This document shows, piece after piece, positions 1-64,000 of a stretch of DNA of 64,000 nucleotides. A program made the translations under genes and the position numbers. Within the stretch, counting starts at the first letter, position 1. Every line of letters starts with the position of its first letter. This stretch comes from Planctomycetota bacterium (GTDB lineage: Bacteria; Planctomycetota; UBA11346), in assembly GCA_038213805.1 (NCBI GenBank), contig JBBQSO010000001.1, positions 101,005 to 165,004 of the forward strand, given 5' to 3'. Below the pieces are notes generated by a model. It was not told the origin of the DNA, ran no database searches, and was given only the letters and a program-made list of their open reading frames with translations.

Positions 1-943
1 TGTCGGGCAGCACCACGCAATACTGGCCGAAGGCCCCGTCGCCGCGGTAGCCGTGATGGCGGCAGCGCCAGAACTGGTAGCAGTAACCCTGCTCCCAATC
101 GCTGCGCGGATCGCTGCCATTGGCGATTTGCAGGGTGGTGGCCTCGTCAATCCAAGCAGCAGGCAGCAACTGCTTGCCCTGCCACTGGCCCCTCTGCAGG
201 TAGAGTTGACCGAAGCGCGCGATCTCTTCGGTGCGCGCCATCAGCCCGTAGCCGCCGGCGGAGATGCCCTGCGGGCTGGCCACCCAGGTCGGGTCGACGA
301 AGCCGAGCGGCTGGAACAGGCGCGGCTTGAGGTACTCGAGCACGCTCTGCCCGGTCGCCTTCTGCACCATGGCGGAGAGCATGTACGTCCCCGGGGTGTC
401 GTACAGGAAGCGCGTGCCGGGCTTGAAGGCGACCGGCTGGGCCAGGAAGCGGTGCGTCCAGGTTTCGGGTGGCGCGCCAGGCGTGTCGACCCAGATCCTG
501 CCTTCACTCTCGTGACCGGTGCCCATGCGCAGCAGGTCGCGCACGCGCATGCGCTTGAGGTTGGCCGACGGCTCGCCAGGTGCGTCCTCGGGGAATGCCT
601 TCAGCACCTCGTCGTCGAGGCTCAGCTTGCCCTCGGCGATCGCCATGCCGACGGCGGTCGAGGTGAAGCTCTTGCTGAGCGAGTAGAACATGTGCGGGGT
701 CTGCGCGTCGTACGGCTTCCACCACGCCTCTGCGACCACCTGGCCGTGGCGCAGCAGCATGACGCTGTGCATGCCGTCGATGTCCTGGTCGGCCGCGGTG
801 AGGAAGGCAAGGATGGCCGCGGACGCGATGCCCTGCTGTTCAGGGGTGCTGCGCGGCAGCGCGGCGGAGGATTCCGCGCCGCGCGTCAGTGCGGCGAGGC
901 CGGCCAGGACCAGGACGGACACGGAGAGGCGGATGGTTCGCAT
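1..943 (-). CDS. Secreted serine hydrolase, beta-lactamase/AmpC-like family (3' end runs off the window)
   Basis: Not in the ORF track because it has no stop in the window. Manual translation from ATG at 943: MRTIRLSVSVLVLAGLAALTRG signal peptide, LPRSTPEQQG, MHSVMLLRHGQVVAEAWW, SxxK motif FYSLSKSFTS, LLRMGTGH. Confidence 0.85.
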   Translation of the reverse strand, partial: MRTIRLSVSVLVLAGLAALTRGAESSAALPRSTPEQQGIASAAILAFLTAADQDIDGMHSVMLLRHGQVVAEAWWKPYDAQTPHMFYSLSKSFTSTAVGMAIAEGKLSLDDEVLKAFPEDAPGEPSANLKRMRVRDLLRMGTGHESEGRIWVDTPGAPPETWTHRFLAQPVAFKPGTRFLYDTPGTYMLSAMVQKATGQSVLEYLKPRLFQPLGFVDPTWVASPQGISAGGYGLMARTEEIARFGQLYLQRGQWQGKQLLPAAWIDEATTLQIANGSDPRSDWEQGYCYQFWRCRHHGYRGDGAFGQYCVVLPD

Positions 944-984
944 GGTGGTTCCCCCAGTGTGTGTGCAGAATTTTTCCGCGGAGC

Positions 985-2727
985 TCAGTGCGTCGGCGCC
1001 GGCGTCGCCGCGGCCGCGGGCGGCGCACTCGTCGGTGCCGTTGCCGCGGGTACCGTCGGGGCGGTCGTCGTGGCGGGCGGCGGTGCCAGCGCCGCGCCGA
1101 CGTCGGCGAAGCTCATGTAGATCGACAGCACCACCAGCACCAGCAGCGCCGCCGCTGGTTTCGTACCGCGCCATGAGGTCATCTCGACATCGCCCGAGTA
1201 CGCCTGGACCCAGGGCTCTGCCCGAGGGGCGATCTGCATGATGACGACCATCACGACGCACATCAGCACGAACACCGCGCCCAGGAAGTGGAAGCCATTC
1301 ACGACGTCGGTCAGCGGCACCAGCACGGTCGCGCCGTCCACCACGTGCGGCACCAGCGGCACGAAGTAGCCGGTGGCGATGACCAGGAAGCCGCCGATCA
1401 GCCCGGTCTTGGCCGCGGCCGCCGGCAGGCGGCGCAGCAGCAGGCCCATCAGCACCACCGAGAAGATCGGGATGAAGTACATGCCGTTCATCTTCTGCAG
1501 GTAGCCGAAGATGCTGGTCTGCCCGGCGAGCATGGGCGCGACCGTCATCGCGACCAGCGCCACCACCAGGGCGAAGACCTTGCCGGCCTTCACAACGCGA
1601 TCCTCGGATGCGTTCTTGTCCCACAGGCCCTTGTAGATGCCCATGCTGAACAGCGTGGCGGTGCTGTTGAGCGCCGAGCCGAACGAGCTCAGCACCGCGC
1701 CCATCATCGCGGCCAGGAAGAACCCGGTGAGCGGGGCCGGCAGCACCTCGCGCACCAGCTTGCCGTAGGCGTGATCGGGCTTCAGGCCGCTGTCGGCATA
1801 GAGGTGGAAGGCGATGATGCCGGGCACCACCAGGTAGAGCGGGCCGAGCAGCTTCAGTGCGCCGGTCAGCAGCACGCCCTTCTGGCCCTCGGCGAGGTTG
1901 CGCGCGGCGAAGGTGCGCTGGATGATCGACTGGTTGGTGCACCAGTAGAAGGTGGTGAGCAGGATGACGCCGGTGAACAGCGTCGGGAATGGCACCGACT
2001 GGGTGGCCGTGCCGAGCGAGTTGAATTTTTCGGGGTGGGCGTGGGTCACGGTGTGCAGACCGGCGAGGATGCCTTCGCCCTTGCCGACCGCCGCCAGGGC
2101 GAAGCCGACGATCATCAGGCCGCCCGAGAGCAGCAGCACGCCATTGTAGGTGTCAGCCACCGCGATGCCGCGCATGCCGCCGAAGACGGCGTAGATGGTG
2201 CCGACCAGGCCGACCACCCACACCGTCAGCCACAGCGCCGAGCCCGCGTCCTGGATGCCGGTCAGCCCCTGCACGTCGACGATCTCGTTCAGGCCGGTGG
2301 CGCCGGTATAGAGCACGATCGGCAGCAGGATGGCGGTGTAGGCGATCAGGAAGATGAGGTTGCAGATGACCTGCGTGCCGCGGTCGAAGCGCAGCTCGAG
2401 GAATTGCGGCACGGTCGAGATACCGCTGCGCAGGAAGCGCGGCAGGAAGAACAGCGCCATCGCCACCAGCGACAGCACCGAGACCACCTCCCAGGCCATG
2501 ACGCTCAGGCCGTCACTGTAGGCGGCGCCGTTGAGTCCGACCAACTGCTCGGTCGAGAGGTTGGTGAGCAGCAGCGAGCCGGCGATGAACACCGCGCCCA
2601 GCGAGCGCCCCGCCAGGAAGTGGCTGGTGGTGGTCGACACCACCGTGCGCCGCACCGTCAGCCAGGTGCCGAGGGCGACCAGGCCGGTGAAGAAGGCGAA
2701 CGAGGCGAAGGTGATGAGGGTGTGCAT
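985..2727 (-). CDS. Sodium:solute symporter (SSS family, YidK-like sugar transporter)
   Basis: HFLAGRSL, SLLLTNLSTEQLVGLNG, YWCTNQSIIQR motifs and many TM helices. Start moved to MHTLITF at 2727. Confidence 0.92.
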   Translation of the reverse strand: MHTLITFASFAFFTGLVALGTWLTVRRTVVSTTTSHFLAGRSLGAVFIAGSLLLTNLSTEQLVGLNGAAYSDGLSVMAWEVVSVLSLVAMALFFLPRFLRSGISTVPQFLELRFDRGTQVICNLIFLIAYTAILLPIVLYTGATGLNEIVDVQGLTGIQDAGSALWLTVWVVGLVGTIYAVFGGMRGIAVADTYNGVLLLSGGLMIVGFALAAVGKGEGILAGLHTVTHAHPEKFNSLGTATQSVPFPTLFTGVILLTTFYWCTNQSIIQRTFAARNLAEGQKGVLLTGALKLLGPLYLVVPGIIAFHLYADSGLKPDHAYGKLVREVLPAPLTGFFLAAMMGAVLSSFGSALNSTATLFSMGIYKGLWDKNASEDRVVKAGKVFALVVALVAMTVAPMLAGQTSIFGYLQKMNGMYFIPIFSVVLMGLLLRRLPAAAAKTGLIGGFLVIATGYFVPLVPHVVDGATVLVPLTDVVNGFHFLGAVFVLMCVVMVVIMQIAPRAEPWVQAYSGDVEMTSWRGTKPAAALLVLVVLSIYMSFADVGAALAPPPATTTAPTVPAATAPTSAPPAAAATPAPTH

Positions 2728-2973
2728 GGTGCAGAAGTCTCCGGGCCGGATGACCGGCGGGCGGGGAGTGTCCCATGGTTCCCCGCCCCGCCAAGGGGGT
2801 GCGGGTGCGGCCTGCGGAAGGTGCTCCACCCAGACCGCGACGATTGCGCAATCGCATGCAGGGCCGCCATTTGCAGGCAGATGCAAGCCCCAGCATGCGG
2901 CCTTGGGCGCAGCGTGGCACGGGGGACGCCTGCAGGCAGGGTTGCACAAGCGCGAGTACGGCCAGGCATCCTG

Positions 2974-2999
2974 GTAACGATCGCGGGGGTACGGTAGAC
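2974..2999 (+). promoter_or_regulatory. Predicted ECF sigma promoter (GTAAC-N15-GTAGAC), probably autoregulatory
   Basis: The -10 element ends 8 nt before the sigma ATG (3008) and there is no SD. The same motif and spacing recur at 7030, 10383, 21267(-) and 35530(-). Confidence 0.65.
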
Positions 3000-3007
3000 T
3001 GTCCTGC

Positions 3008-3544
3008 ATGGGTACGGATCTCTCGGCCGCCGATCACGAGCGCTTCACCCGGCATTGGACCCTGGCCAGTCCGATGGTGGCGGACTACATCAGCGCCCTG
3101 GTGCCGAATTTCCATGAGGCCGAGGACCTGCTGCAGAACGTCGCCATCGTCGTCCTGCGCAAATTCGACCAGTACGACCAGGCGCTGCCCTTCGCCTTCT
3201 GGGCGATGGGCATCGCCCGCTATGAGGTATTGAGCAAGCGGCGCGAATTCTCGCGGCGGCGGGTGCTCTTCACTCCAGATCTCGCCGATCAGGCGGCCGA
3301 GCTCCAGCAGGAGATGAGCGCCGAGCACGAAGCCCGTCAGCGCGCCCTGCGGGACTGCCTGCGCGCGGTCGGTGAGCGCGCGACCACGGTGCTGCGCATG
3401 CGCTATGAAGAGGCACTCGAGCCGCGCGACATCGCCGAGCGCCTCGGCATGTCGTCAGGCGCCATCCGCGTGATGCTCAGTCGGGTGCGCTGCGTCCTCC
3501 AGGAGTGCATCCAGGCGAAGATCGCCGTGGCGGACCACCGCTGA
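3008..3544 (+). CDS. ECF RNA polymerase sigma-70 factor
   Basis: Region 2 (EAEDLLQNVAIV, FAFWAMGIARYEV) and region 4 HTH (LRMRYEEALEPRDIAERLGMSSGAIRVMLSRVR). TGATG overlap with the next gene. Confidence 0.93.
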   Translation: MGTDLSAADHERFTRHWTLASPMVADYISALVPNFHEAEDLLQNVAIVVLRKFDQYDQALPFAFWAMGIARYEVLSKRREFSRRRVLFTPDLADQAAELQQEMSAEHEARQRALRDCLRAVGERATTVLRMRYEEALEPRDIAERLGMSSGAIRVMLSRVRCVLQECIQAKIAVADHR

Positions 3545-5394
3545 TGACCGTGCCGCTCCCCCTCATCGATGCCTTCCTGGATGACCACCTGGACGATGAC
3601 CAGACCGTCGCGCTGCAGACCTGGTTGGCAGCCGATCGCGAGCACCTGCGGGCCTTCCTGCGCATCACGTCCGTGCACCGGGCGCTGCGCCGCGAGTTCA
3701 CCAGCGCCCAGGCGCACGTACGCTTCTCAGCGCAGGCACCGAGCGCCACCACCCGTCGGTTGCGCATCGCGGCGCGGCGAGGCGGATCGCGGCGCCCGGT
3801 CGGGATGAACCCGTGGTGGCTGCGGGGCGCGGGCATCGCCGCCGGCCTGCTGCTGGCGATCGGCCTGGTCATGGGCGGTCACCGCGCCGGGGATGACGCG
3901 GTCCAGATCGCCGCCGGTTCCGCCGTTATCGAGCGGCCGACGGGCCCGGTGCCGGCGCATGCGGGCGATGTGGTGCAGCGTGCCGATGCGATCGTTGCTG
4001 CGCAGGGCCCCGTCACCCTGCGCTTCGCCGATGGCACCACGGTGCGACTCGATGCGGATGCCCGGATCGTGCTGACGTCCGCAGGAAGCGCGGACCAAGG
4101 CAAGCGCCTGGAACTGGGCATGGGTCGGCTTTCCGCGAGCGTCGCCAAGCAGCCCAGCGGTCGTCCGCTGACCATCACCACCGCGACCGCGACCGCGGTG
4201 GTGGTCGGCACCGCATTCAGCCTGAGCAGCTCCGCGACTGCGACCCGCCTGGACGTCGAACACGGTCGCGTGCGGCTTGAGCGCCAAGTCGATGCCGCAA
4301 CGGTCGAGGTCGGCGCCGGCGAATACGCGGTGGCGGACCCGGGCAGCGCATTGGTAGTGCGCAAGCAGGGCACCCTGCCGGGCGATGCCCCCCTGCATGT
4401 CGGTGGCGCCCGGCACAACCAGCTCATTGGGCCGGATGGGAAGCGCTTCGTGTTGAAGGGCGCACAGGTCGGCCTCACCCTCTTCTATGCCCAGCTCGGC
4501 TCGCCGTGGGAATACCGGCTGCTCGCGGACCGGGCCGTGTTCGAGCGCGCCTTCAGCGGGCGCCTCGCACAGCTCGCGGCGATGAAGGCCAACGGCATCA
4601 ACACCGTGCGCATCTTCGTCGGCGGGGCGGTGGCCCACGACCCCAACAACGGGTATGCGACTCCAGAGCAGGGCTACGGCGGGTTCGCCGGCTATGTCCA
4701 GCGCCTGGTCACCTATGCCGACGATGCCCGCAACCAGGGGTTCCACGTCATCTTCTGCTACAATGGCGATGATGGGTGGTCGCAGGATACGAACTGGCCT
4801 GCGTATCGCAGACTGTTCAGCGCACTGGTGCCGGCGCTCGCGACCAACGGCAACGTGCTGTTCGAACTCGTCCATGAACCGGACATCGAAGATCGCGAAT
4901 GGAGCCGGTGCAGCGTCCGCGCCATCGACCTTTTCCGTTCACTCGGATATCGGGGCCCACTCGTGGTCGACCTCGATCATCGCTGCAACTGGTGGTATGA
5001 GCCCATCGTCGACGAAGTTTCCCGGCATGATCAGCAACTGGTCTTCAGCCTGCACTTCGCGAAATGGGTGGGCTGGGCGCACACCGAGGAAATGCTGCGC
5101 AACGGCGCCCATCGACCGGTGATCCTCGGACAGGTGACACCCAATGTGGGCAATGACCTTGGCGAGCCGGACGCCATCGCGGCCGTGGTCGCCATGCGTG
5201 CGCTGGTCACCCAGGAAATCGCGATCGGCGCCGTGGCGGCGGAATGGAATGCACGCGATGGCCAGCCTCCGACGCCCGGCACGGGCATGACAGACGACGA
5301 TGGCGCCCTCGTGCCGAACTCATGGGGCGTTGGATATCGTGATGGATTCAGTGGTCGCCTGCCTGATTGGCTCCCTGTCGCAACGCCTCCGTGA
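3544..5394 (+). CDS. FecR-type anti-sigma factor with C-terminal GH5-like (clan GH-A) domain
   Basis: N-terminal anti-sigma helix (LIDAFLDDHL), one TM helix, FecR core (LRFADGTTVRL, TATAVVVGTAF, LDVEHGRVRL), then a TIM-barrel with INTVRIF, VLFELVHEP, FSLHF and PVILGQV. Start at ATG 3544. Confidence 0.85.
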   Translation: MTVPLPLIDAFLDDHLDDDQTVALQTWLAADREHLRAFLRITSVHRALRREFTSAQAHVRFSAQAPSATTRRLRIAARRGGSRRPVGMNPWWLRGAGIAAGLLLAIGLVMGGHRAGDDAVQIAAGSAVIERPTGPVPAHAGDVVQRADAIVAAQGPVTLRFADGTTVRLDADARIVLTSAGSADQGKRLELGMGRLSASVAKQPSGRPLTITTATATAVVVGTAFSLSSSATATRLDVEHGRVRLERQVDAATVEVGAGEYAVADPGSALVVRKQGTLPGDAPLHVGGARHNQLIGPDGKRFVLKGAQVGLTLFYAQLGSPWEYRLLADRAVFERAFSGRLAQLAAMKANGINTVRIFVGGAVAHDPNNGYATPEQGYGGFAGYVQRLVTYADDARNQGFHVIFCYNGDDGWSQDTNWPAYRRLFSALVPALATNGNVLFELVHEPDIEDREWSRCSVRAIDLFRSLGYRGPLVVDLDHRCNWWYEPIVDEVSRHDQQLVFSLHFAKWVGWAHTEEMLRNGAHRPVILGQVTPNVGNDLGEPDAIAAVVAMRALVTQEIAIGAVAAEWNARDGQPPTPGTGMTDDDGALVPNSWGVGYRDGFSGRLPDWLPVATPP

Positions 5395-5405
5395 AGGATT
5401 CCCAC

Positions 5406-6905
5406 ATGCACCTGCGCACGACCACCACTGTCCTGGTTCTAGCGGCGCTGTCCTGCAGCGCGCTCCATGGGGCCGTCCATGAGGTCGGTCCGACGACTCC
5501 GCTGGTGTTGTCGCTGGCCGACGTCGCCGGGGGCACCGATGTACGCAACAATGCCAAACACAATCCGGGCGGCGGCTACCTTAGTGTCTACGACGGCATC
5601 AAGGAATTCGGCTACCCGTCCACCCACGGCAACCAGCTTGGCAACACCGCGCTGGTCAATGACCATGTCTACTGGGATAGCAGCCCGGGCGGCCTCGACT
5701 TCACCCACACGCCACCTCCCGACGCGGGCTGCGGCAGTGCCTTGTGGTGGCCCATCCCCGGGGAATGGACAGCCTACCAGTTCGCGGTGACCAGCCCGGG
5801 AACCTATTCCGTGCTCTGCCGCTTCTCGTCATCGTGGGGACCGGCCAAGCCGGCCACGGCGGTGCTCACCATCGATGGCGTCGCCAGCGCGCCCGTGCCG
5901 CTGACTCCGGACGATCCGAAGCTGTGGTCCGATACGCACTACCAGGTGGGCGGGTGGTGGGGACACACCATGGTCAGCGGCACCTTTCCGGTCGCCTGGT
6001 CGCTGGGCACCGGCGCCCACGTGCTGCAGGTGCGCATCGACAGCTTCCCGGACAAGCCCACGGACCACGGCAATCTCTGGATCCATTATTTCAAGATCAC
6101 GTCGAGCAAGACCGCCGGCAGGGCGCCGGCCGTGGTGCTCAAACCTGTCGTGCCCCGCCAGCTGGCCGCGGCGAACGCGGCATTCAAGACGGCAGAGGAG
6201 TGCGAGCAGAAGGGGCGCCTGGGCCAAGCCATCGCCGCCTACGAGAAGGCGGCAGGCGGAGCGGTAGCAGGCAGCGATCTGAACGAGCGCGCCACGACCA
6301 GGGCCAAGGCGCTGCGTGAGGCCGGCGAGCAGAAGCTCGCCGCTGCACGCGCCCTCGCACCCGAGGCGGCAGCGCCCGTCCTGGCGCGGATCGCGAGCGA
6401 CTATGCCGGTAGCGACGTGGGCGACTCCGCACGTCCCTCGTCACCGGCGCAGACCCAGGCACCGCCCCAGAAGGCCCCCGCGGACACCGGCACGACCGGG
6501 TGGACTGCACCCGACAAGCAGCAGGCGCTCTCCGCGCTCCGCACCATGATCCTGGACACCGCGGGGCGGATGCCGATCACAGCGACCATCGCGCTGTTCG
6601 GGAAGCCGCAGGCGGTGGTCGTCACCAAATGCGACAAGCAGGGTCTGGATCTCAGACTCACCGGCTCCAGCTCGGAAATCACCCTGCAATGGCAACAGCT
6701 CGGCAACGAGGACCTGGGGCGGCTGGGGCAGGCCTGCATCCTCGGTCGCTCGGACCAGGCCCTTGCCGTTGGGGAGTGGTGCATCGCCTGCGGGCTCGAA
6801 ACCCTGGCGAAAGCCACGCTGAATCGCGCGGCCGAACTCGATTCGCGGTTGGCGCCGGCAGTGGCCGAACGGCTACAGGCGCTCCACGCCAAGTCCGCGC
6901 CCTGA
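5406..6905 (+). CDS. Secreted protein: CBM6-like beta-sandwich, TPR-like helices and C-terminal domain of unknown function
   Basis: Signal peptide; GEWTAYQFAVTSPGTYSV, GAHVLQVRID and WIHYFKI resemble the galactose-binding/CBM6 fold. The N-terminal domain is paralogous to that of 7132-9255. Confidence 0.6.
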   Translation: MHLRTTTTVLVLAALSCSALHGAVHEVGPTTPLVLSLADVAGGTDVRNNAKHNPGGGYLSVYDGIKEFGYPSTHGNQLGNTALVNDHVYWDSSPGGLDFTHTPPPDAGCGSALWWPIPGEWTAYQFAVTSPGTYSVLCRFSSSWGPAKPATAVLTIDGVASAPVPLTPDDPKLWSDTHYQVGGWWGHTMVSGTFPVAWSLGTGAHVLQVRIDSFPDKPTDHGNLWIHYFKITSSKTAGRAPAVVLKPVVPRQLAAANAAFKTAEECEQKGRLGQAIAAYEKAAGGAVAGSDLNERATTRAKALREAGEQKLAAARALAPEAAAPVLARIASDYAGSDVGDSARPSSPAQTQAPPQKAPADTGTTGWTAPDKQQALSALRTMILDTAGRMPITATIALFGKPQAVVVTKCDKQGLDLRLTGSSSEITLQWQQLGNEDLGRLGQACILGRSDQALAVGEWCIACGLETLAKATLNRAAELDSRLAPAVAERLQALHAKSAP

Positions 6906-7029
6906 TGGCCTGACGGCGGGTCGCCATCCGCGCAGATCCCAACCACCTGGAGGAAGCGATCTGCCGCGTCCTGCAGGGATCGCCGTTTTGCGACCCGGTG
7001 GGACGGCGACAGAGTGCGGTGGAAACTCC

Positions 7030-7055
7030 GTAACGCGCAGCGTCGGCCGGTAGAT
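7030..7055 (+). promoter_or_regulatory. Predicted ECF promoter (GTAAC-N15-GTAGAT)
   Basis: Intergenic, upstream of SD GGAGGA (7121) and ATG 7132. Same spacing as the motif at 2974. Confidence 0.65.
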
Positions 7056-7131
7056 CTCGGGAGAATGAACGTCGTGGGCGTACGCACCGTCCGCCGCCGC
7101 GCTCTCTCATCGTGACCATCGGAGGAATCCC

Positions 7132-9255
7132 ATGAGCATCGCCCATCCCATCGCAGCTGGTCCGCTTCGGACGATGGCGTCGCGCGTTCGCCGCCGCTCC
7201 GCCTTGATCGCCATGCTCATCGCGCTGTTGATGGCCGGGGCGCAACCTGCCCAGACCGCGACCTTCGACGTGAGCCCAACCAGCCCGGCGATCATCCCGT
7301 TCTCCAGCGTCATCGGCGGATCGGATGCGGCGAACAACGCGAAGAACAACGCGAATGGCGGCTATTTCAGCGAATTTGACAATGTCAGTCAGTTCAACTA
7401 CCCGGCCGGTCATGGCAACCAGCTCCAGAACACGGCGATGATCAATGACAGCACCAACTATTTCGACAACGTGACCTGGCAAGGCGGACAGCCGGCCGGC
7501 TTGTCACTGTCGGGCGTTCCCGCCCCGGACGCGGGCTGCGGCGATGCGGCCTGGTGGCCGGCTCCCGGCGATTGGGTCTCGTACCAATTGAATGTCACCA
7601 CCGCCGGCACGTACACCGTCCTCACCCGTTTCTCGACGGCGTGGGGTCCGACCGGCACCGTGACCTACCATATGACAATCGATGGGGTCAGCAGCGGGCC
7701 AGTCACCATGCACCCGGACGACAACGCGTATTGGACGCCTGGAGCAGGCGGATTCCAGCGTCCGATCGATGGCTGGTGGGGACACAATTATGTCCCGGGC
7801 ACCATGCCAACCGGCTGGAGTCTGGCCGTAGGACCGCACGTGCTCAAGGTCTTCATCGACAACTGGCCCGGCACAGCGCCTGGGCCCAGCTCCTCGGGCC
7901 CGGGCGACATCTGGCTGCATTACTTCAAGGTCCTGGCTGGCGGCACGCCGGTGTCCGGGCCGGTGCCCGCACCGACCTTCTCATTCTCGCCACTTCTGAC
8001 CGCCACCGCCAATGGCTTGATGGCGACTGGTCCCGTGACGGTCACGATTGAGGACACCGATGCCACCGCGGTCATCCATTACACCACCGATGGCAGCACG
8101 CCGATGGCATCCTCGCCCACGTATACTGCGCCCTTCATCATCAGTGCCCTGGGCGCCGCGACCATCAAGGCACTGGCGATCGACGGTACCGACAGCGCGG
8201 TGGCGACCACGACGTTCACCATCGCTGCGCCCCCGACGGTGGCGACCGCGGCCAACGCCGCGCCGAACCCGGTGACGGGCACCACCACGGTGCTGAGCGC
8301 GCTGGGCGCAACCACCGGCGCGGGCGGCGAGCCGACGCTGACCTACACCTGGTCGACGACCGGGTCGACACCGGCGGCGGTGCGCTTCAGCGCGAACGGC
8401 AGCAACGCCGCGAAATCGGTCACCGCCACCTTCGCCGGCGCCGGCACCTACAATTTCCAGGTCGCGATCGCCAACCCCTTCGGCTTATCGGTGACGAGCA
8501 GCGTCAGCGTGGTGGTGGACCGGACCGTGACGGGCGTGGCGGTGGTGCCGGGCACGGCGTGGATCTCGGCCGGCTCGAGCTTCACCTTCACCGCCTCGGC
8601 AGTCGACCAGTTCGGGGCCGTCATCTCCGGGACTCCGACCGTCACCTGGTCGGCGACGGGCGGCAGCATCACGGCGGGCGGAGCCTACACCGCCGGAAAT
8701 GCCGCGGGCACCTTCTCGGTCACGGCGGCTTCGTCGACGGGCAGCGGGTCGGCGACGGTGGTGGTGACTGCCGGCTTTGCGGTCAGCATGACCTTCCAGC
8801 CCGCGCAGACGCCGCCCTTCGGCAACTACCTCGTCGACAACGGTGCGGTCTTCGGCGATCGCGGCAACGGCCTGAGTTACGGCTGGGACCAGGACCTCAG
8901 CACCTGGGCGCGCGAACGCCAAGGCAAGGGTGGCACGGCACCCGATGCCGGCCACGACCGCCTGATCTACGTGCAGCGCGCGGGCAATGCGGTCTTCCGC
9001 ATCACCGTCCCGAACGGCACCTACAACGTCCACATCATCAGTGGTGACGCCGCCTACTCCGCCAGCGTCTTCAAGGTGTCCGCCCAGGGCGTGCTGGTGG
9101 TGGATGGGACGCCGACGCCGGGCAACCGCTGGATCGAAGGCACCCAGACCGTGACCGTCACCAACGGCACGATCGCGGTGACCAGCGCCAGTGGGGCGCA
9201 GAACAACAAGATCTGCCAGCTCGACATCGCCGTCGTCCCCGCAGCCGTCAACTAG
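7132..9255 (+). CDS. Secreted multidomain glycan-binding/adhesin-like protein (CBM6-like, Fn3-associated/CHB_HEX_C-like, PKD/Ig-like and C-terminal beta-sandwich)
   Basis: Signal peptide, Thr/Ala-rich, IHYTTDGSTP..SSPTYTAPF motif, LTYTWS...AGTYNFQV Ig-like repeats, and a C-terminal FGDRGNGLSYGW..VPNGTYNV domain. Confidence 0.7.
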   Translation: MSIAHPIAAGPLRTMASRVRRRSALIAMLIALLMAGAQPAQTATFDVSPTSPAIIPFSSVIGGSDAANNAKNNANGGYFSEFDNVSQFNYPAGHGNQLQNTAMINDSTNYFDNVTWQGGQPAGLSLSGVPAPDAGCGDAAWWPAPGDWVSYQLNVTTAGTYTVLTRFSTAWGPTGTVTYHMTIDGVSSGPVTMHPDDNAYWTPGAGGFQRPIDGWWGHNYVPGTMPTGWSLAVGPHVLKVFIDNWPGTAPGPSSSGPGDIWLHYFKVLAGGTPVSGPVPAPTFSFSPLLTATANGLMATGPVTVTIEDTDATAVIHYTTDGSTPMASSPTYTAPFIISALGAATIKALAIDGTDSAVATTTFTIAAPPTVATAANAAPNPVTGTTTVLSALGATTGAGGEPTLTYTWSTTGSTPAAVRFSANGSNAAKSVTATFAGAGTYNFQVAIANPFGLSVTSSVSVVVDRTVTGVAVVPGTAWISAGSSFTFTASAVDQFGAVISGTPTVTWSATGGSITAGGAYTAGNAAGTFSVTAASSTGSGSATVVVTAGFAVSMTFQPAQTPPFGNYLVDNGAVFGDRGNGLSYGWDQDLSTWARERQGKGGTAPDAGHDRLIYVQRAGNAVFRITVPNGTYNVHIISGDAAYSASVFKVSAQGVLVVDGTPTPGNRWIEGTQTVTVTNGTIAVTSASGAQNNKICQLDIAVVPAAVN

Positions 9256-9270
9256 AACCCGCGAGGCACC

Positions 9271-9594
9271 ATGCGCCTGATCCCCTTCCTCATGATCTCC
9301 TTCGCCCTGGTAGGCTGCGGTAGCGGAGGGAATTTCGCCTTCGCTCCTGGCACCGTCATCAGCCGCACCAGGGTGACCCACTTCTGGCCCAATGGGCAGA
9401 TGAAGGACACCGGCTTCATCGCCACCGACAGCCAGGGCAACACCCACCAGGTCGACCAGTGGCAGTTGTGGTTCGAGAACGGCCAGCCGCAGTGGCAAGG
9501 CACCTATACCAGCACCGGCGCGGTGGATGGCAGCCAGCCCTGGTTCGAGTGGAACAGCAACGGTTCGGTGCGTGACACCTGGATCGACCGCTGA
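9271..9594 (+). CDS. Small lipoprotein with MORN-variant/YwqK-like repeats
   Basis: Lipobox LVGC; repeats FWPNGQMKDTG, WFENGQPQWQG and WNSNGSV. Confidence 0.65.
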   Translation: MRLIPFLMISFALVGCGSGGNFAFAPGTVISRTRVTHFWPNGQMKDTGFIATDSQGNTHQVDQWQLWFENGQPQWQGTYTSTGAVDGSQPWFEWNSNGSVRDTWIDR

Positions 9595-9663
9595 TCGCGT
9601 CCGGGCCTCTGCTCGTCGACACCACACATGTTCCCGTCCGATTGCGGGCGGGGAAAGAGTTCC

Positions 9664-10338
9664 ATGCGCCTGCGCATCCTGGCATCAGCCCACCTCATCC
9701 TCGGTAGCGCTCTCGCCTGCCACGCCGCCGATGATTTCTACCGCCGCGCCAGCGTGCCGGACCTCTCCCACGAGTCATCATCGTGCGTCGACGATCTGCG
9801 AATCGGGTATTGGTTCATGCCGCTGGCCACCAACATCGACACCAGGCTGAACGGGGCGACGAGCTACCAGAAGCACGGTCACCTGCAATCAGGCAGCCGG
9901 ACCTCGCTGCAGTGGGCGCTGCCGTTCACCGACCTGCGGAATGACGGGGATGGGCTGCTCGCCCTCGAACTCTCCAACATCCGATATCATCAGGATCAGA
10001 GCACCACCGATCCGCTGATCGATCTGAACGCCTATGCGTTGACCCTGCATGTTGATCTGGCCTGGCCGATCGCCGGCGGTGGCCACATGGAGCTCGGGCC
10101 ATTCCTGGGCTATGGCGTGTCTTCGGTAAGCGCACAGCACTGGAATGGCTTGTTCTGCGAGTTCGGCGGGCGCCTGGGCGCCTACTGGACCTTCGCCCGG
10201 CACCTGCAGGTCGGCCTCGATCTGCGCTACCTGGGCACGTATGCGCGCCAGGATTTCGCGGTCGGCGCCGCCAGTGAAGAGGTCGTGATCAAAACCAAGG
10301 GCGGATCCGCCGGCGTGCAGTTCGGCTACCGGTTCTGA
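9664..10338 (+). CDS. Outer-membrane beta-barrel protein
   Basis: Signal peptide, alternating amphipathic strands (ELGPFLGYG, QVGLDLRY) and C-terminal GVQFGYRF. Confidence 0.7.
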   Translation: MRLRILASAHLILGSALACHAADDFYRRASVPDLSHESSSCVDDLRIGYWFMPLATNIDTRLNGATSYQKHGHLQSGSRTSLQWALPFTDLRNDGDGLLALELSNIRYHQDQSTTDPLIDLNAYALTLHVDLAWPIAGGGHMELGPFLGYGVSSVSAQHWNGLFCEFGGRLGAYWTFARHLQVGLDLRYLGTYARQDFAVGAASEEVVIKTKGGSAGVQFGYRF

Positions 10339-10382
10339 GCGCGGCGCAGCCGGGCGCTGCTCCACCCTCCGAAAGTTTTCCG

Positions 10383-10408
10383 GTAACACCTCGCCAAACC
10401 AGGAAGAC
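10383..10408 (+). promoter_or_regulatory. Predicted ECF promoter (GTAAC-N15-GAAGAC)
   Basis: Intergenic; the -10 element ends 8 nt before ATG 10417, exactly as for the sigma gene. Confidence 0.6.
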
Positions 10409-10416
10409 CCACAGGC

Positions 10417-12627
10417 ATGGAGCCAGCACTCGGTTCGGCACATGTCAGGAACAACGCGCAGACAGGCGATAGAGCATGCGTGCCGATGCCGGTGCGCTGT
10501 GGAGCAATGCCGTGTGCGGGCAAAACGCCCGGAACCCCTGGGATCACCCGCTGCGGCTTCACGCTTTTTGAAGTCGCCATCTCGCTCGGCCTCGCCGCCT
10601 TCGGGGTGGTCAGCGTCATGATGCTCTTCCCGCAGGGCATCAAGGCCCAGCAGATGGCCCGCTCCCGCTTCTTCGCCGCCACCAAGGCGCTGGAGATGGT
10701 CGACAGTTACAACTCCTTCAACAACGCCACCGCGAACATCGACAACGAGGCGCCCGATCCCTGGGACGTCCCGACCGGTCGCTGCAGCTCTGCCAACGAC
10801 CTCGAGCGCCGCCTCGCCTCGCCGCGTTTCGGCATCGCGCCCCTGCCAACGGAGATCGCCAAGCGCCTCGATTCCGATGGCGACGAGATCCGGCAGATCC
10901 TCGGCGACGGCGGTTTGCTGTATTATTCCCAACCGCAGGCGGCCGCCGGCTTCATGGAAACCGGGACGCCCGCGGCGCCACCGGTCGAGGCCCAGCGCCT
11001 GGTCTTCGCCGTGGTCGGCTATGCCCAGGACAACGCCATCCACGTGTTCCCCTGGAAGGCATGGCCGTACTACACGCCCTATCCGTCGCCGCCGATGCAC
11101 GGCTACCACCAGTACGAGGCCGATCCGGCGGTCCTGCAGTCGGTGCCGGCGGATGCCCTGCATTACTCCGCGGGCAGCTTCACGGTGGATCCTTTCCAGA
11201 ATTCCCGGGACTGGGACACCGATCGTATGCTTATCGAGGACGCCAACGACCCGGACATGCGCAAGGTCTTCACCTGCACCAACCAGGCGGCCTCCGCAGG
11301 CGCCCCCGCCGGTTCCGTCGAGTTCGGCTACAAGCAGCACTTCAGGGAGCGGAGCCTGGACTCGGCGCTGCGCTACTGCGCCGCCGCCCTGTGGTATTGC
11401 GAGCGCAAGTTTCCCGGCGCGGCGGCCTCATACTTCCTCACCAGCGCACCCTTGACGACCTTCCCGACCTCGGTCCCGCAGGACCGCAAGGGGGACCTGG
11501 TGAACTGCCTGCGTTTCCTTTCGCACGCCACCACCTGCCTGACCGCCTTCGCCAGCAAGGGCACGCTGGATGCGGGCGTGATGGTTCCGCAACTGACCGT
11601 GGATTCCCTGACCTCGCCGGCGGCCCTGGTGACGACGAGCGTCATCATCAACCAGCACGAGAGCTGCCTCGACCTGGCCATGCTGTTCGCCGCGAGCTAC
11701 CCCTACGACTGGGCCGCTCCGCGACCGGAAAACCGCATGATCATGATGGATCATCCACTGCTGGAATACGATCTCTTCCCCACCAGCTCCGCGCCCATGC
11801 TGAGCGGCAGGATCTGGCCCGGAAATCCGCTGATCCCGGCGAACCAGTGGCGTCCCATCGCCGCCCAGCCGATCGTGCACATCGGGCGCAGCTACCAGTT
11901 CCCCAGCGAAGACATCCCCAGCGCCAATCCGGTGTGGTCCTGGTGGGGCTCCACCACGCCTCCGACGCCACCCTATGCGGCCGGCCAGCCCAGCACGTTC
12001 TGGGGTGACCCCAGCCATTTCACCCTGACCAACACCTTCGAGCCCAGCGAGCGCTGCCGGCAGCTGGTCTTCTGGGCGGTCGATTGGATGCAATACGAGG
12101 ACTGCGAGACCGCCCCGAGCGCACCCATCGACGCGAGCCGCTACACCCGCTCAGCGCCGAAGGCGAGGGCCGCAGCGGGCGGCCCGGTGGACACGGTCGA
12201 TAAGCTGTTCGATGCGCCGGCGTTCATGGAGTGGGCCCAGCAGAGCACCAACCGCAATCCGGAGAAGACCATGATCTTCTCGGTCCCGACCGCCGGGAAG
12301 CCGGATGGGTACACCGGCGCGGATGTGGGACTGCCCAAGACCTTCTCCGATGGCTTCGCCTGGACCCTGCGCTTCGGAAACGACGGCGTCCCGACGCCGC
12401 CGACGTGGAATCCCTGGGCCTTCGGGCACAAGCGCGACCAGGGCATGACGCCCCTTGCGCCGAGCGACCCGGATCCGCGCAAGCTCTTCCTGGGGCGCTT
12501 CGGCGCCGATCGCAACTTCAATGGGCGGCTTGATCGTGGCACGCTCCCCGTCTCCGTCCGCCTCCGCGCCCAGACCGTGGCGCGCTTCAACTACTACGAT
12601 CTGCGCGTCCCCGCCATGATCCGCTGA
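10417..12627 (+). CDS. Large prepilin-type N-terminal cleavage/methylation domain protein
   Basis: Class III signal G|FTLFEVAISLGLAAFGVVSVMMLF followed by ~650 aa unknown domain. Start uncertain (10417, 10486 or 10507). Confidence 0.8.
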   Translation: MEPALGSAHVRNNAQTGDRACVPMPVRCGAMPCAGKTPGTPGITRCGFTLFEVAISLGLAAFGVVSVMMLFPQGIKAQQMARSRFFAATKALEMVDSYNSFNNATANIDNEAPDPWDVPTGRCSSANDLERRLASPRFGIAPLPTEIAKRLDSDGDEIRQILGDGGLLYYSQPQAAAGFMETGTPAAPPVEAQRLVFAVVGYAQDNAIHVFPWKAWPYYTPYPSPPMHGYHQYEADPAVLQSVPADALHYSAGSFTVDPFQNSRDWDTDRMLIEDANDPDMRKVFTCTNQAASAGAPAGSVEFGYKQHFRERSLDSALRYCAAALWYCERKFPGAAASYFLTSAPLTTFPTSVPQDRKGDLVNCLRFLSHATTCLTAFASKGTLDAGVMVPQLTVDSLTSPAALVTTSVIINQHESCLDLAMLFAASYPYDWAAPRPENRMIMMDHPLLEYDLFPTSSAPMLSGRIWPGNPLIPANQWRPIAAQPIVHIGRSYQFPSEDIPSANPVWSWWGSTTPPTPPYAAGQPSTFWGDPSHFTLTNTFEPSERCRQLVFWAVDWMQYEDCETAPSAPIDASRYTRSAPKARAAAGGPVDTVDKLFDAPAFMEWAQQSTNRNPEKTMIFSVPTAGKPDGYTGADVGLPKTFSDGFAWTLRFGNDGVPTPPTWNPWAFGHKRDQGMTPLAPSDPDPRKLFLGRFGADRNFNGRLDRGTLPVSVRLRAQTVARFNYYDLRVPAMIR

Positions 12628-12635
12628 GCCGACCC

Positions 12636-13898
12636 ATGCGCATCCTGCGAACCAGTGGCTTCACCCTCATCGAGATGCTGATCGCGATCGCGCTGGGCGT
12701 GGTCATCATCACCACCTGCGCCGCCGGCTTCCGCGTGGCCAGCCAATCGATCAGCGTCGCCAACCGCCTGGCGCTCGAAAACACTTTGATGCGCTCCGGG
12801 TACTTCGCCGCCGTCGAGGAGGCAGACTACTGGGAGTCGTTCGATGATCCGAACGCCACGCCCGCGCCTGCGACGTCGCTGCGGGGCAGCGCCTCGCTGA
12901 CCTACCATGGCGTCGCCACCGCGCGCGGCATGGCCTTCACGCCCCTCACCCAGATGGGCTTCACCTGCGCAGCGCCCACGAACAGCGAGGCCGACCGCGG
13001 TTGGGACAGCGCCTACCAGTGGCCAGCCAGCGATCCGCGCGGCTGGTACCATGGCCAGATCCCGGAATTCATGCACAATATCGACGGAAAATTCGGCTTC
13101 TACGAGGTGTTCACCCACCTCAGCAGTGCGCCGAACCTCTCCAGCACCGCCTTGGTCCAGAGCGCCAACCTGGTGGCATATGGGGTGGCGAGCCCACTGC
13201 ACACCTGGCTGCCCAACCAGCTTGAGGGGATGAAGAACGCGCTCGGATATTACGGCCTCTACGACTACTTCCCGGCCAACACCTTCTTCGGCTACTACGG
13301 CCACGGCGATTGGGGGGACCAGTCCCTGTCCCATGAATGGTCGAACCCGGACAGCCCCAATACCGCCTCGCCAAACGGCTCGCTGTTCAAACTGAGCGGC
13401 TTCTCGCAGGGGTACGACTACTCGACGGTCAACGGCCGGAACAACAACACCAACAGCGTCTCCTTCCCCATCGTCCCGGCCTCGGGCTTCACCGAGTTCA
13501 GGACCGACACGCTGGCGGTCCAGGACCTGGTCAGCCGCAACCACAGCTCGTGGGTGACCAACACCTACCAGGCCGCAGGCACCAGTGCCGGCGTCAGCGG
13601 CTTCCTCGGCAATGCGCTCGTGCGCACGCCGCTCATGACGTCCCGGCCCGCCTACTGGCCCGAGCTGCGCGTCCAGGTCGCGCGCTACGCGAATCAGTCC
13701 CGCTTCGCCACCCTGTGCCGGATCAGCTGGCGCAGTCCGCTGACCGGTGCCACGGCCGAGGCCGCCTTCACCGTGCTGAGCACGACCTTGCGCGGGGCCC
13801 GGCAGCAACGCCGCCAGGGCGGCGGTTGGGCGACCTGGACGAATTCCATCAGCGATCCCATCCTGCGGACCACCGATGCCACGCTCGACAGCCCCTGA
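12636..13898 (+). CDS. Prepilin-type (PilW/GspJ-like) protein
   Basis: G|FTLIEMLIAIALGVVII class III signal. Confidence 0.85.
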   Translation: MRILRTSGFTLIEMLIAIALGVVIITTCAAGFRVASQSISVANRLALENTLMRSGYFAAVEEADYWESFDDPNATPAPATSLRGSASLTYHGVATARGMAFTPLTQMGFTCAAPTNSEADRGWDSAYQWPASDPRGWYHGQIPEFMHNIDGKFGFYEVFTHLSSAPNLSSTALVQSANLVAYGVASPLHTWLPNQLEGMKNALGYYGLYDYFPANTFFGYYGHGDWGDQSLSHEWSNPDSPNTASPNGSLFKLSGFSQGYDYSTVNGRNNNTNSVSFPIVPASGFTEFRTDTLAVQDLVSRNHSSWVTNTYQAAGTSAGVSGFLGNALVRTPLMTSRPAYWPELRVQVARYANQSRFATLCRISWRSPLTGATAEAAFTVLSTTLRGARQQRRQGGGWATWTNSISDPILRTTDATLDSP

Positions 13899-13905
13899 GG
13901 TGCCC

Positions 13906-14889
13906 ATGCCGAGCGCCTCCCGATCTGCTCGCGGCCCGCGCTGCGGAACGGTGCTCATCCTGGTCGCGGGGATCTGCGCGCTGCTGGCATCGCTGTCGCT
14001 CGCGTTCATGATCACCATGCGTTCCGCCGCGGAGGAGAGCCGGGCGCTGGTCGCTGATGCGCAGGCGCGGATCATGCTCTATGCCGCCTGCAACTACATC
14101 CAGGAGGCGTCACGACTGGGATATGACAACGGCCTTGACCATGGCGAGGCGCACGGCTGGATCGATGTCCGTGACGGCAGTGAAGGCCCGAAGATCAACC
14201 TTGGCGATCCGCCGCGGTTTCCCCGCAATGTGCCGCAGCGCTTCCCCATGTACGTCTGGCAGCAGACCCGCTACGCGATCAGGCCGACCACCGCCTACAA
14301 TCCCATCAGCACGGACGAAGCCGATGACAGCCGTTTCGGACGTCCGTACCTCGCCAATCCGGATCCGCAGCCGGTCGCCACGGAATTCGCCAGTGCGGAC
14401 ACCTCGGGACGGGTCAAGGACCACCTCCATGGCGATGCGCTGATCGCGCCCGACCGGCAGCCGGTCGGCACGCCGCGGTGGAACAGCGTCAACCTCTCGT
14501 GGTTCCGCATCGTGCGCATCGACAAGGCCCGTTTCCTGGTGACCTGCGGCGCCGGTTCGACCCAGGGCTTCCGATCCTACGCGGAGGCAGGCATCCAACT
14601 TGGAGCGGATTCCGCGAACCAGTTGTTCGGAGACGCGGAGATGTTCGCGCAGTTCCAGGACCAGGAGGTCCGCGCCTGGTACCTGGTCGAATGGAGCCCG
14701 GCGGTGATCGGCGGCATGAACAACACCACCGATGGCGGCATTATCGGCGCCGAGCATTTCATCATGCTGCCGGAGAACGCCAGCCACCAGTACTACCCCG
14801 GTGGAGTGGCGAGCCAGTCCAATTCACGCAACATGGTCGGAACCATCCGCTGGATCCAGCGGCTGACGACGGAGCCCGCGGCCTGGTGA
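13906..14889 (+). CDS. PilX/GspK-like minor (pseudo)pilin
   Basis: G|TVLILVAGICALLASLSLAF lacking Glu5, followed by AQARIMLYAA. Third gene of the pilin cassette. Confidence 0.7.
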   Translation: MPSASRSARGPRCGTVLILVAGICALLASLSLAFMITMRSAAEESRALVADAQARIMLYAACNYIQEASRLGYDNGLDHGEAHGWIDVRDGSEGPKINLGDPPRFPRNVPQRFPMYVWQQTRYAIRPTTAYNPISTDEADDSRFGRPYLANPDPQPVATEFASADTSGRVKDHLHGDALIAPDRQPVGTPRWNSVNLSWFRIVRIDKARFLVTCGAGSTQGFRSYAEAGIQLGADSANQLFGDAEMFAQFQDQEVRAWYLVEWSPAVIGGMNNTTDGGIIGAEHFIMLPENASHQYYPGGVASQSNSRNMVGTIRWIQRLTTEPAAW

Positions 14890-14924
14890 TCGCCGCCAGG
14901 CACCAGTGCATCCGCACCACGATG

Positions 14925-17219
14925 TCACCGCGGTGGCAGGCCGATGGTGATGGCGCTGAAATCGACGGGATTGAAATGGGTCAGCAGTCCGACCTTGCCC
15001 TCCACTGGTTCGCCGAGGTCGGCAGCAGTGATGATGGCCGCCCCATTGATCGCGACGGTCACCTTTCGGCCGATCCGGGTCACCGTGACGGTGCTGGTCT
15101 TCCACTTGCCGGTGCCGACGCAGGCAGCCTGCGCCACCTGCGTCCGCATGCCCTTGGCGACGCGCGCCAACGCGACGCTGCCCAGGCCATCGATCGTCAG
15201 GGCATCGTAGTCCTGCGCATCGGTGAATCCGAAAACCAGACCGGCGACGTTGTCGAAGCGCGGCATCATGGACACCGTGAATGCGAGGTCCTTCAAAGTC
15301 AGGGCGTCGTAGACGCAGAGGTCGAGGCCCTCTGCCGACGTATGGTTGTATTTTCCTTCTGCGCACGACCAGGTGCCACCGAGGGGCGTCCAGTCCTTGG
15401 CGACGCCAGCGCTGAAGTCCGCCACATAGGACTTGGCTGCGGTGGTTCGGCTGATGGCGATACCCATCAGCACCGGTGCGCCGCGCAGGGCCTTGGCGAC
15501 GATGTCGAGCTGCTGGTTGCGCACCTCGACGGCGATCGGGCCGCACTTCGCCCACCCACCAAGCGGCAGGTCACCGAGCCCGGAGATCACCACCCCGCCG
15601 CACGTGAGATCGAACACGCGCGCATGGGCGCGCTGGTTCTCGGCGGTCCAGAAGGTGACCTCGTAACCCCCATCAGGGAGCTTGAAGCTCAGCGCCAAGA
15701 GGTCGCTGCGCGCTGTGGAGATGCCGGAAGAGAGCATCGCCCGGGTGTCCGCGTCGGGCGGAGGCGGGATCAGGGCCAGCGACACCGAGACCCTGCGTGC
15801 ATTCGTGAGGGTCATGCCATCCGCTTCGGCCAGCTTCTGGGATTGCCAGCGCCCACCCTCGATGATCACCGCCTCGCCGCCGAGATCGATGCCCTTGAGG
15901 AAGGCCGGGGCAGTGGCGGCGACGGGCGGTGCAGCCGGCGCAGGCAACTGCTCGCCCAGTGTGACCGGCACAGTGACGTCCGGGGGCGTGAGTGTGGCTG
16001 CGATCACGGGCGCAGCGGGCGCAGCCCCATCGGCCGGAGGTACAGGTGGCGTCGCGACCGCTTCCGGAACGGCGAGGGCCGCGCTTCGCGATGCGTGCAG
16101 AGCGGTTTCCGACGCCTCGCGGGGCGCGGGAAGCGCCGGCGGCTGCGCCACGATGGGCGCCGCAGGCGACGGTTGCGCGGGCAAAGGTCGATCTGCACGC
16201 GGCGCGCCCGGAGCCGCATGCGCACTCGTGGGCTGGGTCGAGTCGTGACGGCCTGGATTGCCCGGCGGTTTGAGCATCACCGCCACGATCACCGCGATCA
16301 CGGCACCAACCGCCACGGTTGCACCCAGCACCGGCGATGGCAGGCGGCGGCGGAGACGTTGGGATGGAATCCTCGCGCTGCGGCGGCTGTCCACGGCAGC
16401 GGAGCGATGACTGTCCGCGGACGTGGCGCGGAGTGCCGGCGCTGCGGCGGCTGCCAGGATCTCGTCAGCGAAGGCCGTCATCGTCGCCATCGACGGTTCC
16501 CCGAGGGCCTCGCCGAGCAGCAGGTCGATCCGCACCTGGCGCTCGAATCTGGCCGCAAAGGGCAGGTCGTCGCGTACGCGCTGGGCGAGCAGGCTCCGCG
16601 AATCCGGGTCGATCACGCCCGCGAGGAAGTCCTCGATGAGGGCGGTCATCACACTCTCCTGACGCTGCACGCTCGCCCCTGGCGACGGCGGTTGGGGCTG
16701 GTCGATGGCGGCGCGGGCCACCACCAGGCCCGCATCGACCTGCGCCCGGTCCCAACCGCGCTGCGTCGCCAGCGCCGCATTGCCCAGGCCGCCCTGGTAC
16801 CTGCCGAGGATCAGGTCGCGTTGTTCCGGATCGAGTCGGGCGATCCCCACCTGGATCCGGCCGGCGCCGCCCGGCGCATCCACACCGCTCTGCAACGCTT
16901 CCCGGCCGGTCTGCGCCAGCAGGTAACCGAGCGGGTCCTGGATGGCGATCGCGGTGGCCGCGCCCGCGTCGAGATGCCGCGCCAGGGCGGTCGCGGCCAG
17001 GACCTGCAATCCGGCACGTTGGCCGATCGCAGTTTCCGCCTGGGGTCGACTGATCCACTGCGCCCACAGGTCCCGTTCGAGCGCGTCGATCTGCGCCCGC
17101 GTCGCGGCGAAACCGGCCAGGAATGTCCGCAAGGATTGGCGATGATCCGCCAGCACCTGGACGACGTGGTCACGGTCGAGCGCGAGGGCGGCAGAAGGCT
17201 GACGGCGAACCGGCGACAT
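14925..17219 (-). CDS. Fusion protein: degenerate ECF sigma, anti-sigma helix, TM, Pro/Ala linker, malectin-like and DUF1080/ConA-like domains
   Basis: Region-4-like LDPEQRDLILGRYQGGLGNAALATQRG; LIEDFLAGVID anti-sigma-like helix; TM VLGATVAVGAVIAVIVAVML; LPDGGYEVTFWTAEN..RVFD; KVTVAING..GKVGL..VDFSAITI. Confidence 0.65.
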   Translation of the reverse strand: MSPVRRQPSAALALDRDHVVQVLADHRQSLRTFLAGFAATRAQIDALERDLWAQWISRPQAETAIGQRAGLQVLAATALARHLDAGAATAIAIQDPLGYLLAQTGREALQSGVDAPGGAGRIQVGIARLDPEQRDLILGRYQGGLGNAALATQRGWDRAQVDAGLVVARAAIDQPQPPSPGASVQRQESVMTALIEDFLAGVIDPDSRSLLAQRVRDDLPFAARFERQVRIDLLLGEALGEPSMATMTAFADEILAAAAAPALRATSADSHRSAAVDSRRSARIPSQRLRRRLPSPVLGATVAVGAVIAVIVAVMLKPPGNPGRHDSTQPTSAHAAPGAPRADRPLPAQPSPAAPIVAQPPALPAPREASETALHASRSAALAVPEAVATPPVPPADGAAPAAPVIAATLTPPDVTVPVTLGEQLPAPAAPPVAATAPAFLKGIDLGGEAVIIEGGRWQSQKLAEADGMTLTNARRVSVSLALIPPPPDADTRAMLSSGISTARSDLLALSFKLPDGGYEVTFWTAENQRAHARVFDLTCGGVVISGLGDLPLGGWAKCGPIAVEVRNQQLDIVAKALRGAPVLMGIAISRTTAAKSYVADFSAGVAKDWTPLGGTWSCAEGKYNHTSAEGLDLCVYDALTLKDLAFTVSMMPRFDNVAGLVFGFTDAQDYDALTIDGLGSVALARVAKGMRTQVAQAACVGTGKWKTSTVTVTRIGRKVTVAINGAAIITAADLGEPVEGKVGLLTHFNPVDFSAITIGLPPR

Positions 17220-17449
17220 AGGACACCCTGGGGACAGCACCTGCACGACTCCGGCCCGGCGCGCAGCAATCCGGCGGCCGGACAGCTTGCGTTCACGACC
17301 GGAGACTGGGTCAGCATACGCCTGGAACCACTGTGCCACAAGCCGGGCCCGCTACCTGCAGAACTCCCGGACGATGGCCACAAGGATGTACAAATGGTTG
17401 CCACCGCAATTCTTGCGGACTTTGTCCCAGAGCCTCGAAAGTTCCGCGA

Positions 17450-19096
17450 TCACGGAAAGAGCGCCGCGACCCGCGCTGCCTCCTCACCCCCTGCGAAGAG
17501 ATGCGCCCGAGCGCGCTCGCGATCCCCGGCCTCGAGGAGGTGGAAGGCGATGACGCAGTGATCGGCGGGCGTCGCCGCATCCAGCCTGGCGGCCAGGGAG
17601 CGGCGCTCGTCGCGGCTGATACGGACCCAGGACCAGGTGACATCGCCCAGCTGGCTGTGCAGGGCCAGCGAGCCATCGGCATCGGCGCGGGTGATGGCGG
17701 CATCGCTGGCGAAGACTCCGCTCCGATACAGGGCCGGCCGACCGGCGGCGGTCCGCTCCCGGATGATCGCAAAAAGCCGCGCGTCCCAGGTGTCCAGGTC
17801 CGCGGCCGCGACGACGCGGCGTTCCGGGTGGTCGGCGCCGGCCGGTGGACTGTCGATGGCGACCACCGCAGCCGCTGCCGTGACCGCGGCATGCCCGTGC
17901 CAGCCCGCGTACTTCATCGGCGCCGGCACCACGTAGAGCTGGGCGTGCGCCAGGACGTCGAGGATCTCCCGGTCGGATCCGCCGAGTTCGGTCCCGCTCG
18001 CCGCCGACCAGACATCGAGCTCGCGCACGCCCGTATCGTGCAGGTACCAGCCGTAGCGCTGGATGGCTTCGAGGATGCGCAGCGCGGGCAGGGACAGGTG
18101 GACCGCGCTCAGATCGAACGCGGGGTCGAGCTGGATGACGCCGCCATACGGCACCGCTCCCGTGCCGCCATCGGACGCGCCGACCCACTCATCCCAGTTG
18201 ATGGCGGGGAAGGCGATGGCCTTCCAATAGCGTTTCGCCGGCCCGTACAGCGCATGCCGGATCGGCTTGGCCGCCGTCGCCTCGCCGGGACGCAGCAGGC
18301 CGACGAGATCCGACAGCTCCGCCGCGTTGGTGCCCTCACCGATGCCCAGCGAACCCAGGGGATGGGGCCCATGCACGCGCCAGCCGGTAAGGACGTCGCC
18401 GGCGACGCCGACATGCCAGGTGCAGGTGCTGGTGAGGGTGGCCGCATCGATCAGGACCAAGTGGCGGTCACCGGGGTTGGCCGGGAAGAACATCGCCACA
18501 TCGGGGCGCGCATGCAGCTGGATGCGACGATCCCCGGGCCGTGGGTCATCGCGATCCCAGGTCTGGACGACGGTGCGCAGGGGATCCTTGGCGCCAGAGA
18601 TCGCGACGCCGATCCCCCAGCCATCGCCGCCGGCGCCGACGGTGGCGACGTGGAAGGTGGACACGTAGCCGCGAGGCAGGGCCACACGCGGGCTGTCGGC
18701 GGGAATCGCATGGTAGAGGGGACAGTCAATGGAGAAGGGCAGCGGAAAATCACCTGCCAGGGGCAGCGGTGTGCGTGGTGACCAGTGCTTGGGCAGGAAG
18801 CGGCGCTGCGCGTAGCGATCGATGGAGATGTCGATGCCCAGCGACCGGTACATCGCCACCACCTGCTTGCGGCAGGCGACGATCGCGGGTTCGGCGCGAT
18901 TCGCCGGGGTGATGGTGCGCGCGTAGATCTCCTCGACGGTGGTGGCGACCGACGATGGCTGGATGGGATAGGGATCGAGCTCGGCGCTGAAAGGCGTCGC
19001 GGCAGACCGTTCCGCCGCGCAGGCCGTCACCAGGCCCGCGATCATCAGTGCACTGGCGAGGTGCAGCCGCGCGCAACCGCGCCGCCCGGACTTCAT
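17450..19096 (-). CDS. Secreted/lipoprotein of unknown function
   Basis: Signal with LVTAC. Conserved-looking core (IRHAL, FPA..DG, PYGGVIQL, LEAIQRYGWYLHDTG). ATGA overlap with the upstream gene. Confidence 0.65.
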   Translation of the reverse strand: MKSGRRGCARLHLASALMIAGLVTACAAERSAATPFSAELDPYPIQPSSVATTVEEIYARTITPANRAEPAIVACRKQVVAMYRSLGIDISIDRYAQRRFLPKHWSPRTPLPLAGDFPLPFSIDCPLYHAIPADSPRVALPRGYVSTFHVATVGAGGDGWGIGVAISGAKDPLRTVVQTWDRDDPRPGDRRIQLHARPDVAMFFPANPGDRHLVLIDAATLTSTCTWHVGVAGDVLTGWRVHGPHPLGSLGIGEGTNAAELSDLVGLLRPGEATAAKPIRHALYGPAKRYWKAIAFPAINWDEWVGASDGGTGAVPYGGVIQLDPAFDLSAVHLSLPALRILEAIQRYGWYLHDTGVRELDVWSAASGTELGGSDREILDVLAHAQLYVVPAPMKYAGWHGHAAVTAAAAVVAIDSPPAGADHPERRVVAAADLDTWDARLFAIIRERTAAGRPALYRSGVFASDAAITRADADGSLALHSQLGDVTWSWVRISRDERRSLAARLDAATPADHCVIAFHLLEAGDRERARAHLFAGGEEAARVAALFP

Positions 19097-21147
19097 CGCG
19101 GCCACCGGGCGACGAAGTAGCCGCGACCGTTGCTGCCGAACACCAGGCGGGTGGCGTCATGGGGATCGAGGGCGAGGACGGTGCCACGCAGCATGGGCAG
19201 GCCGTCACATTGCTGCGACCAGGTCGCGCCTGCATCGCTGGTGGTCCAGACGCCGGTGGCGCGGGTCTGGTCATGATAGGGATCATCACTGGTGGCGAAG
19301 GCGATGCGCTTGGGATCAGCCGGATCGATCACCACCTCGGCGATCCGTTCCCGCCCGCAGACCGATCGCCATTGACCAGCGCTGCAGGTCCAGAGGGCGC
19401 CATTCGCCACCACCACCACCTGGAGGGGTTCATGATTCGCCACCGCGAGCGCGGTGATGCCGGAGGGGCTGCCCGGAATCGGGGTGAAATGCTCGCCGTC
19501 GGCCGCCATCTGCAGACCGCGCTTGCCGCCCGCGAGGATCGCCTGACCCCCATGCGGGGAAAGTGCCAGCGCGACCACTTCGCCTTCGAGCACCATGCCC
19601 CACTGAGCGCCCCCGTCACGGCTGAGGTAGACCTTGCCCGCACGGCTGGCCGCCCACACCACCTGGGGTGCCTCCGGCCGTGCGCACACCGTCAGCATCA
19701 CCTCACGCGGCAGGTCGTGGTTGGGACACGCTTCCCAATGCCGACCGCCGTCGCTGGTCCTGGCGATCACCCCGAGGTCACCGGGCTCGAGCGCGAGGAA
19801 CATGCGCATGCCGTGGGCGCCGGCGAAGGCGATGTCATGGACGCGACCCCAGCCGGGGAAGTGATCACCACCTCCCCACGTCCAATGCGCGAAGCTGTCC
19901 CGCGACTGCCAGAGGTTGCCATTGTCCATCGCCACCAGGGCGGCATGACCGGATTCCTCCGGATCGAAGCGGAAGCGCACGCAGCACAGACCGGAGTACC
20001 CGCGACCAGCCCACGTGCCGTCGTCTGCCTGGACACTGGAGGCATCCTCCCAGCGCTTCCCGCCGTCAGTGCTGCGCACGATGGTCTCGGTATTGCCGGC
20101 GAACATGGTCTGGGGATCACGGGGATCGATCTCGACCACCGCCATCTGCGCACCGGCGCGGTAGGCGCGCCGGAACTTCGGATTGTCGAGCGTCACCTTC
20201 CAGGTCGCCCCGCCATCGCTGCTCAGGAAGAGCGTGCCCCCCTGCCAGGACTGGACGCTCGCCAGCACCGTGCCCGGTGCCGCCGCGCACATCGACACCG
20301 CGGCGCAGTCATGCCCGGGAAGTTCCGCACGGGACCAGTGCGCGCCGCCATCCGCGGAGGAGAAGAGCCCACCCTTGCCATGGTATTCGCCATGAGGCGC
20401 CCCGACAGCAGCCCACAGCCGGCCATGTCCGGACGGGTCCGCAGCCAGTCCGCATACCGCGAGATCATCCAGTCCGGCGTTGCGGGCGCGCCAGTTCCGC
20501 CCGCCATCGGAGCTCTCCCAGACGCCCTGGTCGTGGAGCGCGACGAAGAGCCGCGTGCCCTGCGCAGCGGGTGAGCCGACCAGGACGGCGCCCATCACGT
20601 CCGCAGCACCGGCGATGCGGCTGATCTCCACCCAGTGCTCGCCGTCATCACGGCTCTCCCAGACCGCCCAGGCAGACTTGCCGTCGGGAGAGTTCCAGCG
20701 GCGGCGGCTGCCGCCCACAGCCACCAGACGTCTCGGCTGCTGCGGGTCGAACAGGATCTTCTGGACCGGGGCGCTGTACGAGCCCCAGGAGCACGGTGGG
20801 AAGCCCGCGCGCCGGCTTTGCCAATGGTGGCCGCCATCGTGGCTGACGCACGGACCGCTCATGGTGCCGGCCCACACCGTGAGCGGCTCTGTCGGATGGA
20901 AGGTGAAATCGGCGATCTCATAGCTGGGCAGGTCGAAGGTGGCGCGCCAGGCCTCGCCACGATCGACGCTGAGACCGATACCAAGCATGTCGCCGCCGAC
21001 CAGGACGCGGTGGGAATCGTGTGGACTGACAGCGATCGCGGTGATCGCGCCGCCGCTGCCGGGTTCGCCGAGCGGCTCCCAGTGGAGAACCGCCTCCGCG
21101 GCCGCACCGCCTGCTTTGAGGATCGTCAGCAGAATCAGGGGACGCAT
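19093..21147 (-). CDS. Secreted Asp-box/BNR beta-propeller protein (GH74/VPS10/Ycf48-like)
   Basis: More than ten SxDGGxxW repeats; N-terminal PGSGGAITAIAVSPHD..VGGDMLG. Start could also be 21210. Confidence 0.85.
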   Translation of the reverse strand: MRPLILLTILKAGGAAAEAVLHWEPLGEPGSGGAITAIAVSPHDSHRVLVGGDMLGIGLSVDRGEAWRATFDLPSYEIADFTFHPTEPLTVWAGTMSGPCVSHDGGHHWQSRRAGFPPCSWGSYSAPVQKILFDPQQPRRLVAVGGSRRRWNSPDGKSAWAVWESRDDGEHWVEISRIAGAADVMGAVLVGSPAAQGTRLFVALHDQGVWESSDGGRNWRARNAGLDDLAVCGLAADPSGHGRLWAAVGAPHGEYHGKGGLFSSADGGAHWSRAELPGHDCAAVSMCAAAPGTVLASVQSWQGGTLFLSSDGGATWKVTLDNPKFRRAYRAGAQMAVVEIDPRDPQTMFAGNTETIVRSTDGGKRWEDASSVQADDGTWAGRGYSGLCCVRFRFDPEESGHAALVAMDNGNLWQSRDSFAHWTWGGGDHFPGWGRVHDIAFAGAHGMRMFLALEPGDLGVIARTSDGGRHWEACPNHDLPREVMLTVCARPEAPQVVWAASRAGKVYLSRDGGAQWGMVLEGEVVALALSPHGGQAILAGGKRGLQMAADGEHFTPIPGSPSGITALAVANHEPLQVVVVANGALWTCSAGQWRSVCGRERIAEVVIDPADPKRIAFATSDDPYHDQTRATGVWTTSDAGATWSQQCDGLPMLRGTVLALDPHDATRLVFGSNGRGYFVARWPR

Positions 21148-21241
21148 CAGGCATGCCACGCCACCCCTGCCTCCAGCGGTGTGGGCCGCACTCGTCTTCT
21201 TCGGGGGCATGATGGCTCTCCTCTGCGCAGCCGCCCCCTAG

Positions 21242-21267
21242 ATCCGACGGCGCACCGGGATCGTTAC
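21242..21267 (-). promoter_or_regulatory. Predicted ECF promoter (GTAAC-N17-GGAT), weaker match
   Basis: The minus strand reads GTAACGATCCCGGTGCGCCGTCGGAT and shares GTAACGATC with the 2974 site. It lies upstream of the BNR gene. Confidence 0.45.
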
Positions 21268-21414
21268 GGCATTTGTAGCGCGCACCCGCGATCGTAACCG
21301 GGCGCCGGGCGCGCAGCCGGGAATCGCACGCGGCCGGTGCGCAGGTGCCGTGCTTCTCGCCCCCTCGTGACGGCGCGTGGCGCCGCGGCGGCACCACCCG
21401 CACGCGCGCGGCCG

Positions 21415-22590
21415 TCACCCGCCGGTGAACAGCCGCGGCAGGAACTCGACCAGATAGCGCCGCCACACCGGCCAGCTGTGGCCACCGTCGGTGATCTGGA
21501 ACTCGTGCTGGATGCCGTGCGCCTTAAGGTCGGCCTCGAAGGTCTCATTGCGGGTGCGCAGGAAGTCGTCCTTGCCGATGGCGATCCACAGCAGCTTGAG
21601 GTCGCGGTTGGTGCCGGCGGCGTCATCGAGGGCCGCCTTGACCATGCCGGCCTCGGGCGGCGCGGCGCTGAAGGCGCCGACCCAGGCGAAGCGTTCGCGC
21701 TCGGCCAGGCCGACGCCGAGCGCCTGCCCGCCACCCATGCTCAGGCCGGTGATGGCGCGTGCGGCAGCGTCATTCTTGAGGCGGTAGTGCGCTTCGACCA
21801 GCGGCAGCGCGTCGTCGAGCAGCTCGCGGCGGAACGCCTCCAGCCCGGATTTGTACTTCCCGGATTCGGGCACGGACTGCGACGCGGGCGGCTGGTGACC
21901 GAAGAGCATCACCACCACCATCGGCTTGGCCTTGCCGGCGGCGATCAGGTTGTCGAGAATCCAGTGCGCGTGGCCATGGGTGATCCAGGTCTGCTGGTTG
22001 TCGCCGGATCCGTGCTGCAGGACCAGCAGCGGGTAACTCTCCGCGGTCGCGCTCTCGTAGCCAGGCGGCGTGTAGACGGTCAGGGAACGCTGCACTCCGA
22101 AAGCCTTGGAGAGGTAGTCGTGCTGGTGCACGGTGCCGTGCGGAACGTCCTGGAAGTCCCACGGCTGCGCCGGGGTCGCGGGCAGGTCGAGGATGCTGGT
22201 GCGCGGTTCGCGCATCGGCTTGATCGCGCTGTTGGCGGGATCGATCATCCCCACCCCGTCGACGGCCATGCTGTATTCCCACACGCCGGGATCGATGGGC
22301 GCGGGACTGGTGCCGATCCACACGCCCTGGTCGTCGCGCGCCAGGACGATCGGCTCCTTGGCCCACTGCCCGTTGACCTTGACCTCTTTGGCGTTCGCGG
22401 CCTTGATGCGGAAGGTGACGTGGCGGTCGGCGGCGACCTCCGGCGAGACCACGGGGCGTGGCTTGGCGGCGGGAGCGGCCGGGGTCGCCGGTGCCGGCGT
22501 CCCCAATGGGACCACCGCATCGCGCTGCCCGCAAGCGGGCAGCGCCGCCAGGGCGATCAGGAGCGGGATGAGGCAGCGGGCACGGATCAT
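21415..22590 (-). CDS. Esterase, alpha/beta hydrolase (CE1-like) with N-terminal CBM48-like domain; lipoprotein
   Basis: VYTPPGY, YPLLVLQHG, nucleophile GLSMGG, GGHSWPVWR; lipobox LPAC. Confidence 0.9.
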   Translation of the reverse strand: MIRARCLIPLLIALAALPACGQRDAVVPLGTPAPATPAAPAAKPRPVVSPEVAADRHVTFRIKAANAKEVKVNGQWAKEPIVLARDDQGVWIGTSPAPIDPGVWEYSMAVDGVGMIDPANSAIKPMREPRTSILDLPATPAQPWDFQDVPHGTVHQHDYLSKAFGVQRSLTVYTPPGYESATAESYPLLVLQHGSGDNQQTWITHGHAHWILDNLIAAGKAKPMVVVMLFGHQPPASQSVPESGKYKSGLEAFRRELLDDALPLVEAHYRLKNDAAARAITGLSMGGGQALGVGLAERERFAWVGAFSAAPPEAGMVKAALDDAAGTNRDLKLLWIAIGKDDFLRTRNETFEADLKAHGIQHEFQITDGGHSWPVWRRYLVEFLPRLFTGG

Positions 22591-22785
22591 GCGCGACTCC
22601 TGAAGGCACAGAGGTGGGACGCCCGCCACAGCAGGCACGGCCTTGGGAGATACCGGCGGCGACGCCCCGCGTTCATGCCGACATCATGCACCGCGTGGTT
22701 CAGCCAGGGGCCGCACGCGCGTCCGACGGACGCTTCTCACCCGGCTGCGCGCACGACGATGCGCGCGCACCCAGGATGGTCCACC

Positions 22786-24024
22786 ATGGAAGCCGCTACC
22801 GCACCGCCCCTGCAGCTTCCCGTCCCGGCGCCGGAACGCGGACGCCTGCTCTCGCTGGATGCGCTGCGTGGCTTCGACATGTTCTGGATCCTTGGCGGTG
22901 ACGGGCTGGTGCAGGCTATCCACCGGCTGTGCGGCGACCCGGTCACCGGCATGCTGGCCACGCAGTTCGACCACTGCGGCTGGGCCGGCTTCCATGCCGA
23001 GGACCTGATCTTCCCGCTGTTCGTCTTCATCGCCGGCATCTCGCTGGTGTTCTCGCTGGGCAAGACCATCGCCCGCGAGGGCCGCGCGGTGGCGGTGCGG
23101 CGCATCATCCGCCGCGGCCTGCTGCTGGTGCTGTTCGGCATCTTCTCCTACGGCGGCCTCGCCGACGGCTGGGACCACGTGCGCCTGCTCGGCGTGCTGC
23201 AGCGCATCGGCTTGGCCTACATGCTCGCCGGCCTGCTGTTCTGCTTCCTCAAGCCACGCGGGCTGGTGATCGCCTGCGCGGCCATCCTGGTCGGGTACTG
23301 GGCGGTGATGACCTTCGTGCCGATCCGCGACGTGCACCTCAACCACGATGCGTTCGCCGTGCTCGCACAGACCACCGGCATCACTGACGAGCGCGAACTC
23401 TTCGTGCGCACCACCGCCACTGTCAGCGGGCGCTTCGAACCCGGCTACAACGTCTCCGACCACCTCGACTACCAGTACCTGCCCGGCCGCAAATGGGACG
23501 GCTACTACGATCCGGAGGGTCTGCTCAGCACGCTGCCCGCTGTCGCCACCTGCCTGCTCGGCGTGTTCGCCGGGCTGCTGCTGAGACTGCCCGGCCTCAA
23601 CGACCGCCGTCGCCTCGCCTGGATGGTCTGCGGCGGGCTCGGCCTGCTCGCGCTCGGCTGGGCCTGGGACCTGCAATTTCCGGTGATCAAGAAAATCTGG
23701 ACCTCGTCCTTCGTGCTGGTCGCCGGCGGCTGGAGCGTGCTGCTGCTCGCCGCCTTCCACTGGCTGATCGATGTGAAGGGGTGGAATGGCTGGATACCGC
23801 CCTTCGTGTGGATCGGCATGAACGCCATCACCGCCTACATGGCGGCGAACATCCTCGATTTCCACGGCCTCGCCGCACGCCTGGTTGGTGGCCCGATCGC
23901 CCATGCCTTGGACGCGCACGTTGCCGCGGGCCTGGGTGGCGTGGTCGGCATGCTCGGCGAGATCGGGCTCGTCCTGTTGTTCGTCTGGTACCTGCACCGC
24001 CGGCAGATCTTCCTGCGGCTGTAA
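22786..24024 (+). CDS. Membrane acyltransferase, HGSNAT/NagX (DUF5009)-like
   Basis: RLLSLDALRGFDM, DLIFPLFVFIAG, GVLQRI, DPEGLLS, PVIKKIWTSSF, GMNAI motifs. True start 22786, not 21337. Confidence 0.9.
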   Translation: MEAATAPPLQLPVPAPERGRLLSLDALRGFDMFWILGGDGLVQAIHRLCGDPVTGMLATQFDHCGWAGFHAEDLIFPLFVFIAGISLVFSLGKTIAREGRAVAVRRIIRRGLLLVLFGIFSYGGLADGWDHVRLLGVLQRIGLAYMLAGLLFCFLKPRGLVIACAAILVGYWAVMTFVPIRDVHLNHDAFAVLAQTTGITDERELFVRTTATVSGRFEPGYNVSDHLDYQYLPGRKWDGYYDPEGLLSTLPAVATCLLGVFAGLLLRLPGLNDRRRLAWMVCGGLGLLALGWAWDLQFPVIKKIWTSSFVLVAGGWSVLLLAAFHWLIDVKGWNGWIPPFVWIGMNAITAYMAANILDFHGLAARLVGGPIAHALDAHVAAGLGGVVGMLGEIGLVLLFVWYLHRRQIFLRL

Positions 24025-24036
24025 CTCACCGCTGCT

Positions 24037-26178
24037 TTAGCCCACCAGCATCGCCCGCCGCAGCGTCAGCGCCTTCTCCACGGCCTGCGCACAGGTGCTC
24101 AGCGCGAAGGGCTTGTCGAGCAGGGCCAGCGCGCCGTCGTCGAGGCAGGCGCGCACCGCAGTGTCGGCTGCGCAACCGGACATCAGCAGGCAGGGCAGGC
24201 CGGGCGCCAGCACGCGCAGCGCCGAGAAGCAGGCCGGGCCGGACATCCCGGGCATCACCATGTCGAGCAGCGCGAGGTCGAAGGCATCAGGCTGCGCGCG
24301 CAACCGGTCGAGCGCTGCAGCGCCCTCGGCGAAGGCGGTGACGGTGTAGCCAAGGAAGCCGAGCATCTCGCCGACCGTGCTGCGCACGTCGGGGTCGTCG
24401 TCGACCAGCAGGATGCGGCCCGCGCCGTGTGGCGCCGCCGCGGACTTGGGATCGGCGACCGGGACCTCGGCGCCCTCGCCGAGCGGCAGGTAGATGCGGA
24501 AGCGCGTGCCCTCGCCGGGCGCGCTCTCGCAGGCGATGTGGCCGAGGTGCTTGCGCACGCAGGCGTAGACGTTGGTCAAGCCCAGGCCGGTGCCCTTGCC
24601 CGGGTCCTTGGTGGTGAAGAACGGTTCCATGGAGCGGCGCAGGACGTCGGGGGTCATGCCGCTGCCGGTGTCGCCGACGGTCAGTTCCAGCCAGGAGCGC
24701 GTCCCATCGAGCGCCAGCGGCCGCACCGCTGCCGCCTCGACCGCGGCCAGGCGGCGGGTGGTGAAGGTCAGGCTGCCACCGCGCGGCATGGCATCGCGCG
24801 CATTGACCGCAAGGTTGATGAGCGCGTGCTGCAGTTCATCGCGGTCGCCGAACACCACCAGCGGCGCCTTTTCGAGCCTGGGCAGGATCATCACCGCCTG
24901 CCCGAGAGTCGGCACCAACATGCCGCACAAGCCATCGATCAGGCCGTTGATCTCGACCCAGGCCGGCTGGCGCGGCGCCTTGCGCGTGAACGACATCAGT
25001 TTGTGCACCAGCGCCTCGGCGCGCGCGCAGGCGGCGAGGATGCCGTTGAGATGGCGATCGCCAGAGCCCATGCGCTCAGAGAGGATCTCGGCATTGCCGC
25101 TGAGCACGGTCAGGATGTTGTTGAAGTCGTGGGCGATGCCGCCGGTCAGGCGCCCCAGCGATTCAAGCTTGTGCGCCTGGGCGAGCTCGTCGCGCGCCGC
25201 GTCCAGGGCAGCCTCGGCGTCGTGGCGCTGCTTGGCAAGCAGCACCATCTGCGCGTAATCCGCGAATGACGCGGCCAAGCGCTGCTCCTCGTCACTCCAA
25301 CGCCGCGTGCCGCCGAGGTGGGCATGGCAGAACAGCCCGACGACCTGGCCGTCGAGGTAGATCGGCGCGTCGAGCAGCGCGCCGATGCCGGCCGGGCGCA
25401 GGTAGAAGTCCGCGAGCTCCTGCGAGCGCTCGTCGGCCACCGCGTCCTCGATGGACAGGATGCGGTGGTGGTGCAGGGCCATGCAGTAGGCGGGCACCAG
25501 CGCGGCGGGCACTTCCAGGCCGGACTGGTGGGAGTCGCCGGCGCAGTCGTACATATCGACGCAGACCAGGCGCTTGGGCGCATCGCGGATGACCCACACA
25601 CTGACCCGGCCGACACCGAGCGCCACGCCCGCCGCCTCGGTCAGGGGCCGCAGCGCGGCGCCGACGTCAGCGCCGCTGCTCAGCTTGGTGCGGGCGAGGT
25701 CGAGCAGCACGTCGTAATCCGGACGCAGCGGCACCGGCACGCTCACCTGCGGGAACTGCCGCGCCACCTGCCACAGCGCGTGGTCGAGAACGAACGCATT
25801 GAGCCGGCTCAGCGGCAGCGTCGAATTGCACACCAGCGCCGCCGGCCCGGCGGCCTCAAGCGCGGTCAGGCAGACGCTGCGCCGCTCGATGCGCCGGCGC
25901 TGCTCCGGCGGCAGGCCGGCCACCACGCCAAGCGCCCACTCGTCCAGCAAATAGATATCGCAGGTGCGCTGGCGCAGGACCAGCTGCACATCCTCACCCG
26001 CGCGCAGGACCTCAAGCTCATAGGAATCGCGGTGCCGGCACTCGGCCAGCCAGCGCTGCGCGGCGCGCGTCGCGGCCTCCCCCGCCGCCACCAGGACGCG
26101 CTGACTGCCCGGTTGAGCGGTCGGCTTGACGGTGGCGATGCGGCCGCTCGGGGTGCGGGTCTCAGTGCTGGCGGGCAT
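24037..26178 (-). CDS. Hybrid sensor histidine kinase (degenerate REC-like N-terminus, GAF, HisKA, HATPase, REC)
   Basis: GAF (GVGRVSVW, ALLDAPI), H-box GIAHDFNN, NARDAM, PFFTTK..GTGLGL, and C-terminal receiver LLVDDD..DMVMP..KPF. Confidence 0.92.
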   Translation of the reverse strand: MPASTETRTPSGRIATVKPTAQPGSQRVLVAAGEAATRAAQRWLAECRHRDSYELEVLRAGEDVQLVLRQRTCDIYLLDEWALGVVAGLPPEQRRRIERRSVCLTALEAAGPAALVCNSTLPLSRLNAFVLDHALWQVARQFPQVSVPVPLRPDYDVLLDLARTKLSSGADVGAALRPLTEAAGVALGVGRVSVWVIRDAPKRLVCVDMYDCAGDSHQSGLEVPAALVPAYCMALHHHRILSIEDAVADERSQELADFYLRPAGIGALLDAPIYLDGQVVGLFCHAHLGGTRRWSDEEQRLAASFADYAQMVLLAKQRHDAEAALDAARDELAQAHKLESLGRLTGGIAHDFNNILTVLSGNAEILSERMGSGDRHLNGILAACARAEALVHKLMSFTRKAPRQPAWVEINGLIDGLCGMLVPTLGQAVMILPRLEKAPLVVFGDRDELQHALINLAVNARDAMPRGGSLTFTTRRLAAVEAAAVRPLALDGTRSWLELTVGDTGSGMTPDVLRRSMEPFFTTKDPGKGTGLGLTNVYACVRKHLGHIACESAPGEGTRFRIYLPLGEGAEVPVADPKSAAAPHGAGRILLVDDDPDVRSTVGEMLGFLGYTVTAFAEGAAALDRLRAQPDAFDLALLDMVMPGMSGPACFSALRVLAPGLPCLLMSGCAADTAVRACLDDGALALLDKPFALSTCAQAVEKALTLRRAMLVG

Positions 26179-26376
26179 GACAGAGGCTCCATCGACCCGG
26201 CGTTGCAGGCACCTGCGGTCGCGGGGCAGTATCGTCAGCCGACGACCCGTTTCCAATGCCCGGTTACCAGGACGGATGGCACGCCTGCATCGTCTGGCAC
26301 GGTCTGCGGACCATGCCAGACGATGCAGGCCCCGCCCTCAGCGCCCGCTGGCACTGGCGACATGCCGCGCCGCGCA

Positions 26377-27111
26377 TCACATCCGGGCGGCGTTCTCGTC
26401 GATCTCCTTCCACACGGCGGCGCGCAGGAACAGCGACTTCAAGACCTCACTGCGGATCAGGGTGCGATCCGCGTGTTCCTTGATCTGCATGGCCATGAGC
26501 AGGTTGCTGTCGTCGCTGTGGCCCTGGTCGACCTCGCCGTGGTGCTCGAAAAAGCCCATGTCGAGCTGGGCGAAGGTGCGGCGCAGGCCCTGGGCGAGGT
26601 AGGGGAAGTTGTTGGGTATGGTCAGCTCGCCGCCGATGCCCAGCCACGACAGGCCACTGGTGAAGGAGCGTTGCACCGCCTGGCGCAGGCCGTCGTTGAG
26701 CAGCTCCATCGAGGTCAGCATCGGCGTGCGCTCGATCTCCTCGTTCGAGATGCCCATCGAGCCCATCATGCGCAGGTAGAGCATGTAGTGGGTGTGCGAG
26801 AGCTGGCCACCGCCGAGCTCTTCGTTGAGGTTGTCGAACAGCACCACGCGGTCGCGGATGTCCGGCGCCATGCCGATCAGGTGCGACAGGCACGACGTGA
26901 AGATGCGCACGTGCTTGGAGAACTGGATGAACGCGAAGCGTACGCCCTTCTCGCTGAAGACGCCCTTCGACAGGCGGATGAGGAAGGGATGGTCGAAGAC
27001 CTCGTGGCGGCGCGCCTCGTCCTCGAGGGTCTTGAGGAAGTGCTGGTTGAGGATGGTGTCCGCGTTGGTGAGTTCGGACCGGTTGTAGATCTGGCTGGCG
27101 GTGACGCCCAT
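26377..27111 (-). CDS. Heme-oxygenase-like diiron enzyme (HDO; PqqC/CADD-like iron-containing redox enzyme)
   Basis: HPFL, NLNEELG..H, GGE and FFEHHGEVDQGH metal-ligand pattern. Confidence 0.8.
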   Translation of the reverse strand: MGVTASQIYNRSELTNADTILNQHFLKTLEDEARRHEVFDHPFLIRLSKGVFSEKGVRFAFIQFSKHVRIFTSCLSHLIGMAPDIRDRVVLFDNLNEELGGGQLSHTHYMLYLRMMGSMGISNEEIERTPMLTSMELLNDGLRQAVQRSFTSGLSWLGIGGELTIPNNFPYLAQGLRRTFAQLDMGFFEHHGEVDQGHSDDSNLLMAMQIKEHADRTLIRSEVLKSLFLRAAVWKEIDENAARM

Positions 27112-27564
27112 GGCTGGCTCCCTGGTGGTGGTGCCGCATTTTATCAGGGCGGAAGTGTACAGAAATGCTGAGGAAAATATGAATTTTACTGATGGCTACT
27201 TGGCAACTGCATATACACGGTTGCACATGCGCGCGGAGTTGCTCCGTTGCGGGATGGAGCGGCCGGAAAATTTTCTGGAGGCCTGGAAGATCCGCTGCGC
27301 CGCGCATCACATCTGTGCTCGCAGTGCACCGCCCGCAGACGGCATACCTCTGAAATAAGCCACTGGCGCAGGGCGCGACGCGCGAATGCCACCGTCAGGC
27401 AGCAGGGTGCCAAGCACTGCCCGTGCCTCGCGCGGAGTCACGCTCCCACCCAGGCCCACCATGCACAACCACGACGCGAAGGCTGCTGGAACCAATGTCG
27501 CCAATGGCCTCAGAGACAGCCCTGCAAGGTGAGCAAATGAATGCTACGTCAACGACGCTGATGA

Positions 27565-27594
27565 CGTGGACGGCGCCTGCAGGCACCGTCCACG
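27565..27594. terminator. GC-rich hairpin downstream of the GH29 gene
   Basis: CGTGGACGGCGCCTG/CAGGCACCGTCCACG, a 30-nt near-perfect inverted repeat 25 nt past the GH29 stop. No clear U-tract. Confidence 0.45.
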
Positions 27595-27619
27595 CCTCAG
27601 TACGATTGCCGGTCGCGCC

Positions 27620-29170
27620 TCACTGACCGCGCACGATTCCCGGGCAGGCGATCTTCAGCACGAACACGTGCGCGCACGGCGCCTTCGCCGGCACGGTGAC
27701 GACCAGGCCCGCATCCGTGCGCGCCACGGTGAGCGCGCCCTCGCTGCCAAGCATGCGCACCTCACCGAGCTGCGCCGGGCCCTTGCCGGTGGCGAGCGAG
27801 GCGATGGTCACCTGGCCGCCATCGCCGGGCCAGCCCATCAACAAGGCGTAGAGCACGCCGTCCGCGATGGTGAAACGGATGTCCTGGGCGGTGTACTGCA
27901 TCTTGTCTTCATTGAACTTCCCGCCCTTGACCTCCGCCGCTCCGGGCGGCCGCTCGCCGTAGACCGTCCACGGCCGGGTCGCATAGATGGCTTCGCCATT
28001 CAGCGCGGTCCAGGCGCTGATCTCGGCGAGCGTGGCGAGCATGTCGGGCTCAAGGTCGCCTTCCGGCGTCTGCACGATGTTGATCAGCAGATTGCCGTTC
28101 TTGGCGACGATGTCCGCGAGGGTCTTGATGATGGTGTCGGCGCTTTTGTACTTCTGACCAGTGCTGTAGAACCAGTCGCCGATGCTGGTGTCGGTCTGCC
28201 AGGGCAGCGCCTGGACCTGGTCCATCACGCCGCGCTCCAGGTCCTGCACCCACTTGCCCGCGGATGGCTCCTTGCAGTTGTAGACCGCTTCCACGGTGCC
28301 GCCGTGCCGCGCCTGATCCTGGTTGTAGTAATGCGCGAGCATGCTGCGTCCGACGTCGCCGAAGGGCAGCGCGCTGTCGGAGTAGAGCAGGTCGGGATGG
28401 TAGTTGTCGATCAGCTCCTTGACGTCGTCGAACCACTCGCGGTGCCACGCGGTATTGACGGTCAGCCAGCCATGGTCGCCGGGCGCGGCTTTGGTGTGGT
28501 AAAGGTCGGCGTACTGCGGATCGGCGCCGTCATACGGCACGCCCATCAGGGGCCCATTGCTGTCGGAGCCGTGGCTGGCCTGGAACCAGGTGTAGCTGGC
28601 CGCGAGGTGCTCGGAGACGCCGAAGCGCAGACCCTCCTTCTGCGCGGCCTGCTGCCAGATCCCGACCACGTCCTTCATCGGCCCCATCTGCGCCGCATTC
28701 CAGCGATGGATCTTCGACGCCCACAGGAAGAAGTTGTCGTGGTGACTGCCCATGCTCACGAAATATTTTGCACCGGCCTTTTTATAGAGCGCCATCAGCG
28801 CGGCCGGATCCCACTTCTCGGCCTTCCACAGCGGGATGATGTCTTTGTAGCCGGTCTTGGAAGGCGGGCCGTACTTGGCGAGGTGGTCCTTGTAGTCAGC
28901 ATCCTTCTCCTCGTACATGCGCCGCGCGTACCAGTCGCCGTGGCGCGGCACCGCCTGCGGCCCCCAGTGCGCCCAGATGCCGAACTTCGCGTCGCGGAAC
29001 CACGTCGGATACCGGTACTGCTGGAGCGAGGCGTCAGTGGCCTGGAACGGGCCCGCGGCGAGTTCGGAGGCGGCCACGATCGGCTTGGCGTCCTCAGCAG
29101 CCATGGTCCCAGGGACCAGACCAGCGAGGAGGGCGGCTAGGGTCAGGGAAGAGGTGGTGATGTGGTGCAT
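27620..29170 (-). CDS. Alpha-L-fucosidase, GH29
   Basis: WFRDAKFGIWAHWG, AGAKY, HHDNF.LW, YHPDLLYSD, WQTDTSIG.WFY and KNGNLLIN motifs; signal peptide. Confidence 0.93.
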   Translation of the reverse strand: MHHITTSSLTLAALLAGLVPGTMAAEDAKPIVAASELAAGPFQATDASLQQYRYPTWFRDAKFGIWAHWGPQAVPRHGDWYARRMYEEKDADYKDHLAKYGPPSKTGYKDIIPLWKAEKWDPAALMALYKKAGAKYFVSMGSHHDNFFLWASKIHRWNAAQMGPMKDVVGIWQQAAQKEGLRFGVSEHLAASYTWFQASHGSDSNGPLMGVPYDGADPQYADLYHTKAAPGDHGWLTVNTAWHREWFDDVKELIDNYHPDLLYSDSALPFGDVGRSMLAHYYNQDQARHGGTVEAVYNCKEPSAGKWVQDLERGVMDQVQALPWQTDTSIGDWFYSTGQKYKSADTIIKTLADIVAKNGNLLINIVQTPEGDLEPDMLATLAEISAWTALNGEAIYATRPWTVYGERPPGAAEVKGGKFNEDKMQYTAQDIRFTIADGVLYALLMGWPGDGGQVTIASLATGKGPAQLGEVRMLGSEGALTVARTDAGLVVTVPAKAPCAHVFVLKIACPGIVRGQ

Positions 29171-29193
29171 GGGTGCCCTCGCTCGTAAAGGGC

Positions 29194-29211
29194 ATTAACG
29201 TTAATATTAAC
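29194..29211. promoter_or_regulatory. Overlapping palindromes ATTAACGTTAAT / GTTAATATTAAC, candidate repressor operator
   Basis: AT-rich perfect palindromes 24-41 nt upstream of the GH29 start in ~70% GC DNA. Confidence 0.55.
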
Positions 29212-29605
29212 TATTGCAAGATGGAGCGCATGATTGGCGATCTTTCTTATTGTCATTCAATGACTTGCGACCAAGGATCTACAGCATATTCGGAGCCGTC
29301 AGCGCTCGGCAACGGGCCCAGGTGTTTTTAGTAACAGTTGTAGGCGGAGACGGTCCCCATGGCTTTCAAACGCATTCCCACCACGACTCGCTTCATCCGC
29401 CGTGCTGCTGGTGCTCCCAGTCGCAGCGCCCCCGATCAGGCGCCTGGAAACTCCCAGACCAGGCCCGGAACTGCCAGCGATGCGGGGCTGACGGCGCGCA
29501 AGGACTCCCAGGTGCCATCGCGCCCCCTGTGGCTGTGAGTGTCCGCAACACACCTGGGTAAGGTCGCGCAGGGTGCCTGACGCGCTGCCCATGTGCAGCG
29601 ACCAC

Positions 29606-30958
29606 TCAGCGACTTTCGAAACACCCCACATCCGGATGCTTCCCGACGAATGGGAAGCCGATCTCGACGCCCCGGTCGATGCACTGGCTGCCGGGAGCGA
29701 GATGCATGAAGGTCACATCCGGCAGGCTGCCGTCCGCTTTACGCGGCTGGACCAGTTGCGCCTCGTCGACGCTGAGGAAATCGGCGTCGGTGACCGTCAG
29801 CCCGAGGTCGAAGGAATTGGCCACCGCCTCGCTGTGTGCGGCGTCCAGGTTGGTCAGCTCCCTGCCGCCCTTGTAGCCGAGATTGTTCTTCAGCACGTGG
29901 CCCGCGCCGGGCACGTTGAGATCGAAGTGCTCGCCGTCGGGATCATTCACGCGCTCAAGCATGTTGTAGTTGTTGCCATTCCGGTAGGCGCTGTTGCTCA
30001 GCCAGTCGCCGCCCGTGAGGTGGTGGTTGGCGTAGAAGCCGCTGGCCTTGTTGCGCACCGCCAGGCAGAAGCGCACGGTGTGGCGCGGCATCGGGCTGGG
30101 CAGGCGCGCGGTCGGCGTGCGCGCCCAGCCGCCGGCCTTGAAACCGTTGCCGTCGCCCAGGCTGGTGAAGGCGGTGGAGTAGCCGTTGTCCATCGCCCAG
30201 CAGTGGTCGAACACCACCGCCTCGCAGGCGGTGATGCAGTCGTAGCCGTCATCGCTGTTGAACCACGCGCGGCATCCGCGGAACACGTTCCCGGTGCTGC
30301 CTTTTCGCGGGTGGCACCCGAACCCATCGGTGTTGCCGCCGCTGCCGTCTTCGGAGACGTGATCGTGGTTGCGGTAGGCGTCGCAGTTCAGGATCAAATT
30401 GTTAGATCCGCCCACCAGGTAGAGACCGATCGCCTGGCCGTCGTGCATGGCCAGGTTCTCGTAGATGTTGTCGCTGCCCAGGTTCTCGAAGCATTCCGAC
30501 TGGGTGTGGGTCTTGATGGTGACCTGGACGCCGGTCACCGCGAAGCCCTTGAAGCGCAACCACGAGCCGGTGACGTGGAAGGCGATGATGCGCAGGCCCT
30601 CGGCGCGCACCTGCGCGAAGTCGAAGACCGGCTGCTCGTCGTGGTAGGCGACGTAGCTGATCGGCGCCGCCTGCGTCCCGCTCTTGTCGAGCGCGAAGAT
30701 GTGGGCGAAGACACCGACCTTGCGCGCGATCTGCTCTTCACGCACGTGGTAGGTGCCGCCGCGGATGAGCACGGTATCGCCCGGCGCTGCGGCCGCCTGC
30801 GCGCGCGTCACGCTGGCGAAGGGCTGGGCCAGCGTCCCGGCGTGGGCGTCATCGCCGTCGGGAGCGATGACATATTCCGCTGCGCCGCAGGCGTGCGCCA
30901 GGGTGGTAAAAAGCAGAATCGCCCACGTGGCGCGAGAAAGGACGCGGGCCATGGTCAC
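29606..30958 (-). CDS. Polysaccharide lyase family 9-like right-handed beta-helix protein
   Basis: GDTVLIRGGTY, LNCDAYRNHD, GNTDGFG, GCRAWFNSDDGYD, GDGNGFKAGG motifs. Confidence 0.88.
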   Translation of the reverse strand: MTMARVLSRATWAILLFTTLAHACGAAEYVIAPDGDDAHAGTLAQPFASVTRAQAAAAPGDTVLIRGGTYHVREEQIARKVGVFAHIFALDKSGTQAAPISYVAYHDEQPVFDFAQVRAEGLRIIAFHVTGSWLRFKGFAVTGVQVTIKTHTQSECFENLGSDNIYENLAMHDGQAIGLYLVGGSNNLILNCDAYRNHDHVSEDGSGGNTDGFGCHPRKGSTGNVFRGCRAWFNSDDGYDCITACEAVVFDHCWAMDNGYSTAFTSLGDGNGFKAGGWARTPTARLPSPMPRHTVRFCLAVRNKASGFYANHHLTGGDWLSNSAYRNGNNYNMLERVNDPDGEHFDLNVPGAGHVLKNNLGYKGGRELTNLDAAHSEAVANSFDLGLTVTDADFLSVDEAQLVQPRKADGSLPDVTFMHLAPGSQCIDRGVEIGFPFVGKHPDVGCFESR

Positions 30959-33282
30959 TTGCCATTCCCAGCTGCAGCCGGAGCAATGTGGTACTGCGCA
31001 CCGCGCACGGTGTCGAAGCCCAAGCGCCCGCCCGCGATGACCACGGCAACCGCAGCATCCGCTCCGACGACACTGACAACGGGTGCCCCATCCGCCCAGG
31101 GCACGGCCAGCGAGCAGCGCCCGCCAACCGCGCTGACCAGGTCGATCGGGCCGACCGCGCCGTGCGCGAAGGCCGCACTGATGCGGAAGCCACCTTCTGC
31201 CGCGAGGTCATGGAAGGATGCGTCGCGACCGCTCGGCCAATTCGGGAACACGCGAATCACGCCACCCTGGCTCTGCAACAGCATGGAATCAATCGCCTCG
31301 ATGGCACCGACCGATTCGATGCCGTGCACCGGGGGCATGATGGTGAGATTGGCGCGCAGCGACGCGTGGTCGCCGCGATCGTCGTAAGGCTGTCGACCGG
31401 CGAGCATCAAGCGCAGGTTGTCGAGCACCGCCTGCGCCGGCCAGCCGGAACGGACCGCCTGGGTGTAGATCTTCGGGAAGCAGTTGGCCTGGAACCACGA
31501 TTGCTTGCCCTCCACGGGGCAGAGCTCCGCGACGGTATTGCGCGCGATCGCGAAGGCGGCCTCATCGCCAGCATCCAGACCCTCACCGGGGAAGACATGG
31601 AAGAGCACGTCGCTGTTGTCGCCAGCGCCGCCGAGCGACATGCGCGTGCGGTTCTCGGCCTCCTTGAAGATGGTCGCGCCGCCCGCGACCATGGTCGGGT
31701 AGGCCGCGAGGTGGTCGAGGTAGCCGCGCCAGCGCAGCTGGTCCGCGGGGGTGATGTGGATGACCTCGTCCCCGCTGCGCTGACCGTCGAGGTGGTCCGC
31801 GGTCTGCAGCAGGAAGCGGTAGATCGTGCGCACGAAGGCCAGCTCGTTGATCGGATTGGTGTCGTGGCCGCCCTCGCGCGTCGAGCTATCGGCAATGATC
31901 CAGCGCTTCCCGCTCTCATCCCAGGTCAGGTTGTCCTGCCAGAACAGGTCCAGTTCGTGCAGCAGCGGCCAGGCCTTCTCGACCAGGAAGGCGTCGTCGC
32001 GGGTGTAACGCCAGTGCATGAGAAACCCCAGGCAGGCCAACGACGCGTTGCCCTTCATGTTCAGCGTGCGGGTGTCGGTAAAGCCGCTCCAGGCGTGAGC
32101 GTTGACCCCGAACAGCACGCCCTTGGTGCCGTGCTCCGCGGCGAGCGCGCGGCCCGCGGGAATCAGCTTCAGGATGACGTCGTAGTACGGCGCGGCGAGC
32201 TCGGCACGGTTGCAGGAATACACCCCCCACCAGGTGGCCTCGAAGTTGTAGTCGAGGGTGTAGCGGTTGCCCCAGCACACCGGCCCGTCCAGATGCCATG
32301 GTCCGGCCAAGCCCGGCGCCACCGCACCCGCGCGCGCGGAGCAGCCCAGGACGTAGAGTGCACCGTAGTAGTAGCCTTCGACGAGGTCGTCATCGAGGCG
32401 GATGGACGAGCGCGCCCAATAGGCACGCCACCAGGCGAGGTGGGTGGCGCGACGCTGGCTGAGTGCGGACGCGTCGCAGCGCGCGGCCAGCGCTTGAGCC
32501 CCGGCCACCTGATCGCTGCTGCCGACACCGCCGGCGACCGCGGTCACGACGGTCACGGAGCCGTGCGCAGGGATGGTGAAGGCCGCCGTCGCCGTCCCCT
32601 TGCCGTCCGCGGCCATGATCGCCGTGACCCCCAGCACGCGCGTGACCAGCGCCGCCCTGGTGGTGGTCGGTTTGCCATCCATGGTCACCGCGAACTCGCG
32701 CGTCGACCATAGTGCGTCGCCCGCGCTGCCCGAAGCGATGGTGGCGCGTGCCGCATGCGACCACAGTGCCAGATCGACGGCGATGGACGCGTCTCCGTCG
32801 ACCGACAACTCGGTCACCAGCAGGTCGCCATCATCCGCGGTCCAGGCGCGCGCACGCACGTCGCCGCCCGCCAGCGGTATCAGCGAGCGCACCTCGGCCA
32901 GGGCCAGGTCCTGCTCCTGGCGGTAGCGCGTGGCTTCCCCCGCGAGTGCGTGGAAGCGCAGCGTCAGGCCGCCGACGCCGCGGGTCGACTGGCTGAGGTT
33001 GGCCTTGGAGATGTAATAGGTCTGCGTGGTGGCGGTGCCGCCGACGGCGACGGCGAGGTCGCCGTTGCCCAGCAGCGGACCATCGGGGACGCGGCAACCC
33101 TTGATGGCGGGGTCGGGCGTGCCGACCGTTGCCGGTGGCGCGGTGTAGACGCCCACGTGGCGCGCCACCGGCGACACCTCGGCAGCCGGTGCGCTCTCCA
33201 CTCCGCACAGGCCGGGCGCGGCCTGGAGGCAGATGACGAGCGGCAGGAAGAGGACGGACGCGCGGCGCAGCTGATGGGGCAC
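30955..33282 (-). CDS. GH95-like glycoside hydrolase (divergent)
   Basis: PLLGNGD, YTLDYNFE, SMLLQSQGGVIRVFPNWP and LAAEGGFRISA motifs. GTG start at 33282 with SD GGAGG. Confidence 0.8.
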   Translation of the reverse strand: MPHQLRRASVLFLPLVICLQAAPGLCGVESAPAAEVSPVARHVGVYTAPPATVGTPDPAIKGCRVPDGPLLGNGDLAVAVGGTATTQTYYISKANLSQSTRGVGGLTLRFHALAGEATRYRQEQDLALAEVRSLIPLAGGDVRARAWTADDGDLLVTELSVDGDASIAVDLALWSHAARATIASGSAGDALWSTREFAVTMDGKPTTTRAALVTRVLGVTAIMAADGKGTATAAFTIPAHGSVTVVTAVAGGVGSSDQVAGAQALAARCDASALSQRRATHLAWWRAYWARSSIRLDDDLVEGYYYGALYVLGCSARAGAVAPGLAGPWHLDGPVCWGNRYTLDYNFEATWWGVYSCNRAELAAPYYDVILKLIPAGRALAAEHGTKGVLFGVNAHAWSGFTDTRTLNMKGNASLACLGFLMHWRYTRDDAFLVEKAWPLLHELDLFWQDNLTWDESGKRWIIADSSTREGGHDTNPINELAFVRTIYRFLLQTADHLDGQRSGDEVIHITPADQLRWRGYLDHLAAYPTMVAGGATIFKEAENRTRMSLGGAGDNSDVLFHVFPGEGLDAGDEAAFAIARNTVAELCPVEGKQSWFQANCFPKIYTQAVRSGWPAQAVLDNLRLMLAGRQPYDDRGDHASLRANLTIMPPVHGIESVGAIEAIDSMLLQSQGGVIRVFPNWPSGRDASFHDLAAEGGFRISAAFAHGAVGPIDLVSAVGGRCSLAVPWADGAPVVSVVGADAAVAVVIAGGRLGFDTVRGAQYHIAPAAAGNGK

Positions 33283-33673
33283 GAAATCTCCTCCGCATGG
33301 CGAGTCGGATCTGCTCAAGCATACCCCCGTGGCGGCAGGCTGGGGACGGTGACACGGGTCATGTCCGCCGTGCCTGCGTGCCGCCACGGGCGGTGGCATC
33401 GCCCGAGCCTTTCCGGGACCGTTTCCGCGGCGCCGGTCCGGCACATCGGTCGCAGCGGTCGGAGATGAAGTACCGCCTGCATTTTCAGATGTTTACAGGA
33501 CTTCAGTCCTCCGTCGTGGTCATTTCGTCACCTGCTTGGTAGCATTTCCGATGAAGCCTGATCCGCGTCTTCCGAGGGGTGCGGATCGACCCTCCGACGC
33601 AGTCTGGCCCTAGCCGGCGCGCGATCACGAATGTACCATCGGACATGACCACCGTGCCGTCTTCCGTGGTGCC

Positions 33674-34540
33674 GTGATGGCTGAAGACGACTGGGCCGGC
33701 GAGGTCCTGGCGCAGGCGCTGCCCGGCCTGCGTGCGACGCGTCGCCGCGACCAGCCGCCCGAGGGCGTGATGGTCGCGCTGCGCAGCGTGCAGCACGTCC
33801 ACGTGACGCGCGGGCGCTTCGGACCGAGCTGGTCGCAGCGCCTGGTGATGGCGAAGTGGGTGATCTCCGGCGCCGCGGTCATGGAGGTAGGCGGCGAGCG
33901 CCTGCGCTTCGGCCCGGGTCAGGTGGCGCTCTACCTGCCCACCAACCCGCACCGCTTCTGGGCGCTCGAAGCGGTCAACGAGATGTGCTGGATCACCACC
34001 GACGGGCCCTTTGCCGAGCAGCTGGTTCTGGAACTCGGCCTGCGCCCCGGCGTCTATGACGTGCCGCCGCCGACGCCCGCGCGCCTGCAGGAACTTGCCG
34101 CCAGCCTCACCGACCACTCCGCGCCGGCGCGGCGCCGCGCCAGCCTGCTGGCGATCGCGGAGTGGCACCGCCTGGCGGACCTGATCGGCGTGCAGCCGCG
34201 CGTCTCGCACATCGGCCGCGCTGGCGAGATCATCGCCCAGGAGTTCGCCGACCCCGAGCTGTCCGCCGCAAGCATCGCGCGGCGCATCGGGTACCATCGC
34301 GGTTCGCTCAGCCGCATCTTCCGGCGCGAGACCGGCGAAACCATCATCGGCCACCTCACCCGGGTGCGGCTACGCGAGGCGCAGGCGCTGCTCGCGCACA
34401 CCACCGAGCCGGTCGTCGCGATCGCCCACCAGTGCGGCTTCCGCGACGTGGCGTACTTCTGCCGCTGGTACCGCAAACACACCGGCACCACGCCCGGTGC
34501 GCGGCGGCGCGCGACCGCGGAGGATGTTGGGGCGGGATAA
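33674..34540 (+). CDS. AraC family transcriptional regulator
   Basis: Cupin-like N-terminus and C-terminal double HTH (LSRIFRRETG, IAHQCGFRDVAYFCRWYRKHTGTTP). Divergent from the GH95-like gene. Confidence 0.92.
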   Translation: MMAEDDWAGEVLAQALPGLRATRRRDQPPEGVMVALRSVQHVHVTRGRFGPSWSQRLVMAKWVISGAAVMEVGGERLRFGPGQVALYLPTNPHRFWALEAVNEMCWITTDGPFAEQLVLELGLRPGVYDVPPPTPARLQELAASLTDHSAPARRRASLLAIAEWHRLADLIGVQPRVSHIGRAGEIIAQEFADPELSAASIARRIGYHRGSLSRIFRRETGETIIGHLTRVRLREAQALLAHTTEPVVAIAHQCGFRDVAYFCRWYRKHTGTTPGARRRATAEDVGAG

Positions 34541-34592
34541 GATGACTGCCGGACTGCCGCGCGTGGCCGCCACTGCCCCGCGTACCCATTCC

Positions 34593-35354
34593 TTACGGTG
34601 CGTGCGGCGCCACCGCCGCCGCGTCCCACGCATGCAACCACTCGACCGCCATCAGCCCGTGACCGTTATAGGTCGGATGGACGCCGTCCCAGATCCAATA
34701 ATCGGCCGGTGCGCGCGCGCAGGCCGCGGTGAACAGCCCTTGATAGCGCACCAGCGGCGCGTGGTACTTGCGGGCGAGACGCGCGACCGCGTCCTGGTAG
34801 GCCGCCATGGCAGTGGCGTGCGCGGGGAAGCCCTCGACAAAGCGGCCCACCGGCAGCAGGAACGGCTCGCCCAGCACCAGGCGCACTGCGGGCAGCGCAG
34901 CCACGGTGCGCGCCAGCAGCGCGTCGTAGTCCGCTTCATAGGTCTCCACCGCGTGCGCGGCGGTGCCATTCCCGGCGTGCGAGAAGTCGTTGACGCCGAC
35001 CAGGATGCTGAGCACGTCCGGCTTGAGGTCGAGCGCATCCTGCTGCCAGCGCTGCGCGAGGTCGGCGACGCGGTTGCCGCTGACGCCACGGTTGAGGAAC
35101 TCCAGCTTGCGCTCCGGCCACGCCGCGCCGAGCTGCGCCGCGATCAGGAACTGGTAGCCGTGGCCAAGGATGTGGTTCGGGTCCGGCGAGCGACCGCGGT
35201 TGCCGTCGGTGATGGAATCGCCCTGGAAGAGGATGCGCGTGCCGACCGGCAAAGCCTGGATGCCTGGGGGAGGTTCGGCGGCAGGCCCCGCGGCGCAGGC
35301 GACGGCAAGCAGTGAAAAAATGAGCGTACGTGCGACGATCAAGGACACGGACAT
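34593..35354 (-). CDS. SGNH/GDSL hydrolase (putative acetylesterase)
   Basis: FQGDSITD, NRGVSG, GVND and DGVHP blocks; signal peptide. Confidence 0.92.
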   Translation of the reverse strand: MSVSLIVARTLIFSLLAVACAAGPAAEPPPGIQALPVGTRILFQGDSITDGNRGRSPDPNHILGHGYQFLIAAQLGAAWPERKLEFLNRGVSGNRVADLAQRWQQDALDLKPDVLSILVGVNDFSHAGNGTAAHAVETYEADYDALLARTVAALPAVRLVLGEPFLLPVGRFVEGFPAHATAMAAYQDAVARLARKYHAPLVRYQGLFTAACARAPADYWIWDGVHPTYNGHGLMAVEWLHAWDAAAVAPHAP

Positions 35355-35504
35355 GGACTCTCCGCAAGGGGCATGGCGATCGGGACGGATGGTGGCGAAC
35401 CCCGACGCGGTGATGAAGTATACCCGGCTGCGGCAGCCGCGCTGAGCGCCGGCTGATGGACTTCGACTACGATCGAGGCGTGGCGGTCGCCGCTACACGG
35501 GGAC

Positions 35505-35530
35505 GTCTCGTACCCATCAGGAATGGTTAC
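35505..35530 (-). promoter_or_regulatory. Predicted ECF promoter (GTAAC-N15-CGAGAC)
   Basis: The minus strand reads GTAACCATTCCTGATGGGTACGAGAC, ~150 nt upstream of the SGNH gene. Confidence 0.5.
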
Positions 35531-35674
35531 GCTCCTGGTTTCGTCATCGTCGTTCACCCTCGCGCCAGGGTGCGCGCCAGGCGCCTGGCTCCTTGCACGC
35601 GCGCTGACGGCATGTGCCACCGCCCAGCATTCCAGATTGCCCCGCTTCCGCTGCCACCTACAAGAATCGTGCTC

Positions 35675-36097
35675 ATGGGACGTACTCGCCAGCCGACACG
35701 ATTCGCCGCCCTTGCGGCCCTGATGCTGGGAGCATGGCTCCTGCTGCTCCAGGCCCTGCCGTGCGGGTTTGCAATCTGCCTCGAAGCGGACGGCCAGATG
35801 CAGCTCGAGCTGGTCGGCCAGGCATGTTGCGCTCCCCACCCGGCCGCGGGCGCGGGCGATCTGATCGCCACCACCAGTGATCAGTGCACCACCTGCCAGG
35901 ATCTGGCCCTGCTCCATCAGGCCGCAGTGCTGATGCGGGTGCCAATGGCGTCGCCAGCGCAAATGGACCGCGGGCTTGCCCTGGTCACAGTGCTCTGCTG
36001 GCCCGCGCCGACCAGCCGTACGCTTCCGACCTGGTCGGCGGGCTGCGGGCCGGCACCGCACCTGTCGCGACTCGCCACCATCATCATCCGCTGTTGA
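35675..36097 (+). CDS. Small Cys/His-containing membrane/exported protein preceding czcCBA
   Basis: Hydrophobic N-terminus, ICLEADG, CC..H, CTTC and C-terminal TIIIRC. Position typical of leader genes of heavy-metal RND operons. Confidence 0.55.
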   Translation: MGRTRQPTRFAALAALMLGAWLLLLQALPCGFAICLEADGQMQLELVGQACCAPHPAAGAGDLIATTSDQCTTCQDLALLHQAAVLMRVPMASPAQMDRGLALVTVLCWPAPTSRTLPTWSAGCGPAPHLSRLATIIIRC

Positions 36098-36106
36098 GCG
36101 GGATCC

Positions 36107-36138
36107 GCAAAGCGGCGCCGTACGGCGCTCCGCTTTGC
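36107..36138. other. Strong hairpin between the leader gene and czcC
   Basis: GCAAAGCGG-CGCCGTACGGCG-CT-CCGCTTTGC nested inverted repeat. Confidence 0.5.
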
Positions 36139-36201
36139 GCATCTTGACTCCACCCCGCACGCCCAGCGCCCAACGCGCCTGGCGTCAGCCCGGATGATCC
36201 C

Positions 36202-37545
36202 ATGCCATCGCCCCTGCATGCGCTGCCCATCGTGGCGGCGCTCCTCGTCGCCCTGTCGGGCTGCGACGCTCCGCGCGCCACCGTGGCCGCTGGCGGAATC
36301 GGAGCACCGCCCTTGCCGCCAGCCGCTGCGCCAGGCACCTCGGCCCCAGCACCCGCTCCGCCTCCGGCGTTCGCGGACGGGGCGACCCTGACCGTCGCCC
36401 AGGTCGTGGCCCTGGCCCTGAGCCATGACCCGCGCGCCGCCCTGAACCGCGCCAATCAGCGCCTTGCGCTGGCCCACGTCACCGAGGCGCGCGCCTGGAA
36501 CGATCCGGAGGCCGAGATCGAGCTGGGGCGCGCCACCACCCGCGACGCCGAGGTGAGGGCCGTCGGCCGGGTCAGCATCCGCCAGCGCATGGAGTGGCCA
36601 GGAAAGCGCTCCGCGCGCATCGACGCGGCCGAAGCGGGGGGTGCCGTCGCTGAAAGTACACGGCTGCTGGCGCGCCTCGCAGTGGCCGGCGAGGCGTGCG
36701 CTACCGCCCTGGACGTGGCTGTCGACCAGCAGGGTCTCGCGCAGACGCGCGCGGGCCAGGCGCTCGCCCAGGAGGTGGTTGCGGCGGTGGAGCGCCGCGT
36801 GGCGGCCGGCGAGGCCGGTCGCGCCGAGTTGCTGCGCGCCAAGGTCGACGCCCTGCAGGCCGAGCAGACCGTCGTTGGGGTCGCGGACGATCTCAATGCC
36901 GCGCGCGCGCTGCTCGTCAGCATCTGCGGCGACGGACTGCCGACCGCCTACGCCATCGCACCGCTGACCGATCGCGACCTCCCACCGACCCTGGAGGACG
37001 CGCTGATGACCGCTGCCCAGCACCACCCCGACGTGCTGCGGCTGGACACGTTGCTGCGGCAGCAGCAGCGCGAAGTCGAGCGCGAACGCGCTGCCGCCTA
37101 TCCGGACCTGACGGTGGGGGTCTTTGCCGGCCGTGAGAGCGACAGCCGCATTCTAGGCATGTCGCTCGGCATCGCGGTGCCGGTGTGGAACCGGAACCGG
37201 GGCGAGATCGCCGTCGCAGAGGCCGAGCACGAACGCCTCGCCGCGGAGCTGGGCGTCAAAACCCTCAACCTGCGCCGCGAGGTCGAAGCCGCCTGGCGGG
37301 CCCATGACCGGGCGGGTGCGCAGGCCGCGCGTGCCGCGGGCACCGTGCGCCCAGCGTCACAAGAGGCGTTGCGACTTGCACTCGGGTCGTACCAGGCCGG
37401 TGAAACGTCCCTGCTGGACCTCCTCGACGCCCGGCGCACAGCGCAGGCCATCGATGCGGCCAGCCTCGACGCACAGCGCCAAGCCCACGCCACGCGCCTC
37501 CGTCTCGTCCTCGCCATCGGAACGCTGCCAGGAACCGCGCCATGA
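36202..37545 (+). CDS. czcC: TolC/CzcC-family outer membrane efflux protein
   Basis: Lipobox LSGC, WPGKRSARI, PVWNRNRGEI, YQAGETSLLDLLDA. Confidence 0.85.
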   Translation: MPSPLHALPIVAALLVALSGCDAPRATVAAGGIGAPPLPPAAAPGTSAPAPAPPPAFADGATLTVAQVVALALSHDPRAALNRANQRLALAHVTEARAWNDPEAEIELGRATTRDAEVRAVGRVSIRQRMEWPGKRSARIDAAEAGGAVAESTRLLARLAVAGEACATALDVAVDQQGLAQTRAGQALAQEVVAAVERRVAAGEAGRAELLRAKVDALQAEQTVVGVADDLNAARALLVSICGDGLPTAYAIAPLTDRDLPPTLEDALMTAAQHHPDVLRLDTLLRQQQREVERERAAAYPDLTVGVFAGRESDSRILGMSLGIAVPVWNRNRGEIAVAEAEHERLAAELGVKTLNLRREVEAAWRAHDRAGAQAARAAGTVRPASQEALRLALGSYQAGETSLLDLLDARRTAQAIDAASLDAQRQAHATRLRLVLAIGTLPGTAP

Positions 37546-38879
37546 ACGCCCCACTCCATCACTCCGGCCGCATGTTCCTCGTCCAGGCGCTGGCGATGCT
37601 CGTGTCCTGCGGTGTGGCCCAGGGCGCAGAGCCCGAGCAGGCCGTGCGCCCGGGAACCACCAGCACCGGGCGGGTTGTCGAAGGCGATGCGGCCGGCGCG
37701 AGACCGCCGGGTCCCGGCGAGCGGGTGGACGGGCCTGGCATGGGGACCACTGCGGCAGTGGCGACCATCACCCTGTCCCCGGAGATCATCGCGCGCTTCG
37801 CCGTCACCACGCACCGGCTCGAAGCCATGGTGCTGCGTGATCCGATCGTCGCGCCTGGGACGGTGGCATTCCGCCCGGAAACCACGGTCCACGTCGGCAC
37901 CGTGGTGCTGGGGCGCGTGGCCACCATCCATGCCCAACTCGGCGACGCGGTGAACGCCGGCGATCCCCTGGTAACCATCGACAGCCCGGACCTGGGCATG
38001 GCACAAAACGAGTGGTTGCAGAAGCGCGCGGCGATCGCGGTCGTCGCGGCGGATGCCGACATCGCGGAGCAGACGCACCTGCGAGCACAGCTTCTCGCCA
38101 AGGACGACAACATCGCGGCTGGCGAGGCGCAGCGCCGGGCGGGTGACGCCCGCAAGGCCCAGGCGGCACTCCTGGCCGCCCGGGTCGCAGCCCAGACGGC
38201 CGAGAACACGCTGCGCATCCATGGACTCGATCAGGCCGCCATCGATGCGCTGGCGCAAACCGGATCCGTGACCACCCGCCTGGTCATCCGTGCCGCTCTC
38301 GCGGGCACGGTGATCGCCAGCGGCGTGACCGTCGGCGAGGTCGTGCGCCCTGAGACCGAGGCGCTGATGACCATCGCCGACACCCGGCACCTGGTGGTGA
38401 TCGCCCAGGTGCCCTCTGCCGACATCCCGACCATCACCATCGGCAGCCCGGCGCGCGTCACCACCCCAGGACGGGACGGGAATCCGCTCGCCGCGACCGT
38501 CGCCTACATCGCCCCACAGGTGGACGCGGATACGCGGACCGTCCAGGTGCGCCTGCTCATCGAAGCCGGTCCGGGCATCTCATCGGGGAGCTTCGTCGAT
38601 GTGGAGATCTCACCCAGCCCTCCGACGGGCGTTCAGGAACCCGCGATCATCGCCATCCCGCGTACTGCGCTCTTCAGCGCGGGAGGCGCCGCAGTGGTCT
38701 TCGTGGCGGAAGCGGGGCGACCTGGAACCTTCTCCATGCGCAAGGTCGCGATTGCTCCGGCAAGGGGCACCTTGATCCCGATCATTTCCGGAGTCGAGGC
38801 GGGCGATGCGCTCGTTGATCACGGCGGCTTCGTGATCAAGGCGGAGTTCGGCAAAGCCGGCGCCAAGGACGAGGACTGA
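37542..38879 (+). CDS. czcB: RND periplasmic adaptor (CzcB/CusB-like)
   Basis: LGDAVNAGDPL lipoyl-like motif, IRAALAGTVI, VDADTRTVQVR. Confidence 0.85.
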   Translation: MNAPLHHSGRMFLVQALAMLVSCGVAQGAEPEQAVRPGTTSTGRVVEGDAAGARPPGPGERVDGPGMGTTAAVATITLSPEIIARFAVTTHRLEAMVLRDPIVAPGTVAFRPETTVHVGTVVLGRVATIHAQLGDAVNAGDPLVTIDSPDLGMAQNEWLQKRAAIAVVAADADIAEQTHLRAQLLAKDDNIAAGEAQRRAGDARKAQAALLAARVAAQTAENTLRIHGLDQAAIDALAQTGSVTTRLVIRAALAGTVIASGVTVGEVVRPETEALMTIADTRHLVVIAQVPSADIPTITIGSPARVTTPGRDGNPLAATVAYIAPQVDADTRTVQVRLLIEAGPGISSGSFVDVEISPSPPTGVQEPAIIAIPRTALFSAGGAAVVFVAEAGRPGTFSMRKVAIAPARGTLIPIISGVEAGDALVDHGGFVIKAEFGKAGAKDED

Positions 38880-38882
38880 GCG

Positions 38883-41800
38883 ATGATCGCCCCCCTGATC
38901 CGCTTCGCCATCCAGCACCGCCTGCTGGTGGTCCTCACCGTCATCGCCATCGCGGTCGTCGGCGCCGTGCTGCTCGCGCGTTTGCCCATCGATGCCGTCC
39001 CGGACATCACCAACAACCAGGTGCAGATCAACACGGTGGTCCCCGCCCTGGCTCCGCAGGACGTCGAGCGCCAGGTCACCTTCCCGATCGAGACGGCGAT
39101 GGCAGGCATCCACGGGCTGGAGTACACGCGCTCGCTGTCGCGCAGCGGCTTCTCGCAGGTGACGGTGGTGTTCGCCGAGCACGTCGACATCTACTTCGCC
39201 CGCCAGCAGGTAGCGGAACGCTTGGCGGAGGCGCGGGAGGGCATGCCACCCGGGTCGGAGCCGCGCATGGGACCGATCACCACCGGCCTAGGCGAGATCT
39301 TCATGTACGCGGTGGAATTCGCCCATCCGGGCGGCCGCGGCGCCACCAGCGCCGCGGCCGGGCCCGGCTGGCGGGCCGACCGCTCCTACGTCACCCCGGA
39401 AGGGCAGCGGCTGGCGACGCCCGAGCAGCAGCTCACCTACCTGCGCACGGTGCAGGACTGGATCATCCGCCCGCAGCTCAAGAGCGTCCAGGACATCGCT
39501 GGCGTCGATTCGTTGGGCGGCTTCGCCAAGCAGTACGTCATCGAGCCCGATCCCAGACGCCTGCTGAGCTACGGCATCGCACTGCGCGAGATCGGCGAGG
39601 CCATCGAAAGGAACAACCGCTCGGCAGGAGCGCCGCCCATCGAGATCAACGGCGAGGCGTACGTGGTGCGTGCGGATGGTCGCGTGCCCTCCGCGGAAGC
39701 GCTCGGCACCATCGTCCTCGCCAGCCACGCGGGCACGCCGATCCGCGTCCGCGACGTCGCGGCGATCACCATCGGTCGCGAGGTCCGCTCCGGTTCGGCC
39801 TCGAAGAACGGCCAGGAGGTCGTCATCGGCACCGCGCTGATGCTGATCGGCGGCAACAGCCGCACCGCCGCGGCAGCAGTGCGGGAGCGGCTGGCCAAGG
39901 TGGTCAAATCCCTGCCGCCGGACGTGATCGCCGTGCCCATCCTCGACCGCTCCCGCCTGGTCGATGCGACCATCCACACGGTGGCGATGAACCTGGGCGA
40001 AGGCGCGTTGCTGGTGATCGCCGTGCTGTTCCTGCTGCTTGGGAACCTGCGCGGCGCGCTGATCGCCGCGCTGGTGATCCCGCTCGCGATGCTGATGGCG
40101 GCCATCGCCATGACGGGCTTCAAGGTCAGCGGCAACCTGATGAGTCTCGGCGCCCTCGACTTCGGCATCATCGTCGACACCGCGGTGATCCTGGTGGAGA
40201 ACTGCCTGCTGCGCCTCGGGCAGCGCCAGCTCGCGCTCGGCCGGGTACTGACGCTGCAGGAACGCCTGCACGAGACCTCGGCTTCGACCCGGGAGATGAT
40301 CCAGCCGACGGTCTTCGGCCAGCTCATCATCATGACCGTGTACCTGCCCATCCTCGCCCTCACCGGGGTGGAGGGGAAGATGTTCACTCCCATGGCGCAG
40401 ACCGTGCTCTTCGCCCTGGTCGCGGCGTTCATCCTGACCTTGACCCTGGTCCCCGCCCTGGTCGCCCTGCTCATGCGCGGACGGGTGGGCGAGCATGAAA
40501 ACCGGGCCATGCGCGCGGCCAAACGCGCCTACGCACCCGTGGTAGGCTGGGCCGTGCGCTGGCGCTGGGCGATGATCTCCGTCGCGGTGCTGCTGGTGGG
40601 CGTCTCGGCCTGGCTCTTCACCCAGCTCGGCCGGGAGTTCATTCCCAAGCTCGATGAGGGCGACCTCGCCATCGGCTCGGTGCGCCTCCCCTCGGTCGGC
40701 GTCGAGCAGGCGACGGCGCTGCAGCTCGAGGTCGAGAAGGTCATCATGTCCCATCCGGAGGTGGCCTACACCTTCTCGAGGACCGGCACGGCCGAGATCG
40801 CTACCGACCCGATGCCGCCGTCGATCTCGGATGGCTTCACCATCCTCAAGCCGCGTCGCGAGTGGCCGGATCCGCACCTGGGGAAGGACGCACTCGGCGA
40901 GCGCATCGAAAAATCTCTGGCGGTGGTTCCCGGCCAGAACCACGAGGTCTCGCAACCGATCGAGAACCGCTTCAATGAGCTGATTGCCGGCGTGCGCGCC
41001 GACGTCGCAGTCAAGGTCTTCGGCGACCGCTTCGAGGACCTGCTGCCGGTCGCGAACGCCATCGCCAAGGTGCTCGCAGCCGTGCCTGGCGCCGAAGGCG
41101 TCCGCGTCGAGCAGGTCGAGGGTGCGCCCAGCGTGAGCGTGACCGTCGACCGCGAAGCCTGCAGCCGCATCGGGATCAACGTCGCCGACGTGCAGGCGGT
41201 CGTCGCGGCGGCGCTCGGTGGCCAGGAGGCAGGCATGATCTTCGAGGGGGATCGCCGCTTCCAGATCGTGGTTCGGCTGTCCGACGCCGCCCGGCAAGAC
41301 CTCGCCGCGCTCGAACGCCTGCCGATACCGCTGCCGGATGCCGGTCATGTGGCGGGCGCGTCCGGGGGCGCGCGCTCCATCCAGCTGGGCGCCGTCGCGC
41401 AGGTCGAGCTCGCGGAGGGCCTGAACCAGGTCAGCCGCGAGAACGGCAAGCGGCGGGTCGTGGTCCAGGCGAATGTCCGTGGCACGGATCTCGGCACCTT
41501 CGTCGAGCGGGCGCAGCGCGAGGTCGACGCCCAGGTCACCCTGCCGGCCGCCATCTGGCTGGGCTGGGGCGGGCAGTTCGAAAACCTGCAGGCGGCGCGC
41601 GCGCGCCTGGCCGTGGTCGTGCCCGCCTGCCTGCTGCTGGTCCTGGTGCTGCTCTTCACCACCTTCAATTCGATGAAGTACGCGCTGCTGGTCTTCGCCA
41701 GCGTCCCCATGGCGCTATCTGGTGGTGTCATCGCCCTCTGGCTCACCGGCATGCCGTTCTCGATCTCGGCCGCGGTCGGCTTCATCGCGCTTTCGGGCGT

Positions 41801-42149
41801 GGCCGTGCTCAACGGCCTGGTGATGGTGTCCTGCATCAACCAGCTGCGCCGAAAGGAAGGCCTGGGCCTGGAAGATGCGGTGCGGCTGGGCGCGCTCACC
41901 CGCCTGCGCGCGATGATCATGACCGCCCTGCTCGGCGCGCTCGGCTACGTGCCCATGGCCTTCGCCACCGGGCAGGGCGCCGAGGTCCAGAAGCCGCTCG
42001 CGATCGTGGTCATCGGCGGGATCCTGTCGTCCGCGCTGCTGACGCTGGTGGTGCTGCCGGCGCTCTACCGGATCTGGCATCGGCGCGACGACCGCATCTG
42101 CGCAGACGATGACGAGGACCTCGCGCAGGTGGATCGCCCGGTGGGGTGA
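38883..42149 (+). CDS. czcA: CusA/CzcA heavy-metal RND permease
   Basis: LPIDAVPDITNNQVQINT, NLMSLGALDFGIIVD, PKLDEGD, GAEVQKPLA motifs. Confidence 0.93.
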   Translation: MIAPLIRFAIQHRLLVVLTVIAIAVVGAVLLARLPIDAVPDITNNQVQINTVVPALAPQDVERQVTFPIETAMAGIHGLEYTRSLSRSGFSQVTVVFAEHVDIYFARQQVAERLAEAREGMPPGSEPRMGPITTGLGEIFMYAVEFAHPGGRGATSAAAGPGWRADRSYVTPEGQRLATPEQQLTYLRTVQDWIIRPQLKSVQDIAGVDSLGGFAKQYVIEPDPRRLLSYGIALREIGEAIERNNRSAGAPPIEINGEAYVVRADGRVPSAEALGTIVLASHAGTPIRVRDVAAITIGREVRSGSASKNGQEVVIGTALMLIGGNSRTAAAAVRERLAKVVKSLPPDVIAVPILDRSRLVDATIHTVAMNLGEGALLVIAVLFLLLGNLRGALIAALVIPLAMLMAAIAMTGFKVSGNLMSLGALDFGIIVDTAVILVENCLLRLGQRQLALGRVLTLQERLHETSASTREMIQPTVFGQLIIMTVYLPILALTGVEGKMFTPMAQTVLFALVAAFILTLTLVPALVALLMRGRVGEHENRAMRAAKRAYAPVVGWAVRWRWAMISVAVLLVGVSAWLFTQLGREFIPKLDEGDLAIGSVRLPSVGVEQATALQLEVEKVIMSHPEVAYTFSRTGTAEIATDPMPPSISDGFTILKPRREWPDPHLGKDALGERIEKSLAVVPGQNHEVSQPIENRFNELIAGVRADVAVKVFGDRFEDLLPVANAIAKVLAAVPGAEGVRVEQVEGAPSVSVTVDREACSRIGINVADVQAVVAAALGGQEAGMIFEGDRRFQIVVRLSDAARQDLAALERLPIPLPDAGHVAGASGGARSIQLGAVAQVELAEGLNQVSRENGKRRVVVQANVRGTDLGTFVERAQREVDAQVTLPAAIWLGWGGQFENLQAARARLAVVVPACLLLVLVLLFTTFNSMKYALLVFASVPMALSGGVIALWLTGMPFSISAAVGFIALSGVAVLNGLVMVSCINQLRRKEGLGLEDAVRLGALTRLRAMIMTALLGALGYVPMAFATGQGAEVQKPLAIVVIGGILSSALLTLVVLPALYRIWHRRDDRICADDDEDLAQVDRPVG

Positions 42150-42201
42150 GCGCGAACACCTGGCGCAGGGGCGTGGCAGCCCAGTAGATCAGCAGTCCGG
42201 G

Positions 42202-45200
42202 TCAGCGCACGCGCAGCGCCACCAGCAGCGCCGGCAGCACGACCAGTGCCAGCGGCAGCTGCGCGAGCAGGCCGGAGATGATGGCGATGGCCAGCGGCTG
42301 CTGCATGGCCGCGCCCTGGCCGAGCCCGAGCGCGAGCGGCGCCAGCGCCAGGATGGCGGCGAGGATGGTCATGGCGATCGGGCGCATGCGCGCCAGGCCG
42401 GCCTGGATCAGGCGTTCGGCCAGGGGCGCCTCCGTCGGCAGCGCCGCGCACTCGGAGTAGAAGATGATGGCGACCTCGGTCACGATGCCGACGACCATGG
42501 TCAGGCCCATCAGCGCGGTGAGGTTGAGGTCGGTCCCGGTCAGGCGCAGGCCGATGAAAACCGCGGCCAGCGACAGCCCGGTGGTCGCGGCCACCGCCAG
42601 CGCGATGCGCAGGCTCTGGTAGAGTGCGACCAGCAGCACGACCACCAGCAGCGCGGCGACGCCGATGGTGACCGAGAGGTCGGCGAAGGCGAGCTGCTGC
42701 TGTTCGTAGAGGCCGCCGAGCCGCCAGGTCACCCCGGCGGGCACCACGCCGGGCTGCGCGAGCAGTGCCTGGACGTCGTGCACTGCGGCGCCCAGGTCAC
42801 GCTGATCGATGCGCGCCGTCACCGCCACCGCGCGGCCGAGATCGTCATGCATGATCTCGGGCTGACCGCTGAGCTGCTGCAGCGTCGCGACCCGCCCGAG
42901 CGCCACCAGGTGGCCGTCGGCTGCGCGCACCTGCACAGCGGCGAGATCGGCGGCGGTGGCGCGCGCACTGCGCGGCGCCTGGACGCGCACCGCGATCATC
43001 TCCGGACCACGCCGCACCCGCGTGACCGCCTGGCCTGCGAGGTGGACGGACACGGCGCGCGTGATCGCTTCGGCGTCGACCCCCTCCTGGGCGGCGCGCT
43101 GCTGGTCGATGGCGATGTCGAGGACATCGCCCGCGACGCGGATGCCATCCTTGATGTCGACCACGCCCTGCACCTTGGCAAGACCTGCAGCCACCGCCCT
43201 GGCGGCGCCGTCGAGCACCACACCGTCCTCGTTGGCGAGGACCACCTCGATGGGCTGCGGGTTGGCGATGAGGTCGCCAATGAGGTCCTCCATGAGCTGG
43301 GCCATCTCGATCTCGAGGCCGGGCACGCCGTGCAGCACGGTGGCGCGCACCTCGTCCATGACCTCTTCGACCTCGCGGCGCGGCGGCGCTTTCAGGCGCA
43401 CGAAGAAGTCGCCTTCGTTGGACTCGGTCAGTCCGCCGCCGAGCTGCAGGCCGGTGCGCCGCGAATACGTCGCGACCTCGGGCGTGGCACGCAGGATGGC
43501 TTCGACCTGAAGCAACAAGCGGTCGGTCTCGGCCAGCGAGGTGCCGGGCGCGGCGCGGTAATCGAGAATGAAGCCGCCCTCGTCCATGACCGGCATGAAG
43601 CCGGTGCCGACGCGCTCGTAACTCGACCAGCCCCACCACGCGATGGGCACGATCGCCAGCAGCACCAGCGCCGGGTGTGGCAGCAGCCGGCGCATCAGGC
43701 CGGCGTAGACGCGGTTGATCCACGCGCCCAGCCGGCCGCCCTCGTGCTGGTCGGCGTCGCGCTGGCGCAGCAGCAACGCGGCGAGCAGCGGCACCACCAG
43801 CCACGCGATCAAGAAGGACCAGCCCAGGGCGATGGCCATGGTCAGCGACAGCGCCTGGAAGAACGCACCGGTCACGCCCGACAGGAAGGCCAGCGGCACG
43901 AAGATGACGATGGTCGCGGCCGATGATCCGGCCAGCGGCTTGAGGAAGGCCGCAGCCTCGCCGAGCACCACGTGGCCGGCCGCGCTGCGCCGCGCGCGGA
44001 TGCGCCGTACCAGGTGCTCGACCATGACGATGGCGTCGTCGATGATCAGCCCGACCGCCGCGGCCATGCCGCCCAGGGTCATGATGTTGAGGCTCATGCC
44101 CGCGGCGTGCAGCAGCAGCGCAGTGGCGAGCAGCACCGCCGGCACCGCGATCAGCGCGATCAGGGTGATGGTCAGATTGCGCAGGAAGGCGAGCAGCACC
44201 AGCGCCGCCAGGCCGACGCCGATGGCGATCGCCTCGGCCACGCTCCACGCCGCCGCGGTGATCAGCTCGCTCTGATCGTACCAGGCGGCGAGCGCGGCAC
44301 CGCGTGGCAGCCCGGTTTGGTCGGTGGCGACCAGCGCGCGGATCGCCCCCGCGATCGCCACAGTATTGCCGCCCGGCTGCTGATAGACCTGCACCAGCAC
44401 CGCGTCGTGGCCGTCGGCGGTGACGCGCTGCCAGCGCGGCGCGGTGCCCAGCACCACGCGCCCGACATCGCCCAGGTGCACCGCCCCGTCGGCGCCCTGG
44501 CGCACCACCAGCGCGGCTAGGCGTTCGGGCGTGTCGAGTTCGGCATCGGCCATCACCAACGACAGCTTGCCGCGGTCCTCGAGGCGCCCGACCGCCTCCA
44601 GCACATTGGCGCGTTGCAGGCTCTGGGCGACGTCCTCCAGCGTCAGGCCGTACGCCTGCAGGCGCGCCGGTGCGAGTTCGACCTGCCATTCGGCGAGTTC
44701 GCCGCCCAGCACCTCGACCCTGGCGACGCCCGCCACGCGCGCGAGCAGCGGCCGCAGGCGGTGCTGGGCGTAGGCGCGCAGCTCGGCCAGGGTCTGGCGG
44801 TCCGAGACCAGGCTGTAGGCCAGGCACGGGAACACCGTCGGATCCATGCGCCGGATGTCGAAGGTGGTGCCGGGCGGCAGCCGCGGCAGCACTTGGGTGA
44901 CGGCCGACTGCGCACGCAGCAGCGCGGCAGGCATGTCATCACCCCAGGCGAAGGTCAGCGACACCTCGGCCGCACCACGGCTGGTGACGGAACGCTGGTG
45001 CTGCACGCCGGGCACCGCGCGCAGGGCCTCTTCCAGCGGCGCGGTCACCTCGATGGCCATGCGCTCTGCCGGATGATCGCCGGCATCGACGCTGACCACC
45101 ACGCGCGGGAAGGACGCCTGCGGGAACAGCGCCACGGGCATGCGCCACAGCGCCGCGCCGCCGGCCGCCACCAGCAGGCCGAGGATGAGCAGGATGGCGC

Positions 45201-45237
45201 GACGGTGCGCGAGCAGCCACGGCACGGGCGTGGTCAT
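42202..45237 (-). CDS. RND efflux permease (AcrB/CusA-like)
   Basis: PVALFP, NIMTLGG..GLIIDDAIVMVE, MDEGGFILDY, RMRPIAMT, QPLAIAIISG. Confidence 0.92.
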   Translation of the reverse strand: MTTPVPWLLAHRRAILLILGLLVAAGGAALWRMPVALFPQASFPRVVVSVDAGDHPAERMAIEVTAPLEEALRAVPGVQHQRSVTSRGAAEVSLTFAWGDDMPAALLRAQSAVTQVLPRLPPGTTFDIRRMDPTVFPCLAYSLVSDRQTLAELRAYAQHRLRPLLARVAGVARVEVLGGELAEWQVELAPARLQAYGLTLEDVAQSLQRANVLEAVGRLEDRGKLSLVMADAELDTPERLAALVVRQGADGAVHLGDVGRVVLGTAPRWQRVTADGHDAVLVQVYQQPGGNTVAIAGAIRALVATDQTGLPRGAALAAWYDQSELITAAAWSVAEAIAIGVGLAALVLLAFLRNLTITLIALIAVPAVLLATALLLHAAGMSLNIMTLGGMAAAVGLIIDDAIVMVEHLVRRIRARRSAAGHVVLGEAAAFLKPLAGSSAATIVIFVPLAFLSGVTGAFFQALSLTMAIALGWSFLIAWLVVPLLAALLLRQRDADQHEGGRLGAWINRVYAGLMRRLLPHPALVLLAIVPIAWWGWSSYERVGTGFMPVMDEGGFILDYRAAPGTSLAETDRLLLQVEAILRATPEVATYSRRTGLQLGGGLTESNEGDFFVRLKAPPRREVEEVMDEVRATVLHGVPGLEIEMAQLMEDLIGDLIANPQPIEVVLANEDGVVLDGAARAVAAGLAKVQGVVDIKDGIRVAGDVLDIAIDQQRAAQEGVDAEAITRAVSVHLAGQAVTRVRRGPEMIAVRVQAPRSARATAADLAAVQVRAADGHLVALGRVATLQQLSGQPEIMHDDLGRAVAVTARIDQRDLGAAVHDVQALLAQPGVVPAGVTWRLGGLYEQQQLAFADLSVTIGVAALLVVVLLVALYQSLRIALAVAATTGLSLAAVFIGLRLTGTDLNLTALMGLTMVVGIVTEVAIIFYSECAALPTEAPLAERLIQAGLARMRPIAMTILAAILALAPLALGLGQGAAMQQPLAIAIISGLLAQLPLALVVLPALLVALRVR

Positions 45238-46442
45238 TTCGCAGGATCTTTCGCGTCTTTGTCGTCTTTCGCGTCTTTCGCGTCTTTGTCGTCCTTCGCA
45301 TCCTTATCGGCTTTTGCATCCTTCGCGTCTTTGTCCTCTGCCCCCGCTTTCGCGTCCGCGCCTCTCCCATCCGCCGCGACGATAGCGACGGCCATGCCGT
45401 CGGTGAGCTCAGCGGCGCCTTCGACCACCACGTCATTGCCGACAGCAAGTCCGGCGCCGGCGAGCGCGGCGAGCGACTGGGTCTCGGCGGCGATGGTGAC
45501 GACGTGGCGCGCGGCCTTGCCATCGTGCACGGTGAACACCGCGAAACCGTCATCGCCCTGGACCAGCGCTGCGCGCGGCACCACCAGCGCGCGCGCGGCG
45601 CGCAGCGGCAGCTCCGCCGTGAGGTACTCACCGGCGACCAGGCCGGCGCCGTCGGGGATCGCCACCACCGCGTCGCGCAGGCGGGTCTCCGGGGTGAGCT
45701 GGCCGGCGAGCGCCGCCACGGTCAGTTCGAGCGGCGGCGTTTCCGGACTGCGTGCCGGCCTGAGCAGCACGCGCTGCCCCGGCGCGATGGCCCGCGCCTG
45801 CTGCGGATCCAGACCGAGGCGAACTTCGAGGTGTCCCGCGATCGCCATCTCGACCAGCACGGTGCCGGCCGGCACCTGCTGACCGGCCTGGGCGGCGACG
45901 CGCGTCACCTGGCAGGCGGTGGCGCAGGTCAGCGCGCTGACCGCGGCCACGCGCTGCGCCGCCGCGGCGACGCGCACCTCGGCGAGTTCGAGCGCCGCCT
46001 GCGCCTGGCCAAGCTCAAGGCGGGTGGCGAGCTGGGCCGCGAGGCGCGCCTGCGCCTGCGCGAGATCGCGGCGTGCCGCAGTCTGCACCGCGACCGCCTC
46101 GACCTGCTGGGCGAGGACCTCGACGCCCGGCTCGAGCTCGACCAGGGTCGTGCCGGCGGCGAGCACCTGGCCGGGGGCGACCAGCACGGCGCGCACGCGG
46201 CAGTCGGCGGGTGCAGCGGCGACGCGGATGCCGGGGGCCGCTACGGCGACGGTGCCGGCGGCGGGCAGCGCCACCTCCAACGCGTCCTCGACGATGGCGG
46301 CGACGCGCACCTGGCAGATGGCGGCGGCCTCCGCCGGCTCCGCGGCCGCGGGCGCGGCGTCGTGCGCGGCGCCGCAGCCGGCCAAGAGGACCGCCAGCGC
46401 GCAGCCCAGCGCCCCCAGGATGGTGGTGGCGGGATGGCTCAT
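45234..46442 (-). CDS. RND periplasmic adaptor with Lys/Asp/Ala-rich tail
   Basis: Lipobox LAGC, VAPGQVLAAGT, GQQVPAG and VVPRAAL motifs. Start MSHPATT at 46442. Confidence 0.85.
   Translation of the reverse strand: MSHPATTILGALGCALAVLLAGCGAAHDAAPAAAEPAEAAAICQVRVAAIVEDALEVALPAAGTVAVAAPGIRVAAAPADCRVRAVLVAPGQVLAAGTTLVELEPGVEVLAQQVEAVAVQTAARRDLAQAQARLAAQLATRLELGQAQAALELAEVRVAAAAQRVAAVSALTCATACQVTRVAAQAGQQVPAGTVLVEMAIAGHLEVRLGLDPQQARAIAPGQRVLLRPARSPETPPLELTVAALAGQLTPETRLRDAVVAIPDGAGLVAGEYLTAELPLRAARALVVPRAALVQGDDGFAVFTVHDGKAARHVVTIAAETQSLAALAGAGLAVGNDVVVEGAAELTDGMAVAIVAADGRGADAKAGAEDKDAKDAKADKDAKDDKDAKDAKDDKDAKDPAK
45245..45335 (-). repeat. Degenerate 9-bp tandem repeat encoding (KDA/KDD)n
   Basis: Units such as gcgtctttc/gtcgtcttt; the protein tail reads DKDAKDAKADKDAKDDKDAKDAKDDKDAKD. 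Confidence 0.8.
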
Positions 46443-47848
46443 GGCTGCTCCGTGCGGGTCGGGAAGGCCGGTGCGACCAGGTCCGGCAGCAGGCGGCCGG
46501 CGGTCAGTTCGATGGCGATGCGCAGCTCGGCAAGGTGCTGACGCGCGGCGATGGCCTCGCCCCGGCGCTGCCACGCCTGCACGGCGAGCCCGTGGGCGGT
46601 CACCACATCGAGTTGGCCATCCGCCAGCGCCGCCGCCGCTGCCGCCGCCGCCGCGCCCGCGTCCCCGACCGCCTGGTCGAGGTGCGCGATCCGCGTCGCG
46701 GTCGCCGTGGCCTCGCCGCAAGCCGCGGCAAGGTCGTTCTGCGCCTCGAACAGGCGCTGGACGTACTCGTCGAACAGGCGCTGGCGGGTGGCCGTCTCGC
46801 TGGCGATGGCGCCCTGGTTGCGATCGAAGATCGGCAGGTCGATGGTCACGCCGAGATTGAGTGCCGTCACCGCGCTGGTGTCGCGCGCCCGCGTCAGGCC
46901 CACGCTGATGCGCGGAAACTGGCCGAGGACCGCGGCGCGCACCGCCTCCTCCTGGCTGGCATAGCCGCGGCGCAGGGCGATCAGGTCGAGGCGCTGCTCC
47001 TCCAGGGCTGCGACCAGCCCGGTGGGGATGGCGAGCACGGTCGGCCACGCCGGCATGCGCACCGCGAGACGATGCTCCGCAGGCAGGCCGAGGATGCGCG
47101 CCAGCTGCAGGCGCTGGCCCGCGCATTCCTGGCGCAGGTCAAGGACCGCGCCGTGGGCATCGCTGCTGGCCGACGCCGCGGTGGTGGCCTCGAGACCGGT
47201 GCTGAGTCCGGCCTCGCCCGCGCGCCGCACCGCTGCCAGCTGCGCAGCTGCGGCGGTGTCGGCGTCCTCCGCCAGGGCCAGGCGCTGCGTCGCGCCCGCC
47301 AGGCGCACCGCGGCCTGGCGGGCGCCGGCGGCGACCTGCCATTCCTGCCAGGCGAGGTCCAGATCGACCGCCTCCGCATGCGCGCTGGCGGCCGCCACGC
47401 GTGCGCCGCGCGTGACCAGCGTGCTGATCTCCCAGCCCAGGCCGACGCTGTTGCCGCGTGTGGCCGCGCCGTCGGGACTGCGCACCGCCAGATCGGTGCC
47501 GAGCGACAGCTGGGGATTGGGCAGGATCCCGGCCTGCACCAGCGCGGCCTGGGCCGTCGCGCGCTCGGCGCGCAGGGCGCGCAGGCCGGGGTTGACCAGC
47601 ACCGCGATCAGCGCGAGCTGGTCGGGATCCTGGTCGGCGTCCGGATCGATGGCCAGCGCGGGCAGCCGCGGATGGTGAAGGTCGCTGCAGCGCTGGCGCA
47701 GCTCCGGCGCGTCGGGTGGCGCCAGCGCTGCGGCGACCGCCTCGTGGGACAGCGGCTGCGCGCGGTAGGCCGTGCACCCGCCGAGAACGAGGGCCGCCAC
47801 GCCCACCAGCAACGCGTGCGACGTGGCGGTGGAAGCGGGCGTGCTCAT
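46439..47848 (-). CDS. TolC-family outer membrane efflux protein
   Basis: Lipobox LGGC, GILPNPQL, LPIFDRNQGAI. Confidence 0.88.
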   Translation of the reverse strand: MSTPASTATSHALLVGVAALVLGGCTAYRAQPLSHEAVAAALAPPDAPELRQRCSDLHHPRLPALAIDPDADQDPDQLALIAVLVNPGLRALRAERATAQAALVQAGILPNPQLSLGTDLAVRSPDGAATRGNSVGLGWEISTLVTRGARVAAASAHAEAVDLDLAWQEWQVAAGARQAAVRLAGATQRLALAEDADTAAAAQLAAVRRAGEAGLSTGLEATTAASASSDAHGAVLDLRQECAGQRLQLARILGLPAEHRLAVRMPAWPTVLAIPTGLVAALEEQRLDLIALRRGYASQEEAVRAAVLGQFPRISVGLTRARDTSAVTALNLGVTIDLPIFDRNQGAIASETATRQRLFDEYVQRLFEAQNDLAAACGEATATATRIAHLDQAVGDAGAAAAAAAAALADGQLDVVTAHGLAVQAWQRRGEAIAARQHLAELRIAIELTAGRLLPDLVAPAFPTRTEQP

Positions 47849-49248
47849 GCGGCTACTTTCGTCGCGGACAGCCCGGGCAGGCGCACCGTGACCGTGAACC
47901 AGCGGTCGACGCTGGTCGCGGCGATGGTGCCGCCGAGCGCGGCGACCAGATCGTGGCACAGGCTCAGGCCAAGGCCGCAGTGGCGCCCGGTGGCGGCGCG
48001 CGCCGCATCGCCGCGCCAGAAGCGGTCGAAGATGCGCCCCACCGCGGAGGGCGGCAGGGTGGCGGCGGCGTTGCGTACCTCGATGACCAGGGCGCCGGCC
48101 TGGTCGCAGGTCGCGATGTGCACGGTGCCGGGCGCCTCGGCGTGGCTCACGGCGTTGTCGAGCAGGTTGGCGATGACCATGCGCAGGCATTCGCGGTCGG
48201 TGACCACGGCGCCGGCGTGGCCGTGGCTCCAATGTGCGGCCAGGCCACGCGCCGCGGCGGCCCCGGCTTGCGGTGCCCAGCAGTCGGCAAGCAGTTCTGG
48301 CACCGCCACCGCGCGCGGAGAGATCGCGACCAGGCCGGCGTCGAGCTTGGCGAGCAGCAGCAGGCGCTCGATCATCGCGCGCAGCTCGCCGGCCATAGCT
48401 TGGCACGAGGCCAGGGCTTCACGGTATTCCTCGGGCGCGCGCTCGCGGCTGCGGCACACCTCGATGGTGGTGAGCAGGCCGGCGAGCGGCGTGCGCAGCT
48501 CGTGGGCGATGGCGGCGTTGAAGGACTTCTCCTTGGCGAAGGCCTGGTCGAGGCCAGCGAGCAGCGCATTGAGGCGACTGATCACCGGCGCCAGCTCGCG
48601 CTGCTCCGGCAGCGGCAGGCGCGTCCCCAGCGAGCGGTCATCAAGACTGGCGATGCGCTCCGCGAGCTGGTCGAGCGGCGCCAGCGCGCGCGTCAGGATC
48701 CAACCCATCACCACGCCGGCCACGACGCAGGCCACAGCGGTGACGCTCGCCAGCACCCAGCGCAGGCGGCTGAGCGCCAGCTCGATGCCGTCCGCCGCGC
48801 GCGCGGTGGTGACCGCGATGGTCGGTGCCGGTGCGCCGGGCACGGCGTCGTCCGCCTCCGCGGCGGCGGTGAAAATCCAGGTGGCGAAGCGGGCGGGCGC
48901 GCCATTTGGCAGGCGCAGCGTGCCGACCACGCCCACCGTGGCCCCCGGGTCGAGACCGGCGGCGACCGCGGGCGCCGAGCGCACGATGATGCCCCCATCG
49001 GCCCCGCGCAGGACGTAGGCCATGCCCTGCCAGTCCTCAGGGATCTCGGGGTGGTAGCGCACTCGTCCACCGTCGACGTGCGCCTCGACCATGGCCGCGA
49101 GCGAGCGCGCCTGGAGCTGCAGCCCGGCATCGAACTCGCCGAGCAGCGACGCGCGCAGCAGCACGTAGACCGCGCAGCCGGAAGCGGCGAGCACCATTCC
49201 GGCGGTGGCGATGGCGCCGGCGAGCACGCGGCCGCGGATCGACGTCAT
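47845..49248 (-). CDS. Sensor histidine kinase (HAMP-HisKA-HATPase)
   Basis: Two TM helices, AHELRTPL, NLLDNA, FDRFWRGD, GLGLS. Start MTSIRGR at 49248. Confidence 0.92.
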   Translation of the reverse strand: MTSIRGRVLAGAIATAGMVLAASGCAVYVLLRASLLGEFDAGLQLQARSLAAMVEAHVDGGRVRYHPEIPEDWQGMAYVLRGADGGIIVRSAPAVAAGLDPGATVGVVGTLRLPNGAPARFATWIFTAAAEADDAVPGAPAPTIAVTTARAADGIELALSRLRWVLASVTAVACVVAGVVMGWILTRALAPLDQLAERIASLDDRSLGTRLPLPEQRELAPVISRLNALLAGLDQAFAKEKSFNAAIAHELRTPLAGLLTTIEVCRSRERAPEEYREALASCQAMAGELRAMIERLLLLAKLDAGLVAISPRAVAVPELLADCWAPQAGAAAARGLAAHWSHGHAGAVVTDRECLRMVIANLLDNAVSHAEAPGTVHIATCDQAGALVIEVRNAAATLPPSAVGRIFDRFWRGDAARAATGRHCGLGLSLCHDLVAALGGTIAATSVDRWFTVTVRLPGLSATKVAA

Positions 49249-49919
49249 CCCTGCTCCGCGAAGACGTAGCCCTGGCCGCGCCGGGTGTGGATGAGCTTGG
49301 CCTCGCCCTCGCCCTCGAGTTTGCGGCGCAGGTAACCGACGTAGACGTCGAGGACGTTGCTGCCGCCGTCGCTGCCGAACTCGTAGAGGTGGTCCCACAG
49401 TTCGGTGCGGGTCACCACCTGGCCGGTGCGCAGCGCGAGAAACTCGAGGATGGCGAATTCGCGCGCGGTCAGCGCGACCTCGTGGCCGCGGCGCGCGACG
49501 CGGCGTGCGACCAGGTCGATTTCCAGGTCGCCGACGTGGATGACCGGGCTTTTGGCCTGGTAGCCACGACGCACCAGCGCGCGCACGCGCGCGAGCAATT
49601 CTGGGAAGGCAAAGGGTTTGACGAGGTAGTCGTCGGCGCCGTGGTCGAGACCCTCGACGCGGTCCTCGACGCCATCGCGGGCGGTGAGCACCAGCACGTG
49701 GCTGGCGCAGCCCGCGGCGCGCAGCCGGTCGAGCACAGTCAGGCCATCGAGACCAGGCAGCATGAGGTCGAGCACGATGAGATCGTAGGGGTTGCCGGTT
49801 GCGTACCACAGGCCTTCGGCGCCATCGCCGGTCTCGTCGACAGCGTAACCGGCCTCGCGCAGGCCCTTGGCCAGGGCGGCGCGGAGCGGCTGGTAGTCTT
49901 CGACGACAAGGATGCGCAT
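49245..49919 (-). CDS. OmpR-family response regulator
   Basis: MRILVVED, DLMLPGLDG, GADDYLVKPF, winged helix SNVLDVYVGYLRRKL..TRRGQGY. Confidence 0.95.
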   Translation of the reverse strand: MRILVVEDYQPLRAALAKGLREAGYAVDETGDGAEGLWYATGNPYDLIVLDLMLPGLDGLTVLDRLRAAGCASHVLVLTARDGVEDRVEGLDHGADDYLVKPFAFPELLARVRALVRRGYQAKSPVIHVGDLEIDLVARRVARRGHEVALTAREFAILEFLALRTGQVVTRTELWDHLYEFGSDGGSNVLDVYVGYLRRKLEGEGEAKLIHTRRGQGYVFAEQG

Positions 49920-49980
49920 GGCTGGATCTGACGGTCCCCGGGCAGGGCGCAAGCCCCGCCCGGGGAGGTCCATCATGGGC

Positions 49981-50352
49981 TCAGTGCTCACCCTTCTCTG
50001 CGTGCTCGTGCTTGCCCTCGTGGTGGCCCTTCTCGCCGTCCTTCTCGCCGTCCTCCTTGCCGTCCGCCTTCTCGGTCTCGGTCTTCAGCAGGGTGCCGTC
50101 CTCGGCGACGGTGAACTCGATCACGGTGCCTTTCTCGGTGCCGGGGATCTCGGCGGTATAGACGACCTTGCCCTTCTTGTGCTCGCGCTCGAATTCGCTC
50201 AGCGCGGCGCCCTTGGCCGCGGCCTCGAGGGTGGTCTTGACGGCGGCGGGCAACTGGTCGACGGTGACCTTCTCTTCCTCTTCGGCCCAGCCGGCCTGGG
50301 CGAGCACTGCGAGCAGTGCGGTGGCGGTGATGATGCGGGACGTCGTGGACAT
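49981..50352 (-). CDS. PepSY-like (BLIP-like) periplasmic protein with His/charged tail
   Basis: Signal peptide, QLPAAVKTT, VYTAE, VAEDGTLL; tail EKGHHEGKHEHAEKGEH. Confidence 0.75.
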   Translation of the reverse strand: MSTTSRIITATALLAVLAQAGWAEEEEKVTVDQLPAAVKTTLEAAAKGAALSEFEREHKKGKVVYTAEIPGTEKGTVIEFTVAEDGTLLKTETEKADGKEDGEKDGEKGHHEGKHEHAEKGEH

Positions 50353-50416
50353 GATGCGTTCTCCATGGTGCGGACGGCGCTGCCGTCCTGGGTTGGCCGC
50401 ATCATGCAGCGCGGAC

Positions 50417-50432
50417 GTGAGTCCACGATGAG
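50417..50432 (-). promoter_or_regulatory. Candidate OmpR-family box CTCAT-N6-CTCAC
   Basis: Direct repeat with 11-bp period upstream of the PepSY-like gene. Matches the site at 51554. Confidence 0.5.
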
Positions 50433-50446
50433 CGGCAGCGGCGGAC

Positions 50447-51499
50447 TCAGGGATCGCTGCGCGCGACCACCACGATCCGGAAGGTGCCAGGCTTGGGCGT
50501 GGGCCGCGGATGTGGATTCGCCGCGCTCGCCGCGGCGGCCGGCTCCAGCGCGGCGGTCGGCAGCCAGATGCGCCGTCCCGTCGGATCCACCGCCATGGTG
50601 CGCGCGCCCGGCAGGGTCGCTACCGTCTGGATGACCTTGAAATGCCCATCCGCATCCGCGCGCGCGACGCTCAGGGTCGCATCCCCGCAGCTCGCCAGCG
50701 CGCAGCCCGCGCTGAATGCGGTGGCGTCCACGCCCGCGCCGATCGGCAGGTCGGCGATGACGCGCCCATCATCAGCACCCATCACCACCAGCTTCTGGTT
50801 GCGGCAGCCGACGAACAGTTTCCGGCCGTCGCGGTCCATGGACATGCCGGTGGGGCGCGCGCCGGGCGCGGTCGACCAGCGCGCGGTCACGGTCATGGTC
50901 GCCGTATCGAGCACCGCGACCTGGTCCTTGTCGACCAGGTTCACGTAGACCTTGCCCAGACCGTCGGCGACGGCGTATTCGGGTTTGCCACCGAGATCCA
51001 CGGCTGGACCGGCCGCACCGCCGACGGCGACGTCCGCGGCGATCGGCACCACCGCTTCCGCATCACCGCAGAAGGCCAGCACCCGGCGGCTGGCGGGATC
51101 GTAGATGATGCAGTCTGCGTCCGGCTTGGCCGCGATGGTACCCAGCACCGCCGAGGTCTTGAGGTCGAAGATCGTCACCGTGGCGTCGCCGCCGTTGCTG
51201 GTGAAGCCGCGGCCGACCTCCGGCACCAACACCACGCCGTGGACACCGGTGGTGCCGGGAATATCCGCGACCAGGTCGCCGCTGGTCGCGTCGAGCACCA
51301 TCACGTGCGAACTGCGCGGCACGTACAGGCGGTCGCCCGCCGCTGAGCAGGCGATGTAGTCCCAGCGCCCCTCGCCACCGACCGCAAGTGTGGTGGCCAA
51401 CGCGTAGTGCGGAAGCACCGCATCGGCTCCGCTCAGCATGGTCTGGACCATGGCGCCGATCAGCACCAGGGCGCTGGCGAGTCTGCTGGAGATGGCCAT
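50447..51499 (-). CDS. YncE-family beta-propeller protein
   Basis: GGEGRWDY, GVHGV..GRGFTSNG, GKPEYAVADG.G.VYVNL, GARTMAVD. Confidence 0.85.
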   Translation of the reverse strand: MAISSRLASALVLIGAMVQTMLSGADAVLPHYALATTLAVGGEGRWDYIACSAAGDRLYVPRSSHVMVLDATSGDLVADIPGTTGVHGVVLVPEVGRGFTSNGGDATVTIFDLKTSAVLGTIAAKPDADCIIYDPASRRVLAFCGDAEAVVPIAADVAVGGAAGPAVDLGGKPEYAVADGLGKVYVNLVDKDQVAVLDTATMTVTARWSTAPGARPTGMSMDRDGRKLFVGCRNQKLVVMGADDGRVIADLPIGAGVDATAFSAGCALASCGDATLSVARADADGHFKVIQTVATLPGARTMAVDPTGRRIWLPTAALEPAAAASAANPHPRPTPKPGTFRIVVVARSDP

Positions 51500-51553
51500 G
51501 GCAGAACCTTTCTGGCGGGAAGCCCGCATCCGGTGATTCGTAGTCGTCTGACC

Positions 51554-51569
51554 ATGAGAGGATGATGAG
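51554..51569 (-). promoter_or_regulatory. Candidate OmpR-family box CTCAT-N6-CTCAT
   Basis: Direct repeat ATGAG at 51554 and 51565, upstream of the YncE-like gene. Confidence 0.5.
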
Positions 51570-51817
51570 GAATCCTCCAGGTCCAGCTCCGGGTCAGGCC
51601 AGGCGACCGCATCACCGGGCTGGCACGGACGGCTCCGAGCCCACCGTCGCCGTCAGCATCCACCCCGTCGTGTCGTGGTCCTCGATGCGGCCGATGAGCA
51701 GGTCCGATCAGGGATGGAGCCATGGGTAGTCCCCAGCGCGGGCGCAAAGGTGCCGTCGCGTGCTGGCGATTCTCGCGCGGCGTGCGGGCACCGCCAGACC
51801 CGGGTAACGCGGACCCC

Positions 51818-54800
51818 TTAGCGCACCAGCGCCCCGCGCTTCGGCAGCGAGAAGAAGAAGGTCGAGCCGACATCGAGCGTGGATTCCACCCAGATGCGGC
51901 CCCGGTGGTGCTCGACGATCTTCTTGCAGGTGCCCAGACCGATGCCACTGCCCTGGACACCGCCCTTGGTGTGCACGCGCGTGAAGGGCTCGAAGATCCT
52001 GGTGAGATCCGCCTCCGCCATGCCGATGCCGTTGTCGCTGATGGCGAACACCCATTGCTGCGGCGTCTCCCTCGCGCTGACGCGGATCACCGGTGACCGC
52101 TGCGGGCTGGCGTACTTGACGGCGTTGCCAACCAGGTTCTGGAACAGCTGGGTGAGCTGCTCGCGGTTGGCGAAAACGATGGGGAGCGGATCGTGCGCGA
52201 TGGTCGCGTGGGCGTCCGCGATCTTGGACTCGAGGTTGGCCAGGGCATTGCGAAGCGTATAGGCGCTATCGATGTCGGTGATGTCGCTGCCCTCGTGGCC
52301 GAGCCGGGAATAGGTCAGGATGGCGTCGATCATGGCGGTCAGGCGCTTGGCGCCGTTCGTGACGTTGGCCATGTATTCGCGGGCGCGCTCGTCGAACAGC
52401 GGCGCGTAGCGCGCCTGAAGGAGGCCGATGTAGCTGGCCATCATGCGCAGCGGCTCCTGCAGATCGTGCGAGGCCACCGCAGCGAACTGCTCGAGCTCGG
52501 CGTTGGAGCGCAGCTGCTCGATGGCGGTGTCCTGCAGCACCAGCGAGGCGCGCGCGCGCGCAGTGATGTCGGCGATCACCAGGACGATCAGCCGCGCGTG
52601 CTCGTCGCCCCCCTCCAGCCGGCGCGCATTCAGCAGCATGGTCATCGGCCCGATCCCGGCGAAATCGTGAGTGACCTCGAAATCGTCGAAGGTGCTGTTG
52701 TTGGGCAGGATGTCCTCGAGCAGGCGACGCAGTTCGGGGATGTTCCACTGGCCGTTGCCCAGGTCGTAGACCAGCCGACCGATGGTTTCGGCGCGGCCCA
52801 CGCCGAAGGCGGCCAAAAAGGCCTGGTTGGCGCTCTCGACACGCAGGCCCGCGGACAGCACCAGCAGCGGGTAGCGCATGGTCTCGATGATGGCCGAAGT
52901 GAGTTCGCCGGAGGTGCGTAAGGAGGCGGAGGCTTTGGCGAGCTCGGTGTTGGCGGCGCGCAGCTCCTCGTTGATGGTGATCAGCTCCTCGTTGGTCGAA
53001 TCGACCTCCTCCTTGGCGGTCTGAAGCTCCTCATTGGTGCTGCGGAACTCCTCGGTGCTCGACTGGGCCTCTTCCTGCGCGTCGCGCAGCTGTTCGATTT
53101 GGCTATGGTTCAGAGCGACCAGCGAGCGCACGTAGTCGGTGGCGGCCGCCAGTTCGGCGCGCAATTGGGCGTTCTCCTGCGCGGCCGCCTCGTGCCCCGA
53201 GGCCGGACCCCCGGCGGCGGACTTCTCACGCGCCAGCGTGGGCGGCGCGGCACCGTCTTGCTCGGTGAACAGGATGAGAAAACCGGTAAGGCCGGTGGGC
53301 AGGCGGATCGGCAGGACTTCGATGCCGATCTCGCGGAAATCCTGCGCGCGGCGTAAGGCGACGCGCTCACGGCGCACCGGCAGGCCGCTGCTCCGGGCCT
53401 CCGCGAGCGACGCGCTGAGCGCCTCCGCCAGGCCGAAGGGTACCATGGTCAGCAGGTTCAGGCTGGCCTCGCCCTGGGCCGGTTCGAGATAAGGCGCGGT
53501 GTGGCCGCGGAACTGGATGATCTCCATGGTCTCGCTCACCAGCACCTCCGCGGGGGCGAAGCGGCCGAGCACCACCTGATCGGCGGCGCGCTGCATCTCC
53601 GACAGCGGCTGGGCGAGGGGTGGCGGCAGAATGGGCATGCTGGAATCGCCTGAGCGGTGCTGGGGGATGGGTGGACGAAGGCGACCCGGGGAAGCGACGG
53701 CGCGGTAGAGCCGGTTCTTCTCGTCGACGGTCGTAAACATGCTGGCGGATCGGCCAAGGGACTCTGATGTGCCGAGCAGCAGAAAGCCGTCGGCCTTCAG
53801 CGAGAACCGGAAGGTCGGCAGGACGTGCTTCTGCAGCACCGGGCCGAGGTAGATGAGCACGTTCCGGCAGCTGACCAGGTCGATGCGCGAGAACGGCGTG
53901 TCGGCGGTGATGTCGTGCTTGGAGAACACGCACAGCTCGCGCAACTCCTTCACCACGCGGTAGCCAGCCGGCTCGCGCGTGAACCAGCGCGCCAGGCGGG
54001 CGGCGGGGATCTCGTCGGCGATGTTCTCGCCATACACACCGAGGCGGGCCTTGGCCAGCGCCCAGTCGCTGATATCGGTGGCGAAGACCTGCACCCGTGG
54101 TGCGGCGGGAACCCCCTGGAGGAATTCGAGGAGCTCGATCAGCAGCGAGTACACCTCCTGCCCGGTCGAGCAGCCGACCACCCACAGGCGGATGGGGGCA
54201 TCGGCGGCGCGCCGATCCAGCAACGCCGGGAAGGCGTGGCCGACCAGCGCTGCGAACGCCCCCTGATCGCGGAAGAAGCTGGTGACGTTGATGATCACGT
54301 CCTTGGCCAGCGCGTCGACCTCCTCGGGGACGGCGGCCAGATGGCGCGCATAGTCGGCCAGCGTGGTCGTCCCGAGCTGGGCCATGCGCCGCTTGGTGCG
54401 TCTGGTGATCGTGGGCTCGCGGTAGTGGGAGAAGTCGATGCCGGTGGCGTTGCGCAACAGGGCGATGATGGCCGCGTACGCGACGGGATCGACAGCCTGC
54501 GCGTCGGAAGCGGCAGACGCCGACTCATCGAAACACGGCCGCTCCTGCGCCGGCGGCACCAACGGGAAGCCGTACGTGGCGATCTTGACCAGCTCCTTGG
54601 CGATCTCCGCCGGCCGCAGCACGTAATCCACCAGGCCCTGGGTGATGGCGCTAAGCGGCATGTTCGCGTATTCGGAGCTGGCGTCCTGCGCGAAGGTGAT
54701 GCCGCCCGAGGCGCGGATCGCCGCCAGACCGAGGGTCCCATCCGAACCGGTCCCGGAGAGGATCACGCCGATGGCGCGGCGCGGCCGATCGATGGCGAGC

Positions 54801-55216
54801 GCGCACAGGAAGGCGTCGATGGCGAGGTGCGGCCCCGGGCCCTGTTCGCGTGGCGAGATGCGCAGGATGCCCTCGGTGATGCCGATGCGCGTGTTGGGGG
54901 TGATGACGTAGACGTGATCCGAGCGCACCACTCTGCCCTCGGTGGCCTCGGCGATGGGCAGGCGCGAAACCTTGGCGAGCAGGTCCGGCAGGTGGCTGTG
55001 GTGGTGCGGATCGAGGTGCTGGATGACCACGAACGCCATGCCGGTGTCCTGCGGGATCCCGGCGAGCAGGGCGGTGATCGCCTTCAGCCCGCCAGCGGAG
55101 GCGCCGATGCAGATGATGGGGAAGGGTTCCGGCGCCGGCGCCACGGCGCCGGCGGTGGACGTCGCGGGGACCGCGTCTCCGGAAACCTCGACCGCTGCGC
55201 TGGATGTGCTGTTCAT
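51818..55216 (-). CDS. CheB-CheR-PAS-histidine kinase fusion
   Basis: CheB triad motifs GASAGG, QHL and GTGSDG; CheR motifs INVTSFFRD, GCSTGQEVYS and SCRNVLIY; coiled coil; PAS; SHDLQEPLR; GIGLG. Confidence 0.93.
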   Translation of the reverse strand: MNSTSSAAVEVSGDAVPATSTAGAVAPAPEPFPIICIGASAGGLKAITALLAGIPQDTGMAFVVIQHLDPHHHSHLPDLLAKVSRLPIAEATEGRVVRSDHVYVITPNTRIGITEGILRISPREQGPGPHLAIDAFLCALAIDRPRRAIGVILSGTGSDGTLGLAAIRASGGITFAQDASSEYANMPLSAITQGLVDYVLRPAEIAKELVKIATYGFPLVPPAQERPCFDESASAASDAQAVDPVAYAAIIALLRNATGIDFSHYREPTITRRTKRRMAQLGTTTLADYARHLAAVPEEVDALAKDVIINVTSFFRDQGAFAALVGHAFPALLDRRAADAPIRLWVVGCSTGQEVYSLLIELLEFLQGVPAAPRVQVFATDISDWALAKARLGVYGENIADEIPAARLARWFTREPAGYRVVKELRELCVFSKHDITADTPFSRIDLVSCRNVLIYLGPVLQKHVLPTFRFSLKADGFLLLGTSESLGRSASMFTTVDEKNRLYRAVASPGRLRPPIPQHRSGDSSMPILPPPLAQPLSEMQRAADQVVLGRFAPAEVLVSETMEIIQFRGHTAPYLEPAQGEASLNLLTMVPFGLAEALSASLAEARSSGLPVRRERVALRRAQDFREIGIEVLPIRLPTGLTGFLILFTEQDGAAPPTLAREKSAAGGPASGHEAAAQENAQLRAELAAATDYVRSLVALNHSQIEQLRDAQEEAQSSTEEFRSTNEELQTAKEEVDSTNEELITINEELRAANTELAKASASLRTSGELTSAIIETMRYPLLVLSAGLRVESANQAFLAAFGVGRAETIGRLVYDLGNGQWNIPELRRLLEDILPNNSTFDDFEVTHDFAGIGPMTMLLNARRLEGGDEHARLIVLVIADITARARASLVLQDTAIEQLRSNAELEQFAAVASHDLQEPLRMMASYIGLLQARYAPLFDERAREYMANVTNGAKRLTAMIDAILTYSRLGHEGSDITDIDSAYTLRNALANLESKIADAHATIAHDPLPIVFANREQLTQLFQNLVGNAVKYASPQRSPVIRVSARETPQQWVFAISDNGIGMAEADLTRIFEPFTRVHTKGGVQGSGIGLGTCKKIVEHHRGRIWVESTLDVGSTFFFSLPKRGALVR

Positions 55217-55357
55217 GGGTTCCCCCTGTAATGTCCGACCGCCCGGTCTCAGCCCGCCCAGCAACGGGCGCAGTGGCTGTGGATCGGGGATCATCTGCAG
55301 GTGATTCCGAAACGACGCGGAAGCGCACGGTACCTACCGCCGCACCCGCACGCCGCT

Positions 55358-56035
55358 TCAAATGATGGTGATCTGGACGCTGCTCTCGATGATACCCGCG
55401 CCGATGGCGTAGCGGGTCAGCCCGGCGATGTCGTGGATGCCGAGCTTCTCCATCAGGTGACCACGGTGCTTCTCCACCGTCTTGATGCTGATCCTGAGTT
55501 CGGACGCGGCCTCCTTGTTGGACTTGCCCTCGGCGATCAGCTGCAGGACCTCCATCTCGCGCGAGGTCAGGGCATGCGCCTTCGCAGAGGGCTTGGCAAC
55601 GACGCCGGCGCCGCGCTGGTCGGCGCGGACGAAACGCCGCGAGATCGGGATGCTGAAGAAGGTCTTGCCCGCATGGACCGCGCGGATCGCCTCGCAGACC
55701 TCGTGCGACGAGGACTGCTTGATCAGGAAGCCCGCCGCGCCGGCCGCGCTGGCGGTCGTGACGTAGGCGTCGTCGCTGTGCGCGGAAAGGATGACGACCC
55801 GCGCCGCGGGGAGGGCCTTGAGCACCTGACGGGTCGCCTCGAAGCCATTGAGCAGGGGCATGGCGATGTCCATCAGCACCACGTCGGGACGCAGTTTCCT
55901 GGCCAGCGCGACGGCCTGCCGACCGTCCTGCGCCTCGCCGACCACGTGCAGGTCGGGATCGAGTTCGAGCATGCGCCGCAGGCCCTCGCGCACGACCATG
56001 TGGTCCTCGACAACCAGCACCGTGATGGGTTTCAT
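55358..56035 (-). CDS. NarL/FixJ-family response regulator
   Basis: VVEDHMVVREG, MDIAMP and LuxR HTH LTSREMEVLQLIAEGKSNKE. Confidence 0.95.
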   Translation of the reverse strand: MKPITVLVVEDHMVVREGLRRMLELDPDLHVVGEAQDGRQAVALARKLRPDVVLMDIAMPLLNGFEATRQVLKALPAARVVILSAHSDDAYVTTASAAGAAGFLIKQSSSHEVCEAIRAVHAGKTFFSIPISRRFVRADQRGAGVVAKPSAKAHALTSREMEVLQLIAEGKSNKEAASELRISIKTVEKHRGHLMEKLGIHDIAGLTRYAIGAGIIESSVQITII

Positions 56036-57201
56036 GAACAGACCGCAGTCCGGCCGCGGGCAGTACGTACGCGCCGCAATGTGCTGAGCGGGATTTCGGC
56101 GGTGATGAGGGTGCCCTTTCCGGGTGCCGGGGCCACGCTGAAGCTTCCGCCGACCATCTCGATGCGCTCGCGCATGCCGAGCAGGCCCAGGCTTCGACCA
56201 CTGCGGGCGAGCATGATGCGCTGGACGTTGAAGGAGCGGCCGTCGTCCACGATGCGCAGGCAGCAGGTGGCGTCCCCGACCTTCTTGATGGTGACCTCGA
56301 CCCGGGTCGCCTTGGCGTGGCGACCAACGTTGGTGAGCGCCTCCTGAATGACGCGGAACAGCACGGTGCGCCGGTCCGTGTCCAGCTCCTCGACACCGGC
56401 GAAGGCGGTGAGGTGCGCGCGCACGCCGGTGCGCGCGGTGAAGGCCTTCATGAAGGCGTGCAGCGCCGGGATGAGACCAAGGTCATCGAGCACCGCCGGG
56501 CGCAGCTCGCGGGCGAACTGGTGGACCAGGTTGACGGATTTCTGCACCAGTTCCTGGGTCAGGACGATGTTCTGCTCCAGGCTTTTGGTGCCGGAGCTGG
56601 CCTCGGTCTTCAGCGCCGCCAGGCGCAGGTTGATGCCGGTCAGGGTCTGGGCGATCACATCGTGCAGCTCGCGGCTGATCTTGCGGCGTTCGTCCTCTTG
56701 CGCGGACAGGATCTGGCGGGACAGGCGGCGCAACTGCCCATGCAGATGGTCGGACTGGCGCAGCAGCTGCGCGTAGTGGCGCTCGCTGCGCTTGAGCGCG
56801 ACCTCGACCGCCTTGCGCTGGGCGATCTCGAGATTGAGCCCGAGATTGGCGGCCGCGAGCTCGACCGTGCGGTGGCTGAGCATGCCGACGAGACGCTTCA
56901 GGTGGGCGGTCGCCGCGCCGGCCGCGCCCCGCGTCTTCTCGAGCGGCATGATCGCCGCAGCGAAGAAGGCGCCCGCACGGCGGATGAGCGCGGCACGCTT
57001 GGCCGAAGCGCAGCCGGGCAGCACCTCGGTGACCAGGACATGCTCGTGGAACCTGGCCAGGTCCAGGGTCTGCAGTCCGACGCTCAGCGCATAGGCGCCA
57101 AGCCCGTCGGCCGGCTCCAGCCCCGTGCCACGGCCGCCCTTGAGGTGGGCGAGCAGGGCCGCGCGGTAGCGCGCCGGTAGGACGGCGGCGCCGCGCTTCA
57201 C
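56032..57201 (-). CDS. Cytoplasmic HisKA_3 histidine kinase with RsbU-N-terminal-like domain
   Basis: ISRELHDVIAQ, LRPAVLDDLGL, QEALTNVGRHA, DDGRSF, GLLGMRER. GTG start. Confidence 0.9.
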   Translation of the reverse strand: MKRGAAVLPARYRAALLAHLKGGRGTGLEPADGLGAYALSVGLQTLDLARFHEHVLVTEVLPGCASAKRAALIRRAGAFFAAAIMPLEKTRGAAGAATAHLKRLVGMLSHRTVELAAANLGLNLEIAQRKAVEVALKRSERHYAQLLRQSDHLHGQLRRLSRQILSAQEDERRKISRELHDVIAQTLTGINLRLAALKTEASSGTKSLEQNIVLTQELVQKSVNLVHQFARELRPAVLDDLGLIPALHAFMKAFTARTGVRAHLTAFAGVEELDTDRRTVLFRVIQEALTNVGRHAKATRVEVTIKKVGDATCCLRIVDDGRSFNVQRIMLARSGRSLGLLGMRERIEMVGGSFSVAPAPGKGTLITAEIPLSTLRRVRTARGRTAVCS

Positions 57202-57896
57202 GTGGTTCCAAGCCGGCGCGCAACCAGGCGCACCGAGCGGGCGGAGCGGATCGCCAGCTTCTGGGTGCTGGCGATCTCGGCCTTCAGCCCGCGCGTGCTG
57301 CCGTGCGCTTCGCGCTTGAGCGAGACCAGCCGGACGTTGATCCCGAGCAGGGTCTGGGCGACCTCGTCGTTGAGTTCGCGGCTGAGCTTCTGCCGTTCCG
57401 CCTCCTGAGCGGCCAACGCCTGGTGGGTCAGGCGCTGGAAATCCCCCTGCAGGCGCAGCGATTCCTTGAGCATCCGGGCATGCCGAACACCACCCGCCTT
57501 GAGTTCGCTGGCCATGCTGCGGTGCTTGGCGACCCCCGCCTTCAGCAGGCGGTTCGCGGTGGCCAGTTCGGCGGTGCGCCGGCCGAGCTCCCCGGCCAGG
57601 CGCGCCCGGTCGACGCGGTCTTCGCGCGCGGGACGGTAGGTCGCGACGATGGGTCCGATGACCTCGACAAAGAAGGACTCGGCGCGCCGCGCCTGGGCGC
57701 CATGGCCAGCGGCTGGATCGAGCGTGACCAGGACGCGTTCGTGGATGCGCGCGATCTCGAGCGTCGCCAGGCCGAGGTCGCTGGCGACCCGACCCAGCCG
57801 CCCGGCAGCCCCGGACACGGCACCCGGTTTCGCCGACAAATGCTTGCGCAACCCATCCGCGTAGCGCTGTGGAAAGTGCGAAGTCTTGGGTTTCAT
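57198..57896 (-). CDS. Truncated paralog of the downstream kinase, with no phospho-His and no ATPase domain
   Basis: Same N-terminal domain (LATLEIARIHERVL); H-box reads SRELNDEVAQ; the ORF ends before the HATPase domain and has a GTGA overlap with the kinase start. Confidence 0.8.
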   Translation of the reverse strand: MKPKTSHFPQRYADGLRKHLSAKPGAVSGAAGRLGRVASDLGLATLEIARIHERVLVTLDPAAGHGAQARRAESFFVEVIGPIVATYRPAREDRVDRARLAGELGRRTAELATANRLLKAGVAKHRSMASELKAGGVRHARMLKESLRLQGDFQRLTHQALAAQEAERQKLSRELNDEVAQTLLGINVRLVSLKREAHGSTRGLKAEIASTQKLAIRSARSVRLVARRLGTT

Positions 57897-57993
57897 GTGG
57901 TTTCCGCCAGGAGGTGAGCGCATCCCAGCAACCATGACGGTTGATCGGTATCAGGCATTCACAAGGAGAATCGCGCCCGGACCGAGCACGACC

Positions 57994-58011
57994 ATGGGGT
58001 GCTCACCCCAT
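57994..58011. promoter_or_regulatory. Palindrome ATGGGGT-N4-ACCCCAT (copy 1)
   Basis: Within CCATGGGGTGCTCACCCCATGG, between the divergent pseudokinase and PRC-barrel genes. Confidence 0.7.
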
Positions 58012-58063
58012 GGCGCGGCCCAACAGAAGCAGAGATAGTGCCATTCCGACCCGAGGAGGTCCT

Positions 58064-58831
58064 ATGCTCTGCCTGGCCAAGACGCTGAACGGCTACACCC
58101 TCGAAGCCCTCAACGGTGAGATCGGCACGGTCAAGGAGTTCTACTTCGACGACCTGTGCTGGACCATCCGCTACCTGGTCGCGGCCACCGGCACCTGGCT
58201 GGCGACCCGGCAGGTGCTGATCCCGCCGCACGTCCTGCGCTCGATCGTCCCGGAGGACCGGCGCATCATCGTCGGTCTGACCACCCAGCAGATCGAGGAC
58301 AGTCCGCCCATCGACCACGACAAGCCGGTGTCGCGGCAGTTCGAGACCGCTTACCACGGCTTCTACGGCTGGCCGCTCTACTGGTACGGCGTGAACGCCT
58401 GGGGCGCGCTCACCAATCCGGCCCTCGACACCACCGCGCCGCCGCTGGTGGACAAGGCCTGGGACGCGCACCTGCGCAGCACGCGCACCGTCAGCCACTA
58501 CCACCTGCAGGCCAGCGACGGCGCGATCGGCCACGTCGAGGACTTCGTCATCGACGACGAGACCTGGTCGATCCGCTACCTGATCATCGACACCGGTTCG
58601 TGGCTCGCCGGCAGGCGGATCCTGCTTGCTCCACAATGGATCACGCGCGTGAGCTGGCCGGAGTCGAAGATCCACGTCGCCCTGACCAGAGCCGCCATCC
58701 AGGCGTCGCCCGCCTACACCGAGGCGGCGCTGCTGACGCGCGCCTACGAGACCGGCCTGCACGGACATTACGGCCGTCCAGGCTACTGGATCGACGAGGC
58801 CGCGGCGCAGCGCGCCTCACGCGCGCAGTGA
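58064..58831 (+). CDS. Tandem PRC-barrel domain protein
   Basis: Two repeats: GEIGTVKEFYFDD..WTIRYLV and GAIGHVEDFVIDDETWSIRYL. SD GAGGAGG. Confidence 0.9.
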   Translation: MLCLAKTLNGYTLEALNGEIGTVKEFYFDDLCWTIRYLVAATGTWLATRQVLIPPHVLRSIVPEDRRIIVGLTTQQIEDSPPIDHDKPVSRQFETAYHGFYGWPLYWYGVNAWGALTNPALDTTAPPLVDKAWDAHLRSTRTVSHYHLQASDGAIGHVEDFVIDDETWSIRYLIIDTGSWLAGRRILLAPQWITRVSWPESKIHVALTRAAIQASPAYTEAALLTRAYETGLHGHYGRPGYWIDEAAAQRASRAQ

Positions 58832-58851
58832 ACCCGGGAACTGGCTGACCC

Positions 58852-59325
58852 ATGCGCCGCTACTGCACCCTCATCGACGATCGCCTGCGCGAGCACCGCA
58901 CGCCGGTCGACGCCTTCATCTTCCTCGACCACGAGTTGCGCCGGCGTCCGGGCCGCGCCAGTGGCTGCTATGAGAACGAGCACGGCTGCGTGGATGTCCG
59001 CTACTGGCCAATGGACGGCACCAGGCAGGTGCGCGAGATCCCGCACACCGGCTCGCTGCCGACCCGGCATTTCCCGACCGGCGCGCAAATCCTGTCCTAC
59101 GTGCACGCCCGCCACGATGACAGCGAGAACCCGCTGTGGAGCGCCGGCATGATCCCCGGGATCATCCGCGAGGTCCGCGACCACTTCGGTACGACGCGCG
59201 GCCTGGAACAGGTGCTACTGAGGGAGTGCTTCGCCGGCGACCGCAAGACCATGGACCAGCAGTTCTACCTGTGGGACGCGGATCTCGAGACCGCCTCGCA
59301 TCACCAACTGCTGTGCCCGCCCTGA
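58852..59325 (+). CDS. Hypothetical protein
   Basis: Coding-like codon bias; 20 nt downstream of the PRC-barrel gene. No family recognised. Confidence 0.65.
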   Translation: MRRYCTLIDDRLREHRTPVDAFIFLDHELRRRPGRASGCYENEHGCVDVRYWPMDGTRQVREIPHTGSLPTRHFPTGAQILSYVHARHDDSENPLWSAGMIPGIIREVRDHFGTTRGLEQVLLRECFAGDRKTMDQQFYLWDADLETASHHQLLCPP

Positions 59326-59373
59326 TCCGCCTGCTGGCGCGGTCTGGGCAGGCGGCGCGGCTGGTGCCGGCTC

Positions 59374-60024
59374 TCAGTCCGAGATGACCAGGTTGTTCTC
59401 GACCGCGGTGACGCCGGGCGTGCTCCAGGCCGCGGATCCCGACTCGTCCTTCTCCGCCCACGAGCTGATCGTGCCGGTGAGCGTCACCTTGCCGCCAGCG
59501 GTCCTTACCGTGAGTTGATCGGCGTCGATCTCCGCATTGCGCCGCAGCGCCTTTTCCATGGCCTCGCGGATCGAGGCCGGATCGACGCCCGCAGCGAGCG
59601 TGATGGTGTTGATGACGCCCTTGATGCCGGACAGGAAGTTCAGGGACTCCCCGGCTGCGGTACGCTGGTAATCCCACGACACGCTGCCGCTGAGCGTGAC
59701 CCAGCCCTTCTCGACGGTTGCCTGGATGGAATCCGGCACCCACACGTGCCAGGCCAGGGCATGGACCACCGCCAGGGCGAGTTCCGAGTCCTGACGCTGA
59801 TGCGCCCCGGTGAGCGAGACCTCCAGCCCCTCGGCGATCGCCCTGACGTCGTTGACGCGCCGGGTCGCGCGCTCCGCCCCGCTTTTCTCGGCATAGGACG
59901 GCACCCTCCCGCTCAGCGTCACCACGCCGTCCTCGACGGCGACGATGATGTCCGACGACGTCACCGTGAGATCCCACAGCAAAGCCTCGCTGACGTCCTT
60001 CTTGAGGTGGGCGTTGGTCTTCAT
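59374..60024 (-). CDS. Triple BON domain (OsmY-like) protein
   Basis: GVVTLSG, GWVTLSG and GKVTLTG repeats; [10 protein letters not shown]. Confidence 0.92.
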
Positions 60025-60186
60025 GGACAGGTCCTTCTCTGCTCCTGACGAGCGGGAGCGTGGCACCGCGGAGCCTGGCAGGGCGTCCGCGCCCGCCACG
60101 CAGGTATGGTGGAACCGCCACTCGGGCGGTCGCGTTGGACGGCATTCCGTCGGATCAGGAGCTTCGCCCCGCCGACGGCGACCGGA

Positions 60187-60204
60187 ATGGGGTCAACACC
60201 CCAT
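60187..60204. promoter_or_regulatory. Palindrome ATGGGGT-N4-ACCCCAT (copy 2)
   Basis: ATGGGGTCAACACCCCAT between the divergent BON and Met-rich genes. An extra half-site ACCCCAT lies at 60285. Confidence 0.7.
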
Positions 60205-60408
60205 CCACGCTCCGCTGCGCAAGGCGCGGCGGAGCAGCAGTTCTGCCCGTCACCGGCGCTGCGCGCACCCGAACTACGGGTTCCACCCCATGGCGCAGCT
60301 GACGCGGTCTACGCACCATGGCGAGCGGAATGCCTGCCGTTCACCGTCAGACGGACCTCCGGCAGCCACTCGACTTCATGCCCATCACCACCACGGAGAC
60401 CACCACCC

Positions 60409-60876
60409 ATGCATCCCGCGACCAAGCCCATCATGTCTCGTCCGCTCCTCACCCTGGCCTTGGCCCTCTCCTTCATGGCCCCGGCGCTGACAGTAGCTGC
60501 CGAGGCCGCCACCACCGTCCCCATGTCGCCAGCGACCATGATGCAGCACTGCACGGAGATGCAGCAGCAGATGCAGCAGATGACGACAGCACGCAAGGCC
60601 CAGGACGCGGCCCTCGCCGAGCAGATCGGCAAGGTGAACACGGCGCCTGACGGCCAGAAGGTGGCCCTCCTGGCCAGCATCGTCACGCTGATGTACGAGC
60701 AGCGCATGGCCATGGATGCGCGCGTGGCGAGGATGGGCGACGAGATGACGAGGCACATGATGCAGCACATGCAGATGGGCAAGGAATCCATGTCGGGGTG
60801 CCCGATGATGAAGGGCATGGCGGGCATGGATGGGGTGGTCGAGAAGGACACCGACCGTGGCCCGGTGCATAAGTAG
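60409..60876 (+). CDS. Met-rich exported helical protein (possible Cu/Ag-binding)
   Basis: Signal peptide; MMQHCTEMQQQMQQM and HMMQHMQMGKESMSGCPMMKGM. Start 60409 or 60433. Confidence 0.7.
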   Translation: MHPATKPIMSRPLLTLALALSFMAPALTVAAEAATTVPMSPATMMQHCTEMQQQMQQMTTARKAQDAALAEQIGKVNTAPDGQKVALLASIVTLMYEQRMAMDARVARMGDEMTRHMMQHMQMGKESMSGCPMMKGMAGMDGVVEKDTDRGPVHK

Positions 60877-61135
60877 TGGTTCAGCGCCAGGAGCGGAAGT
60901 ACCAGGACCTGCGCGATGAGGCGGTTGGGTTCGCCCGCCGCATGCTGGAATTACCGCTCTTTCGTAGAGGCGTTCCCCAGCGCCGGGCCATTATCGCCTG
61001 CCGTTCCATGCCAGGCGTCTTGACGGCAATCATCGCCAGGACGCGCTGGCTGCGCCTGAGCTCTCGTCGGCACCCACGATTCGCCAGGTGCTGGATGGGC
61101 GGCCCGCGCTCCGCGCGCGGGCTCCAGCAGAGGCT

Positions 61136-61315
61136 TCATTCCACGTAGTCGGCATGGTGTGGAGTGTCCTCAGACTGGGCGAGGAATGCCGTGCGGCAGC
61201 GCTCACCGCAGAAGAAGAACTTCTTGCCGCTGATGATGACGTGCGCTGCCGTCGCCCGCTCCACCGGTACACCACAAACCGGATCCCGGGCCACGACATC
61301 AGCGAAATTCAGCAT
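61136..61315 (-). CDS. YHS-domain small protein (59 aa)
   Basis: Below the ORF-track cutoff. MLNFADVVARDPVCGVPVERATAAHVIISGKKFFFCGERCRTAFLAQ...; SD AAGGAG. Confidence 0.85.
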   Translation of the reverse strand: MLNFADVVARDPVCGVPVERATAAHVIISGKKFFFCGERCRTAFLAQSEDTPHHADYVE

Positions 61316-61425
61316 GGCGAGCTCCTTGCGCGCAGTGCGCCTGATGTCCCGCCCACGGTGCAGAAGCGCGGTGATGGGCTTGGGCTGGAAGTGCAGGATC
61401 TTCGGCCAACCGGGACCATGGCGTC

Positions 61426-61443
61426 ATGGGGTCCTCACCCCAT
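61426..61443. promoter_or_regulatory. Palindrome ATGGGGT-N4-ACCCCAT (copy 3)
   Basis: ATGGGGTCCTCACCCCAT between the divergent YHS and baeRF genes. Confidence 0.7.
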
Positions 61444-61519
61444 GGTGCCACGCGGGTCGGGGAAATAACCTCGGGACCACGCGGTTTTAAGCCTCGCTCA
61501 TACCGGTCCCGGAGCGCCC

Positions 61520-62728
61520 ATGCACACTAACCCCGCCAGCGCTGCGCAGCCCAAGACTGATGCCGGTCATGCGCATGGTCCAGCGCACGCCCCGGGCATC
61601 GATCCCACGCGCATCCGCGCACTGGCCGCGCGCGCTCCGGAGATGACGCTGTCGATCCTTTTCACCACCCAGCGCGCGGGGCCGGACAAGCACCAGGACC
61701 GCGTGCGCCTGCGCAACCTCATCCATGAAGGCCGCCAGCAGCTCGCCGACCTGGTCGGCATGGACCAGGCCGGCCGGATCATCGCCGGGCCGCTCGCGCT
61801 GCTCGCCGCGGATGCCACGTGGGAGCACCCGACGGAGGGCCTGGCGATCTACGCTACCGCCGCCGGCTTCGAGCATTTCCAGGTACCGCAGGCGCTGCGC
61901 GAGCAGGTGGTGGCGAGCCGCCACTGCCACCTCAAGCCGCTCATGCCCCTGCTCGCGGGCGATGGGCTGTTCCACCTGCTCGAACTCACCCGCGACGGCG
62001 CCAATCTGCACGTCGGCTCGCGCTTCGCGCTGACCCCGATCTCGACCCCCGCTGCGCCGCTGGTCCCAGCGGAGGTCCACCCCGTGGCGGATCGCGAGCA
62101 TGCCAGCGGGGTGCGCGGCATCGGCAGCAGCAGTGGCGGCGCCGTGCGCCATTTCGGCGCCAGCCACGAGCTCCAGGACAAGGACCTGATCACCCGCTAC
62201 TTCCGGCACGTCGACGCGGTGGTGTGCGCGCGGCTGCACGCGGAGCAGGCGCCGCTGGTGGTCGCCGGGGTCGGCTACCTGCTGCCGCTCTACGCCGAGG
62301 TCAACCGTTACCCGCACATGGTCGCGCTCGGCATTCCCGGCAATCCGGAGCACGTGCCCCGCGAGCTCATGCACGAACGCGCCTGGAACATCGTCGCCCC
62401 GCTGTTCGCCGTGGCGGCCCAGCAGGCCGCCGAGCGCTATGCCCACCTGCGCGGCAGCGAACTCGCCAGCATCGAGCTCGCCACCGTGATGGGCGCCCTG
62501 CGCCAGGGGCGGGTCGGCGACCTGTTCCTGTCCGCCGACAGCGAGCGCTGGGGCGGTGTCGCCAGCGATGACGGCAAGGTCACCGAGCACCACGCCCGCC
62601 TGCCGGGCGACGACGATCTGCTCAACCTCGCGCTGCTCGCTGGCCTGGCCACGCGCAGCCGGATCCAGGTGGTGCCGCACGACCGCATGCCCGACCACAG
62701 CGACATCGCGGCGGTCTTCCGCTACTGA
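61520..62728 (+). CDS. Bacterial archaeo-eukaryotic release factor (baeRF3/7-like) family protein
   Basis: QDRVRLRNLI, GLAIYA, HLKPLMP, RYFRHVD, PLVVAGV, GNPE, GRVGDLF, DDLLN and C-terminal IAAVFRY. Confidence 0.8.
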   Translation: MHTNPASAAQPKTDAGHAHGPAHAPGIDPTRIRALAARAPEMTLSILFTTQRAGPDKHQDRVRLRNLIHEGRQQLADLVGMDQAGRIIAGPLALLAADATWEHPTEGLAIYATAAGFEHFQVPQALREQVVASRHCHLKPLMPLLAGDGLFHLLELTRDGANLHVGSRFALTPISTPAAPLVPAEVHPVADREHASGVRGIGSSSGGAVRHFGASHELQDKDLITRYFRHVDAVVCARLHAEQAPLVVAGVGYLLPLYAEVNRYPHMVALGIPGNPEHVPRELMHERAWNIVAPLFAVAAQQAAERYAHLRGSELASIELATVMGALRQGRVGDLFLSADSERWGGVASDDGKVTEHHARLPGDDDLLNLALLAGLATRSRIQVVPHDRMPDHSDIAAVFRY

Positions 62729-62763
62729 GACGGCCGATCCAAGACCTGCAGAGGAGCCCGCCC

Positions 62764-63534
62764 ATGGGACGCATGGAAAACAAGATCGCACTCGTCACCG
62801 GCGGCGCCAAGGGCATCGGTCAGGCGGCCTGCCAGCTGCTCGCCACCGAGGGCGCGCACGTAGCGATCGCCGATATCGACGATGAGGAGGGCGAGCGCAC
62901 CGCCACGCGGATCCGCGCGGCCGGCGGCATGGCCCGCTACTGGCGCCTCGACGTCGCCGACGAGGACGGGGTGGAGCGCGCCGTCGCCGCCATCGAGCAT
63001 GCCTTCGGCACCATCGACGTGCTGGTGAACAACGCCGGCATCACCGGGGCGGACAAGCCGACCCACGAACTGACCCTGGCCGACTGGCGGCGGGTGTTCG
63101 ACGTCAACGTGCTCGGGGCCTTCCTGTGCACCCGCCGCGTCCTGCCGCGCATGCGCGCCCAGCGTAGCGGCAGCATCGTCAACCTGTCGTCGATCTACGG
63201 CCTGGTCGGCGCTCCCGACCTGCCCCCCTACCACGCCGCCAAGGGCGCGCTGCGGCTGATGACCAAGACCGACGCGCTGATCTACGCACCCGACAACATC
63301 CGCGTGAACTCCGTGCATCCCGGCTTCATCTGGACACCGATGGTCGAGGGCTTCGCGGCAGGCAAGGGCACCGACCCCGAAACCGTGCGCGCAGGGCTCG
63401 CCGCGCTGCACCCCCTGGGCCGACTCGGCGAACCTCTCGACATCGCCTATGGCATCCTCTACCTGGCCAGCGACGAATCCCGCTTCGTCACGGGCAGCGA
63501 ACTGGTGATTGATGGCGGGTATACGGCGCGGTGA
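62764..63534 (+). CDS. SDR family oxidoreductase
   Basis: TGGAKGIG, NNAGI, YHAAKG, IRVNSVHPG, VIDGG. Confidence 0.95.
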   Translation: MGRMENKIALVTGGAKGIGQAACQLLATEGAHVAIADIDDEEGERTATRIRAAGGMARYWRLDVADEDGVERAVAAIEHAFGTIDVLVNNAGITGADKPTHELTLADWRRVFDVNVLGAFLCTRRVLPRMRAQRSGSIVNLSSIYGLVGAPDLPPYHAAKGALRLMTKTDALIYAPDNIRVNSVHPGFIWTPMVEGFAAGKGTDPETVRAGLAALHPLGRLGEPLDIAYGILYLASDESRFVTGSELVIDGGYTAR

Positions 63535-63818
63535 GGATGGCCGCGAGACCTGCAATTGCACTCGGGCGCACCACCTTTCATGAACTGGAACCTTCGAGGC
63601 TGGCGAAAAAACTTGATTCCTCGTCATTCGTGGTGGATTCAATGTCTACTCGGTTCTCGTCGATCACGTCAGGAAAGACAGGATCGAACAAGTGGAACGG
63701 AGAAACAGAGGAACGCCAGGAGATGGCAATGCCGTTTTTTCCCGATTTCGCTTTTTTCACTGGTTCCCTGTCCTCCTCCGTTTCTTCGTTCCTCTTGTTA
63801 GATCAGATCTCGTCTACC

Positions 63819-64000
63819 GTGAGCGTCAAACCAAGCTGCCTAGCGGCTGAAGTTTAGCGGATACAATCGCGCGCATGGAGGTCCCATGAAGACCCAGTCC
63901 ACGCTCGCAGAGCGCCCCCCGAAACGAGATGCGGCCGTCCGAGGCCGGGCCTTGATCGATGACTGGCGACGGTCTGGCTTGTCGCGCTCCACGTACGCCC
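63819..64000 (+). mobile_element. Left end of an IS66-family insertion sequence
   Basis: Terminal GTGAGCGTC resembles IS66 IR starts (GTAAGCGTC) and is followed by a TnpA-like ORF. Confidence 0.65.
63886..64000 (+). CDS. tnpA: IS66 accessory protein TnpA-like (partial)
   Basis: SD GGAGG; MKTQSTLAERPPKRDAAVRGRALIDDWRRSGLSRSTYA carries the W..SGLS motif. Confidence 0.65.
   Translation, partial: MKTQSTLAERPPKRDAAVRGRALIDDWRRSGLSRSTYA

Follow-up and report, generated by a model that had tools for sequence, protein, structure and literature searches.

Organization of the sigma/anti-sigma locus

The locus described here lies within a 64,000-nucleotide stretch of DNA (the window) on contig C1 of the 5.5-Mb genome of a soil planctomycete, and all of its features are read from the forward strand. 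It contains an ECF sigma factor gene (P0001, 178 aa; 3008..3544), the product of which scores 30.9 bits against the Sigma70_r2 profile and 34.9 bits against r4_2. This sigma factor is of the TIGR02989 (Rhodopirellula/Verrucomicrobium) type, with a score of 139.8 bits that exceeds the cut-off of 124.55, and it comprises sigma-2 and sigma-4 regions only. The following gene (P0002; 3544..5394) encodes a FecR-type, single-pass anti-sigma factor of 616 aa that ends in a GH5-derived barrel. As the initial annotation had stated, the two genes are joined by a TGATG sequence (3542-3546), so that the stop codon of the sigma gene (TGA, 3542-3544) and the start codon of the anti-sigma gene (ATG, 3544-3546) have one base in common.

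Three genes for putatively exported products lie downstream. The first, down1 (P0047, 499 aa; 5406..6905), starts 12 nt past the anti-sigma stop and encodes a secreted protein with a signal peptide, a CBM6/35-like N-terminal domain and a helical C-terminal half. The second, down2 (P0045, 707 aa; 7132..9255), also encodes a secreted protein, in which a CBM6/35-like N-terminal domain is followed by CHB_HEX_C/Fn3_assoc and Ig-like repeats. The N-terminal domains of both proteins are 44% identical, and that of down1 is predicted to fold as a CBM6/35 sandwich (pLDDT 85.4), with the CBM6 of CtXyl5A as its best structural match (Foldseek E-value 2e-7). The third gene (P0048, 236 aa; 9628..10338) encodes a candidate small outer-membrane beta-barrel with a signal peptide and a C-terminal ...GYRF sequence. 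The order of the sigma, anti-sigma and down1 genes is conserved in all three related loci (L001, L002 and L003), and down2 and P0048 are also syntenic in L001 and L002, the contig of the third stopping early. A scan of metagenome contigs for further relatives found none.

Architecture of the anti-sigma factor

The domain order proposed for the anti-sigma factor in the initial annotation was borne out, with profile scores of uneven strength. Its N-terminus carries a cytoplasmic, DUF4880-like anti-sigma region (residues 13-42; 3580..3669) that scores 23.7 bits, just below the cut-off of 25; all 14 FecR-fused sequences analyzed here agree at 15 of the 60 N-terminal residues. A transmembrane helix follows at residues 93-111 (3820..3876; Kyte-Doolittle maximum 1.83). 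It is the only hydrophobic window in the protein, and the preceding residues 60-92 include eight Lys or Arg and no Asp or Glu; by hydropathy and charge, the anti-sigma factor thus has one transmembrane helix with its N-terminus inside. The periplasmic FecR domain (PF04773; residues 152-244, 3997..4275) is well supported at 54.3 bits, and the region also gives a weak profile match to PupR (6ovk, E-value 0.013). Within this domain, alignment places Gly222-Thr223 (4207..4212) where FecR-family proteins have their Gly-Thr self-cleavage motif; the pair is invariant in 14/14 fused sequences and aligns with the VLG[A/G]SF segment of 4m0n and 4m0h. Self-cleavage chemistry at this motif has been established for FecR (G181-T182) and FoxR (G191-T192) (PMC9249621), and Gly222-Thr223 is, by sequence comparison, a putative self-cleavage site.

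The C-terminal barrel lacks a complete GH5 catalytic pair

Residues 280-616 (4381..5391) form a GH5-derived (beta/alpha)8 barrel that can be described as a pseudo-glycosidase. Of the two profile matches anticipated in the initial annotation, only FecR reached its threshold: the Cellulase/GH5 profile (PF00150) matches residues 345-505 with 22.0 bits, slightly below the cut-off of 23.5. Clade-mates match the same profile, P0017 scoring 37.5 bits and five carrying precomputed PF00150 assignments, and the GH5 homology and fold of the domain are established. Structural comparison of the barrel gave all GH5 subfamilies equal Z values, and no near solved homolog was found for its closest free GH5 relatives; hence, a ligand cannot be inferred from either comparison. 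A search of PDB sequences with the barrel alone returned a chance match only.

The catalytic positions were located by alignment with 24 free GH5 relatives and on a predicted model, in which the acid/base and nucleophile positions cap strands beta4 (159-162) and beta7 (247-252), respectively. The acid/base motif, NEP in 24/24 free relatives, reads HEP in the window protein (CAT GAA CCG; 4873..4881), the Glu being kept and the Asn replaced by His, as the initial annotation had read it. The nucleophile column, occupied by Glu in 23/24 free relatives, holds Gln530 (CAG; 5131..5133) at the end of beta7, and the proposed placement of this residue is therefore upheld by both alignment and model. The His column of beta3 is variable even among the free GH5 relatives. 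The initial annotation had allowed for a sequencing error or a private mutation at 5131, and both are excluded: the position is covered without difference by contigs of two runs (from one study, possibly from the source sample), and Gln is also found in relatives with 91% and 80% identity. The CAG codon is thus genuine and, lacking the nucleophile Glu, the window protein is a GH5 homolog that should not be classed as a working GH5 enzyme.

Descent and conservation of the FecR-fused clade

The 14 FecR-fused sequences form one clade (support 99/98) nested inside secreted GH5 proteins bearing the NEP motif and the nucleophile Glu, a topology showing that the fusion arose once. None of the 14 retains both catalytic Glu residues, versus 23/24 free relatives. 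The way in which the pair is broken varies. The nucleophile Glu is replaced by Gln in three sequences, all in the nearest subclade; it is kept, with loss of the acid/base Glu, in seven; the ortholog P0008 keeps it while reading QQP at the acid/base motif; and both residues are absent from the remaining four. Overall, the acid/base Glu is missing from 12/14 members, and the 91% relative retains a full NEP. The prediction that homologs would share a conserved E-to-Q change consequently fails as formulated, since other members are disabled differently. The inactivation claimed for the domain nevertheless stands, and its extension to the whole clade establishes that it is not a private mutation.

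Several measures point to a barrel that is still functional and maintained by purifying selection. Measured against the 91% relative, the barrel has a dN/dS of 0.13, compared with 0.19 in the FecR region and 0.20 in the N-terminal part that includes the transmembrane helix, and 91/337 barrel positions are invariant across the 14 sequences, versus 26/159 in the FecR region. The distribution of conserved positions was then compared between faces of the barrel, which were assigned crudely from predicted strands, without coordinates. On this basis, conservation within the fused clade is lowest on the former catalytic face (14/80 columns invariant, entropy 1.03), highest on the opposite face (26/80, entropy 0.64) and intermediate elsewhere (52/177, entropy 0.89). 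In 16 free GH5 relatives, by contrast, the catalytic face is the most conserved (13/77 invariant columns, versus 5/80 on the opposite face and 3/143 elsewhere). The drift of the active-site face weakens a simple view in which the same cleft still binds its ligand, and the inversion suggests either that the ligand varies between orthologs or that the key surface has shifted. The 14 invariant residues on the cleft side include six Trp.

Promoter-like motifs in the window

A promoter-like motif, GTAACG-N14-GTAGAC (2974..2999), ends 9 nt ahead of the sigma ATG and constitutes a putative autoregulated ECF promoter. A second copy, GTAACG-N14-GTAGAT (7030..7055), lies upstream of down2. The motif recurs ahead of the sigma gene and ahead of a CBM6-like gene in L001, L002 and L003, and the copy preceding the sigma gene is kept at the same place in all three loci, within intergenic DNA that has otherwise diverged. 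Two copies in the window compare with 0.02 expected, a number reached in 0/100 shuffles, for a pattern derived from the same two sites on which it was counted. The complete 5.5-Mb genome contains these two copies only, close to the mononucleotide expectation of 2.4. Given this agreement and the origin of the pattern, the weight of the motif rests on its position and its conservation in relatives. A scan of 29 sigma upstream regions (the window sigma and 28 paralogs) found the motif ahead of none of the paralogs; upstream of the paralog at C6:75117 there is a similar GTAACG-N14-GGAGAG sequence. No copy precedes P0048, and its place in the regulon is hence uncertain.

Sigma/FecR pairs and TonB-dependent receptors across the genome

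As read from the profile match tables, the genome's 24 FecR matches are all closely preceded by an ECF sigma match in the same orientation. Classical FecR proteins end, in the periplasm, with a small domain through which they dock on a TonB-dependent transducer. This FecR_C docking domain (PF16344) has no match at E ≤ 1 in the window protein and is absent from all 24 FecR proteins, the sole weak match in the genome lying in another protein. Genome-wide, only two Plug matches to TonB-dependent receptors were identified, on C73 and at C3:45293; neither lies beside a sigma/FecR pair, and the window itself contains none, in agreement with the initial annotation. The window thus harbors a sigma/anti-sigma system without a TonB-dependent partner. 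Among the other 23 FecR proteins, the C-termini match PA14 (three proteins), Laminin_G_3 (four) and NPCBM (one); the remaining 15 comprise one with a weak beta-helix match and 14 that match nothing in Pfam. Candidate proteases encoded in the genome include M50/RseP-like and two S41 proteins.

Discussion

The architecture established here departs from that of the iron-related FecI-FecR-FecA, FoxR and PupR systems, in which signaling involves the Gly-Thr motif and release by Prc/RseP-type proteolysis (PMC9249621). Like them, the window system combines an ECF sigma factor with a single-pass anti-sigma factor that has a predicted N-terminal sigma-binding region and a periplasmic FecR domain with Gly-Thr. 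Unlike them, it has no TonB-dependent transducer and no FecR_C/STN-like domain, a GH5 barrel occupies the C-terminal slot, and the cargo is not iron. The closest functional precedents come from clostridia. The GH5 domain of Rsi24C in C. thermocellum, which is carried by an anti-sigma factor, has lost its acid/base residue; it is reported to bind crystalline cellulose and to act as a biosensor (PMC3526467; PMC3990059). Rsi24C/sigma24C (Cthe_1470-1471) and the window system both pair an ECF-like sigma factor with a membrane anti-sigma factor carrying an extracytoplasmic, catalytically impaired GH5 domain. The two differ in that Rsi24C belongs to a Gram-positive organism without a periplasm and has no FecR domain, whereas the window protein is built on a FecR-type scaffold in a diderm planctomycete. 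Compared by description rather than by sequence, Rsi24C lost its acid/base residue, whereas the window protein lost its nucleophile and its clade members are disabled in various ways.

A second parallel is offered by the paralogous RsgI1-9/SigI pairs of cellulolytic clostridia, which sense polysaccharides directly through anti-sigma factors ending in CBM3, PA14, CBM42, GH10 or GH5 modules (PMC6852018), and in which site-2 cleavage is performed by RseP (PMC12203970). The 24 planctomycete pairs, with PA14, LamG, NPCBM and GH5-derived heads, resemble these arrays, and the window protein shares with RsgI and Rsi24C an extracytoplasmic module of carbohydrate-active or carbohydrate-binding type on an anti-sigma factor. 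The sigma factor, however, is of the TIGR02989 ECF type and not SigI, the scaffold is FecR instead of RsgI, and the envelope differs; Pfam identified no RsgI domain in the anti-sigma factor, only FecR and DUF4880. The two systems thus appear to be analogous in function without shared ancestry. Non-catalytic GH5 groups, namely GH5_30, an expansin-linked group from Xanthomonas and GH5_8-related lipoproteins, have been described (PMC3526467) and share with the window clade a GH5 fold lacking catalytic residues and long branches; none is described there as a FecR anti-sigma fusion. No account of a FecR-GH5 fusion turned up in the literature searched, which covered few subscription journals. The sensor idea has its precedent in Clostridium, but both the FecR-based form and the way it evolved are new.

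We consider it probable that the window encodes a TonB-independent periplasmic glycan sensor built on a FecR-type anti-sigma factor, with glycan binding as the inferred step. In such a system, the anti-sigma factor would use its cytoplasmic N-terminus to keep the ECF sigma factor at the inner membrane, and the GH5-derived barrel, no longer hydrolytic, would itself act as the receptor, binding a beta-glycan in the periplasm. Ligand binding may expose the periplasmic part to regulated proteolysis, in which an S41-type protease would make the site-1 cut, followed by an RseP-type protease at site 2. The released sigma factor would activate transcription from predicted GTAACG-N14-GNAGAY promoters, which precede its own operon (sigma, anti-sigma and the first CBM6-like protein) and the gene for the second CBM6-like protein. 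The direct release of the sigma factor proposed in the initial annotation, the direction of signaling and the protease cascade are, like glycan binding, inferred steps of this model. Several observations sit against the glycan-sensor reading: the former active-site face of the barrel is poorly conserved, the genome-wide motif count is no higher than the mononucleotide expectation, the predicted regulon consists of binding proteins and includes no enzyme, and the GH5 and DUF4880 scores of the window protein fall just under their curated cut-offs.

Three other roles for the barrel were weighed against glycan sensing. The inverted conservation of its faces is an argument for a protein-docking module, whose partner, a signal-carrying protein of the periplasm or outer membrane such as the small outer-membrane barrel or one of the CBM6-like proteins, would replace the TonB-dependent transducer. 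The CBM6-like genes and the small barrel gene are syntenic and motif-linked, and the CBM6 of CtXyl5A, to which the down1 domain is structurally closest, packs against its own GH5 module in that protein. The conserved face may, however, be an intramolecular interface with the FecR domain, the corresponding slot of paralogs is filled by sugar-binding modules of classical type, and six invariant Trp persist on the cleft side, so that we regard docking as unlikely. The drift of the active-site face and the lack of a known ligand would also fit a barrel that senses no specific signal and serves as a structural cap against proteolysis of the anti-sigma factor, in a switch answering general envelope stress. 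Yet the barrel is the best conserved region of the anti-sigma factor and under strong purifying selection, a dedicated promoter motif and a regulon of predicted glycan-binding proteins are kept down to 48% identity, and the existence of 24 paralogous pairs with different heads argues for specific inputs; a purely structural role is accordingly quite improbable.

Purifying selection would equally be expected if the barrel were still catalytic on an atypical substrate or by an atypical mechanism (e.g. with a different nucleophile, by substrate-assisted catalysis or by transglycosylation), making the anti-sigma factor a membrane-anchored, regulating hydrolase. The acid/base Glu is kept in the window protein, the full NEP in its 91% relative and the nucleophile Glu in 7/14 members, and Aspeborg et al. 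allow for alternate mechanisms in incomplete GH5 proteins (PMC3526467). Against this, the two residues never occur together in the clade, conservation is lowest on the old catalytic face, and the missing residue differs among subclades, with no common alternative mechanism apparent. The Glu-to-Gln change at the nucleophile is, moreover, the substitution named for the solved substrate complex 2ckr (Cel5A E355Q with cellotetraose). We consider retained catalysis very improbable.

A broader extension of the glycan-sensor reading is put forward tentatively, as a possibility that we rate as rather doubtful: that one planctomycete genus converted an enzyme into a receptor through a single GH5-FecR fusion in the transducer-docking slot, that the catalytic pair was dismantled by different routes in sister lineages, and that, together with the 23 paralogous sigma/FecR pairs, at least eight of which bear PA14, LamG or NPCBM heads, the system forms a TonB-independent periplasmic glycan-sensing array, a planctomycetal counterpart of clostridial RsgI. 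If true, such an array could monitor polysaccharides imported whole into the periplasm.

By the textbook account, FecR-type anti-sigma factors work with TonB-dependent transducers; here, one genome encodes 24 of them without such partners beside them. The GH5 case indicates what takes the place of the docking domain, namely a glycoside-hydrolase-derived fold that is putatively ligand-binding. The clade further provides a natural series of variously inactivated GH5 barrels under purifying selection, useful for studies of enzyme-to-receptor transitions. With two predicted promoters serving a regulon of CBM6-like proteins, the circuit is small enough for heterologous rebuilding. Bacteria of the PVC group encode many ECF sigma factors and few characterized regulators, and the system described here offers a testable model for how they may sense polysaccharides.

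A FecR-type anti-sigma factor ending in a GH5-derived barrel

The sigma factor gene (3008-3544) and the gene of its partner (3544-5394) share a TGATG overlap at 3542-3546. The sigma factor (178 aa, regions 2 and 4) scores 139.8 bits against TIGR02989, the Rhodopirellula/Verrucomicrobium ECF subfamily (cut-off 124.55). Its partner, a 616-aa FecR-type anti-sigma factor whose ATG start is common to all homologues, resembles DUF4880 over residues 13-42 (23.7 bits against a cut-off of 25) and contains a single transmembrane helix at residues 93-111 with a strongly basic N-side, a FecR domain at residues 152-244 (54.3 bits) and a weak match to the Cellulase profile at residues 345-505 (22.0 bits, below the cut-off of 23.5). 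The initial annotation had read the overlap, the anti-sigma region, the transmembrane helix, the FecR domain, a GH5-like barrel and the HEP and CAG catalytic positions from the DNA alone; all of these statements were correct. PMC9249621 places the Gly-Thr motif of the FecR family at G181-T182 in FecR and at G191-T192 in FoxR. The invariant G222-T223 of the window protein aligns with this position, and self-cleavage may take place there.

When 1.84 billion cluster representatives were searched with residues 280-616 alone, just 28 proteins passed E≤1e-3, and PF00150 scored above its cut-off in 25 of the 26 matches scanned; a language-model atlas likewise groups the barrel with PF00150 clusters. 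The AlphaFold2 model, built from a 37-row alignment, is a (beta/alpha)8 barrel (mean pLDDT 93.6, pTM 0.93) for which Foldseek finds 500 or more matches in the PDB (E≤0.001), and the ones listed are all clan GH-A glycosidases, nearly all of them GH5. Cellulases and mannanases tie in this comparison, and the substrate specificity is therefore not readable from the fold.

Loss of the catalytic pair

Catalytic columns were read from an alignment of the barrel with 24 GH5 relatives free of FecR. The column of the window HEP motif (4873-4881) reads NEP in all 24, and that of Gln530 (CAG, 5131-5133) holds Glu in 23. The acid/base and the nucleophile of clan GH-A are expected at the ends of beta4 and beta7, and in the barrel model both positions end strands (beta4, 159-162; beta7, 247-252), in line with that expectation. 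P0033, the only free relative lacking the nucleophile Glu, is garbled from the nucleophile region onward and seems to be a gene call affected by a frameshift or truncation rather than a second pseudo-enzyme lineage.

The FecR-fused set comprises 14 sequences, whose acid/base motif and nucleophile residue are HEP and Q in the window protein, NEP and Q in P0043 (the 91% identical relative from locus L001), HGP and Q in P0003, QQP and E in P0004, P0008, P0009 and P0011, NNP and E in P0005, HQP and E in P0006, NTY and E in P0017, HIP and A in P0007, HLP and A in P0010, DGP and S in P0012, and DMP and S in P0013. Both catalytic Glu residues occur together in none of the 14 (0/14), in agreement with the claim of a catalytically dead domain, and the conclusion that the window barrel is a dead enzyme is solid. 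A private mutation or sequencing error at CAG 5131 was considered and rejected, since Gln is common to the nearest three sequences and the contigs of two runs agree. The E-to-Q change, whose conservation the initial annotation proposed to check, is shared by these close relatives but is not the common lesion of the fused family.

Evolution and selection

In a maximum-likelihood tree of 38 rows, the 14 fused barrels form one clade (bootstrap/SH-aLRT 99/98), nested among secreted GH5 proteins with F5/8-type-C or T9SS sorting domains and sister to a fragment retaining both NEP and Glu. Parsimony on the presence of both Glu residues requires two changes, one on the stem branch of the fused clade and the other at P0033; the fusion and the loss of the complete catalytic pair therefore fall on the same branch, after which single catalytic residues drifted differently. 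The barrel is not decaying: in the comparison with the 91% identical relative its dN/dS comes to 0.13, as against 0.19 in the FecR region and 0.20 in the N-terminal one, and it is the best conserved region across the 14 sequences (invariant residues: 91 of 337, versus 26 of 159 for FecR). The family has a narrow distribution: of the order's 48 genomes, four contain it, all of them among the 11 genomes of the genus to which the window belongs (its own genome included), whereas at E≤1e-10 it was not found in any of 37 genomes from other genera; these genomes are 61-96% complete. Its named relatives are Planctomycetota MAGs.

Conservation was also compared between barrel faces, using predicted strands to separate the C-terminal strand ends and following loops (the old active-site face) from the opposite face and the rest, a definition that is crude because no coordinates were used. 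Conservation peaks on the active-site face in 16 free relatives (invariant columns: 13 of 77, versus 5 of 80 on the opposite face and 3 of 143 elsewhere), whereas in the fused clade that face ranks last (14 of 80, versus 26 of 80 and 52 of 177). The 14 residues still invariant there include six Trp. This result runs against a simple picture of the old cleft as the binding site: either the orthologues have diverged in the ligands they recognize, or the key surface has moved, for instance to where the barrel meets the FecR domain or a partner protein.

Downstream genes and a promoter-like motif

All three related loci (L001-L003) keep the sigma, anti-sigma and down1 genes in synteny, down to 48% anti-sigma identity. 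The down1 gene (5406-6905) encodes a 499-aa secreted protein and down2 (7132-9255) its 707-aa paralogue. Their common N-domain (about 230 residues, 44% identity) belongs to no Pfam family and has only 28 homologues, and its predicted fold is a CBM6/35-type sandwich (pLDDT 85.4) matching the CBM6 of CtXyl5A (Foldseek E 2e-7). In two of the three loci, L001 and L002, down2 and the gene at 9628-10338 (+) follow; the third contig ends early. The 236-aa product of the latter gene has a signal peptide, weakly matches autotransporter/OMP beta-barrels and carries GYRF at its C-terminus; it looks like a small outer-membrane barrel.

An alignment of upstream DNA brought out the motif GTAACG-N14-GNAGAY, which lies 9 nt upstream of the sigma ATG, with a second copy before down2 and none in front of the outer-membrane-barrel candidate. 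AAC-containing -35 elements are typical of ECF promoters. Two copies in the window compare with 0.02 expected and were reached in 0 of 100 shuffles. The whole genome holds the same two copies and no others, but the mononucleotide expectation there amounts to 2.4 and those very sites had served to define the pattern, so that the weight of the motif lies in its position and its recurrence in relatives. It was absent from the other 28 sigma genes scanned in the genome. In L001 and L002 the motif precedes both sigma and down2; in L003, the 48% relative, it precedes sigma and also down1, which has its own intergenic region there. A third exact L003 copy, at 2353-2378 (+) within the barrel region of the anti-sigma gene, may be a chance match or an internal promoter.

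Elsewhere in the window, large proteins of 736 and 420 aa (10417-13898, +) both bear N-terminal prepilin-type methylation motifs and are syntenic only in the 91% relative. A glycan-degradation cluster at 27620-35354 combines minus-strand genes (GH29 fucosidase, Pel9A-like beta-helix lyase, GH95 and GDSL esterase) with a plus-strand AraC regulator; its content suggests that fucosylated or pectic polysaccharides are used, and the sigma motif does not occur in it. At 51818-55294 (-), CheB methylesterase, CheR methyltransferase, PAS and histidine kinase are fused into one 1158-aa protein, and 61520-62728 (+) encodes a 402-aa member of the bacterial eRF1-like (baeRF) families.

Absence of a TonB partner

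No FecR_C (STN-like) domain was matched in the window protein at E≤1. The window's own genome (5.5 Mb, 90% complete) contains 24 FecR matches, each just downstream of a same-strand ECF sigma match, and only two Plug-domain matches, neither adjoining such a pair; its single weak FecR_C match falls outside the FecR proteins. The lack of a TonB-dependent receptor, initially reported for the window, also holds beside these pairs. That the window system has no TonB partner is a solid conclusion, and 24 pairs against two receptors look like an array of TonB-independent sensors. The other 23 FecR proteins extend 125-413 residues beyond the FecR domain, ending in PA14 (3), Laminin_G_3 (4), NPCBM (1), a weak beta-helix (1) or no Pfam match (14). 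The slot of the dead GH5 domain therefore holds lectin-type modules in paralogues which, by analogy, offer the strongest indirect argument for the window barrel as a putative glycan receptor. The most similar paralogous pair (G000:C6:75117-77548), whose FecR protein ends in the weak right-handed beta-helix (pectate-lyase-like) match and whose sigma gene is preceded by the near-match GTAACG-N14-GGAGAG, may encode a second enzyme-derived sensor.

Discussion

In the proposed mechanism, the anti-sigma N-terminal region would sequester sigma until the barrel bound a beta-glycan in the periplasm; binding would expose the periplasmic part to proteolysis, an RseP-type protease would finish the release, and freed sigma would upregulate both its own operon and the CBM6-like proteins. 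Proteases of the M50 and S41 types are present. Glycan binding and direct sigma release are what we infer, and the initial reading of the locus as a pseudo-enzyme glycan sensor is partly supported.

A dead GH5 domain serving as sensor on an anti-sigma factor is an already published concept. According to Aspeborg et al. 2012 (PMC3526467), Rsi24C-GH5 of C. thermocellum has lost its acid/base and binds crystalline cellulose, and signals via its anti-sigma N-terminus; the gene pair is described in PMC3990059. RsgI heads are given as CBM3, PA14, GH10 or GH5 in PMC6852018, and the consulted sections of the ECF re-classification (PMC7826278) treat FecR-like groups with no mention of GH-bearing FecR. 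No published description of a FecR-GH5 fusion was found in the literature searched. The window system is analogous to Rsi24C and RsgI in its working but is not a member of their families, and the window protein, although it has a FecR domain, departs from classical cell-surface signaling in two defining features. What is new is a FecR scaffold with its docking domain replaced, in a diderm setting; a genus-restricted clade with several routes of inactivation; and an inverted conservation pattern together with a small predicted regulon.
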